From NCBI GenBank assembly GCA_051362555.1, contig CM120649.1:13826001-13890000 (forward strand): 64,000 bases of DNA. The letters run 5' to 3'. Below the pieces are notes generated by a model. That model saw only the letters and a list, made by a program, of their open reading frames with translations, did not search any database and was not told the DNA's origin. Shown in pieces: positions 1 to 64,000 of this stretch (positions are counted from its first letter, which is position 1; every line of letters starts with the position of its first letter). A program made the position numbers and the translations under genes. Source of the stretch: Lingula anatina (Eukaryota; Animalia; Brachiopoda).

Positions 1-946
1 GTTCTAGGCATTTGTATGGAAACGAAATTCAACTATACAAAGATTAGATTATATACTAGCACTGGTACATTTTATATACACCGCGAGACATTAGGGATAC
101 ATCCGTGCATCATTTCAACCTCTTTCGACTGCTGAAATCTTTCAAGGAGATGAAAAAAATTGAATAAGAAAGCCCTTGCAGTATTTTGTAATTAAATTGA
201 TCATAACTTGTATTAATGATGTGTTAATAACTCATGTTATTGTTTTAATGCTGAACCCTTCGAGAATAGTCAAGGCAGAAACGGAAAAATATAGAATAAA
301 GTTGAAAATACTGAAGCTTACAGGTAAGACTGAAAGATAAATATGAAAAGGAATGCACATGCCTACGAATTGCCCGATATTATTTCAACAGCATATTTAT
401 TTTTGTGTGATCAGGGGCAAATATTATGACTGACCGATTGTCATTTTTTGTTGATACATGAAACCCTCCCCCAAGATTACTGCCACACTCCTTAATGACT
501 TCTCTTATGATAATTGTTTCATATTGTCCAACTCAGCAACTGAACAATTGACAACACTTGTTAACACCAAGGAGTTATAACTCCTTGTTAACACACATAT
601 CTCGTCTCCGTTAAATGATTAAGTTTCTTCGAAACTGTGTAGGATCTATGGTTGCATGTTGGAGGTATCATATGATCGATTCTACAATGATTAGATCTGA
701 AAAGTTAGTGTCTGGTTTAGGAGTGTGAACAATGTAAATAAGATAAACCTTCAAAACAACACCTCGGCATTCAGCGTTGCCATATATCTTACCATTATTC
801 AATTTTGTAACATTTTGCACGCCGTAGGTTCTTATCCACATTAGTACTGCATGTTAAACGACGAGCGTTCCCAGTCCACATTGTATTACTTGTTATTGTT
901 AAACGACAAGCCTTTCCGGGTCCGCAGCTTGAGTGAAATGCTCTTT

Positions 947-1010
947 GTGTGTGTGTGTGTGTGGGGGGGGGGGGGGGTGGGGGGGGGGAGGGGGGGGGAG
1001 AGGGGGGGGA
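947..1010. repeat. (TG)n microsatellite followed by a poly-G tract
   Basis: Directly visible; explains the Pro-rich ORFs 795-1085 and 899-1090. Confidence 0.9.
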
Positions 1011-1084
1011 CGTCTGTCTGATGGAGATGGTGAAAAGAAAAGACTTATATAAATATCTCCATACAAAACATCCCCAGAAATGCA

Positions 1085-1180
1085 CTGCATGACGTCACGC
1101 CTAGCCCACTGCGCATGCGTGCATTTTTAATGAGTTGCTAGATTGCCATAGGAAAATGAATGAGTTCGCGATTCGTGGGT
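1085..1180. promoter_or_regulatory. Possible promoter/enhancer with CRE and NRF1-like motifs
   Basis: TGACGTCA at 1090-1097 and TGCGCATGCGT at 1110-1120 in a locally CpG-rich patch. No linked gene identified in the window. Confidence 0.3.
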
Positions 1181-2343
1181 AATTCGTGAGAATTGACAAA
1201 CTAACGGCCTGATGCCGATAGACAGCAACGCTGTGCTTTGCTTCAAGCAACTCCTGACCAAATATCGCTAGGGTTTTTAAAAAAATTCTGTTGTACACAC
1301 GTACTAAGAAGTTTGCCGTATATTGCCTAGACTACCCTCAGCAAAACGCAAATATTTTCAGTTATAGTGATTTTAGACGGTAGATTCACTCAGAAACAAA
1401 GGGAAATTAATTCGTTGCCGATAGCACCAGCTGATAGCAGTAACATACAGAGTCTGATTAAAAAAATTCATGGCAATTGAAGATTTTTTACCACTGTACA
1501 ATGGAGTCCAAAAAGAGCACTTGGCACAAATGTAAAACTGCCCAGTGCAAGGCCAAGAATTCAATCCGTATTTTCAATCATATTATCAGATTCTACATAA
1601 ATTGACTGACCATATCACTACTCAGTATTTAACTAATCTCTTAATCCAAAATTCCTATCATCATTAAATAATTATGCAAAATTCTTCTTTCAGATTGCTA
1701 TCTATTTAAATTTTTAATGCTGCAACTGTTCCAAAATAATCTTGTAGTGAAGGAAAAATGCAAATAAGAAGTGGAAGACCAATTTTACCCACAGTGTTCA
1801 ATTATTTGAATATAAAAAGAATAAGATCACGATTTAACAAATTAAAATAATCTTTCATGAAATCTTTCATGAATAACATATTAAACAAAAATGAAAGTTA
1901 TAAATCAGTGGTAGGCCTAATGGCTTATTCTGGAATATATGACCTCTGTACATCATCAGTACCTGACTTGGTACAGTATAGTTACTACTTGGATACAGAG
2001 TTAGATTTAATAATGTAACAATAAGAACAATATATATTATAATAATAAACTTCCCGCACTTATCAGACGCTTGTTACCATGAACTAACACTACTTGACAA
2101 TGGGCTGAGTACTTATCACAGAGTCTGTGTGCGATGCCATTCTTGTGCTGTGATTGGTTAGTTGAGTCACGTGAAGCCCTACTGTTGCGCCCTCGCGTAT
2201 CGCGTAAATGCTGCACATTTCTGGTCATGATATTTTATATAATATTGCCCCTCGACCCTCTCTCCTCTGCATTATATATGACCATTTTGACAAATAACGT
2301 GTGCCAGGCGCCCGTAGAAAGAAAGAACCGAGTGTTAATCTAA

Positions 2344-2544
2344 GGCTGCATTCCCACAGATCTGTATCGACCTAACTCTCTGGGGGTTCACGCTAAATTG
2401 CTGTCAGCCGAGCGCACAAGGTAGTTAATTACCCCCTTACAGCTTTAAGTAGGCGGGACAGACATTTAAGCCGGCTAAGCTAACAGTAATCTAGTGAGAC
2501 TCCCCACGGGGATAGATTGATCTTAAAGCAGTGGGAATGCAGTC
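2344..2544. mobile_element. PIF/Harbinger-like MITE
   Basis: TIRs GGCTGCATTCCCAC ... GTGGGAATGCAGTC, flanked by TAA at 2341-2343 and 2545-2547. Core 'tagttaattaccccct' is shared with 27169-27424 and ~57800-57990. Confidence 0.8.
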
Positions 2545-4104
2545 TAATATACAGGGTGCAAACGTTTACTTGGTGAAGAATACTGCATGATGTTGATTCA
2601 AGGAATAGATAGAGCGGTACGTTTATGTTGCAAAAGGAAATAACTAAGGAATAAATAAATAATGGAAATACTGGGAAATTTTTCGAGGTATATCCTATCC
2701 AAATTTTTTGACAAATTTATATTGTACAAACCCGTTATATAGTTCCAAGTTTTCTATTTTTCACTAAATTTCACTCGCAACGGTAACCAGTACCTCCAAT
2801 TACTGATTAAAGTGGAATTGTCGAAACGCCCAGGATAATATTCTGTGATTAATTTAGCTCCATAGAGCATCGAGGGCAGTTTTAATTTTAAAAAATGATA
2901 TCCACAACAGGAGATAAATTTTGTGGAAAGTTGGCGCTCCCTCCGCCAACTCTTTCCTCGAAATGTTGTAAAAGGAGCTGCGAGCATGCAAGAGATAAGA
3001 TGAATTCAACATGAGTTGTTCATTTCTAGATCCTGGACGTGTAGGTTGTTGAATGTATCCAACTTATCTTTTTCATCGACACCCTGCGTTTCAGAGACAG
3101 CTAGAAACTAACCTATCCTACCAATTAGCTATTACAGTTGTACAAGTTTATTTTTCTGTGATCAGGAATGTTTTGACATTTTGTGAGAAGTATATATCTA
3201 CTGTAGCATTTTTATCAGTATATGTATGTGTACATTGTCGGTGAATTGTGGATGTTATTTGAATCCTGGTCCTCATTCGTTTGTATTTTAGGATTTTCAG
3301 GCGCTTTTAACGAAACGACACGGGCATGTTGGTTAATATCTCAGAAGGTTAGGGTGCTTTACTACTACCTTCTCGCAGATCGATTTTCACTAGACTGATA
3401 TTTCTGTAGCTAAATTCAAGGTATGATTCTCTGCTATGGAGAAAAATGCACATGATTAATGTATAGCCCTTACACTCACTTGCGGCTATGGTAGGTTGTG
3501 GATCGGTGAAAGGGTAACTATTTTTGAGCCCAATTTGGACTCAGTCCGAGTGTGGACTGTCCTGCAGCCGGCTTGTCAGATTGTATTTTTAAAACTGAGA
3601 TCTGGAAAATTCCAATAATTAGGCAAAGATCTGCAGTAGTTTGCAAGTAAACATGGGATACCATTTACATGCTGAAAATAACACTTAATGTATAATATAA
3701 CGTTACTCTTGTGTATTTATTTTCCTTTAAATATCCGTTCATGCGCCCGACGTTCAATAGGGAGTCAAAAACATATCACCTGATAAATTAACTATGGTAG
3801 AAATGAAATAAAATTACATACCCCAATCTTTATTTCATTGTCGCGCTGTTATAAACATGCTTTCATTTCAGAGAAGACTGAAGATACAAAACAAATAGTT
3901 CCACATGCACTGACTCGCACTCTGTACCACAATACAGGTACATAAGTTTATATCCATACGCAGACTCATAGCATGTGGAATATTGCAGACTGGATTTCAT
4001 ATTCGATTTTGACCTAGACATGTTGCACTATGTGTTACACATTTAGCACCCTGAGTATGGGAGTTTACTTGAAAGTAATCCTAAATATCAGCATAAACAC
4101 TGGC

Positions 4105-4295
4105 AGTTTGATCCAACTCTGTGGGGACTCTTGCTGAGTGCAATCAGGCTAACTGAATAGCATGCCTCCTCTTGTTTCCAACGTTATCATATAATCACCA
4201 ATTTTTTTTGTATTCGACTTAACGCCAAGGGGAGGTGTGTCATTCAGTTAAGCTGATTGCACTCAGCGGTTCCCCAAAATGTTGAATTGATCCAT
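4105..4295. mobile_element. Palindromic (foldback) MITE relic
   Basis: Arm 'gctgagtgcaatcaggctaactgaat...cctcctcttg' pairs imperfectly with 'caaggggagg...attcagttaagctgattgcactcagc'. Confidence 0.6.
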
Positions 4296-4422
4296 GTAGA
4301 CCAATGGTGTCTACGAGAAAGGGGTCATAATGATGCATTTTGGTCCCACTTCCATATTATATTCTGAACATGCTGTGTGACCAGTATTACATATGAACAC
4401 AGACTCAGACTATAGTCTCTCA

Positions 4423-6617
4423 TCAGCTTCCTGATAGTAGAGTTCTCATTAACTCCTCTAGCTCCTCAATTTCTTGTTTTATCTGAGGCTCGGTTTTAAT
4501 CTTTTCTTCCTGAAGAGAAAGAAAAAAGAGTAGATATTATTTAGACCAAACAGTATAGCTGTAGGATGTGGTGGTAGCAGAAAACTGCTGTAGGAAATAT
4601 TTCTGTATTAAAAAAAAAAAAAAAAAAAAAAAGAGAAAGAAGAAGTTGAAGCTACAGTTTACCAATGTTTGTGCTATGCACATTAATGACAGAACATAAA
4701 ATCAATGTTCATCATACCCTCGAGAGAAAGTAAGTTACCTGATTGTCCTGTATTGTTTCTCCTTTGGCCTTCTTTGCCTTCAGCTGTTCAATTTGATCCA
4801 ATTTTTTGTGTAATGTTTTAAGTCTCTTCTCTGCAGGAGTCAGAGTTGAACAAGTCTGGGAGTCACTGGTGCCATCTGTGGCTTTGGTAACAGCTTGCTG
4901 ATTGGATGGTAAAGGAAGACTGTTGACAATCTTCTGGTATTCATCCTCTGGTATATCTGTCCTGGAATGGCGATTATCACGGTGGCAAAAAGTCAGAGAA
5001 ATTGCAACTTATGAAGACTCTATTGTACCTCAATGTTTTTCATGATACTACTCCTGGGCTGAGGTCCTTTTCACAACAAGGGAAATATTTTAGCAATACA
5101 ATTGATAACAGAAAACTGTGAGAGACTGACAACTTAAAACCATGGCCTTTGTGTAAGAAAGTCACCTAAATAAGGCAGCTGCATCCACACCTGACAGGAC
5201 CAATTAACTACCCTTATTTCTGGAGAAGTTGTAAAAAGTGTAACACACAGTGTGAAAAGGACAATAGTAAAACCTCAGGCCCACATCTACATATCACATC
5301 CCTTCAAATCCTCACCTTATCCCTGCTGCCAGGTCACTCAATATCCACAACTGTTCTCTCAATTTTCCAGCCTCCGCATGATCCTACCAGGACATAAAAA
5401 TATTAGTGTGTCACAAGAATGACAGTGAGATTAAAATTAAAAATAAAACTACGAAAAAACTAAGTATACAGCATATGGAAATCACAGAAAATAGCAACTT
5501 ATAAAAATATAAAATGCATCCCTTTAAAGGGCTGCAATTAAAAATATTAGCAAGGGAGTAGCAGTTCTTTTAATGATCAGTTTAACTGCTTATTTTTTTT
5601 ATACTTCAATCTCATTGTTAAGGAGTTGGGGCTGAAAAGTGGATCACTCAATTTGCATTTCAAGCTACCAGTACTGCTGATCACTACTACTGGTACAGGC
5701 CCGTAGCCAGGGGGGCTTATTAAAACGAGCTCTTTGTCCGTGTAAAAGTGGGCGTAATGCTTTGTTCTACTACCACCCTTTTTGCTGGGAAAAGGTCCAC
5801 TCTGGGTAAAATTTGATCTATGTACTTGAGGATTTTATGGTAAAAGGTCCACTTTTTCAGAAAACAAACCCCCCCTCTGAAATTGCTGGCTACGGGCCTG
5901 AGGTAATATAAAAGGAAGGCAACATTAAAACTGATCCCGCAGTGTCCAAAACCAAGTCAGCAAAATTATGTAAGTTTGTTATATTCACTGGTCATTTTCT
6001 TTCCATTTATTAATTTATTTATCCCCCTCCCTTTTTTTGGGGGGGTGGGGGGGGAGCAAAATTCTTTTACACTATAGTGCATGTAAGACCAGTACATGTA
6101 TCAGTATGGCAGTACTTGTAAGCTAAAAGATTTTTGGCTAAACTCATTACAGCATACCTTGTTTATCTTTGCTGTTTCTAGCTGTTGTTTAAGCAGAGGT
6201 ATGAGGTCTGCTGGTGTGACCCCTGGAGACGCGTCTGGAACACCTGACCCCGAGGACCCTAAAGTTTTCTTGTTGTGACGTTTCTTGTTCTTTTTCGCCG
6301 ATTTGGACTGGGGTGCATCTGTGAATTTTAATTTCAACAAAATACATTTTGATCAATAAGGTAAAGCAAACTAATAAATAAAAAGATAATCAGCCGTCAT
6401 CATGTAACAAGTGCAGGTATACACGTAAGTTGACAAGAAATTATCATTTAAAACGATCTCTTTGTCCATGTAAAAGTGGGCGTAATGCTTTGTTCTACTA
6501 CTTCATGCCTCTATTACACGGTGCGTTTCGTGGAACTAGTTCATTCTGATGTTTTCTTTTATATCAACACCTATGAGAACACAAGATAACTTTTTGTTTG
6601 ATAGTCCTACCTGCCAT
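4423..6617 (-). CDS. 181-aa Lys-rich coiled-coil protein resembling the PYM1/eIF2A C-terminus; coding exons 6617-6611, 6318-6158, 5383-5316, 4961-4739, 4509-4423
   Basis: Five exons with GT-AG borders and compatible phases: MADAPQSKSAKKNKKRHNKK...EKRLKTLHKKLDQIEQLKAKKAKGETIQDNQEEKIKTEPQIKQEIEELEEL...*. This matches the PYM/eIF2A C-terminal KKLxQIExLK...LEK pattern. No N-terminal Mago-binding motif is seen. Confidence 0.75.
5696..5900. mobile_element. Non-autonomous TIR element (CAGGCCCGTAGCC termini, hAT-like)
   Basis: CAGGCCCGTAGCCAG at 5696 and CTGGCTACGGGCCTG ending at 5900. A truncated second copy lies at 48432-48566. No clear TSD. Confidence 0.75.
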
Positions 6618-6659
6618 AATCACTACAACTTGGAAATAACTGCGTTTCGATACTAAACA

Positions 6660-7000
6660 ACAAGATAAGCCAAGCCAATTCTTTTATTCTGTTGGACAAT
6701 TTACCATCCATATTCTTATACACATAGAAAATAGATATAACGCTGTTAACATATTTATTCTACATAACCTTTGAATACATTAAAATGGTTTTTTAAAAGA
6801 AATATTTATCCACCAAAGTTGAGATATTACTGATCACTCTTCGGTTACATCGATACAGTTCTGTTTTCATTATTGCGTTAAAGCTCCGTACCACGTGAAA
6901 ATGTTTTTGTAAAGCGTTAAATTCCAGGTTTACAGGGAGAATGTGAAACTGAGAAACTGGTAGTGATAGGACAACTGTGAGCTGAACCTGCCCAAAGGTA
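6660..7000. promoter_or_regulatory. Putative bidirectional promoter and non-coding first exon of ICE1 (donor AAG|GTAAAA near 6997)
   Basis: The minus-strand gene starts at ~6617-6660. The next plus-strand host gene is ICE1, whose first coding exon begins at a splice acceptor (~23377) and so needs an upstream UTR exon. CACGTG at ~6892. Confidence 0.4.
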
Positions 7001-7252
7001 AAATATTTCCATGACCTTCGATGTACATGAGAAAGCGGTGTTCATTTACGCATCATTATTAATATTTGCTGGATATTTTTTATGTCGATGCTTCAACCTC
7101 TGAATCTGAATCTGAATAGGTAAACATCGAATTGCCTGTAAAGGGCAGACTCCTATTATATGTATTTTTTGTATTATTCTCTATTCTCTTAGTCTCATAA
7201 TATGTATTATTTGTATTGTTCTCCCTTTACTCTGTATGCGTATGATGCGTAT

Positions 7253-7522
7253 CGGTGGAGCTGAAATGCGCAACATTGCGCAATACAGCGCAACACAGCG
7301 CAATACACTGGAAAAAACGGAAGCGAGAGTGAGTAAACACCAGAAAAGACCTTTAACATTAAAACAGGTTCACATGGAAGCGAAATAATAAAAATATTTT
7401 ACCTAACTTTAGCTGTCAGTACCATCATCAGCCTTACCTATAAAAATGGTCGGGTCTTCCGCCATATTGAAGTGGAGCTATCAGCGTCCTTTGGCATTAG
7501 TTTCGAACTTACTTTGTGACTT
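7253..7522 (+). repeat. Left TIR of the MULE
   Basis: Reverse complement of 22701-22970; about 5 mismatches in the inner 262 bp, with more divergence in the outer 8 bp. Contains four 10-bp GCGCAAYACA-like repeats. Confidence 0.95.
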
Positions 7523-7679
7523 CTACATTCCATAAATATCAATGTTATTAATCTTTAAATGAGATAAATAAATTTAAATTATCCCCTTGAGCTATCTGAC
7601 TTTTTTAAAGATGTGAATAAGATGCAGCAGACTAGACTGAATTTTTATGAGATTATACATATATATATATAATCTATAT

Positions 7680-7716
<37 letters not shown>

Positions 7717-8254
7717 ATGAGACACATATCAACCTTGACTTGGAGTTTCACAGGCATAACCAGAAGGTATGCCCAATCATCAGGGGGTGTTTATTTGAGA
7801 CCTGGAGTCGGGGTTGATACATCTCTTGATTTATTTATTTATTTATTTATTTGAATTGTGCATAAATGCTCTGGACAGTTGAGCACTCTGTACCACACAC
7901 ACGCTTTAACACGGGTTTTTACATGTAATTTTTTTAAAATGATAGACAATATTAAACACTACGACCATACAACTAAAATCCTTTAGATCTCAAGATCTAA
8001 CATTTCTATTGACCATTAGGATGTAGAAGTTCTGAGAGTGTCCCAGAGATTGCAAATATCCTCATATATATTTTGTAATAATTGAATATGGTTCAATCTT
8101 TGCAGTCAAATGTTTTATTGAATAAAACTGACCGAAGGAAAGCAAGAACTTTAAAAGAAAGAAAGAAAATTGTCATGCAAAATTGTTTCACTGGCTACAG
8201 ATACAGTGACCTAGCTTAAATACGTTACAAATGCACAATTTATTTAAATTCCTC

Positions 8255-9070
8255 CAGGTTTCTGGATCTTGTTACTATAACCAAGCTTGGGTTACAGGTG
8301 TCAGAATGTCACGGACAAGTTCTATTGGTGATAACATCTCAGGTGAGCTACCTGCCATTACTTTAGAGCTGAAACTTGAATTACAATCAGGTGATTTCTA
8401 TTGGACAGAGTCTTACTAAAAACAGATTTTGCAAAAACTGCATTTGTTGAGAATAAATTAATAGTAAATTAAACACTCTACCCAATCAAGAAAATGTAAG
8501 CAAGGTTTCTTTAAAATAAGATATCAGAAAAAAAGCTTAGAACAATTAATGGACTACAAGACGAACATCGCACAAAGATTGCCATATTTTGAGTGACATG
8601 GATATAGTCACTACCAATGCCCCTTTAAGAGAATTTATCTTAGTGCACAAATGCCTGTATCTGTCTATAGTTATAATTGTACACCCTTTTTCAGGGTTTT
8701 CTTACCATAACCAAGCTTGGATTAACAGTTGTCAGAATGTCAGAGTCAAGTTCTGGACAGGTGACCCTGATAACATCTCAGGTGAGCTACCTGCCAGATG
8801 AGTTTTGGGCTGATGTTAATTGCAATCAGTTAGTGTCAATTGGACAGTGTATTCCACACATAGTGTCAGTCAGTCACACAGGAGAGTTGATTGCAATCAG
8901 GTAGTTAACTAGCAGTGATGAGCTAGCTGCCAGGTAAGTTTTGAGCTGAAACTAATTGCAATCAGTTAGTGTCAACTGGACAGTGTATTTCACACATAGT
9001 GTCAGTCAGTCACACAGGAAAGTTGATTGCAATCAAGCAATTAACTAGCAGTAATGAGCCAACTGCCAAA
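8255..9070 (+). repeat. Internal duplications upstream of the transposase gene
   Basis: ~8257-8410 resembles ~8693-8850 (taaccaagcttgg...gataacatctcaggtgagctacctgcca). A ~136-bp tandem pair follows (aattgcaatcag at 8818 and 8954). Confidence 0.8.
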
Positions 9071-9084
9071 AGTAGTTACCAGGG

Positions 9085-9091
9085 TATATAA
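9085..9091 (+). promoter_or_regulatory. Candidate TATA box of the transposase gene
   Basis: TATATAA ~130 bp upstream of the strong Kozak start CACCATGG (ATG at 9217). Confidence 0.4.
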
Positions 9092-9216
9092 GCAAAAAAA
9101 AAGCTGGCAACTGTGTTCACTGTTGTTCAGACATCTGACAAGTGTGTAGAACGTGTCATACTGACAAGTGTGTTACAGCATTTGATTCTGTATATTCACC
9201 TTAAAGGTCTGTCACC

Positions 9217-12200
9217 ATGGCATACAAGAGCAAGCGTTCCTGTAGATATCCATGCAGTTCCTGCCATCAGTCTTGCCATACTGATGTGATAGAATGCTCA
9301 GAATGCAAGAGGTGGACTCACAGGTATGAGGAAACATTGTAATTAAAACAAGGAGGAAAGCATCATTTAAAAGGCAACATGTACATTTTAAGACATTGTT
9401 TCCTGTGATCATTTTTGTTTCTCCTAGTAAAGCTTTCTTTAGTAGATACCTTATTCATCCACTGTCCTGTAAAAAAACACTTAAAGTAACATTTAGAAAT
9501 ATCTTTTTTTATAACACAAAAAATGGAAATGGTTCTAAAAGATATTTCTTTAGTAAATACCTTATTGACCCACTTTCCTCCTTAGAATTGTCTGTTTTAT
9601 AAACACAAAATGGCACAAGAATCAAAGTATATTACTTTCAAAAACATTTATGAATCAAAATTTATAAATGGAATCAAAATTTTATTAATAACAAACCACG
9701 TGTCATTGTTTTGCAATATGAAATCTATCAACAAAAATCAAATACATTAAAACCATTCTATTAAGCTGTTAAAATAATTCATTTTAAGGAATGAAATGTT
9801 CAAACTTATGATTAGTTTTTGTGATATGACTACAATTACAATCCTTTATTATCCCCAGGCTGTGTGTTCCTATGTCAGAGGAACTGTTTTCTGAATGGAG
9901 CCAAGAAGATGTGCATTTTATTTGCAAGTCCTGTGCTTTTACGAGTGATGGTGACTATGATTTTGATGGTGCATGCAGACGTCTTGTGGCAGTCTCCACT
10001 CAGGTATTTACCCAGCTCTATATTCATAGCCATGATTTTATGATATACAATTTTTATACCATATTTTGTGTCTGAATTGATGCCAGATTAGTGTCATATT
10101 GTACAAAGATGCAGGTAATTTTGGTCACCATCCCTCAACCCGATCAGATCATCGCACTCTTGCACCACCCAACCACTGTTTCAACAGATTCTCTTTATGT
10201 GTTTTAGTCATTGTCATTAACGAACTGCACAAGTATAGTGTCAGCCAAATTTCATCAAATTCCACCATTTACACAAGAACATTTTTGCTACCATGTATCA
10301 TAAATTCATTCATTGTTTCATAGGAAGCTGCAAAATCAGAGGAGCTGCTTCTTAAGACGTACAGGATTTTGCTTCCCATGAGATCAGAGCCTAGCAAATC
10401 AGCAGATGCAGACCCAGTTTCCACACAAATACTGAAGATTTTCCAACCAATTATGCTACAGACACATAGGTATGTTCACTACAAAAATAACAAATCTTAG
10501 AATCAATTTTACAAAAAATAACCACATAATTATCTTATTTTAAGGGGATAATAACTTCTAAATAAATAAAAAATGGGATAATAACTAATAAATAAATAAA
10601 AAATGAATTTTCCTGGAGTAAACAACAATTTTCCCATACTAACCAATGGTTAAAGCATTCAATTTTACATTCAAAGTAAGTCCCTTGTTTTTTTCTAAAA
10701 AGTTTGTTTTTTTATTAAAATCTCTTAAGAGATAATAACAGAGTCATCAATGGAGGTCACGTGATCTGAAGAATAGAATAGTTTATTCTCATTTACTGTA
10801 CATTTACAGTTTAGAGAGCATATATATATATATACATACATCAACCTGAAGGCTTGACCCCCTTATTCACAATACTAATGAATTTGTACAAATTATTCAG
10901 TTTTTTTCTTATTTTTGTTGAAAATATTTCATACATTTTAATTACATTCGGTCTAATACATGCTTTTTTTGGAATATATAAGTTTCGACTTTCTGCAAAA
11001 AAGGTACATCTAAAGACATAATGAAATTCATCCCCTATTTCATTTTTACACAAGTTGCATAATCTCAAATTTCTAGGTATTTTTTTCCATCTGCCCGTTT
11101 CAATTGGTAATCTATGATTTGTTGTTCTGAATCTAGCTATTGTAATTATTTTGTGTGTACATAAAGTAGAAAGTATATAATTCCTGCATTTAAACTCTGA
11201 GTTTGTGAATATACTATAGCTTAACCCTTTACTAGAGTTGTTACAATCTGAATTCCATTCTTGTACATACTGATCCTGCAATTTCTGTTTAACACAATTT
11301 ATAAGCCATTCCTTGTTACAGATTTCCCATCCACTTACATTCACATCCCTGCATAAATTTGTTATAAACGAGTTTATACAATATATATGAAAATTTACTT
11401 TGCTTACCTGTGAGCAAGTTTGTCCAGAATGATACAATTCTTCCTTTTATAATAATACTTAATGGCATTCTACATAATTCCCCATATATCATTATCTTGG
11501 GAGTGCTACTTACTTCATCTGTGGCCCAGAAATCATCATTTGTTCCTATTCGAGCATTAAAATCTCCTATTAAACAAATTTTATCGTATGTAAAGCTTAT
11601 GACAATATATTCTCTTTCAATTTCATTAAATGCATCTGATGAGCTGTAGTTAGACTTCCCAGGGGGTATATAAACAACACCTAGAATACAGTCATCATTA
11701 AAGTCTAAACATGATCCATCAATTTTGAACCATTGAATGTATTCTGAGTCAGTTTCAAGTGGTTCTATAAAACTAGCTAATTGATTTTTACACCCAAGAA
11801 CTATTCCACCTGAACGATAGTTTGAAAATGCTTTTCTATGTTTAGCAAAGAATGTAAAGTTTGGCAAATTAATATTGTCTTGTTCATCAGTTTTTGATTT
11901 TGTAAAACATACTATATCATATTTTTCAATTAGTTCTCTAAAGTCTGGGTACTGCAATCTCCTGCTTAGCCCACATACATTTAAATAAAAAAGTTTAAGA
12001 TCCTCTGTTATGTCATAGTCTAGATTAGTACTGTTACTAGTGCTGTTACCTTCTCTTGGGGGGTCATTGGGATATAACATATTTATTCTCAGATTATCAA
12101 GTTCATGTTGGATATTGGTGCCTTCATGGTTGTCCTATGTTCCATGTACCGATCCCCGTGTGGAGCGTGGGGTTTCCTGGGTTCGTTTCGCCGGTTGTTC

Positions 12201-15200
12201 AGGGTCGGGCACAAATAGCACGTTGTTGATATACAGTTTATCATAAACCATTACCGCTTTCTGACAAGCTCAGATTTCAGAATAAAAGCTATAAATGCCG
12301 TTTTTGTCATAAAACAGAATATATTATAATTCTGTGAGTTGTTCACAATGTTTTAATTGTGAAATATAGATCTAATATGAAAAGTTATTATCCCTTTAAG
12401 CAAACTTTCTTTTTATGCCATATTCCCTACTATAGATAGAGATGGGACACTTGAAATATAAGGAAAATTTTATTTGACCTAGTGGATGTGAATGCAACTA
12501 CTTGAACACCAAATAAAAGTAATAAAATAAAAATTGATAAGAAAAAAGGCTAAGAAATGAATTATCAATAAAAATGAATCAAACGACAGACACAACCAAA
12601 TTTTTTAAGGTTTGAAATTAACTTGGATAAGACGCATACTAACAATATAGAAAAACCATTAAAATGGATAAACCTTTCAACAGATACTCAAAATTTAAAC
12701 ACTGAAAATCTAACTAATAGATCCTTCTAACTTATAGATCCTTCAAAACAGATTTGAAAACAGAGACATATCTTCACTGTGCAATGCCGAGACCTTACCG
12801 CAGCGTTTTAGCTAAGTTGCGCTGTGGCAGTTTACCTTTACATGTAGAATCTGGCCGTTTCATACGAACCCCTTTAAATGAAAGACTATGTTTTTATTGC
12901 GATAGAAAAAATAACAGAAGATGAGATTCACTTTCTTTTAATATGTCCTTTTTATTCAGATTTATGACAAGAACTTTTAGATCAATGTCTCTATCTTAAT
13001 CCATGTTTTAGCAATTATAGTGATATAGAAAAATTTCATGTTTTTATTATGAATTGCATATATAAGTTTTTATTAGCTAAGACAGTTTTTAAAATGTTTA
13101 AAAGACAGAAATCTTTTAACTGTGTCTCATAAGCCAAAATATGGCTGGGTATTCTTTTAATTAGCAGTTTATTTTATACTGTTTTTTGTATTTTATGTTT
13201 TAAGAATATGCGACACTTTAATAAATAAATACTAATTTTGGGAAAATTAATAGGAAGAGTGTGCAGGTAATATGACCAATAATTTTTGGAAGGAAGTAGT
13301 GAAATATTTGGTAGAATTCTGTAGATCTTTGAATACCACTGACAATTATAGTGACAAGCTTAGACAATCACTCTGTAAAAATTCTATTATCAAAATAGAT
13401 GGAAAAGAATTTTTTTACAAAAGTTGATACATGAAAGGGATCAGAAGGGATCAAATTTGATGGTCATTATGCTGTTAAACATGTTACTTATGATATGCAA
13501 CCCTGTAAACACGTTTTAAGGAAAACCGTTAGGCCTGTTGTCATGAAACTCACAGGAGTAATCAATCAAAATGATAACGTGGTATTTTGAAGTAGAAAAA
13601 TTCAGGCACATTAGTAAAGTTGAGAAAGAAAGATTTAATGAGGAGTTAATGAGTAGTAGAGAGAATAATTTATATAATTTGTAACAATATTTGTGGGAAA
13701 ATAAAATACATCTAAAAAATTATTTAATGATCATTTATCATGACACTCAGCATTGTGAAGACACTATGTTTGTACAAGAAGAAGTCATATGAGACCAAAA
13801 CCCTTGCAAGAAAATTGTAAAATGCACAATTATATATAATCCATATGAGAAACATATTCATGTGAATAAACAATTTGGTGTTTATTATAATATAGATATA
13901 TGTGGTTTAAATTGTAATTTTAATTTATATTTAATTATATATTTAAATTAATAAATTTGATAATAGTTTCTCTTAAATGTCCCAATACTATTTAAAGATG
14001 ATAGGTGCAGATGAGAACTCATCTTAGTCAAAAATAGCAAGAAGCTTGAAGTCATAGAAAGACGTTTACCTTTGATACTATTAAACTTATGTTGGTAAAT
14101 GTATCATAAATCATTATTATTTAGCCTTTTTTAACATTTGATTTAGAATGGATGAAAAATCCTCAGTTTATCTTTTCATTGAATGAAATGAAATGAAATG
14201 TGTTTAACGTTTTTGTGATGAATACTTCTATAATCAGTTTACAAGTTTAAAGAAGTCATTTTTTTCAGAGTCACACTAGGTAACTCATTTAAACAAAAAA
14301 AACATATCTTTAATTTACAAATACATCCACCTCGAAATATTTTAGGAATGGTCCTCTTCCTATTGTCCAGTAGTAGGAGCCTTTTATATATAACGTACTT
14401 GCTCTTCACTATGACGTTTGATTGAATTAAGGTGACCACTGCCGCAACCCACCTGGCTGGGGAGCCAATGTAGTGAAATATGTGAGGGTTGAAAAGAAAA
14501 GAAATAGAAAATAAAGGTAGAAGTTAGTAGTCAGTACTCAGAGAGAGGACACTGTATACTGTTCTCTAGAAAGCAAAACATAACGTTACGTTAGATGTTT
14601 GTCTATGGTACGTTCACCTTCCTCCTTAACAATGGTAATGGAAATAGCAAGGGCTTCTCAATAGCAAGTGTAATAGCTTCTCAATGGTAATGGAATTAGC
14701 AAGGTGGGACATGTATAGTCCCAACTTATTTTGTCTACATATTTTGGGAAAGGATCTGTGTGAGATCTTTTTTCTCCTGGGGTAATCCCTTAATTGCCCA
14801 TTTATTTATAAAAGATCAAAACCAAATATAATGTATTCTAAAACTAGAAAAGCACTCTGAGAGCGCAGACCTCTTCCAAGGCAGCAAAGCCCCCCCCCCT
14901 CCCCCAATGCGGTTTTACCCCTAAATTTTCATTCTGTTATGATTTTTTTTTATTTTTGATTATTGATTGATTACCAATCCAGATCACCACCAAAAACTTA
15001 TCTGTCCTCTGGCCCACTTCTGGAAAACCGTTTTTATTTATATCATATTAAAATTTGGTAAAACAATATTTTGTGCAGCATTAGGGAAAAAAACAGTTTT
15101 TTTCATAACTATTTTTTAGTACAATAACTAAAAAATGTGAATTTTCTGTAACGGATGTATGTAGACCTGCACACCAAAAGCTTGTCAAAAATTATCAGCA

Positions 15201-18200
15201 CTCGTCCTTGAGGTTGACCTTTTATTGGAAACACCCTTATAGTATATTATGCACCAAGTGGTTTGAATTCTCATTGCTTACTTATACAGAACATTGTCAT
15301 TTTTTATCATTTTAGACCTTTGGAGGTGGGCACAGATGGCAACTGCTTCTACAGAGCCTTATCTCTGGGGCTTTATGGCACTCAAGAACACCACAAACAC
15401 CTAAGACTTCTCACAGCTTTGGAAATTCTCAGCTACAGGGACCATTATGATACTGAGTGTGTAGGATATAAAGGGGACTTGGACATCACACTGACAGAAC
15501 CCTATGCAGATGAAGTGAGGGCAGCCTGTAACCCAGGAAGCTGGTCTGGAATGACACAAATTTATGCTGCCAGTGCTGCACTGCAAATTGCCTTAAGGTA
15601 AATTTTTACTTCTTGTTGGGCAATATGGGTATATTATTTATACATATAAAGTCATGTTTATCCCACTGTCAAATCATTCATTAATCTTCAATTTTATTCT
15701 TTAGAAGAACCTAACTAGAAAGCAACAAGGAGATAAGTATTTATAAATAATTTATTCAGTGCTGAGAAATGTAGGAAACACAAACACTTTCAAACCACTC
15801 ACCCAAAAAACTTTTTGTGCTCAGAGTGACACTTCCAACTTAAGTATGGTTAGAATTAATATTTTTTCAGAAAAAAAATTAAAATGTAAGTTAGATATTG
15901 GAAAAACTTTTTTTTGAAATGAAATGTTTAGTATTGAACCTAGTATATTGAAAAATAAAATAAATTTAAAACTTTTTTTAAGTTACACATGTCACGTTAG
16001 AAGGAAATTATATTTGTGTGGGAATCAGCAGTCTTTACAATTCAGTATTGACAAAGGTTCCCATGTACTTTTTGTGGAAGGCATTCAAAGCAAAGTATGT
16101 AAAAAGTAAAAGTGAATCCTTGCCTTAAAAGATTGTTAAAGTAATACAGAGAATCATTCACAAGATAAACAGAAGACAAAAAGCAGCAAGTATATAGACA
16201 AAAAGCAGAAAAAAATAATGAAGTACTCTCAATTTTGATGCAATAAAACAGTCTAAATAAAATGTCAAAGATGCACAACAGCAATATTGTAAGGTAAAAA
16301 AAAATTAAGTATGTTTTGTTTTCATAACAGTGCACAAAGGGTCAATTTTGATGCAATATCACATAATGGTAAACAGCAAAATTACCACCAAATTTTAATT
16401 ATCAAATTAAAATAACATGGAAATTCAGAAAATTTGATTACCATTCAGTTTCCAAGTCCCCCATTGCAAAAATCCCCCCCCCCCCAAAAAAAATAATAAT
16501 TTGCCTGCTTTTCTAGGCTCCATTTAAATCGATATTCCCTTTTGTAGTGCAGAAACAGGTAACATGGTCACTATGGTAGCGATGGCCAAAATAGGTTTTT
16601 TTTAAATAAATTTTGATGCAATATTTCATAATGCTTAACAGTCTGATTACCACCAATTTTAGTTCTCAAATACAATAACATGTACATTCAGAAAATGTGA
16701 CTAGCAAATGGCTTAAAGCCATTTCAAGTTCAAAGTCACACCTTGAAAATGTCAACAAGAGATGACTGTACTGAAAAAAGTTTCCATTTTCAGCACATAA
16801 TATATAATAGAAAATGACCTGTTTGCTTTAATTTTCATATGATAAACTAACATAATTGCTGAGATGTGAAAATAGAACAATTATAAACACACGGACAGCT
16901 TGCTCTATTTTGAAATTCTAAACATAACAAAAGATTACTGATAACTGTATTGAAATATATGAGACTGTTTATATGACATAAATATGACACGATACTCATG
17001 AACAGTTTACCATATCAGTTTTACATAATCTAACTAACAATATTGTTGAGATGCAGAAAATGTCAAATTGAATACCTTCGTATATTATCTTCCTGAGCCT
17101 GTTAACATACCTAAGAATCAAAATTGAGGAAAATTTGTATGACTATAATCTCACGTGTATTGCTTGCAACATGGTTCCCAATGGCTTTTTAAAGGGCAAA
17201 TTTTTTGTCGAATTTTTGATTAATTATCATTGTTTTTTTGTAGGTCATATTGCCCGCCTGTATTGAATGAGCATTTTCTGAGCACCCCCCTAACGAGAAA
17301 AGTAGCTGGAAGAGGAGTCAGTAGCTCTGCTCTACCACAAGCCATCATGATGTGGACGAATACTAAGGTGCCCCACACTATGCCGGAATTCAGTCCAAAT
17401 CATTTCTCTCTTCTCTTGGAGATACATACCGAAGAATCACCAATAATAGATGTAGACATTAGCAGTGAACAGGAATCTGATCTAGACCAAGAATGTACCC
17501 TTAACAGCAGTGATATACCTGAAGAAGAAAACCTTGACACATTGTCGTGTGGAAAGAAGCTTACAGGGGGGAAATTTGTGACAGAAGCAGAAGCATTAGA
17601 AATACTTCATTCCGCAGAAGACATACTCACATGCATTCCCGATGGCAAAAAGGAAAACATAATGTTCAAAATAAATAACGAGAAAAACTTAGAGCGTCGT
17701 GCCGCTGGCCTTAGCAGTAAATTCATAGACGACTGTGGGGCTTGGGGTGGGACCCACTCACCCACAACTTTCAAAGCCAAGGTAGATTCTAAGTGGATAA
17801 CTGTCTTTAAAAAAGATGGATTGTTTTCTGTCTACAGACAGACAAATAAGAAAAGACATGCTATTCCCCTGGAACCCCAACCTTCCCAAGTACTTCAACT
17901 TCACAGATACTACACTACTTCTAAACGCAATCCAGAATACAAAAGAAGAGTAACATGGATTGAAGATAAGCAACCAGCCGTCGCCCTTGTTGAATACATT
18001 GGGACATACCCGGGCCCCAATAGTGTCCATGGTAATGCTAAATTCACAGTAAACCCCTATTGCCGCACATCAGACTACGTCATGGACTGCATTAGCGCTG
18101 AACGCGATACCAAACCACGTGAACTTTATGAAAAACTAGTCCGTGAAGCCGACTCAGAAAACAAAAGACCAGCTAATTTGAAGCAGATTGCTAATAAAAA

Positions 18201-19383
18201 GTGCTACGAAAGGAAAAAAGGTAGCTCCTCTACTTCTGGACCTTCTAATATGGCAAAAGACTTCATTAACTTACATAATTCTATTCATGAACATCCTTTT
18301 ATTCGTAGCATAAATCACAGTAAAAGCAAGTCCCCATGTGTTATGTTGTACACAGATGAGCAAATAGCCGACATCACACGATTCTGCTGCGCCAGTCCCA
18401 ACTCCAGCACTACAGTTTTGGGAGTGGACAAGACTTACAACTTGGGACACCTTCATGTGACTTCTTTGACATACAAACACCTGGGATTAATAAGAACAAA
18501 GACACAAGACCACCCCATATTTTTAGGACCTATTCTAATCCATGGACAATCAGACTGGAAGACTTTTGGAAACTTTTTTAATTCTATCGCAATGGAAATT
18601 CCTTTAAAAAATCCAAATTTAGTCATAGGAAGTGACGAAGAAAAAGCAATAAAGAAAGGTTCAAACTTTGGCTTTGGCAAAAACACTGATCACATTTCTT
18701 GTAATAGACACATAAAAAACAATGCCGTGAATTATTTGAAAGACAAAACGGGGGTCAACGAAAAAGAAAGAAATAAAATAATTTCAGCGATTTTTGGACA
18801 AAATGGACTAATATATTCTGATAATCAAGTCATTTTTGAAGAAAGGAACCAGACAGTACTCAGATATATTGAAAACTTACCTCAGTTTGAAAACCATTAC
18901 TTGGAGAATATCCTTCCCCTGTTGCAAGAAAACTTCAAAACAAAAGAAAGACACCAAGATGTACCCATAGCTTGGACAAACAATAATTGCGAATCAGTGA
19001 ATCATATTATCAAGATGAAAGTCAATTGGAAACCACAGGATACTATGACTCTGGTTAATTCACTCTATGAAATTGTCAAGGGGCAATATTTAGACATGGA
19101 AAGGGCTTTCATTGGGAGGGGGGAATTCCGATTGGACTCATATTTCCAGAGATTCAGTGTAGACAGGGGTGCATGGGCAAGCAAAAGTGCAGAGACAAGG
19201 AAAAAACACACTCAAAGGTTTTTAAATATGCCCAAAGGTAAGAGAAATATGGTTACTGCCTGTGGGTTGAATTTGATTGGGGGAACATGCAATGGGAAAA
19301 AGCCTAACCAACGAAAGAGAAAGAGAGCAGACAGAACAGTAACACTTCCAAGGGAGTCAACATGCAGCAAAAATATCATGTAG
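9217..19383 (+). CDS. 939-aa PHD finger + OTU/vertnin-like cysteine protease + MULE DDE transposase; exons 9217-9323, 9859-10003, 10324-10469, 15316-15597, 17244-19383
   Basis: All introns are GT-AG with phases 2,0,2,2; total 2820 nt, with no internal stop. PHD C4HC3: YPCSSC...IECSECKRWTHRLC...FICKSC. OTU: VGTDGNCFYRALS ... PNHF. MULE: LGVDKTYN, GSDEEKA, SCNRH, WTNNNCESVNH. C-terminal NLS KKPNQRKRKR. Confidence 0.9.
10700..12262 (-). mobile_element. Internally deleted non-LTR retrotransposon (CR1/L2-group-like) in intron 3 of the transposase gene
   Basis: ORF1 tail (KAVMVYDKLYINN, ~12260) and APE endonuclease motifs (LNVCGL, SGGI, GVVYIPP, GDFNAR) are joined directly to the post-RT region (MIYGELCRMPL; RFRTTNHRLPIETGRW...RLCNLC...GDEFHYVFRC). 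The RT core is absent. Confidence 0.88.
12690..13230 (+). mobile_element. Degenerate LINE 3' fragment
   Basis: Translates as RSVLAKLRCGSLPLHVESGRFIRTPLNERLCFYC..EDEIHF, with frameshifts and stops, followed by an AATAAA tail. Confidence 0.8.
14844..15005 (-). mobile_element. 3' part of a short Helitron/Helentron-type non-autonomous element
   Basis: Reverse complement of the 3' end of 54074-54367 (ctagaaaagcactc-gagagcgcagacctc). Confidence 0.75.
16150..16770 (-). mobile_element. Degenerate fragment of the 50745-53574 repeat family
   Basis: 'attaccaccaaatttt...aataacatggaaattcagaaaat' occurs twice and 'aaagtcacaccttgaa' once; both are reverse-complement matches to 51730-51880. Another fragment lies at ~13490-13570 on the plus strand. 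Confidence 0.6.
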
Positions 19384-19483
19384 GGGTCTTATCAGTGTTT
19401 TGGATGTAGACTTCAGATGTCTCTGAACTGCTTTATGACTTATGAAGGTTAATGACTTCAGAATTTGTCTTTCAGTGATTATA

Positions 19484-19533
<50 letters not shown>

Positions 19534-20194
19534 GGTTGCCTGAACTGAAGTTAATTGTGAAGACATTTTAGTAATTTTTGTCAGTCCAGACTCATACCTC
19601 AGCTTTATATTACATGAACTGAATATATGAGCTTTTAGTCTATTGACACCATGCAGATGTCTCTGAAGTGCTCCTGTTTCATGTCCTCAGTATATTTTTA
19701 TGTTAAAACTGATAGACATTTTCTGTACAATTTAAAGAAGCTTATTTACAGAGTATAATCACTGGTGAAGATTGTAGTAGTGTATAGTGGAGTCACTGTC
19801 AATAGAAAGATTTATAATATATTGTAACAACAGTTTTGTTTGCTCTGTACTTGTTACTTTTTAGTTGCCTGGGCTTTGGTTACTGATCTTAAGATGCCTA
19901 GGTCTAAGGTTTATTGTTCCGAAAAATCAATTGTATGCACCTCTGATGAACTTAACTTACTTTATTGTATACTGTATGCTTTATTCATGCATTAATTTGG
20001 TTTATCGAACCTTTAGCATAATGAACCTTTGGACTTTTGCTATATGGCCTCTTCGGTATTTATCGACTTAAAAGAAGTTTTTCATAGTTAAGAATATTTA
20101 TCTCCAGCAAATAAATTCATATGAAAGTAATTTCACATTGTTTGTTAGTCACAATGGGGTGTGCTAAGGCCCAATAGCTACCTACCATATTGAA

Positions 20195-20800
20195 AAATTG
20201 CAATCTGTCCAAAATGCTGCAGCACGACTTCTGACCAAAACCCCTCTCAGATCAAACATTTCACCCATTTTATTAGAACTACATTGGCTTCCTGTACGAC
20301 AGAGAATTGTTTTTAAATTACTGTTGTTTGTTTTTAAATTCACCAGAGGAGAATGCCCCTCATACTTTAACTCTACATGCTACATCCAAGTACACCTAGT
20401 CTCACCAGGTCTACCAGATCCACCTCCACTCCTTGTTTTATCAGAAATGATAATAAAAAAAAGCAACCAAAACCTACGGCCACAGGGCATTTTCAATTTC
20501 AGCACCAATTTTATGGAATCAATTACCCTCACACATTCAGACTATTGATAGCGTATTGATAGATTTAAAAACATTCTTATTTGCACAGTATTTTAATAAC
20601 ATTTTCTCATTTTATCAGAAAAAAACTTTTATTGTTCAGACCATTACTATTTTAACCAGCTTTAATTATTTTAATTGTTTTTTACCTTAGCTTTTATTAT
20701 ATATATGATTAGTTGCAATCTTGATAATTTTATCTGTAAACAGCACTGAGACACTAGTGTAGAGCGGTTTTAAGAAATAAATATTATTATTATTATTATT
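20195..20800 (+). mobile_element. L2/CR1-type LINE 3' remnant inside the MULE
   Basis: LQSVQNAAARLLTK...ISPILLELHWLPVRQRIVFKLL is the typical L2 C-terminus; (ATT)n tail at ~20781-20800. Confidence 0.85.
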
Positions 20801-22700
20801 AGCTACTGAACTAAACCTACTAACTGGCCCAAGCAAATAAGCCGAATCATTTGTCATAAATGTAGTTTAAAGATCTCAAAGAAAATTTTCTCTTAATTCA
20901 CCCGCTATGCAGTTAACTTAAGAACTGTTAAATAAATGCATTCTTACCTGCTCACAGAAATAATAAATACCATTTGACCACCAAAAGGGTGGCTAATGCA
21001 TTGTTATTGAATTTGTGCTGGCCAACACATAATATGACCTCCGTAAATAGCTATATGCACTCACCAATCTCCTTTAATGCGTGATTCATAAACTAATTGG
21101 CTATAAAGTAAATAAATCGTCCCTCACTGCATTTTGGCATAATTGAACAGATGTTATCCTAAGTCTCCTTAGGATTTAATTTTGAGCATGTTAGGTCGAC
21201 CATTCCATGGGTTTGAAAACCCCTAACCTAAAACCGCTGATTAAAGCTATATATATCCACAGTGCCGATCCACAGCTTCTTATAAAACCTAAGACAAAAA
21301 AATATATATATTCTGAAATGTACCCGATGTTGATACTACGATAGAAGCTGGGAGATGGATGCTGGTTACATTATTATGCCTGCATGACCAGAGTGGTTAT
21401 TAACTATAAATCATCCTAAATTATTGTGAAGATTCAATCCAAGTGCAGAGAGAGATTGTTACATTATTCCTAAGCATAAAATGTCCTCATTTCCCTGGGG
21501 AAAAAATCATTCTGTTGGGTAAGTGGAGTCACCCTTTAAATAAAGGCAATGGTAGAGTATGAACTTGCAGTGGTCCTGCGTCACCTTAAAATGTGTCTGT
21601 GATAGGATTCAAACTGTGGAACAGCTTTTATTTTTGTCCTATGACAGCTTGCATTTGCAAGGATTTTAGCTTGTAAAACATCTTTGGAAAATTAACTTGG
21701 ATCTTCTTGTTTAGCTTAAAGCAATAGATAATGACTTCAATTGTATATCAAAATCCAAGAAAATAATAAAATAAAATAATCATACCCCTGAGGTATTTGA
21801 GAAAACTAGTTGCTACCCTGATGTACATTGCGCACATGCATCATTCATCACTGCTGCTCTTAAATTTAATTTTTGTAGTGAGTGAAATATGAATTATGCA
21901 AATGATGAGTTTGTGACAAAAATTCATATAATTGTTAATAAGTTTTTACATTGTAGGGGAAATTTTGAATGTCAAATTTGATATCTGAATCCTCTCCAAT
22001 GCATTTTTAAAATATTGAAATACAACATCCATGTTATTGAGTACTGCTGGATTTTAAAAAGCTTATAAAAGCCAATTCTACAACTTAAACCCTCGTGCAA
22101 ACTGAAAATAAAAAGAATGATAAAAATCATCTTAAATATATGCATAAGCATTCACCAAAAACAAAATTAAAAAAGGCAGAAATTACCTGAGCAAAAATTA
22201 GAAAAACACATAAAACTTACACTTCAATTAGAAGTAAATTTAGCATTCATGTACATGCACATGAGTCTTCTGTTAATATGGGCTTATAAAGTGATTTGAA
22301 TAAAACTAATATAAATGAGATTACCCAAGGCTGCTAGTATCATTTTTTCCATGTTCATCTTAAATTGTAGAATTTATTAATGCAAACAGTCATACACCAG
22401 CCCATCTAAAATGTTCATTATATTATGTATTTTCATACAAATGAGAAAGAGAAAATCAATCCACTATTAATTGAAATTAATGCATTGAATGGATTCATTT
22501 AAAATCCAGTCTGATCAGCCGCTTGTTATGATAAATGTTAACAAAAAATATGAAAAAAAAAAAACCAGTATGATGAAACCAAAGTCATCTGACAAACCAA
22601 GCCAGTCTAAACAACACGAGTTCAGACATAAAAAACGAAGTAGAAACTCCCTAAACTTAGTACACAAAAATAAAATTTACATTAATTTATTAAGCTGATA

Positions 22701-22970
22701 AAGTCACAAAGTAAGTTCGAAACTAATGCCAAAGGACGCTGATAGCTCCACTTCAATATGGCGGAAGACCCGACCATTTTTATAGGTAAGGCTGATGATG
22801 GTACTGACAGCTAAAGCTAGGTAAAAGATTTTTATTATTTCGCTTTCATATGAACCTGTTTTAATGTTAAAGGCCTTTTCTGGTGTTTACTCACTCTCGC
22901 TTCCGTTTTTTCCAGTGTATTGCGCTGTGTTGCGCTGTATTGCGCAATGTTGCGCATTTCAGTGTGACCC
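22701..22970 (-). repeat. Right TIR of the MULE
   Basis: Inverted copy of 7253-7522. Confidence 0.95.
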
Positions 22971-23391
22971 TGATGCGTATCGTTTGATATGAATATATAA
23001 TGTAGCGGTGTAACCGACACATTTGTTTATTTATGACCTTATTCTCAGTTTTGATATCTCTTGTATATTTTTAGTACAGCAATTATTTGACAAACTTAAA
23101 TTATAGTACTAATGAATTAAGTATTACAGAATTTACAGACCACAGAAACCAAAAACTTCAAGCATTCCTTGTGTCTCATTGCCATCTATTTGGTTTCAAT
23201 GTGGGCTTCATTAGATGAAAATTTATTGATTTGTTTTTATTTATTCAATTTTCTTTTAACCATTTGTGTGAACCACTATTACACTTACTTTAATGCTACA
23301 CCAAGAGAAGTAGACATTTCACACTTTAAATTTTTGTATAATTTTTTTAATTTGTCATTAATTTTTTTATAACTTAGGCTAGATGTAAATC

Positions 23392-23478
23392 ATGGAAGGA
23401 ACTGTAACAACAGTAGGACTTAATGAGGAACCAGAGTGGTGCGAAGGTTGCCAGGCTCTACGTAGGGTGTGTTGTTTT

Positions 23479-23526
<48 letters not shown>

Positions 23527-26500
23527 AATTAATTTCTAAAATGATTATATTTTATCTTTATTATTATTTTTATTTCATAAAAATTAATACAAAACATTGT
23601 AATCATAGACAAAGACGCCTTTCAAACACCCACACAGTTAAAAAATACAGTTACTGAAAAAAATGATTTTCAAAATTTGACGTCTGTAGACATGTTTTTA
23701 TGTTGCAGGAATTGACACAGCTACAGAGTGAACATGAGTTGAATTATACCACTTTAAAACAGAAGATAATCTCTACAGAGTAAGTATTAATACATATCAA
23801 CTGACAATACTTCATCCAGACTGTTTACCTAAGACTCTCTAGCAACACTAATATTAATTTGAAAAGTATGTTTTTATCAAATTTAAGATACAGAACTCCA
23901 TAAGTGGATAATCTTTCCCCCTAGTGATTGCCCCATACTCTAACATTTTGTAACTATTATTTAGCACTAGTCTCTCTTACTGGTGAACCTTATAAAATTA
24001 CACTTACTAATCTGAATCAGGATTAACATGATCAAGATAAAATTCATAGACAGTGGGAAAGTTAAATCTAAAATAATTATTTTAGTGTTTAATGTTCCAT
24101 TACAGCAACCATTTGCACAGTTCATCTCAGATTGTTTATTGACATTATTTCCTTTTCCAGTTTGCTGATCAAGAAGTTCAGTTCCAAGTGTCAAGATATC
24201 CTTTTTCTGTTATATTTTATTTGATCTTATTATATACAGCACATAATCTTTTAACACTGGTTGTTAAGAATGTGTAAAGAAAGATATTCTCATTGATAGA
24301 TATAATAATTATAAATAACCACAAACTTCATAACTTTGTAGTGTTTAGCTTGGAACAGTTCATGACAGTGCAGTTTTTGGAATAGTTCTACTTGTACAAA
24401 AATATGGTGGCTTTAAGGGAACAGTAGGAACATTTTATCTATTATCTTTGTTCACACGTATTCTTTATTTAGCTACAGTGGCCACAGTCATCCTAAATGA
24501 TCTGAAAAGATAAAGGGAGATGTTTAACTAGATGCAAAGAGTAGTGAGGTGTAGTATGTCAAATCAATATAAGTATAGGATTTTAGAATAGGAAATGATA
24601 GCATGTGGTATACTTTAGTAAAGTCATCTTGAGGGTATTTGAAATTAGTGAATAATTACCATAAATCTGGCACTTCTATATGACCTTGACTCCTGCCGCA
24701 CAATATGAGGCTCAGGGCAGAAAGCTGGAAGAGGTCTCCAAGTTACTGGAGACATATCAAAGGTAGGTATTGGAGGATTTTTTTTTTTTAGGTGGAGGAT
24801 TGAAGACAGGTCCCATAGGTGTGTGCACTTTACAATTTTCATCATCATCATCACTATCATCGCTCTGTTCCATTCTTGTCTTTATGATTTTTGATTGAAG
24901 CTTTGGTGTCTATTATGCAATATATTGATCCATTTACGTTCAGTCAGTAGCCGTGCAGTTGTACAGTCAATAAATCATTTAATTAGAGAGAATGAAATGT
25001 ATTATACCACATTCCATTAGATATACCATGGATCTATACAGATTGAACCATCCCAACATATTCAACTAAAAATCATATCTATAGAAATTTAATGGAATAG
25101 AACCTAACTGTTTGTGGATTTTATGGAGACTGTGAAATATGGAGTATTATGATAATAACTATGTATGATTTAAAACTGTTAGAGGAATTGAACATGGCAA
25201 GTTTGAAAACAAAAATCATTTTATATTATTATATATTTTGGTTTCCAGAGACTGTGGCAGCCTGGAAGCCAGACTGATGACTTCATTACAGGAACTGGAG
25301 CCACTGAAAGAGGTAAGTGGGTTGTGGTATTGTATATTGGGATAATTCAAACTTTTGGAGGTATTATAAAGTGGGTTTTGGCATGGTATTGTGATAACGT
25401 AAACCTTGGAAAGAAGTAAGTGGGTTTTGGTATGGTATATTGTAATAATTCAAACTTTTGGAGGTATTATGAAGTGGGTTTTGGTATGGTATTGTGATAA
25501 AGTAAACCTCCGTTAGAAGTAAGTGGGTTTTGTTTGTCATATTGTTATTAATAATGTAAACCTCTGAAAGTATTAAGTGGGTTTTGGTGTTGTATTGTGG
25601 TAACATAAACCTTGCAAAAAATGAATAATGATTTTGTCGCTGTGATAATATAACTTTCAAACTGTAAAAGATGTAAGTGGATATTGTCGTCCTTACCACG
25701 GGTACATACTGTAATATTAACCACTGAAAGAAGCTAGTGGCTATTGTTATTGTCACTGTAAAGTAATAATGTTAAACAAAAACAAACAAACAAACAAACA
25801 AACAAAAAAAAACAAGTGGATATTGTTACTGTGACTGTGTTATTGTTATCCCCTGAAAGATGTGAGTGAATAATGCCACTGTGATAATGCAGAGTTAATT
25901 ACTAGTACAGCTAAAATATCTCTATAATGTTAGTCCTTAAAGCAAGTATATATATATATATATATAATGAGTTGACATTTTTAAAAAGGCACTCATTTAG
26001 CAATATTTTTTTTTAAATCATTGTAGGCTAGGACACGGCTGGAGAAAAGTAAAGCAAAACTGGAGAAAGAAGTTCAGAATCTGCGAGACAAATTAACAGC
26101 TGCTGAGGTAATACATTGTGAAAGAGTTGATGACAGCAAAATAATTTGATACTGCTCTGTTCATTCTAGTATTTAATATCAAAAGGGCCTATTAACAAGC
26201 AGCTGATGAGTCTTCAGTGAAAAAAAAAACATTGCAGAATCTGATGAAGTAATTCATTAAAAGCTTTTTACAGAAAGGACAAGGCTGGGTTTCAGAATTG
26301 ATGGAAAATTAATGGGTTAAGCATATAGTCTAGTATGTAAAACATTTTTTTCAGGAAATGATGTTTTCTTTGATTTTGAATTTTAATGTAGTTCTCAAAA
26401 ATATTTTATGCCTTTTTAACTCATTTGTAATTTAAACAATTTTTTTATCTGAAGTTACTGAAACACTTAACTTTTCATTGGAAATAAAATATAATCATTA

Positions 26501-29500
26501 TTCTCATTGTCTAGGTTACATGTAGGCAGTTCTCCCAAGCAAACGAAGAGTTGATGAAACAACAGAAAGAGACAGCTGAGGGAGTCCAAAAAAACACCAA
26601 TAAGAAAATCCAGATTTTGGAATCAAGGTAAGCAGATCTAGAGATATGGCATATTGCACAGGTTTTTTACTAAGATATGACAAAGAAAATTTATCCAAGA
26701 ATTCTTGAGCTGTTATATTGAGAGTAACAGTTTCTGGAAAGAGGGGGTGGGGGTGGGGGGTCTTTCTGGCTTTTGCTTTTATCAGGAAGATCTAGAATTA
26801 CATGATGCAAGTGTTTGGTTATTTTATGATGAATTATAGAATTTATTTATTTAAAGTATATGAAAGAAAATGTATTAATTTTTTCTTTAGCATTAAGAAG
26901 AAAGATGAGACCATAAGCAAGGTAAAAGGTATGTAATATGAATTTTTTTATGTGTTTAAAAACTTCACAATATATATTAGGTCATATAAAAGCATTAAAA
27001 GGCACATGAAAGTTTAATAACTATGGGATCTTCATTGTGTCACAGTTTACTGAGGTCCCACAGTGTATTATCCATGATATTAAAGTTGAAGCAAATTGGT
27101 GCCTGCTGTCATTGTACCTTATCTCACGGTATTTTACTGTGTTCATGTATTCTTTCTTTTTAATCTTAGACCCCATTCCCATACCTAGATCAATCCAACA
27201 AGATCGACCCATCTCCACGGGGTTTCTCACTAAATTGCTTGTAGCTTAAGTGGATTATATATCTGGCACACCTACTGAAACTGCTAAACAATAGTTAATT
27301 ACCCCCTAACAGCATCAGTAGGCAGGCCAGACATCAGAGCTTCATAAGCTGAAAGCAATTTGGTGAGAAAGCTCTCGGAGATGGGTAGATCTTGCTAGAT
27401 CGATCTTGGTATGGGAACCAGGTCTTAGTCTCAGAGATTTGGCTGGAACCCCACAGTGCATTTTCATATTGATGCAATACTATATTTGGTAACTGTTGTC
27501 TGTTTATATGAATCAATCACATTTAAATTTTAATACTAGTCATTGATAAAAATATGCATTCCTGAGTGGATTCCATCATGTTTTATGGTTATTGCTGGAG
27601 ATATATATGAGAGAGAGTTGCAGTAGGCAGACTATTCGTGAAAAACTTGTGGGCAATGGTCCTATTATGAGGTTGAGTTATCACAAGGATTTCAGTTTTC
27701 TCTTCACCATTGTGATAGGAATATAAAGTTCATTTTGTCTAAAACTGAAAGTCTGACAATATCATCCCAGTTATTGGCCTATTCCTGATTGTGAGCACAG
27801 CAAATCAAAATGCTATCTCACATTCTCAGTTAAAGCCTTCAGCTTTTTAAACTGTTTCTGCTGTTTAACATGGTGGGTGAGGGTACACGTCAGCCATATT
27901 GCCATACACACGGCTAAAGTGGTGCCAATAATGATGCTTTCTAAAATATAGTCCGGCATGACGAACACTTTCACAACCGCCAGTGCCTCATTTACCAGGT
28001 CTGCTGTCTTACACACATAATCCCCAGAATCTGCAAGTTCGGCGTTGCGAATGATGAGACGGCCATCTTGGAATGTCTGAATATGTGAGGTGTTGTCCCC
28101 TGGTGAGATGAGTGTATCGTTATATCCGTCTGGGTCAAATGGCATGCGCCTGTACCACCTCAAGGTCACATTCTCGGGCCCGTGAAAGTTGCATTTTATG
28201 TGGTAGTCAGCAGTGCCATTTTCTATAGGGTTTTTCCGGGGACATGTCGTCAGGTTCTTGAAATATTCCGGCCAGTCATAATGACACTGTGCAGAGCATG
28301 ATGGGATTGCCGTCATGGCTATCAGTACAAGACCCAGCAAAAGTCTTATTAAAGCTGTGGTCTCCATGGAATTCATCTGAAGTATTGGTTTTATGGTTAG
28401 TTTGAGACACTGGAAAATAGTTGAATGGCTTGATGAGTTAATTAAATCACATAATTGAATAAAATTCTGTTCCTTCTTAATTGGACAAGTAATGCTTCGA
28501 GAAGCACTGTATTGTCAGTGATATGAGCATGCATTAAAGGAGATAATTCAATCATTTACCCATTTAATATTTATTTATTTATTTACTTTTGGAAACAAAA
28601 ATTATCTGTTGACTAATACATTAAAATCCACATGACAAATAAACTTACAGCAATTCATATTTTCATGCATAACTTTGTCAAATATCATTATTTGAACTGT
28701 AACAGTAACTTTTGTTTATACATTTTGTAACCTGTGAGTTTTCATCTTCCATTTCATTGACCAAAGGTTTAATGAAGTAGATATATATATTTTTGTATTT
28801 GTTCTGGTGTGGGAGTGATGTCAGCCCTATATAATACTAGTATATATCTCCTCAGATATTATGGTATGGGAAAAATGGTCATTTACTGAGTACAGACTCT
28901 TTAATCTGATTGGTTTGATATCTGTGGCGTCAACTCTAGATAGAAGACATTCTCACTGTCTGACACTATTTTTACTACTGTGACCCTCCTGCCACCATGG
29001 TAGTAGAAATTAATGGCTCATAGCAGAAACAGACTGGCAAGTAACTGAACACATTTGCAAAATGAATTAAATGTGTCTTGAAAAATTCCCAATCAAAGTA
29101 CTGATGTTCTTGATAGGCATTGAAATATTGGAGGTAAACAACACCTTCAATATAATATTGAGTGAAAAAAAATCAGTTACTGTAAGAGTTACTTATTTTA
29201 AGTTATTCTTTGTATCTGTCTTGGTATGGTCTCAGTGTACTAAATACTTATTATAAACCTTTTTTATTATTTTGAGAAGTTTAGTCACCTGCTAAGGACA
29301 TAAAGTTGTGCCCTGTATTTAGGTCAAGCCCTACAATCATGCACTTGAGTCAAATCCCATTGTTGCTCAAGTAGACAATCATTTCTGCCCCCCCCCCCCC
29401 CCGATGAGGGTGAGTAACAGTCTAGGAAGTGATGATTTAAAGGAACATCCATGCAGATAATGTCTTAAATTTGTTAGGGAGATTGGCGATGTTACTGTTG

Positions 29501-32500
29501 ACTTAATTGAATTTTTAGTGGAATATATAATATGCAGACAAGTGAAATACATAACTATAATAATATAATTTTGTCAGTGTCTGATTTCTGTCTGACACTG
29601 AGAAACACTGGAAGGCAGACCTTCCGTGCACCCAAATATAAACATAAATTGTGACATTGTTTTTATAAAAGTGCATGAGAAGATCACCTCCACGGCTGTA
29701 CAGTGACTCAGCTTACCAAAAAAAAAAAGTTTTATTTAATTACTGTACTAGATAAAGACACTGATGTGTCCAGTCTGTGTTTATATTATCATGTTACTTA
29801 CACAAAGTTGAAACATTTTTGGTGTCTGTGACTCAATTTTATGAAATAATCCACTAATTTAAAATCAGTGCTCTCTAACTCTCTGGTGCACCCAGTGATT
29901 TGTAAGTCACAATACCCACCTCCATCTAGTTTTTTTTTTTTTTTTTTCAATTGGAGTCAGAATTAAGTTCCCCTTAAATCAAAAACTAGCCCCAAGCATA
30001 ACAAGTCCTTACCTGCCCTGCTATATATACATGTATGTGTGCCTGTGCCTTGACATCCACAGACTGTCGCTGCTGTCCTTAGAGATAGATGTTGCTGACA
30101 CTGTACCTGTTACGATATTATCACGTGCTCTAGTTATCAGACCTCTGGCAGTGATAACCAGATTGAACAAGTTTAGGGTCAACTTGAAGCACGTGACAGA
30201 TAATAATGGATTGGGTCAAATATATATGGGATTTCCATCAGGCAGGAATGTTTGTTTTGGTGATTGGTGTTGTGGGTTGAATATATGGGACTTTCATTGA
30301 CCAAGGATAGAGATGGGGGAGTCAGAGTCACGGTTGGGCCAAATAGGTCCTCTCCCTTTATTTTTAGGATTTTATTTATAGTCTAGGATGTAATTATCTT
30401 TGACTGTAAACAGATTGATTAAGAATTATTTTTAGTTAGCGAGCTAGATTTTATATTCGATAGCTTTGGTCAATTATCATGATATGTATTGACTTTATAG
30501 TTATTACAATAAGTGGGTTTTCTTATTTAGTATCTGTTTATATTCCTGTTATAATATTGTAACATTTGATACCTTGATTGACATGGCATTCCATTCACAG
30601 AAAAATGGAAGAAATAAAAAAGCATATGGGTATAAAAATGTTTGATATCATGGATATTTTTTCATCTTAGTCATGATTTAAGGTTGGGTTGAATATATAA
30701 TATATCCATTTTTGAAAATGTGCCAATTTTAAAGTCATGATATTTATTCACTCTGCACATCACTCTGCATATCCTGCATTGAAGCTAGCTGTCTTTCCTA
30801 ATTTAGACTCTGAATATTATAAAACCTCTCAAGTGAAAGTAGCTGTTGTCATTATTTCCTTTTAAAATGTATACGAAGACATGCCAGTGTAAGTTACTGG
30901 CAATCATGTAGAACTTAATCATTTCATTAGAAACAGTATGCAATGAAGAAACCTTGCAAGTGCAGAGACCAGTAAAGCAATGATTAGAGTAGGAGAAAGA
31001 TCAACATAAAATAAAGAATCCAAGTACAAGGAGACATTGAGCAAAGATACAAGAAGGAGGTAGAAAATTTTGTTGATATTAAAAGCTGAATTTGAGTAAA
31101 AATCATGGATGGGATACGTCAAAATGCATTAATTTATATTTTCACTTTTGTTTTCCAGGTGAGAGCAGCAGCCTGAGAAGTGCCCTGGCCAAGGAGAGGA
31201 GTGCTCACAAACGGCTGTCACAGTCCTTTGAGAAAAACAAGGTGAGTGCTGCTATATTGATTTCAGTGAAAATTGTTTGTGCACAAAAATTGGGTGATAT
31301 TCTTTTCCTTCTAATAATGGTAATGTGCTGTATTTATTCCTATTTCATGCATCCCATATGAAGTTAATAAGTTTCCCAGGGAATAAAATTTAATGCAAAA
31401 ATTCAGTGATGATCTATTTTACCACTAAAATTCAGTGATATTCTGTTCTTAATATTGAAAAAATAATGAGCTGCATTTTGATTTGATGGATCTCGTATAA
31501 ACTAATCAATATCCCCAATAATAGAAGAAATATATGATTCTGACAAATTGCCCCTAAGGGAAAGTCTTTGAATATTGATGTCAAGATGATTGAACCTAAT
31601 CTAGGCTCATTACTGTGAAGTGGTACAGTAAATTTGAGTAGAACTGGTGTGTTTTTAGCTAGAAAAAGCTGCTGATGCACACCTTCAAGGCAACTTAGGA
31701 TGCCTTCAAATGATTGATATATATTTTTGCACAGCAGAAGTGTTATTCGAGTGAAGGATGTGTTTGTGTGTGTTTGTTCACATATAAAAGGTTTAGATCA
31801 TAGGATGAGAAAAAAAACTAGCACTTTAAAGTAGATGTTTTGTCAACTCAATGAAGCCCACTTCTAAGGCACTAAAACTCATGGCACAGTTCTGTTACAG
31901 TTCTGTTACAGTGGTAAATACATTACATATAAAGGATTAAACATGGCATTGCCTTTGAGACAAGAATAGTTGATCTCATTAAAAAAAAACATAGAGTAAA
32001 TACCATATAATGGATTCAGCTATATATTGAATACATGCTCAATATATCCCTAAAAGATCAGGAGGTTTTGTATGGGCATTCTTGGTTAAAACTTATTCAA
32101 ATAAATAAAAATATTCTACATACATATGACCACTGACAATTTGTAACAATAATATTTTTAATTTAATTTTGTACTGTGCCAATTATATCCATTATTAATT
32201 GGATTTACTGCTGAAGGACTTAGTCTATCCATGTTGAAGTTGATTGATATTCATTTTGATGGTATTTGTCCCTGAAAGGTCAAGCAGAATTATTCCATTT
32301 AATTTGCAAATTTGATCATGCAGCATAAGGTTTATTATTGTTGTTTGGCCATATTATGAGTCTAATTTTAGAAGTTATTTTCTCTTCGTTCTCATGTACA
32401 ATTTCGCCAAAAAACTGCTTAATATTTTCTATTTAATTTTGTAATTCTTCTAGTGTTTCATAAATAAGCAAATGCAGCCCATTTTTGTTTCAAGCAAGTT

Positions 32501-35500
32501 GCTAAAACATTTATTCACATTGATTAAAATGAAAATTTCAGCAATAAAAAACATACCACCATATTTGTTCTTTATATAAACATTTAACATTCATCTTTCC
32601 TTCTACCAACCCCCCCCCCCCCATTTTCTTCTTTTTTTTTCCTTTCTTTTTGTTTCTTTTTTATTTTATTACCTCATGTATAGAGGACAGTCCATCACCC
32701 CTGTCTTCCCTTGCCACCAAGTATTGTAATGACTCAGATGTTTTCAATGGGTAAAAATTATCAAATTTTCAGATACAGAATTTTATGTCTTAATGTATAG
32801 AAATTATGGCTTAATAAATACAGAATCTGTAAAATTCACAATTTTCTCCCATTGAAAAGATTGTAATTACTATTTTGCTTATTTATATATAACATTTTAC
32901 ATAAATCCTCTTGAAAGCAGCAGTTCTGGTGCATGCAGATAATACATACAAAATGACCTTTAACAGTGATTCCTCTGAAAAAAAGTGCAATTTCAAGCAC
33001 CACTGGTTAGCTTTGATTGAACAAAATTGCACCTTTCTGCCATATTGTATGATATTACAGGTTCTGTATACTTACAAGCATGAAGCTGAACTAAGAGCCT
33101 TGTAATTTATTTATCAGCTGTACAAGAGACATTACTGCTAATGGATATTTACAAGTTTTATTGGTTATGCCTCTGGTTTTTACCTATACCAGTTACTTAT
33201 ATAGGAACTTGTTTCTGTTTGTTGTAAGTATTCCTTTTGTAGGCTATCTAAACTGCTGGGACTTTTTAAGCAGAAATCTTCGAGTATAAATAGCGTGTAT
33301 CAAAGGAATAATTAAATGAAGAAACACTTGTAGCAGCCACTTGAAAGAACCCTAATCTGATTTAGACTTTTTGTCATGAGAAGCTAGAAAAGAGCAAAGG
33401 AATATGTAGAATACACCAGTGAGCCACTTGAGCAAGAAAGCGCATATGATGCTAACAAAAATGAGCACAAGCACCACATCCACCATGTAGTATTCATAAG
33501 CTGACATTTCCATCAAGTTTGAACGCAGGTGCTTGCCTCCAAACTGAATAACTAGTTCTGTCAGCTCTGCGGCCCTCTCAGTGGGCCTGTCATGCCTCGC
33601 TTTGAATATCGTGCCGGCCATCTTGACGTTGTCTTTAAACTTTGGCTCTTTTATCACACGTTTCATGGCAGCAGTGAGATCCTCTGTTTTGAAATGATGG
33701 AGATCAATGGTGATGCTCAGACCTTTGTACTGAGAGCGTGCCGCGTTGTAATGCTGCTCATTGGTGATTGGTAGATTTAACATTGGGACGCCATGATACA
33801 CAGACTCGAACTGCGCATTAGCTCCGCAGTTAGTAACAAAGAGTTTAACATTCGGATGAGCTAGGACGTCATTCAGTGGGAGCCATTTCTCAATCTTGAT
33901 ATTCTTTGGCAAGGGGACCTCTGAGGGTTTCCCACCAAATCCCCACAACACCTTAAGTGGCCTCATATCTTTTAAAGCATTTACCAATTTCTCAGACACC
34001 AGGGGCGGTAGGTAACTGGCAACAGCACCAAACGAAACAATGATTACACCTTCTGTAGAATCATCCAAATACTTCTTAAGGGCTGGCGGGCTGATGGTTC
34101 TGGGCTGTCTTGTAGTAAGACCCCCCACATAGATGGTGTTGGGCATGCTGGGAAGGTGGTAATCTACGAGATAGTCTGTATTGATGAGCCATGCTTGGGA
34201 GTCAATGGCCAGTTTTCGCAGTGTCACAAATGGTTTCATGACGGCGTGTTTGTGGACCAGCGTGTCCTTGAGAGCTGGCGGGTGTGTGAAACTAAGAAGA
34301 ATGTCGTCTAGGGTGTTCGACAGACGTTGCTGAAAGTTCATCTCCTCTGTGTGACTGGTCCAAACATTAGGGACAAAAGATGGCAGCACTGGTAACCCAG
34401 CTACATATGGATCAACAACAGAAGCCAGGGAGACGTAGGGAATATTAAGACGATATGGCAGGATATAAAGAAACCTGGCAGCCATATCTCCCGATACTAT
34501 CGCAAGGTCAAATTTTTGCTTTAAGATGTTGTCGCTGAATGTTTGGTCATTCAGCATGGCTTCACCCTCGTCCACATACAGAGCTGTTAGCTTATCCATA
34601 GTTTTCCACATCTCGTTGGGATTGTAGATGCAGGCAAATGTCAGATGGTTCTGGAATTCCTCCGACTCCCACTTAAGGTGAGGAGCAGACGATGTGTACT
34701 TCATGATGCTCATGCCAGTCTTGTTAAAGCCATCTGGGACTTCTTTAGCTGAGCTAAACACTACAGTCACCTTGTGGCCTCTTTGGGCTAATTCCTGTGC
34801 TACGGATTTAAAGATGGCTAAGTGAGTCTGAGTTTGTAGAGGCAGCATTAGGATGCGTCCTGTCTTGGCCCCATGAATTGTGGGTAATGAGGCACAGAGG
34901 CATCCCAGAATTATGAAGAAAATGTTTTTGTATTCCATTTTAACTTATTTTTGAGTTATTAGAGGACCTGTAAAAAGAAAAGAAAAAAGAGAGTTTGAAA
35001 ATATGATTCAGTTTTTCTTTTATACAAAAATTTAACTGAAATCACATAAATGGTACACTTTTCAGTCAATACATGTATAATGTGAAGAAATATTCATAAA
35101 TAATCTATAGCTGCTACATGTACTGTACTTGTCCTCCAAATAATTTTAAGACATTTTCTTTTATGTAAAAGTCTAATAAAATGCATTCGTAAGTGTATTT
35201 GTTTCACTAAAACAAAAGTAAAATTCTAAACTGTCAGTAAAATCGGGTAACTTCCTTTCAAGACCATATTTTATCACCTAAATCAATGGAACTTTCAATT
35301 GAAAGTTATTGATCAGGATAACACCTGTTTTTTTTTTAACTGGAAATGGTTTTTCTTCACTATTTTTATGTTTAAAGTTCTTTTAAGACACCCTTTCCAC
35401 AAAAGAGAAGTATTATTGCATCCAATTAACATTACTTGAAATTTGCCTTGGAGAAAATGTATAGACATTTATAAGTTACTAGTTCTCTACGGGTATATAT

Positions 35501-35877
35501 TTGATTTTTTAATTGGAGTTTAAATGTTTTTTGGTGTTAAACAATTTTAACTACTTACCCAGTTTCATGCAGTTGTGATTTTTATGCTAGGAAGGAGTTA
35601 TTCTTTTTCCTGGCAGGCTTTCATTTTACATTCTAAAATTAGGTTTTGTCCTTCATTACACAGTAATTTCTCCAGAGAAATGAGCAAAAAAGCTTTTATA
35701 GTTATTAATCCATAATCAACAAAGTCCCTATAGAAGCAAGACTAGTCCAGTTTTCCCCCAGAAAAAGATGAAAAAATTGAGGCACATTTGGAATTCCTTT
35801 CTCTCCAGAAATCAGTTTTCCCCTCAACACATTTGCACATGCACACACTTGTGCTCGTGCGCGTGCACGTGCGCACA

Positions 35878-35908
<31 letters not shown>

Positions 35909-37491
35909 GAGCATACAAACCTCTTTAGGCATCCATTTCACCTAGAGCAGCACCTTCCTTCCTTCCTTAGCTGCTAGAGTGTGCTGTGGTGTACGTTCTC
36001 TCTGTCCCAGACACCTTGGATGCCCTTCAAAACAGAGCAAGGCAGCTTCTTCCCACTGTGGGATGGAAAAAGGCAGTTCTTTAGGCTGTGGTCATGAGTT
36101 AATAGTTTCTAATGGTACAGGGACCCTATATGAAGTCATGGCATGAATTAAAAAAGAATCAGAAAAGATGGAATGTTTGTTCTGGCACAGTTAGCTGTGT
36201 TTAAGCACTAAGGGATTCTATAGATTCCTTTTTTTTTTTTTTTTTTTTTTTTTTTCAAAATCACAATGCTCACTATTCATCCATGTAAAGACTATATTTT
36301 TTCCTCTTTGCCTAATTGTGCACAAAAATGTATGGCTATACTCTGAATTGAGCTCCATCTTTTCTAAGCGAAATGAACAGTTAAATGCAGGTGTTCCGTT
36401 TGCATGTCTGAAGCGGTTAAATACAAAGAATGTGCAGGAGTGGTGATTTCACTACTTCGAATTGATGTAACATTTCATCACCTTTGAGACAGAAAAAAGG
36501 TTGGTCTCAAAGCGATTAGGGGAAGAGAGACACAAAGATATCAGCAAAATATCCCATACAAAGGAGTTTTACTCATTACAGTTGAATGGATTGGGTGTGG
36601 GGAATGATTTTACAAAAAGGCAGCACAGAAGAGAATAAGGTCTGAATGTACACAAGCTGGATACTTAAGCATAAACATAAGTTTTACAAGCTACTTTGTG
36701 GTTTCTCACCTGCCCTCTCGAAATACAGAAGGGGGAAAATAATTGACCTTACTTCATCCTGTGTTTTCCATCAGTTTTTATGTATTTGCAAATATATATT
36801 TTTTTCCCGAAAAATATTAATTGTCTTGCCTTGGCCTTAAGGCACTGAGGGAAAGTGGCAGCTACCAAGTTTGGTTCAACAGAACATTTTTACCTTTGCA
36901 CATTCTGAGAACTAAAAAGGTGAGAGTCAGTGATACATGCCCCATGTGTCAGGGCGGCCTTTTTGGAGAAGGGGAGATAAAATAGACAGGGAGGAAAATG
37001 AGCCTCAAGAGACTGTTTAGCTTATTGGTTAATAGTTTTTAGTCATTTACCAAGTTTGGTGTATTTTTGGTGAGGATTTGGTTTGGATTTGGAATCTGTT
37101 TAGAAGAAGGGCTTCGATACCTTAGAGTCCAGAATTGATGGAAAGGGCATATAACATAATATAATATATTACCAGCCTCTACTGATTTTGGTGTGTTGAT
37201 CTTTTATGTGTGATTGGTCATGACTGCTTCATGGGATTTGTTTTGAATGTATAGAAGTCGTTTTTTAATATAAAATGCTATGCACCCCCCCCTCCCCCCC
37301 AGGCATCAAGTTTTCCTAACTCCTGTATTATAGAAAACATTACATTACACAAGGTTTACTCATAATACAGAGTAAATGCTAATGCCTTTAAATGCCCAGT
37401 GTACTTTATGTGAGCCCTAGTACATTAAGTCAGTGCAGTTCAACATTTCCTTAACCTTTTCATCAAATTATCCAGGCTAGGGTGAACAACC

Positions 37492-37522
<31 letters not shown>

Positions 37523-38142
37523 ACGCAAACAAAAAAAAAATGTGATGAAATATATCATTCCTAGGGGGATGTTTGTATTGCCAACACTCCTAAATGCCAT
37601 TTTGATATGCCATTTACTGTGTTTGTAAATAAACAACTTAATAAAAAATGGGGTTCTGTTGATCATCCCTTTCCAAATAACAGATATTAGCTGTAATATA
37701 TAATTATAGTACCTACCTGTACACCATGGAATTAAAAGCCTAGCTCACATCCAGGTAATTTTGTAAGTACTAGGCTTAAAATAAGTCTCTGTGCTTGCAG
37801 AAATCACATGTGAAGGTGACCTTACTAATAACTTCTAATTACCTAGATACTTCTTAACAAATGAATATTTGTGGATTTCTTATTCATAGTATTCATAAGT
37901 TGTTAATTTGTCAGAATCATGTTTAAAATGAACCGAACATCAGTTCAATTTTCTTATCATCTTCGGGGTGGAGTATCAGTGACAAAAATGTGGTCTACTT
38001 TTATGATTATTTGGATAACTCAAGTTACTGTTGGTCTAAAATAATTGTCATTTCTTTCATTTGTATAGAATAGAAACATTATTTCTAATACCTAGGTAGG
38101 CTAAAATGTTCAAGTCAAGAACAACATGTGGTTTAAAGTGTC

Positions 38143-38179
<37 letters not shown>

Positions 38180-41100
38180 ATCAGAAATCACAGCATGGAT
38201 TGACTTATTATATTCTAAGTTAGGCCAATGAGGGAGCGACCTTTTAGTGATTGCATTCTGACTTGATATTTAGCAGCAGGTAGCTTGTTCTTCCAGTTTG
38301 CAGTTTTGTAAGGTTTTGTCCTAAATGTCAGACTATATATCACATTCCCTGGCTGCTAATTTGATAACCAGTTTTTCCCTGTCTGTTCATTTGTAACGGA
38401 CTTGATTTCATGCTCTTGTCACTATTGTATATAGATGTTACCAGTTATGCTGAATCGGATGTAATTGGTTTTTGGCTGTCTGTCTGTGTGTAATTGGCTA
38501 GATTTGATATTTTTGTCAGTTTATATTTTTCATCTCAAGTCAATAATATATAGTTGATATACAGCAATTACTCGATCTATTCAATGGGAGAAAAGTGTAA
38601 ATTTTTCAGATGCTGTATTTTTAAGTAATAATTTCTTCAAATTGGAACATACGTATTGAGTGGTGGGTACAAAATTAACAAGCAGGCTACTCTATAATTC
38701 TGTTCTATACAGGAAAAGCACCGCAAAGTGCTATATAGACACTCTACTTTTCAGAATTTTTGATCAAATTGTTTTGAAATTGCAAACAAATACTATAATA
38801 ATATCACTGGAGATACATGTAAGTAGTGCCACAAATCTTATGTACTCTTGATATGTTCTCAGCTATGTTTGTAAATAGACTTAATAGAACCTAGCTGAGT
38901 CTGCTGATCAGGCTCGGTATAGGGCGTATTTCCATACAAACTGGAACGGCTTAACTGAGTATGCACCACAACCTGACATTTTACACTTGTCTCATTTGGA
39001 GCAGGGGTAAATGGGCGGGGCAATGAGGATTGTGTTTAATCTCTAATGGTGAAAATTGATCACATGCTCCTTTGTCAATTATTATAGAAATTGGTAGGAC
39101 AACATAGGGATAAGAATGGTTCGTTATGGTTGAAAATTGATGGGACTTCAGAGGGATTAGTTTGGCTTTTTATTTTTAGAAAGTTAAATTAAGTGGTCCT
39201 TAGTCCAATTTTATGGAGGCAACAGATGGATTTGTCTGGCCCATTGAAGTTAAAAATTAATCCTGTTCGCTTGGTCTTCATTAAATAATTAATTTAAACA
39301 GTTACAAACTAAACTAGAAATGCACCGTAGCATGCCTGTAGATGTATTTTGATTGATACCTGGGCAGGCTGGTTTTAGACATTTTATGTGTTTACCTGTA
39401 ACTGTGAGAGAGCATTAAGGCACTATGATTTGTGGAGGTAAGGTAATTACTCAATAAATTTAAATGGAATGGGGTAATAACTTTCCCCAAATAGTATTGT
39501 TAGTTATACTTTAAAGATGATGGCTTTAAAACATTGAAAAGTTGCATTTTTTATTATAATTATTAATTGTAAGCACATTTTTGGGGCTTTGTTGAAAATG
39601 ATAGATCTTGGGAGGTGGGATATTAAAAATGATGAAGTGTTTGAAAATGTAAAGTAATTACAGTATACAGAAAAACATGATAAGATCAGAGCTTGAACAC
39701 AGTATTTACTTACTGGACTGATGAGACAGGGTCTGATTCAGTTAAATTTTCTGTAGTGAATGAATAATCAAGAAAACAAACATTATTTGAAGATAATGTA
39801 TAGGTAGACAGTTTTTTTAATTTATTTGTCTAATTATTTATTATTTTTGTTTTACTTAATTTTTTCAAAGGGTATATTTAGAATAACTTAATTTTGTTCA
39901 CATCATTACACAAGCTTTTAAACTAGAAAGGTGAAAGGTCAGTTTAAAATTCTTGATGCAGATTATCTTAACAGGTGCAAATTCTTATCTTTAATGTAAC
40001 ATCTGGAGCTTAAAGCTAAATTATAATAGTTTACACATTTAACTGACATTTGTCTTTTTAATTCCAGATTAAGCTGGAGCATTATTACCAGATTCTCAGG
40101 GAAAATGGTAAGTCTGTTCTTACTAAAATAAATAGTTATTTTTTTCTCACAAGTTGAAATTCATTAATTAAACATTAATAATAGCCACTGTAAATAATAC
40201 AGGATGATCAGCCATTTTTGTCCTAAATATGCAGGCTGTTATACCAGCATATATACTGTAAGTCATAATTTGTTTTTACATAGGAACGATACTTTCAGAT
40301 CTAGAAAGTACGTTATAGTAAAGGTCCGGTTTATACAAGGCCGTTAAATGCAAGACATGTACAAGACAAAGTACTGTACAACACACTTTGAGCAGCCAGA
40401 TAATATATGTTAAAATAATTTCTGAATCAATGAGTAATCAGTGTTGCTTCTTGGCAGGGTTGATTCCCAGGCAGACCAGGGACAAAGGAGGAGGAGATGA
40501 TGACAGACCAGTAGAAGACACTTTGCCTGTGGATGGTAAGTGAACACCAGAGTGGCGGAACGTTTTTCATTAATGAGTGTCTTGCTTGAGTCATCCAGTA
40601 GAATTAGAATCAAGAATGTATATCTAATAAATTCTGGAATTTACATGGAAAAATTCAACAACTAACCTGTCTTTCTCTGACCTTAGTCAGTAAGTGGATG
40701 TACTGTTGAAAAACATTTTTATTTCAGATGACACAGACAAGGAGCAGTCATCTTCAGCCAGCACCAAGCCACTGCCCTTGCCAGGTCCAGTAAAACCAGC
40801 TGTGGGATCATCAGTGGAACTGAAAAACCCTAAGACCAAAAATATTTCAAAAGCTCCTCTTGTACCACCTGTACCTTTACCAGTGCTGCCATCTACCGGA
40901 GAGCATGTGGTGCCACCTATGGCGAAAAAAGACGAGGATGCAGATGATGAAGAGATGGAGTCATTTTTCTTCAGTCTGATGCCTCCAATATCTCCACTTC
41001 CTGGATCTCCTTGTGTAATGGTGAGAGCTTTCATGTTTTTAAACAAATGAATTAATATTTTTATGATTTTGATTTACAAACAGAGCAACAGTAATATTTT

Positions 41101-44100
41101 ATAATGTTTATAATCAGAGGGCGCATTTGAAGGTCAATGGTTGGCCCTTGTCCATTTATTTAAGTTGATAAAGAAAATCTCACATAGCTGTGACAAAGCA
41201 ACAAGTTTTCCATGTAGCATTTTTCACGAAAAAAAAAAGAAAAAAAAACTTCTGAGGTATAGTGTCTGAATTACAACACAATCAGCCCTGCTGGAATGCC
41301 TTACATTTCACATGTGGCATATTTTTAAAATTTTTATTTAATATGTGATCCTAGGTATGTTGGTGGAATTACTTAATATGCTTCATATAATAAATATAAT
41401 GGTTATATTTTGGTTTGGACATTTGAAATAATGAGTCACTAAAACTACAATCAGATACTGTAATGAAGAATATAAAATATTGTCATATACTGGCTTTGAA
41501 ATATGATCTGTTGTTTCATTTAAGTTTCATGAGTTATTATGTTATAATAAAGAATTTTCTTTCTCCAGGGTCCAGTGGGTCATATCTCTACTTTAGACTC
41601 CAGCTCAGATGATGAGAGTTGTGGTGAAGAGAATTGTGATGGAGGCAGCGAAAGTGAATCCCTAGCTGAAATTGCCAGCAAGATAGAAACAGAGTTCAAG
41701 GACACTCTGAAAAATTCTCCTTGTCGACCAACCCCACTTCAGTTATCTTCACCACCAAATCACCACCTCAGACGGTCACCTAGGCTACAGTCTCCTCAGC
41801 AACAGTCTCCTAGGCAACTGTCTCCAAGGAAACCTGGTCCACGTAGACTGGGTAGTTTGGTGAAGTTGCTAGGCAGCAGCATGGAGTCTTCCATTGAAAG
41901 TCCAGCAGTAATGAGTAGCAGTGCCCCATTTCCCTTTGCTCATTATACTGAGGGGGAGGTACCTGTTAAGGTAACTGCTTCTCAGAGCCTTGCCACCGAG
42001 GAAAAGGTTCTGCAGGAGGATTTGATGGTCTCGTCATCCTCGTCTGATGAGGAGGATGGGATTGGGGCTTCTGCCACAGGAAGCAAAGTGGATGATATTC
42101 CTCAGAATGAGAATGTTAAAGAGGATGTTGCTGTGACAGTGGATGATAAATGTGCCGTTGCAAAAAGCATGGATACTGATTGTGTTGATAATTCTGTGAA
42201 AGAACATTGTGGGAAAGAAACCTCCAAATTTGGTGATGGTGATGAAGAAAGTATTATGAAAAAAGAGTACAGTATTGATAAACATAACAAAGTAGACCCA
42301 AGTATGAAAAACACTGAAAAAACAACAGAGAAAATGTTGAATAAAACAATAAATAGACCTCTTTCTTCATCTCCAACAAAAATCCTGAGGACTAAAAGGA
42401 AGCACAGCATAACTGAGGTTGAAAAAGATACCATTAACAAAGTTTCAGCACTCTCAGACTCAGAATCCGATGTTAGTGAACACAGCACATTTTCCCGAAC
42501 ACCAGATGGAAATATTAAAAGAATCACCAGACAGTCCTCAAAGTCTGAAGAAGTGGAAGACATTGATCTGCACACCAGTAGAGGGCGCAGGAGAACAAGA
42601 AGTACCTGCAGTAGTAGCAGCAGTGTGGACCTCTTCAAAGAACCTGTGCAACCCGTGAAAAAGGGAAAGTTGTTGCAAAGTGTGGACAAAGAGTGCACAT
42701 CACCTGTTACGCCAACAAGGCGTCGTACAAGATCATATGAAAGTCATAGTCAAGATGAAGATTCTCTACCAGATAATAACCCTTCTATAAAACAGACCAG
42801 AACAAGGGCTAAATCTGAGAGTGAAAACCCTAACCAGAATTCTTTAATGTCAGATACACCCACTTTGAGTCTTACCGGGTTAGAAACAAGAGTTGAATCC
42901 CATGGTAAAGAAACTGTGCCTCGAATTACCACCAGAAAACCTCTCACAAGGTCAGCAAAGGCTTTTGAATCTCAGAGTGATAATGAGATTATAATGAGGA
43001 AAGAAACAAGGGTAGGAACCAGAAGAATAACTAGGTCAATGAGTGCACCAGAGGATGGTCCTAATACATCTCCATTAAAAGAATTAACTGATGCAAGCAG
43101 TGTATCGCTCTTTGTAGACAAAAGTGCCAAAGTGTTGGATAGTTCTGGAACTGAAAAGGAGAGAATTCCAACATCTGAGAGCAATGTAGCAATGAGGTTG
43201 AGGAAAAGACCGTTGGTGTCAGCTGCAAGTAAGGAAGATGAAGACGTCACACCAAAGCGCAGGTTGAGATCACATGATACACTCAGCCAATCAGATGATG
43301 ATATGAAAAGTTCTAAGATGGATAAAGATCCATTATTGATGAAACCTCTTAGACAAAACACTGACTCTGAATGTGCAATTGTAAGTAATAACTTGGAAAT
43401 AAAATGCCCTGGTAGTGATGATGATAAGAAATTGACAGTTTTGGACAATACTGAAAAGACAGAAAAAGCAGTTGCTTTGAGAAATAGTTCCATGGAGTCT
43501 CCAGCTAAGAAGATGAAAACTCTCCACAGGCAGGCCAGTGTAGGTGATCCAGTTCCAAAACCAGCAGAAGTAGTGGCTGCAGAAAAGGTATTGGTTTTAC
43601 ATTTTGATAAAACAAAAAGATTGCTTTTTTATAGACTTTTGTTTCAAAAATATGATCCATTCTTGTTCTCTGATAGAATATTTTTGGTTGACATTTCTGT
43701 TTTGGTTATTTGAGGCCAAAGCATTTAAATACAGAAAAATACATTTTAAAGATTTATATTATTTATTTTGATATGCAAAGTAAGAAAATATGCCTCTTTA
43801 TCATATAGGCCACATCTGACCACCAGGGGGCCCCACCAGGCAAGGAAGCAGAATCAGACAAACAGTTTTTATCAGCAGAAAAGACAGACTTTATTTCTGA
43901 GGATTTATTGAAGTCTCGTAGAATAACAAGGACACAAATAAAAACTGTTGAGAGGACAAAGTCAAGGCACCAAACTGTGAATGGAAGTGAAGGATCTTAC
44001 TCTATTTTACAGGGTGATGAAGATTCCAACAAACAGTCCATGAGAGATGTTGGTGGTACACATGATGATGATATATCAAAACCAGAAACTGGATTGAATA

Positions 44101-46142
44101 CCAAAACTACTGATTCAGATCCTAATTCAGAAACTGTTCAAGCTGTTACACTTTCAAGCAGTTTAACTTCTCTCTGCTCCCAGGCTGTTGGCATGGCAAG
44201 TTCTGTAATTCAGAAGTTAACCTACGTCCCTTCAACTACTGGCCAGGTCTTTCAACAGCCACCTTCCATAGTTCGGGTCAGTCAGTCCGCAGTGACTGTG
44301 GTATCCCCAGAGACCAGCGGTATTCCGGCCACGGGGTCAGTGGTGTCCAGTAGGTCCAGCACCCCCAGTGTGGCGTCCTCGGTGTCGGTGTCACATATCT
44401 CTGCTGGCAGAGACTCTCCAGTGTCACCATTACATGGATCACCAATTCACATGTCACCCGTGGCAGAGAGAATGTCACCAGTGCAGAGTGACAGGGAGGG
44501 GGAGAGGGAGGAGATTTCGCCTCTGTCACCACTTCCACCGTCTCCTACTCAACAGGGGGAGCCACTGTCCCCACTTCCTTCTTCACCTACGGATGAACCT
44601 GTGGATGTGCCTCAACTGTCTGCGGCATTGAATCCCCCATCCACAGGTGCAGAGCCAGAAAGATCAGCATCAGTATCGAGTCAGGACAATTTGGAGGCTT
44701 TCATGCGTTCTTTGAGAGAACCCTTGCTGTCGCCACTCCGCAGTGCACTAACACCGCTCCCAGTGCCAATTTCACCACTGCCACAGACGCCAAAACCACA
44801 CAGATTGGTGGCAGGGAGGAAAATCCAGGTGCACAAGTCTCCTTGTAATTTTCACTCTCAGGTCCCCCCTGGGGCTGTACAGGTGAAACCCAAACATCCT
44901 GAAACTCTGCCACAGCAGACGTCTAACACAAACGACTCATGTAGAGATAGAACAAAGGTTATTTTGACAGAAATGGGAAGTGGTGCAATGAGCTCACAGG
45001 CAGCAGCCCTGCAGATTTTGAGGAACCAGTCAAAATCTCAAGAAACTGAGTGCTGCAAGGATGCTCTGAGATCAACCAATCAAGGACACGTTCAAGCAAA
45101 CCGGAAAATGTCTGATTTGAGGTCCAGGTTAAAGCAGATGAACAAGGATAGTCATGCTTTCAAACCCCGAGTGCAGCATACGTCTGCCATGTTGGACCCC
45201 AAAACTGATATGCCTGGACAATCAGGGTCGTCATCTATTGGAGGTCAAGGTCATGAGTTGAGGTCAAATGGGCCACAAGTGTCTGTAAGTGAAAATGCAC
45301 AGATAGAGGCAGTGGGAGAAGGAACAGATTGCTTGGGAAAGAATAAGAGAAAAAAGCGTAAGGCAAAGCAAAGGAAAAAGAAAGTAAATGATCTGGCAGC
45401 AGGTGATGGGGACAAAGCAGAAGAGATTTCAGTGGAACCTAAGACCACAAAACCAGAGGCAGGTTCTCAAAAACTTTCTGAACTGCAAGAAAAAGTGGTG
45501 CCACATAAACCCAAAGTGCTGCAGAGACACGAAACACAGAAGCAATTAGAAGTTACAGTCCAGGAGTGTTTTACATGCTACCTGAAGATTAAGAAACCCA
45601 ACAAAAGTAAGTGTTAGAAAATAAGGTTAATTACTGAAAGTCAGTGAAGCTGCTGTAAAATGGTCAGTTTGAAAAAAAAAAGATACAGTGTTATTTGTCA
45701 ATTTATGCTTCAGAGGTTTTATTTTGAAGATTGGGACAGTAATAGCATGCTTTCTGAACTAGAATCTTGTGCATGTGTTACAAGGCACTGGAATTGCATT
45801 TCAATTGACAAATGCCTTGTTACCCTTACAGCAAAGTGTTCTATATGTTAAGCAAGTTGTCTGATTGCTGGAGTAATATTTTACAATTACTTAATGAATG
45901 GTCTCTTTGTATCATCTTAGTTAACCATTAATTTTTTTACAGGAGCAGACATTATCTGTCAGGACATCCTTTCCTCTCCGCGCTCACCACATATTCTGGC
46001 AAATGTACTGTTGAAGGCCACACTTACATGGGGGGCTGCCAGTTTTACTGCAAGGGCAATGATTGACAGGTTACTAAAGGTGAGTTTGATGTGGGTCTGG
46101 TTCAAGGACATTTTTTTATTATTATTTTCATTTACTTAATAT

Positions 46143-46173
<31 letters not shown>

Positions 46174-48565
46174 TTATTTTGCGGGGTATTTTTTATATTA
46201 AAGTTATGTTTTTATTTTATTTATTTTTATTTTTTGCATGTTATTAATTTCTTATTTATTCATCAAGAACAAAGGTATGATATACAGTCCAAAGCGAATT
46301 CAGTAATTATACACTATACAGAAGTATTTATGTTAACAATCGACTTAATTGTTGCTTTAATGCCACTGTTTTCTTTCTGAATTTGATAAAATTGATGCAA
46401 AGATTTTCTTCTTCCTATCTCCAGCACCTAGAGAAAAAAGAGTCTGACATGACATCCCAGCTTTATGGCCATTGTGTCTTGGGAAGACCTCAAACTGAGC
46501 CTGTCTTGGCCACCTATGAACAGAGAACTCTCGAGCTGCTGTCGGTGCTGCATAAAAAAGACTACGTGGTTAGTGATCAGCACCATATTTGTATATAGTT
46601 CTTTGCACATCACATAGTAAAGCTGTGATAGGATCATACTGTGAACTTCTTCATCACCTTCAAGTTGAAACGTGTCTAATGAACATGTTGCATGATATCC
46701 CCATTTTCTCTTTTCCTTTCAGGTCAATTTCAGTTAAAGTTGTTATTTTGATAGTACATAATGTTCCATAATTTGTATTCTGTACTTTGTACTGACATAC
46801 TTAATATGTAAATTTTAATGATCAAAGTATATGTTGGTTTGGAAGCCCTTATGTTTTGCTTTATTGTATGGGAAAAATTGACAAAAAATTGATTGTTGGG
46901 TCAATCTACTGGCTTTGTCACTCTTGTTTCTCATTAACAAAAAAATCGACTTCTTTGTGATTAGGAATCTGAATGCCCTTGCATATTTATTCATTTATTT
47001 AACAAAAATTCTTCTTGTTGTTTATTTTGCTGCATTTGTTTTATCTCATATATTTACTTACTTTTTTGCTAGGGTAATGTATCCATATAAAAATACTATT
47101 TCATAATTGTAATCATGATGATAATGGTTTTACTTGATTCCAGAATGACCTTCTTGGCCATGTGTCCAGCCTGGTATTGAAGGTGCTAATGTCAAAGAGT
47201 GGTCTCAGTCTGTCACAGAGACTAGGGCTAGTGTGAGTACATGGGAACTCTTTCCCTTTTTCTGATAAAAACTGTACAGTCAGCTTGTTATACATGGAAG
47301 ATTTTCACTTAATTTCTTTTAAATAGTTTTAAGATTCACTTATTTTAATTCATTATCACATTCACACAGGATAATGGAATACTTGTCTAGTCAGATAGAG
47401 TATTTATTTATTTATTTTTAATTAATTATTTATTTATTATAAAATGTTTTTAAGATGCACACATAATAACTGAGTTGTTTCAGCTTCATTCAGTCGATCA
47501 TGCCTGTTACTTTACAGCCGGGTATACACTGCCCTGTGTCGTATACAAGGTAATATGGAGTCCGCCAGAGTCTGGCTGTACTGGTGTATGTATAACAACA
47601 CCCCAGGGTCCAGTACTGTGGCAGTGACCATGGCTGGAGTTTGGCCACACCTACTGACCAAGGCAGAGAAAGGTCAGTATATTTGTATATTACTTTTGTG
47701 TGAATGATGTTATGTACATATAACAATACTTCATAGGTCTCTGAGGCACATGTAGTGACCACGGCGTGAGTTTGAACAGGCATATTGACCATCCTTCAGT
47801 GTCTGCCTGTTAATTTATGTGTATATTGCCATTCCACATCAGCTAGCTATATAGTTTACCCTGAGAGAAGTAATAGATATAATGAATTAATTGAACAAAA
47901 TAAGAAATTCAAATAATTTTTTTTAAGTTTATTGTTAATAAATATAAGTTATCTGTGTACATGAGCTCATTCACATCAGCAACTCAACATTAGACCAAGA
48001 CCAGCACTACTCTGAAATGTCACTCTTGATAATAACTTTATTTCTGCAAACATTTGCACAATTTACATATCTATTTGAATGCTGTGTCAGAAATACAAAC
48101 ATGATTACAGAAGGACCCTATTTACAGCATTACACAAAAAACGTAATGAATCACGCGGGTAATTGTTATAATTATTCACTGAGAATTTTTTCCTTTATCC
48201 TCATATTGCTTACATATTGATAAATATTTCTTTTTTTACAAATTATTCCCATGCTGTAGGATTATGCCACTGACTTGTAATCAGACAATTAAGGCAGTTA
48301 TATACAGCTGATCCATTTATGCAAAAGAGTTTTAACTTTCGGGCCATTTGGAGACCAATTGCAGATCAAGCACAAAAAAGTTTTGGCAGAAAAAAATTTA
48401 TCTACTTGGTCACAGTCTCACTAGCATATAGCAGGCCCGTAGCCAGGGGGGTTCGGGGGCTTCGAAAAAACCGCCCTTTTTGCTGGGAAAAGGTCCACTC
48501 TGGGTAAAATCATCTAGGTACATGAAGTTTTTATGGGAAAAGGTCCACTTTTTCAAAAAACGAAC

Positions 48566-48605
<40 letters not shown>

Positions 48606-51600
48606 ATATATATATATATACATACACACACACTCATCAGTTGGTTATATTAATGACATATATATGAATGCACAATGTAATGGTTACATTTCTTTGAAGT
48701 GATACACATATATATAAATGCTAGCTAGACATGTCTTAATATGTTTCTCTAAGTTGATGGGCATATCAACAGTCATTGAATGTCTTTGTCTTGAATGTCT
48801 TTGTGATATGTTTCACTAGTCAACATACTTGTAGATAACAACTTGCCCATCTTTTCGGCCATGTACTAAACCATTCCTGTTCACAGCAATATGCCCCCCC
48901 TCAAATGGTAGTTTAAATATCTGTTTGAGCTCCATGTTATTGTCCAAAACAGCAAGCTCAGTTTCCGCTGAAGACTGCCCCACTAAAATCAAGATATGCC
49001 CATAGATATCTATAGCAACATCTCTTATACTCTTGCCTGTGCCTAGTAGTCTTTCCACATTTATTTCATATATTAATTGTACACCATCTGGTGCAAATAC
49101 CACAACATTTGTTGAATTGAAACAGAAAATGTTATAATCTGGTGGATTGATGTAAAGACTAACTTTCTTTTCATTTGATGTAGAGCCTATTTTTGGAATG
49201 CACCTTAAAAGTTGGGGTACTGTTTTAATCTCAAAAATCATGACTTTATCTCCTTCTTCTGGATATATGTAAATACAACCTTGCATGTCCACTGCAAGAC
49301 TACAAGGCCTACCCAGATTATCTCTCTTAATCACAGTGGAAATTTCTTCCTCTAAAAAACACCACCTCTTAACACAACACTCATCAATGACAAGTATGTC
49401 ACCATGAGGTAAAACTGCCATGTCTTTGGGTTTGTGGAACCCTGTAATTACCTTGTTTGGTTCACCTTGTTCTGAGAAAACTTCAACCTTCCCCTCCTTC
49501 AGAACATAGACCTTGGTACTGCTGGCTATAATTCTTTTTATTTCATCATGTCTAGCATGCAGTGGTTTAATTGTCCCAACTGCTGTCAGTTTTTCCGCCA
49601 GTTTCTTTTCTATTTTCAATTCCCCCAACATCCTCTTTACTTGTGTATCAACATCCACCTCTGGTAGTGTTATTCTGGCCACACACCTAGAAATGATTGG
49701 AGTCACCCTGTCACTTGGTTCCAGGTGTTGAACTGTATGGGCATTGAGCATCATTTCAACATCTGTTGGTTGTTCTAACAAGCTGTCATACATCTTTTTT
49801 ACCTGTTTTGCTTTATCTTCTTGTTCTTGAAGCATTTTCTGTTTGTGATCTATTTCATGTAATTCTGTATAGTGAATCTTTTGTATTCTATCGCATAACC
49901 AATCGCGTCTTCTCTCAATGGCTGTTTTAAATTTTTCTGCTAGTTCAATGATTAGTGCTTCTTGACGTTTGGTCTCAGTCTCAATTTCTGCTTTCTTCTC
50001 CTGCAATTCAGAAATTTCATTTTGAATGTCATGCAGTGTCTTATCTTGGGAATCGGCCATTTCTTGAAAACATTCTCTTCTCTCTTGTGCAGCCTCTTCT
50101 ATGTTCACATAGTCATGACCTTTGTGTTGTTTCACCAGACATGTACTACATATTACTTCATTTTCTGTTTTGCAATACAGTTCTAGAAGTTTTTTTGGGT
50201 GACGTTTACAACAGATAGCTCTCTCATCAGCCACTTTGATACTGTTGACAAAATCTGTCATTCTCTTGAAGGGCACATCTTCTGCAAATGCGTTAAAACC
50301 CCCTTCTGGCACATTGATAATAGTTCTGCATATGGGACACTTCAGCCAAGTCTTTCCATCTGCAATTTTTGGTAGACAAGGAAGACAAAAATGATGTCTG
50401 CATGGTAGTCTACGTGTGCTTATATTTTCTTCCAAACAGACGCTGCATTTTAAGAATTCCTTGATGAATTTCTCCTTTAAGGTCTGATGACTTGTCATTT
50501 TTAAAGTCTGCGAAGTCTCTTGGATTTACCTTTTAGAGATGTCTCTTGAACTACGAAAGTGCCAAATCACCTGCTTTTTATATCATATCTACCTGCAGCA
50601 TGGGTTATTCCTTTGGAAAGTCCCTGTGCAAAAACGGATTATTTTAGACTAATCAAAGCAACCAATGGGTTTGCTGTTAAGCAACAACGTAAACATGGCC
50701 TGAAACAAGTTAAGGTCTGTGGGAAAAACCAGTGTAGGATTGCCTTTTTATGTACAGACACAGATGTGTCTGTACATATTGCCATCACCTGCGTCTGTCG
50801 TCGCCGTCGTCGCCGATGCCGATGCCGTCGCCGATGCCGTCGCCGATGCCGGCGCCGTGCACTTTCAGCGTTAACACGATAAGTGGAAGAAAGTTTTACT
50901 TTTTGGCTTTATATTTACAGAGCTGATGAATATTCATAAAACCCAGGTCAAGTTCGAAAATCAGCATGATCGAGCCATTATTGTAGAAGTTATGCTGTTT
51001 TTTCACTTTTCAGCATATATACAACACTGTTAACACATTTCAAGGAAAACCGATAGGCCTGTTGTCATGAAACTCACAGGAGCAATCAATCTTACTAAAA
51101 CGCAGGTCAAGTTCGAAAATCGGCACGATCGGGCCACTATTTTAGTAGTTATGCTGTTTTTTCACTTTTTAGCATATATGCAACACTGTAAACACAATAT
51201 AAGAAAAACAGATAGGCCAATTGTCATTTAAACTCACAGGAGTGGTTAATCTTACTAAAATGCAGGTTGAGTTTGAAAATTAGCATAATTGGGCCATTAT
51301 TTTAGAAGTTATGCTGTTTTTTCACATTTCCTTAGATTCAGTTCTAAGGCATGTTAACAGTTTCATTATTTAATTAATAAGAAATGTAAAAGTGTTTGTT
51401 TGACATTTTCTGCATCTTTACAACATTGTTAGTTGATTTCGTAAAAATGATGGTAAACTTGTTCTGGTGTATTGTGTAATAAAGTGTCAAAAATGGAATT
51501 AAACTCATATCATTGCAGTTTGTCAGATTCAATTATTCAGTATGTTTAGAAACTCAGAATGGAAGAAATTGGACATTTAACACTATTCTATTAATATTTT

Positions 51601-54600
51601 TCCCACCTCATCAATTTTCTTAGTTGATCATATATAAATGGCAGTAAATTGTTAATTTTGTTATATGTTAAAAAATTGTTAAAAATGGAAAAAAAACATT
51701 TCAGGACAGTGCTGTCTTGTCTACATTTTGGCATATTCAAGGTGTGACTTTGAAGTTCCTTGGGCCTGAAGACCTTTGCTAGGAACATTTTCTGAATATC
51801 CATGATACTAATATTTTATTATTAAAAATTGATGGTAATTATCCTGTTAAACATTATGTAATATTGCAACAAAATTTGAAGACACCCCTATTTTGGACAC
51901 TGCTCCCATGATGACCATTTAAGGAAAACCATGTCACTTACTGTTCTCAAACTTACAGGAAGAAACAAGGGACTTAAATAAAGCTTCAGTGGGCAATGCA
52001 GTCTATTTGGTAAATTTTTTTGGCAGTTAATCAGTTTTTTGTGAAAATTTAATTTTTCACATATTGGCATTTTCAAGGTGTGACTTAGAACCTCCACGGG
52101 CTTGAAGACCCATGCTAGTCATATTTTCTGAAAATCCACGATACGTATATTTTATTATGAGGCCACCTGCGTCTGTCGTCGCCGTCGCCAATCATGTTGC
52201 CGTCACCGTCGCTGTGCACTTTCAGCGTTAACACCGTAAGTGGAAGATAGTTTTACTTTTTGGCTTTATATTTACAGAGCTGATGAGTATTCATAAAATG
52301 CAGGTTAAGTTCGAAAATAAGCATGATCGGGCCATTATTTTATAAGTTGTGCAGTTTTTTCACGTTTCCTCAGATTCAATTCTTAGGCATGTTAACAGTC
52401 TCATTATTTAACTAATAAGATTCGTAAAAGTGTTTGTTTGACATTTCCTGCATCTTTACAACATTGTTAGTTGATTATGTAAAAATGATGGTAAACTTCT
52501 TATTTTAGTAGTTATGCTGTTTTTTACACTTTTCAGCATATATGCAACACTGTAAACACAATATAAGAAAAACAGATGGGCCAATTGTCATGAAAGTCAT
52601 AGGAGTGGTCAGTTTTGCTAAAATTCATGTTGATTTCGTAAACCAGCATAATCGTGCCAATATTTTTGAAGGTATTCTGTTTTTTCGCATTTCCTCAGAT
52701 TCATTTCTTAGGCATGTTAACAGTCTCATTATTAAACTAATAAGATACGTAAAAGCGTTTGTTTGACATTTCCTGCATCTTTACAACATTGTTAGTTGAT
52801 TTAGTAAAAATGATGGTAAACTTGTTATCATGTATTGTGTAAAAAAGTGTCAAAAATGGAAATAAACTCATATCATTGCAGTTTGTCAGATTTAATCATT
52901 CACTATGTTCAGAATCTCAGAATGGAGGAAATTGGACATTTAAGACTGTTCTATTGATATTTTTCCCATCTCATCAATTTTCTTAGTTGATCATATAAAA
53001 ATGGCAGTAAACTGTTAATTTTGTTTTATGTTAAAAAATTGTTAAAAATGGGGAAAAAAACATTTCAGAACCGTGCTGTCTTGTCTTTATTTCCACGTAA
53101 GCAGTTGTATTGTTTTTTATGTCTTTAAACATTATGTAATATTATTTTATGCACTGTCATCATTTTTCAAAAATTGAGACTTTCATCATGTGAATTTGAA
53201 CTCTCATGATCCTGAAACTGTAATCTTATTGAAGAGGTGGATTGAGACCATCTTCTGGGTCTTCCGGAAGACGGTCAGGTTATTAAGTTTATATTGACTG
53301 GTATCTATTTTTTTTTTCTGTTGGAAGACCATAAAAATGGGGGATGAATCAACATAGATACTTTGGAATACTATCAGAAAATATCTCTGGGTTCGCTCCT
53401 GTTATTGACCATGGTACCTGTTGTGCATGATTAGAATTCAGTGTTGACTGACAGTGCTATTAATTATAAGCAGTATTTATTATTGCATCAAAATTGACAA
53501 AATGACCTATTTTGCATCTTTATTTTCTGTTTTTTGTCTGTACATTTGACAGCTTTGCTGCCTTGTTCTTAGTTGCTTCCAAAAAAACAATGTTCTTAAC
53601 TGAAAAGTGAAAGGCTAGGGAGAAAACCCACTGTATTTTTGAGTCAGATAACTTAAAAAGCAGTTAAAACATCGGTGCCAAATTTTTATTGGATGTATAA
53701 TAATTTAAAGAAAATATATTCTTTTCAGATGACTGGTAGACAATGTATTTATTTCATGAAGCTTTTGTGAATCTGTAACCACCTTAAGTTAATGATAATG
53801 TGTCTATGTTTACCTTTACCCAGAACATAATTCACACAAAAACAATCTAATGTTTACTCGCTCTCTGCATGCTGTGGTCAATATAAATTTTTTGTTGATA
53901 CGAGTGGAATACCATTCTTGTTGGTTATTGAGTTTTTACACATTGAAATGCTGAATTCAGTTCCATTTAAAAGCGAAATGTGTTATTGATCAGTGCATGA
54001 GTCAGGCAAACAGACGAAGTGATTTAAATGAAAGGAGCCAGTCCCACAGCATCTAGATGTCAGATTACCTCATTTTTACCTCTGCCAAAGAGTTTTTTTT
54101 TTTTTTTTTTTGGTTTCTGTCTGTCTGTCTGTAAGCAACATTACAGAAAAATTTATAAACTGATTTTGATGAAATTTTCTGGAACTGTCAGAAGTGGGCC
54201 AAGGAACAGACAATTAGTTTTTGGTGGTGATCCAGATCATTAATCAATCAATAATCAAAAATAAAAAACTAAATCATTATTAGAATAAACATTTAGGGGT
54301 GAAATGGCATTGGGTGGAGACTTTGCTGCCTTTGGCAGAGGTCTGCGCTCTCGGAGTGCTTTTCTAGTGTTATTTATCAAACACCACCCCTTTCCCATTG
54401 TCAGGCATTAGACTTCAGACTTAAAAGATTATTTCAAAAGACATTGTGTTTTGTGTAAACTTCAAGCATATGAATGCATGAATGAATTTTAATGCAGTTT
54501 TTGAGACTGGTTTAACTGCAGCACCATGTTTTTTATGCTTTAAGCAGATAATTGCTTTTAATATCATTATATTGGTTAATATTTAATTTGTTATTCACAT

Positions 54601-55442
54601 TTAACAATACATTTGTAGTGTCATTTTCACCTGTTGATGTCCAAAATCATACGCTGATAGCGTTTATGCCTTTGCAACAAATCAACAACTGTACAATTGT
54701 AATGAGCTCATCCAATCAACTTAAAATAGAGTAGACTGGAGAACAATCACTCTTCATGCCTGCACCAGGCCTGACACATGATGATGATGATGATCAACGA
54801 TGGTGTCCAAAAAGCAGCCAGTACTTCTTTAGTATGTCATTTGTTCACATTCAAAATATCATTTCTATGCTTTTAGGTATTTCTCTATGTTCTGCTATTT
54901 GTAACTACATGGTGGCATTTGGTTGGCACTTATGTCAAATTTTGGGCATTTGTAGCTAAAAGTTGGCTTCAGATGCATCTTTCATACAGTGACTTACGTA
55001 GTTAACATAATAATAAGGGTTCATATAATTAACGAAAATTGTCAGTAATCTTTGTTATTTTCCAGATGTGCCCTCTATCCTCAGTGTAATGGAGTATCTG
55101 GTGATGAAGACACTGGCTGTAGAACAACCCAAGCTGATCATGGTAAGGAACACGCCCAAATATTGTACCTTCATGGGCAGCTGTCACAGTCAGTGATGTT
55201 TTGTTAAAATTGGTTCCAATTTTGAAAATCAGGTAATTTGTACAAGAAGTGTTACACCTGGCTAAATTGTTCCCTGATGTTCCCTTAACTTCCCTTTAAA
55301 TTATTCCCCTATGTTTCAAATTGTTAATGATACAAAAGGAGTTTTTTAAGTTTAATAGCAAAATCAACTGTAAAAAAATTAATTTCATTGTGCAGTTGGA
55401 TAACAAAGTATAAATTTCAACTAGTCAAAGACTAGTATAGTA

Positions 55443-55487
<45 letters not shown>

Positions 55488-57180
55488 AGGGTGTGTACTT
55501 GTATGGCACTCCTACCTCTCCCTCAAGACTTTTTCAAAATATTTGGGGTGGGGACTTAATAAGGTGCCATCCTTTTCCTTCTCTTACTTAAAGTTGCCTT
55601 TCGTCAGCATAAAGATGAGCACCACATGTATAAATACCCTGCTTTCATGTATTTGTAGTTCTTCAACAGCTGTACCCCCCTCCTAACAAGCATTTTTTTC
55701 ATCATTCTACATCCCTGACATTACATAATTATCTTTTTCCTACATATGCATTGCACATTGGACCAAGAAGTGATTAAAAGAACAGTGTTGAAGTTTTAAA
55801 AAAATTATTATTATTATCATGTGTATCGCACATTTTGTTGATCTTAAAATCATTTTCTTGCAGTGTATGACAGCACTGTGTAAGTGGACTCAGCCATCCC
55901 ATGATGCAATGCAGCTGGGAAGAGATATCATAGGTCACGTCAGAAGAACAGCAGCCGAGGACAGAGAAAACAAACAGGGTGAATATTTTAGAAATTACTT
56001 ACTAAGGATTAAAATTTAACCTGTATTGTAGTGAAGGGTAAAAAGAAGGGAAGCACATTAATTTTCTAAGTTGTTCAAATACATGAAAGAAAAATAAGAA
56101 AATAATAAAAGCAACATACTGAAATTTATTAAAACTGGGAGTTAGAAGTGATTTCTTATATCTGCCATCCTAAACAACTAAAAGACTGTCACTCATATTG
56201 ACACAAAGGCCAGCAAGCAAGCCAAGTTTCTCCTCATGTCGGTCTTCATATTTCAGCCATCTTGTTTGAGCAGCAGAAGGCACTGGAGTTGTTATGTGTC
56301 CACGAGGGCTGGCAGTGGACCAATAACACACTGATCAGAGAGCTCCTGTGGCCAGAACTGCAGGAATGGGGAGTCCAGCAGCCTCCTACACCCAGCAGTA
56401 ATATGGTGGTGGAGTTTGCTCTCAGGATGATGGGTGAGATCTGCTTCTCTCTCACTCTCTTAATTGATCTCTCTGTCTGAATCTCTGTGTTTTTTTTTTG
56501 TTTTTTTTTGTCTTATGACACCAACCTGTACATCAACCAGTTTCATTTGTTTATTGTTAACATTTGATTTTATTTCTTTCCTGCCTGTGTGTAAAATATG
56601 TTAACTTTGTTTACTAGTTTAAGTTTCACCTAATTTGCATTTTATCCATCTTTTCCACGCATTTCTATTTTTTTCTACCTTATCTGTTAATTAAGTCCGA
56701 GTTCCCCCGCTATGTCCATTGTGCTTTATTCACCTGCTTATCATAAAGATATTTTTATATTCAATCAGAAAAGTAATAGTATTATGTTTCCAAGTAAGAC
56801 TAAATTTGTAGGAGTGACGGTGTTGATAGCTGTACAGTGATAGTGTGAAGTATGAAATGCACTGAAGGAAAAAAATGTAATAAGTTGATTTTATGGTATG
56901 AGTATCATAACAACTGTTACATATCATGTTATATTGGCTTATGTATACTTTTTCTCCCTGTCAGGCCTTGTAAGCTGTCACTGTCCACCAGAACATGCCT
57001 CCTCTGCACATGAGATCATGAAGACACTGTATACCTTCTTAAAGAGTGCTCAGCAGTCGGGTGGAGTGGGTACGTTTTATGTCATGTACACAGGAGCTAG
57101 CAGAAATGGGCAAACACAACTTGCTCTCTGGCTCCTTTTGTGTGTGTCTGTCACAAATAAAAGTGCAAATGTTCACACAT

Positions 57181-57215
<35 letters not shown>

Positions 57216-57233
57216 TTTGGCACTCTTTTTGTC

Positions 57234-57272
<39 letters not shown>

Positions 57273-57615
57273 GGGCAGTGTAACAGGTGTTGCTATACAT
57301 ATAGTTGTCTCCTCTTTAATAATACCCATTCATGTCAAATTAAACTTAAATTAGATGCCTGTGCATGTCACTGATTTCCCCTCTGTTCTTTCCCTTCCAG
57401 TCAGCTGGTCCATACAGACAGCAGTATTCGAGTCGCTGCTGTACCTGGCCCCATTCTCTCCTGAGCTTGTCTCCACTGCCTGTAACTCCTGGGGGAAGGA
57501 AAACAAGGATCGGATGACAGAGGGAATGCTGGGAAAAGTGAGAGGTTTTTACCAGTGCTACATGAACAAGTGTCCAGTTTTAACACTACCGGATTTTGTG
57601 AAAGCAAGCTTATAG
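23392..57615 (+). CDS. ICE1: Little elongation complex subunit 1 (ICE1/KIAA0947-like), ~2020 aa, 23 coding exons: 23392-23466, 23709-23779, 24161-24195, 24702-24762, 25249-25312, 26027-26107, 26515-26627, 26891-26928, 31159-31241, 40068-40107, 40458-40535, 40728-41020, 41569-43587, 43809-45606, 45943-46079, 46425-46568, 47144-47232, 47518-47672, 55066-55142, 55864-55978, 56257-56433, 56965-57069 (or 57060), 57401-57615
   Basis: Phase-consistent chain of exons. N-terminus WCEGCQALRR...TLKQKIISTDLL resembles vertebrate CQGCASLQQ...TLKQKIINTDNLL (recalled from memory). A long Ser/Pro-rich disordered middle is followed by the C-terminal domain RVYTALCRIQGNMESARVW, ALELLCVHEGWQWTNNTLIRELLWP, WSIQTAVFESLLYLAPFSP. 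Confidence 0.9.
24196..24701 (+). other. U12-type (minor spliceosome) AT-AC intron of ICE1
   Basis: 5' site ATATCCTTT, branch site ACCTTGAC at 24683-24690 and terminal AC at 24700-24701. Splicing here restores the ICE1 frame. Confidence 0.88.
25300..25880 (+). repeat. Degenerate minisatellite (~45-bp units) starting at the donor site of ICE1 exon 5
   Basis: Repeated 'aaagaagtaagtgggttttggtatggtattgtgataa' variants. Confidence 0.75.
27169..27424. mobile_element. PIF/Harbinger-like palindromic MITE
   Basis: GACCCCATTCCCATACC ... GGTATGGGAACCAGGTC flanked by TTA on both sides; same family as 2344-2544. Confidence 0.8.
27813..28376 (-). CDS. 187-aa single-pass membrane protein with one Ig domain, nested antisense in an ICE1 intron
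   Basis: Signal peptide; Ig motifs IKC, LRWY, RLII and DSGDYVC; TM helix; basic short tail. A splice acceptor just upstream implies a 5' UTR exon. Confidence 0.85.
   Translation of the reverse strand: MNSMETTALIRLLLGLVLIAMTAIPSCSAQCHYDWPEYFKNLTTCPRKNPIENGTADYHIKCNFHGPENVTLRWYRRMPFDPDGYNDTLISPGDNTSHIQTFQDGRLIIRNAELADSGDYVCKTADLVNEALAVVKVFVMPDYILESIIIGTTLAVCMAIWLTCTLTHHVKQQKQFKKLKALTENVR
33352..34938 (-). CDS. UDP-glycosyltransferase (UGT, GT1 family), 528 aa, nested antisense in an ICE1 intron
   Basis: Signal peptide, catalytic His (QTHL), signature WLPLNDVLAHPNVKLFVTNCGAN...GVPML...EQ..NA, C-terminal TM and KKSKSD ER-retrieval motif. Confidence 0.95.
   Translation of the reverse strand: MEYKNIFFIILGCLCASLPTIHGAKTGRILMLPLQTQTHLAIFKSVAQELAQRGHKVTVVFSSAKEVPDGFNKTGMSIMKYTSSAPHLKWESEEFQNHLTFACIYNPNEMWKTMDKLTALYVDEGEAMLNDQTFSDNILKQKFDLAIVSGDMAARFLYILPYRLNIPYVSLASVVDPYVAGLPVLPSFVPNVWTSHTEEMNFQQRLSNTLDDILLSFTHPPALKDTLVHKHAVMKPFVTLRKLAIDSQAWLINTDYLVDYHLPSMPNTIYVGGLTTRQPRTISPPALKKYLDDSTEGVIIVSFGAVASYLPPLVSEKLVNALKDMRPLKVLWGFGGKPSEVPLPKNIKIEKWLPLNDVLAHPNVKLFVTNCGANAQFESVYHGVPMLNLPITNEQHYNAARSQYKGLSITIDLHHFKTEDLTAAMKRVIKEPKFKDNVKMAGTIFKARHDRPTERAAELTELVIQFGGKHLRSNLMEMSAYEYYMVDVVLVLIFVSIICAFLLKWLTGVFYIFLCSFLASHDKKSKSD
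48432..48566 (+). mobile_element. Truncated copy of the CAGGCCCGTAGCC MITE ending in a (CTAT)n/(TA)n microsatellite
   Basis: Near identical to parts of 5696-5900. Confidence 0.75.
48816..50498 (-). CDS. TRIM (RING, B-box, coiled coil) protein with an NHL-like C-terminus, 560 aa, nested antisense in an ICE1 intron
   Basis: RING CSVC...LPCRHHFCLPC...CPICR; B-box CKRH...LYC...ICSTC...HKGH; coiled coil; NHL-like repeats (FHKPKDMAVLPHGDILV, LGRPCSLAVD). Confidence 0.92.
   Translation of the reverse strand: MTSHQTLKEKFIKEFLKCSVCLEENISTRRLPCRHHFCLPCLPKIADGKTWLKCPICRTIINVPEGGFNAFAEDVPFKRMTDFVNSIKVADERAICCKRHPKKLLELYCKTENEVICSTCLVKQHKGHDYVNIEEAAQERRECFQEMADSQDKTLHDIQNEISELQEKKAEIETETKRQEALIIELAEKFKTAIERRRDWLCDRIQKIHYTELHEIDHKQKMLQEQEDKAKQVKKMYDSLLEQPTDVEMMLNAHTVQHLEPSDRVTPIISRCVARITLPEVDVDTQVKRMLGELKIEKKLAEKLTAVGTIKPLHARHDEIKRIIASSTKVYVLKEGKVEVFSEQGEPNKVITGFHKPKDMAVLPHGDILVIDECCVKRWCFLEEEISTVIKRDNLGRPCSLAVDMQGCIYIYPEEGDKVMIFEIKTVPQLLRCIPKIGSTSNEKKVSLYINPPDYNIFCFNSTNVVVFAPDGVQLIYEINVERLLGTGKSIRDVAIDIYGHILILVGQSSAETELAVLDNNMELKQIFKLPFEGGHIAVNRNGLVHGRKDGQVVIYKYVD
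50745..53574 (+). mobile_element. Helentron-associated (HINE/DINE-1-like) non-autonomous element with an internal satellite-like array
   Basis: 5' T-run followed by the subterminal repeat TGTACAGAC and its local inverted copy, then a GTC/GCC microsatellite. ~160-bp internal repeats (caggtcaagttcgaaaat at 50944 and 51103, variant at 51263). The 3' end has GTCTGTACA, a short hairpin and CTTAGTT. Confidence 0.72.
54074..54367 (+). mobile_element. Short Helitron/Helentron-type non-autonomous element
   Basis: Subterminal inverted repeats ACCTCTGCCAAAG / CTTTGGCAGAGGT, (GTCT)n, 3' hairpin GCGCTCTCGGAGTGC and CTAG terminus. Confidence 0.75.
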
Positions 57616-57799
57616 TGCTATGTCAGTAGACTTCTCTTGTACCCGAAAAAAGTGGAACGATCTCAATTTATTTGATTTCCATATTCAATTATTAATTTTT
57701 TATATTTGTAGTTTTGTTAAAGAAAATAACTGTAATTGAAGAACCATTTTTATAAGAAAGATAGTATTATTGGGATAATATGAATGATTGAGCTATAAT

Positions 57800-57990
57800 T
57801 GAGCTATAGTGAGCTTAATTGTCTGGCACGCCCCCCTCGAGTAACTATTGACTTTTGTTAATTACCCCCTAGCAGCTTGAGTAAGCGTTCCAGACATTTA
57901 AGCTGGTTACACTAAAAGCGCTTTGGCGAGAAGCCCTGCTGAGTTGGATTGATCCAGCTTTTATGATGGGTTTATGGGAATGCTCCTATA
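57800..57990. mobile_element. Partial copy of the Harbinger-like MITE family
   Basis: Shares 'ttaattaccccct...ccagacatttaagc' and 'tgggaatgc' with 2344-2544. Confidence 0.6.
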
Positions 57991-58434
57991 GTGCGAGAAT
58001 TTAGGGTTGATGTTGTCTCTTAAACTCTCAGTTTCAGAGATTAGCAGATACTCACCTCTAGGCAGGGAATCTATTCAGTGTGTACTAGGGAATTAAGCAA
58101 CGTTTTTTATTGGCCATATTTGAACTGCAGAATTGTGTCCTGTTCCGAATGGGCTCTAGATGTCAATTTCTCTCTAGCTGTATGTATCCTGTCAGTGTAA
58201 TTAGCAGTACATTAATCTGCTGCAAACTGCTTTCATGTAATATTTATGATTTTTCTTCTCCCAATGGACTATATTAGTAATACCATTAACCCATTTACTG
58301 CACAAACATCTCCAGTTGTACAGAGTGAAATGAATACTCAGTGGACAATATTGAATAATTCTCTGTGAGATCTCTACATATCACGGGCACATGTCTACAC
58401 TTGTATGACTCTCCTCTCCCACAAGGTCAGCTCG

Positions 58435-58690
58435 GGCTTCATTCACATGCAATGTCTATTTTCTAAATTATTTTCTATTCGCGGTTTGCCTTATGATCAC
58501 GGTCTGTGCCCTGAATATCCCGCGGTGTAATTACTGGCAGCGCGAGCCAGTTACTATAAGTTACTTTAAGTAACTGGCTCGCGCTGCCAGTAATTACGCC
58601 GCAGGATATTCAGGGCACAGACCATGATCATAAGATACCGCGAATAGAAAATAGATTTTTAGAAAATAGACTTTCCATGTGAACGAAGCC
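58435..58690. mobile_element. ~256-bp foldback palindrome (MITE)
   Basis: GGCTTCATTCACATG ... CATGTGAACGAAGCC termini; the inner arms taattactggcagcgcgagccagttact and agtaactggctcgcgctgccagtaatta pair perfectly. Confidence 0.85.
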
Positions 58691-59407
58691 TAAGTAATTG
58701 CTACAGTTATAAAACTGTACTTTTAATATGTAAATATAATTGTATCATATAATGATAGTATTTAACAACTAGCTGTACATACCATTAAGTGGCAATTGCC
58801 ATAAGCTTTTTTTGGTTGTAATTTTATGCCAAGAACTGACAGTTATAGTTATTATATAAAACCGTCTGCATGGGCAGCTTTGTGTAAAAATCAATTTCAA
58901 TATATATTTTTTGAATCAGTGTGGCATTCATTGTGAATATTTAAGATGACCCTTTTCCAGTCACATTGTATATGTTCTTTTCTATAAATTATGTGCAATT
59001 GTTTGTATGTATTTTTTTTTCTTTAATAAAACATTGTCATAATTGTGTATGGTGTTTGTCACAGTCGTGGAGAATTTGCATTGCTTCAGTTGTGTCTCAT
59101 TTGAAAGACATGAGGGTTCAAGTTAATTTTTTTCTTGAATTGTACCATGTTCAAATTTAACACACACACACGTGTCAACACTTGACATCGAAGTTTTTTC
59201 AAGAAGTGCAGTTTTATCTTTAAATACATAGTCAATAGATGTAAAAAAATTTAGTTATAATGATATCTTCAAAACTGTTATGTGTTACCTCATATCGCTA
59301 GACATGTGTAGATATATTTTGGTAAATAAGTACGCATTGTCCATGCCAGGAGATAATTTTTTGTGAGTAGTAAAGTATTTAACCGAAAATTTCAACTGGT
59401 GAGTTAA

Positions 59408-60056
59408 GAGCGCGTCCATGAGAAAGCCAGACAGATCGGTCAGAAGGCGGCAAGGTGGGGGTCAGCAGATTTTAATAATTTTTGGTGTGGTAAACCATCA
59501 ACATGAAAGATATTGTGAGCCACTGGCTTTCTTATTTTGGATCATTAGTTTTAGAGATACGGGGGCAGTTCTTTTATTGGCAATTTTGCCAAAATATAGC
59601 ATTTTTTAGCTCTTGAAAAGTTATAATTTTAAATATTCTTTTAAAAAATCATGTACATCATAAGGAATTATTTAGGTAAGCCACATGATAGGTTAAGGAA
59701 AGACCTTTAATACCCAGTACAGAATTTTCGAAAAGAAACTGTCATGACCACACAAGGATTATCTAGGGTACTAGGATTATCACCGGAGCAACTGTGGAGC
59801 AAATCACATCGTCTTTACAGTGTGAAAACATAATGCTTTCTTAATTTTATGAAGAACAAGCACTAGAGATGCTTAGGTACATCTCAGAAGGATTGGTGTG
59901 CACCAGAATATCACAAGAAATGACCATAGCAGCTGGTCGTCCTAAGAATGTAATGTTTATTTTTTTGTTGAACCACTTCAGACTGTTGTCAGGCTTGGGT
60001 TCCTCAATATATCCACCTCATCGATTTTCCTCTGGATGTTTGTTGTAAGGTAAGTG

Positions 60057-60117
<61 letters not shown>

Positions 60118-62858
60118 AGACAAAGTCGGTTCTGTCACTATTTCAGGTACTGTCTTCTATATGTAGTAATACCCTGGTCCCTGTTGTTGTTGGCCAGTGG
60201 TGGCATACATATACTAGAATCAGATACACTAAAAACTCAAACCAGTTTGAATAATAAGTTTGAATATTTTAAAGTTATATAAAGAATTAAAAGATGTACT
60301 TGTATATTTCAATTCATAGAATTTTACTTGATTTCTATTTCATGGTAAATATGTCTGCTGAAAAGAATCAACTGTGTATCTAACTTACGAAGTATGTTTG
60401 TGCATTAAATTCTAGGGCTTTGTTACATGTGTTATCATAACACAAACAGTTAAGGACAACTGAGCTTGTAGACAGCTTCATTAGAAATTTCTTACCCAGA
60501 ATCAAAGGTATGTAACACATTCAGTTTCAAGTTTTGACATTTTAGGGGATGTTACTTGTGCCAGTTTTTTATGTTTTAGTTTCAGATTTATGTGTGTTTA
60601 CAATGAAGTCGAAGTTAACCACCTAGCTTTATGTGACTTTGTAACACACTGTGCTTCAATTTTCAAGAGTACACTTGTACAACTAAAAGTACTTTAGTAA
60701 AATCAGGAAAACTTTGCAGTCCATTATGTTGTTCATGTTGCTTTGCAAGGGGGTGTGCCAGACAATTTAGCTGATTACAACGACTGATCCTGAGTGTGAT
60801 ACTCCGCTGAGATGGATTGATCCTGCTACGGTAGTTTCTATTCTGAACACAGTAAGCCTTTGTTGTTGTAAAACATTTATTGATGTTATGTTTATTTTTC
60901 AGATTTTACATCCTAGGCCTGGATGTGAACCTTGACCTGGACAATCTTACAGACAATAATAGAAGAGTCACCTGAAATTGCACAGGCAAATTCATCAGAT
61001 TCAGATGTGAGCACCAACTCTGTCTTTCTATCATGAAATTTTTGGTAGCTACATCATGCATATTTGATTTCATTTTCAATAATTGTTTTTACTTGTGCAA
61101 TATGTTTGATCAGTATATTATTTAGTCATTGTTTTTATACAGCAATTAACATAAGTTTTAAATATGTTTAATACATTTTCTTTTGACAGCCTGTCCTGCC
61201 ATCTTCAGGTAGACGCAGTAGTGGATATCCTGGCAAACCTTAATTGGACTTAGAGCCACCTTGGGACAATCCCCCACAACAAATGTGCATCTTAGGCTTG
61301 GCAATCTCAGTCAGTTTTGTAGGAAAGGAGGATTGGCACCATTGAATTGACAAATATTGACAATTGACAGTTTAGTCACACTAAACTATAGTGGCATGTT
61401 GCTTCAAGTTACCACACTTATTCTAAGATTGCTGAATTATCATTACTGTAGGAGACCCTGGGTCTCTCAACCAGAAGAAGAAACTTGGGGATCAATCAGT
61501 TATAAGATTAAAATCTGTGGAACACTAACCATCACTGTTGTGTTCAGTATATGGAAAAGATGACAGTGATATTGGAACCTTGGAGATTCATAACTTGATT
61601 TCACTCCTGTGAAAAGTAACTGCTTTGTTCTTTTACTGTCCAATTGATAATATGAAAATAAAGTACTCCTCCTGTCATTGTATGTTGCTGACTCTGTTTT
61701 AATTTTCTTTATAGAAAAAGAATATAGATATCAAGATATCACATGTATTTACAAAGCCTATGAATCATTTGAAAGGAAAAAGAATGGTTAAAAAATGCAA
61801 TATAAATCATTTCAAGTGGATTAATTAGTGTTGCACTTGAGAAAACTGATAAAAAGAGACAGTCATTCCCTTTTACCTTTAGAAAAATCCTTTGTAATTT
61901 TTTTCTCTATTGCTCCCTGAAAATAAGGTATATACACAATGCTGATGACATTGGATGTGCACAGTAATAACTCATTAAATGGGGGAGGGGGGGTTGAATA
62001 ACTTGTCACTAAAAATTTTAATTTATTCAGAAGTTGTATGGCTCTGTTTGAAAAGAATATTATTTGAGCAATCCTGTATTACAGATCTCAAAAAAAAAAA
62101 ACCCTGCAAAAATGGGCCTCTTGATTATTTTGAAGAATTAGGGTAACTGTATTTTGGACAGAATTGATGGCAGCCATCTTGTATTTATAAAAATTTGATA
62201 GATTTGCCCTTATCAAAGCATAGTTTGAATTCCTGGCTATTAGTCTTTGATAAAATTTGATTATTGGAAGGTATTATCTCAAAATGTACTGATATCTTGA
62301 TTTCGGCCATTTGGTTTTCTGCTAAAATTGCTAAAGTTTGAGGCACTTTTTCAATATCTTCTGTTGTGTTTAACACACTTTTTAAAATTTGTATGATGAA
62401 AACAATATATGCTTAGGATCCCTATACAATTTTATGGCTGTCAACCCTGCAAAAAGAGAGTTATGAACGCTTGAACATTGCTTGGTAGAAATATGAGTTT
62501 GGGGGGTGGGGTTATAAAAATGGGCGTGGCTCGTAAGTTTGTGGGTTAAACTGAAATTTAGTAACATATTCTCAATGGCAAATGACTGGTTTAAATAAGT
62601 AAAATTTCAATTAATTTTAAAAAGTCATCAGTTTTGACATATTTGCTTATGAAGTGGCTTTATTGACCGAAGCTGAAAATCGAGCCAAAAATGGCCAAAA
62701 CATATAATATCATATTATAATTATATCCAATGCTTTCTTTTGGGATTGTTGCCTTCAATCTTAATATCTCCTATATATGCAACAATATTATGAATTTGGT
62801 TGAAATCTGTTGACCCCCACCTTGCCACCCTCTGACTGGTCCTATCATGGATACACAC
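59408..62858. mobile_element. ~3.45-kb degenerate TIR element flanked by TTAA (Kolobok-like, non-autonomous)
   Basis: Left end TTAA|GAGCGCGTCCATGAG...GGCAAGGTGGGGGTCAGCAGATTT. Right end AAATCTGTTGACCCCCACCTTGCC...CATGGATACACAC|TTAA. Confidence 0.62.
60059..60113. repeat. (TA)n microsatellite
   Basis: Directly visible. Confidence 0.95.
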
Positions 62859-64000
62859 TTAATTGTTTACATCAATTTGCGGCTGTAAAAAGCTTTTTAA
62901 AAAGCTGCAGCCGCTTCTGCCAGCCACACATTATAGCGCATTACCGCCTCTGTTCTATGAAAATCTAATGATCAGTTTGACGAACGCGTTCAATTCTACT
63001 AATTGCTGTATTTCCAGCGTGTTTATAACACAATTACCAGTTGTGGCAGGATTACAAATTAGTTTTCTACGTTGCCGTGCTCGAAAGCTCTTTCTTCCAC
63101 TTAAGCTAATGAAAGTTGCTTCTGTTTTAAGTCCCTTCCAATAATGAAAGTACCATGCACTGCTATACCAGTTTATGTATTAGTATACATGACAGATCAA
63201 ATGTGCTATAAAGTATAAGTATACTAATATATCGCCTATATTCATCCAAATGGAAAATTACTTTTTTGAATTATTCAAAAGTCTTTCTATTAACCTGATT
63301 CAATTAATCGGCATGATCGACGTCCCATTCCGAACAAAACTGGCATTTGGATGGAGATTCGCACATTTTCCAACATCAACGGCCCCTTTGTGTTGTTTTA
63401 TTTCTAACGTTTAGCTGGCTCTCTCTTCACGGCTATAGGTGGAACAAATTTAACTGTGTCAAAGAAGGTACATGTATTCCAGAACAAAGACGCTTTGGCA
63501 ACCACCACTGTAGTGATTGGCATCAGCAGGGGGACTAAAAGTTAAAATGAAACTTGAGCAATTTCAGAGATCTTGGATTTCAAACGGTTTTATCTGATTG
63601 CGCCAATGGTTCTTAAACTGACTGTTCGGCACATGGTACCATGTAATATGACTTCAAAGGAGCCAACTGTACACGAAGCACATTCCACTGTGAATACCAG
63701 TTGTTGAGAAAACATTTTTAAAGCACCACTAGCGACAGCGTGTAATTTTCACAAAAATGAAAATATCTCTGAAAGTGGTTATTCGGGCTGAAGAGCAAAA
63801 TTGGCCTTTTGTAAAGCACACCAGGGACTCAGACAAGTTAATTGTGAAGAATAGTTGCATAATTCCATCGAATGCAAGAATAACCAATTCAGGTACATTT
63901 ATAGAACAGTAATCTGTTGAGTCTAGACTCGTTTGCTAGGTAAAAGATCAATAAAGCAAACGACTTTAAAAAGCAGCGGAGCAATTTTCACATACTTTTG

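What the first reader, a model, noticed from the sequence alone, without database searches (positions are those of the whole stretch)
7253..22970. Intact giant MULE encoding a single PHD finger-OTU protease-transposase fusion
Seen in sequence: 270-bp TIRs, a 10-bp TSD and five phase-compatible exons giving one 939-aa ORF. The ORF has an N-terminal C4HC3 PHD finger, an OTU/vertnin-like domain with apparent catalytic Cys (DGNC) and His (PNHF) on different exons, and a complete MULE core (D..D..CxxH..E). Established: PHD fingers commonly read histone H3 tails, OTU domains are deubiquitinases, and some MULEs carry Ulp1-type proteases. Inference: this transposase may carry its own chromatin reader and deubiquitinase, either to choose promoter-proximal chromatin or to resist ubiquitin-dependent silencing or degradation. 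It may be related to the element type from which vertebrate vertnin (VRTN) derives. I cannot establish novelty without a search.
Basis: partly seen in the sequence, partly recalled or inferred. Interest (0 to 1): 0.9.

Follow-up and report, generated by a model that had tools for sequence, protein, structure and literature searches.

The report
Intact MULE with PHD-OTU transposase
This is an unbroken animal jumping gene whose cutting enzyme is predicted to be made as one chain with a likely histone-reading finger and a likely ubiquitin-removing enzyme; the layout is common in invertebrates, and this copy would be a ready one for testing what such cargo does.

Summary
Confirmed: a 15.7-kb Mutator-like element (7253-22970) with 262-bp TIRs (98% alike) plus 8-nt tips, a 10-bp target duplication, and five GT-AG exons giving a 939-aa PHD-OTU-DNA-binding-DDE protein. 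The model aligns over residues 1-928 with a Lingula RefSeq protein (44%). Three related loci hold all four domains in one stop-free frame, so the fusion does not rest on splice prediction. One of three RNA runs has sense reads on exons 1-4; no junction read was seen. OTU Cys and His are kept in 160 and 161 of 162 relatives. The PHD is Pygopus-like and keeps both aromatic cage walls. The layout is widespread (23 of 279 other fetched proteins are complete), and the size comes from repeat-filled introns and flanking non-coding DNA. MULE+OTU and transposase+PHD are each in print; I found no paper on the triple fusion. This scan saw it three times on other DNA. Vertnin is the top structural match of the OTU module (TM 0.79), but the same OTU type rides hAT, DDE_1 and Helitron proteins, so a MULE origin of VRTN is open. 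OTU and transposase trees conflict, suggesting module swapping. Likely role: a chromatin-tethered deubiquitinase aiding transposition; untested.

The parts
7243..7252 (.). left target-site duplication, 10 bp
   Evidence: identical to 22971-22980
7253..7522 (+). left end: 8-nt tip plus 262-bp TIR core with four 10-bp tandem subterminal repeats at 7268-7307 (likely transposase sites, inferred)
9217..9323 (+). exon 1, start codon, first part of PHD finger
   Evidence: sense reads in run X8
9859..10003 (+). exon 2, rest of PHD finger and first linker helix
10324..10469 (+). exon 3, linker helix and start of OTU module
10598..12399 (.). high-copy repeat halves in intron 3 interrupted by a decayed LINE-like piece (minus strand, about 10841-12134)
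   Evidence: Exo_endo_phos E 7.2e-5 and zf-RVT E 0.037, both under cut-off; joints 10770-12263 and high depth
15316..15597 (+). exon 4, OTU N-terminal half; catalytic Cys143 codon at 15344-15346
   Evidence: Pfam OTU 27.1 bits against cut-off 23.3; X8 depth 4-10 at five places
17244..19383 (+). exon 5: OTU C-terminal half (His280 at 17401-17403), acidic linker, WRKY/GCM1-like DNA-binding region (about 17548-18030), DDE core (D622 18427, D691 18634, E810 18991), basic C-terminal tail, stop
   Evidence: fold of relative P0002 matches ISCth4 transposase
20168..20690 (+). decayed retroelement-like remnant in the 3' non-coding part
   Evidence: ORF fragments; no Pfam hit for 20168-20545; resemblance to LINE C-termini is recalled, not from a call
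22701..22970 (-). right end: 262-bp TIR core plus 8-nt tip
22971..22980 (.). right target-site duplication

Best explanation
This is a TIR- and TSD-bounded Mutator-like transposon with an unbroken five-exon frame, whose predicted single 939-aa protein likely works as a cut-and-paste transposase carrying a likely H3K4-methyl-reading PHD finger and a likely active OTU deubiquitinase that would strip ubiquitin from the transposase complex or nearby chromatin. Shown: the ends, the frame, the domains, the conserved catalytic residues, and single-frame fusions in relatives. Inferred from MULE biology: the C-terminal two-thirds bind the TIR repeats, cut and paste, and leave a 10-bp duplication. Inferred: PHD, helical linker and OTU fold as one unit on a flexible acidic tether. 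The PHD would dock the complex on H3K4-methylated (active) chromatin, and the OTU would then remove ubiquitin locally, either degradative chains on the transposase or repressive/damage-signal ubiquitin at the site. Odds by step: element and fusion about 0.95; OTU an active isopeptidase about 0.8; PHD binds H3K4me about 0.6; the whole tethered-DUB mechanism about 0.45.
For: Ends and frame. Collinear 44% match to P0002 over residues 1-928. 3 of 80 metagenome loci have PHD-OTU-DBD-core in one stop-free frame, and 7 more have all four domains in separate frames. 108 of 109 relatives with 250 aa or more before the DBD carry the OTU; 27 of 31 with room for a PHD carry one. OTU Cys 160 and His 161 of 162 at median 28% identity; 12 of 174 OTU-bearing proteins were left out by span. 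Cys is present in 10 of 10 hits of an exon-5-only query that lacked the Cys motif. DDE: D 58/58, D 58/58, E 56/58, the 2 others gaps. Model of the N-terminal module of relative P0131: pLDDT 84, pTM 0.81; matches VCPIP1 Z 14.8, OTUD3 13.6, TRABID 12.9, Cezanne 12.6, A20 12.4, Pygo PHD 8.6. PHD best sequence hits are Pygopus (E 4e-6 to 2e-4). Pygo cage walls Y341 and W366 (PMC2726290) map to Y11 and W33; Trp is in 36 of 36 relatives that cover the place, an aromatic at 11 in 24 of 31. Sense polyA reads on exons 1-4 in X8. Helitron-borne VTD DUBs were characterised as enzymes and proposed to protect transposition proteins (PMC9741609).
Against: No activity, binding or insertion-site data. X8 also has same-strand reads inside intron 3, so the mRNA may not be the clean five-exon form. 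The residue two after His280 is Ser here and Val in 149 of 162, not Asn/Asp, so the third triad residue is unresolved. Pygo's acidic lip D352 and E360 are not kept in this copy, and the cage-base position is variable. The window's own Pfam MULE score (15.6 bits) is below the cut-off of 27.6. Both structure models are of relatives, not of this protein. Conservation counts are partly biased by profile-based retrieval. A DNA sample holds a copy with an exon-2 frameshift.
Confidence: 0.45

Rival explanations
1. The OTU is a self-processing protease that cuts the chain in the acidic linker to release or activate the transposase; ubiquitin is not the substrate.
For: Proposed for Medicago MULE-OTU fusions (PMC1702500 passage). 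A disordered linker lies between the modules (aa 290-342 of P0002 at pLDDT under 50). The window has LTGG at aa 333-336, like the ubiquitin C-terminus (recalled).
Against: By eye that GG is not kept in the relatives printed (not counted). The nearest folds are all deubiquitinases. It does not explain the PHD.
Confidence: 0.12
2. The module is an anti-silencing device: it acts at the element's own TIR promoter or on host silencing factors to keep the element transcribed, not at the cut-and-paste step.
For: The DNA-binding region would bring it to the TIRs. Sense transcripts exist in one run. PMC9741609 speculates on a germline anti-restriction role for transposon DUBs.
Against: A reader of an active mark fits docking on open chromatin better than reversing a silent state. 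Expression is low and absent from two runs.
Confidence: 0.2
3. The OTU is an active DUB, but the PHD is a structural or protein-binding partner of the OTU and does not read histones.
For: PHD, linker and OTU model as one unit (pTM 0.81). The cage base is variable and the acidic lip is missing. Pygo needs its HD1 partner for binding (PMC2726290 abstract and passages).
Against: The Trp that is essential for H3K4me binding in Pygo is kept in 36 of 36 relatives.
Confidence: 0.17
4. PHD and OTU are captured host fragments without function for the element (Pack-MULE-like), or the locus is a domesticated host gene.
For: MULEs capture gene pieces (PMC6446971 abstract). Introns hold nested repeats that suggest some age.
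Against: In-frame fusion in 108 of 109 relatives and near-invariant catalytic residues at 28% median identity. 98% TIRs and an exact TSD point to a recent insertion. A broken version occurs in another sample.
Confidence: 0.04

Closest known systems
MuDR-6_HM (Hydra; MULE group 14 of Dupeyron et al. 2019, PMC6446971)
   Same: Animal MULE, one ORF, listed with an 'Ovarian Tumour Gene' motif.
   Different: Listed with no TIR, no TSD and no zinc finger. Its sequence could not be read, so shared clade and domain order are untested.
Lingula anatina LOC106157457 (P0002) and Styela, Littorina, Branchiostoma relatives (P0087, P0150, P0005)
   Same: Same PHD-OTU-DBD-DDE order; P0002 is 941 aa and 44% identical end to end.
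   Different: Annotated as uncharacterised proteins (or a mis-named fusion), not as elements; their ends were not examined.
Medicago MULE-OTU transposases (PMC1702500)
   Same: MULE transposase with WRKY-GCM1 domain fused to an OTU protease.
   Different: OTU is C-terminal there; plant host; no PHD on the same protein in the passage read.
Ginger1 transposases, Ulp1+PHD Mutators (PMC2836005) and Rehavkus (PMC6446971)
   Same: Animal DNA transposases carrying OTU or Ulp1 proteases and sometimes a PHD finger.
   Different: Ginger1 has another catalytic family and C-terminal cargo; in its table PHD goes with Ulp1, not OTU. Rehavkus has a PHD, a 9-bp TSD and a minisatellite, with no OTU listed.
Vertebrate vertnin (VRTN)
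   Same: Top structural match of aa 61-290 of P0002, TM 0.79 over 220 residues, against 0.51-0.58 for ordinary OTU clusters. Called an inactive OTU homologue in PMC10318531; it has a transposase-like HTH (PMC3024977).
   Different: VRTN lacks the catalytic residues that this family keeps. No vertnin row appeared for the MULE DNA-binding region. The same OTU type occurs on hAT, DDE_1 and Helitron proteins.
A20/Cezanne/TRABID/VCPIP1 and OTUD1/3/5 deubiquitinases; Pygopus PHD
   Same: Nearest solved folds and sequences.
   Different: Only 13-21% identity for the OTU; chain preference and histone binding cannot be transferred.

Membership tests
MULE (Mutator/MuDR) superfamily | Long terminal inverted repeats | tested here: met
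   262 bp, 98%; 8-nt tips unmatched
MULE (Mutator/MuDR) superfamily | 8-11 bp target-site duplication | tested here: met
   10 bp exact; range from Table 1 of PMC6446971
MULE (Mutator/MuDR) superfamily | DDE triad with CxxH after the second Asp | tested here: met
   D622, D691, C713, H716, E810; 56-58 of 58 relatives; signature recalled
MULE (Mutator/MuDR) superfamily | MULE profile or IS256/MULE fold | tested here: met
   Window alone E 0.022, below cut-off; 12 of 21 relatives pass the cut-off, P0002 among them; P0002 model's top hit is ISCth4 transposase, E 9e-6
MULE (Mutator/MuDR) superfamily | WRKY/GCM1-type DNA-binding region before the core | tested here: inconclusive
   Feature hits FAR1/GCM 0.91-0.93, structure TM only 0.42 to CG-1 proteins; CG-1 E 8e-4 below cut-off
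MULE (Mutator/MuDR) superfamily | Dispersed copies and demonstrated mobility | not testable with these tools
   No genome held; no second copy of the ends or gene in the window
OTU deubiquitinases | OTU fold | tested here: met
   Pfam above cut-off for exon 4; Z 12.3-14.8 for the top six chains on a relative's model
OTU deubiquitinases | Catalytic Cys and His | tested here: met
   C143 and H280; 160 and 161 of 162
OTU deubiquitinases | Third triad residue (Asn/Asp) | tested here: inconclusive
   His+2 is Ser/Val; D140 (155 of 162) and N279 (143 of 162) are candidates; geometry not measured
OTU deubiquitinases | Cleaves ubiquitin isopeptide bonds | not testable with these tools
   needs an assay
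H3K4me-reading PHD fingers (Pygopus type) | C4HC3 finger | tested here: met
   aa 13-61; relatives P0087 and P0116 pass the Pfam PHD cut-off; Z 8.6 to Pygo
H3K4me-reading PHD fingers (Pygopus type) | Cage walls Y341 and W366 | tested here: met
   Y11 and W33 by alignment through P0002
H3K4me-reading PHD fingers (Pygopus type) | EVND loop with D352 | tested here: not met
   Loop two residues shorter; works-like claim lowered, not a Pygo orthologue
H3K4me-reading PHD fingers (Pygopus type) | Binds methylated H3K4 | not testable with these tools
   needs an assay
MuDR-6_HM group (group 14) | Transposase falls in that clade | not tested
   The paper's alignment files could not be read
Rehavkus | 9-bp TSD | tested here: not met
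   10 bp fits equal arms and the tips of L016
Rehavkus | Minisatellite before the 3' TIR | tested here: inconclusive
   None among the 20 repeat families shown of 39; no dedicated tandem scan was run
Vertnin family | Helix plus OTU-like N-terminal module | tested here: met
   TM 0.79 between predicted models
Vertnin family | Catalytically dead OTU | tested here: not met
   Cys and His kept here; vertnin lacks them
Vertnin family | Vertnin_mid and HTH regions | tested here: inconclusive
   No vertnin row for aa 345-600 of P0002; no VRTN sequence was retrieved

The most novel reading that the evidence does not exclude
A large, unnamed invertebrate MULE lineage carries a swappable 'reader-eraser' cassette (Pygo-like PHD, helix, active OTU) that steers and protects transposition on H3K4-methylated chromatin. 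The cassette is traded among MULE lineages and other transposon superfamilies, and a dead copy of its helix+OTU part was domesticated as the N-terminus of the vertebrate vertebral-number gene VRTN.
Probability: 0.3. Interest if true: 0.75.

Novelty: new variant of a known kind. Interest (0 to 1): 0.45.

Why it matters
Many DNA transposons carry ubiquitin or SUMO proteases, and transposon OTUs were called untested in 2022 (PMC9741609). This copy has both ends, an exact target duplication, an unbroken frame and some sense transcription, so it offers one 2.8-kb coding sequence on which deubiquitinase activity, histone reading and their effect on jumping and target choice can be tested. It also gives a catalytically intact structural relative of vertnin's dead domain.

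Tried and rejected
No whole genome is held, so copy number and empty sites are untested. No RNA holder was listed among indexed runs, which is no evidence either way. A search meant to fetch vertebrate VRTN covered only proteins of 1137-3245 aa and could not contain it, so no tree with VRTN was built. The Atlas search of the DNA-binding region showed no vertnin row; that absence is weak. TSDs were not found around the TIRs of L049, L016 or L019; L031 gave only a 9-of-10 match in an odd register. No convincing TIR was found in 8 of the 10 loci scanned. 11- and 12-bp TSD readings were considered and judged less likely. Pfam found nothing telling for the host exons next to the element. A look-up of earlier findings by sequence was empty. 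Passages of PMC6431247, PMC6875170, PMC5751038, PMC10027918 and PMC6001657 held nothing on this fusion. No complex prediction was run.
Full report
1. The observation. The element runs from 7253 to 22970. Its inverted arms are 7261-7522 and 22701-22962, 262 nt and 98% alike, with four 10-bp tandem repeats near the tip. The outer 8 nt differ between the ends. The flanking direct repeat is exact over 10 bp and can be stretched to 12, but only 10 leaves arms of equal length. A related locus, L016, has an 8-nt tip of each of the same two kinds outside its own TIR core. This is one locus, but it supports these boundaries and suggests that unmatched tips are a family trait.

2. Is it one protein? The spliced model aligns over residues 1-928 with P0002, a 941-aa Lingula anatina RefSeq protein, at 44% identity. 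Junctions 1, 3 and 4 fall at ungapped conserved positions; junction 2 lies in a variable loop. Of 80 metagenome loci kept (of 220 confirmed), 3 hold PHD, OTU, DNA-binding region and catalytic core in a single stop-free frame and 7 more hold all four in separate frames. The fusion therefore exists without any splice model. For this copy, three RNA runs and one DNA run were laid on 9060-15900. Run X8 (polyA, about 6% read) has reads on the strand expected for sense RNA under the usual library convention. Depth is 3-10 per exonic base on exons 1-4, 0 in a bin inside intron 1 and 0.02 just before exon 4. X11 and X14 have no depth in the bins over exons 1, 2 and 4. No splice joint was among the 15 of 57 joints shown, and junction 4 was not covered. 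X8 also has same-strand reads within intron 3. So transcription is supported in one run, and splicing is consistent but not seen. In DNA run X3 the contig over exon 2 has a one-base insertion, a contig leaves the sequence at 10385 in exon 3, and exon 4 has five substitutions, three silent. A broken allele or copy thus exists in another sample.

3. Domains. Exon 4 passes the Pfam OTU cut-off; exon 5 gives only weak MULE (E 0.022) and CG-1 (E 8e-4) hits, while 12 of 21 scanned relatives pass the MULE cut-off. A model of P0002 (pLDDT 78, pTM 0.48) matches ISCth4 transposase and OTUD1. A model of the PHD-helix-OTU part of relative P0131 (pLDDT 84, pTM 0.81) matches VCPIP1 (Z 14.8, rmsd 3.6, 186 aligned), OTUD3, TRABID, Cezanne and A20 (Z 12.4-13.6) and the Pygopus PHD (Z 8.6, 58 aligned). 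Both models are of relatives. Cys143 and His280 are kept in 160 and 161 of 162 OTU domains (12 of 174 dropped for span) at 28% median identity. Retrieval by profile biases this, but all 10 full-OTU hits of a query lacking the Cys exon also keep the Cys. The usual Asn/Asp two residues after His is absent. The DDE residues and CxxH are intact. The PHD's best solved relatives are Pygopus fingers. PMC2726290 (passages) names Y341, W366 and D352 as cage walls and W366 as essential; Y11 and W33 correspond, W in 36 of 36 and an aromatic in 24 of 31 covering relatives, while D352 has no counterpart. The region aa 329-489 resembles FAR1/GCM/CG-1 domains.

4. Family. P0002 finds 499 clusters (50% identity level) at E up to 1e-30 (best 150 seen). 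Among 279 fetched proteins, 23 have the complete four-domain order, 108 of 109 with room before the DNA-binding region have the OTU, and 27 of 31 with room before the OTU have the PHD. Named hosts with MULE parts include a brachiopod, molluscs, tunicates, a lancelet, a crinoid, a rotifer and a horsehair worm. L049 is bounded by 111-bp TIRs at 7.3 kb, so 15.7 kb is not a family trait. Here it comes from introns and flanks carrying LINE-like remnants and high-copy repeats. The same OTU type also sits on hAT-type, DDE_1 and Helitron proteins. For 56 proteins with both domains, OTU and transposase distances correlate only weakly (Spearman 0.34, Mantel p 0.001). The two main OTU clades are rejected as clades on the transposase tree (AU p 1.1e-5, quick LG+G4 tree). 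The groups came from the OTU tree, but I had seen a FastTree transposase tree before the test, and only 11 of 53 branches are strongly supported. I read this as likely exchange of the N-terminal module between lineages.

5. Mechanism. Shown: ends, frame, domains, conservation. Inferred from established MULE biology: cut-and-paste by the DDE core. Inferred and untested: the PHD docks the complex on H3K4-methylated chromatin, and the OTU, on a flexible acidic tether, removes ubiquitin from the transposase complex or local chromatin (0.45 as a whole). Rivals are anti-silencing at the element's own promoter (0.2), a non-histone role of the PHD (0.17), self-processing (0.12) and passive cargo (0.04).

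6. What is known. PMC6446971 (section 6 read whole; passages; supplement search; its alignment files unreadable, and they bear on clade membership) lists MuDR-6_HM with an ovarian-tumour motif and Rehavkus with a PHD. PMC1702500 (one passage) reports C-terminal OTU on Medicago MULEs and PHD on other MULE relatives. PMC2836005 (passages) reports OTU, Ulp1 and PHD on Ginger1 and Ulp1 with PHD on Mutators. PMC9741609 (passages) says transposon OTUs were untested. PMC10318531 and PMC3024977 (passages) call vertnin an inactive OTU homologue with a transposase-like HTH. In the listings of searches (fusion; vertnin) I saw no paper describing the PHD-OTU-MULE order or deriving VRTN from it; the library lacks Repbase, Dfam and most subscription papers. 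Vertnin is the top structural match of the helix+OTU module (TM 0.79) but did not appear for the DNA-binding region, and no VRTN sequence was retrieved. Three earlier notes of this scan describe the same layout in other genomes; I had reached the reading and the Hydra precedent before seeing them.

7. Verdict. A real, apparently intact member of a widespread invertebrate MULE lineage; a new variant of a known kind. Its value is as a test substrate and as a lead on module swapping and vertnin's origin. Interest 0.45.

Noticed in passing
window 7253-7260 and 22963-22970; L016:1-8 and L016:3350-3357: The outermost 8 nt of the two ends differ, and a distant relative shows the same two tip types in swapped orientation to the gene; unmatched tips may be a family trait.
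   Followed up: partly
56 fetched proteins with OTU and catalytic core: OTU and transposase trees conflict (AU p 1.1e-5), suggesting the N-terminal module moves between MULE lineages.
   Followed up: partly
P0128, P0135, P0284, P0287 (hAT-type), P0148 (DDE_1), P0132, P0288 (Helitron), P0077 (FLYWCH-MULE), P0136 (Death domains): The vertnin-like OTU occurs on several transposon superfamilies and on one Death-domain protein.
   Followed up: partly
window 9916, 10385, 15340-15438 (run X3): Another sample carries a version with an exon-2 frameshift, a break in exon 3 and five exon-4 substitutions, while the laid intron parts of the longest contigs show no other letters.
   Followed up: partly
window 14327-14784 and 11121-12723: Sense-strand reads in X8 inside intron 3, depth 12-14 at 14611-14630 with the window's own letters; possibly a cryptic exon or retained intron.
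   Followed up: no
window 4712-5008 and 6101-6352 (minus): Two exon-like frames of a probable host gene, the nearer about 0.9 kb from the element; no telling Pfam hit; whether the element is in its intron or upstream is unresolved.
   Followed up: partly
window 8259-8414 / 8689-8853 and 8783-8918 / 8919-9054: Duplications upstream of the start codon, including a 136-bp tandem pair at 90%.
   Followed up: no
window 27813-28514, 33355-34944, 48819-50525 (minus); 40694-45614 (plus): Neighbouring host genes: an Ig-domain membrane protein, a UDP-glycosyltransferase, a RING/B-box protein, and long low-complexity exons without Pfam hits.
   Followed up: partly
window 50817-52892, 54189-54372: A cluster of repeats also found in pieces inside introns 3 and 4 of the element.
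   Followed up: no
P0013: The one relative of 109 with room before the DNA-binding region but no OTU; its N-terminus looks by eye like a Ulp1-type protease (recalled motif, not tested).
   Followed up: no
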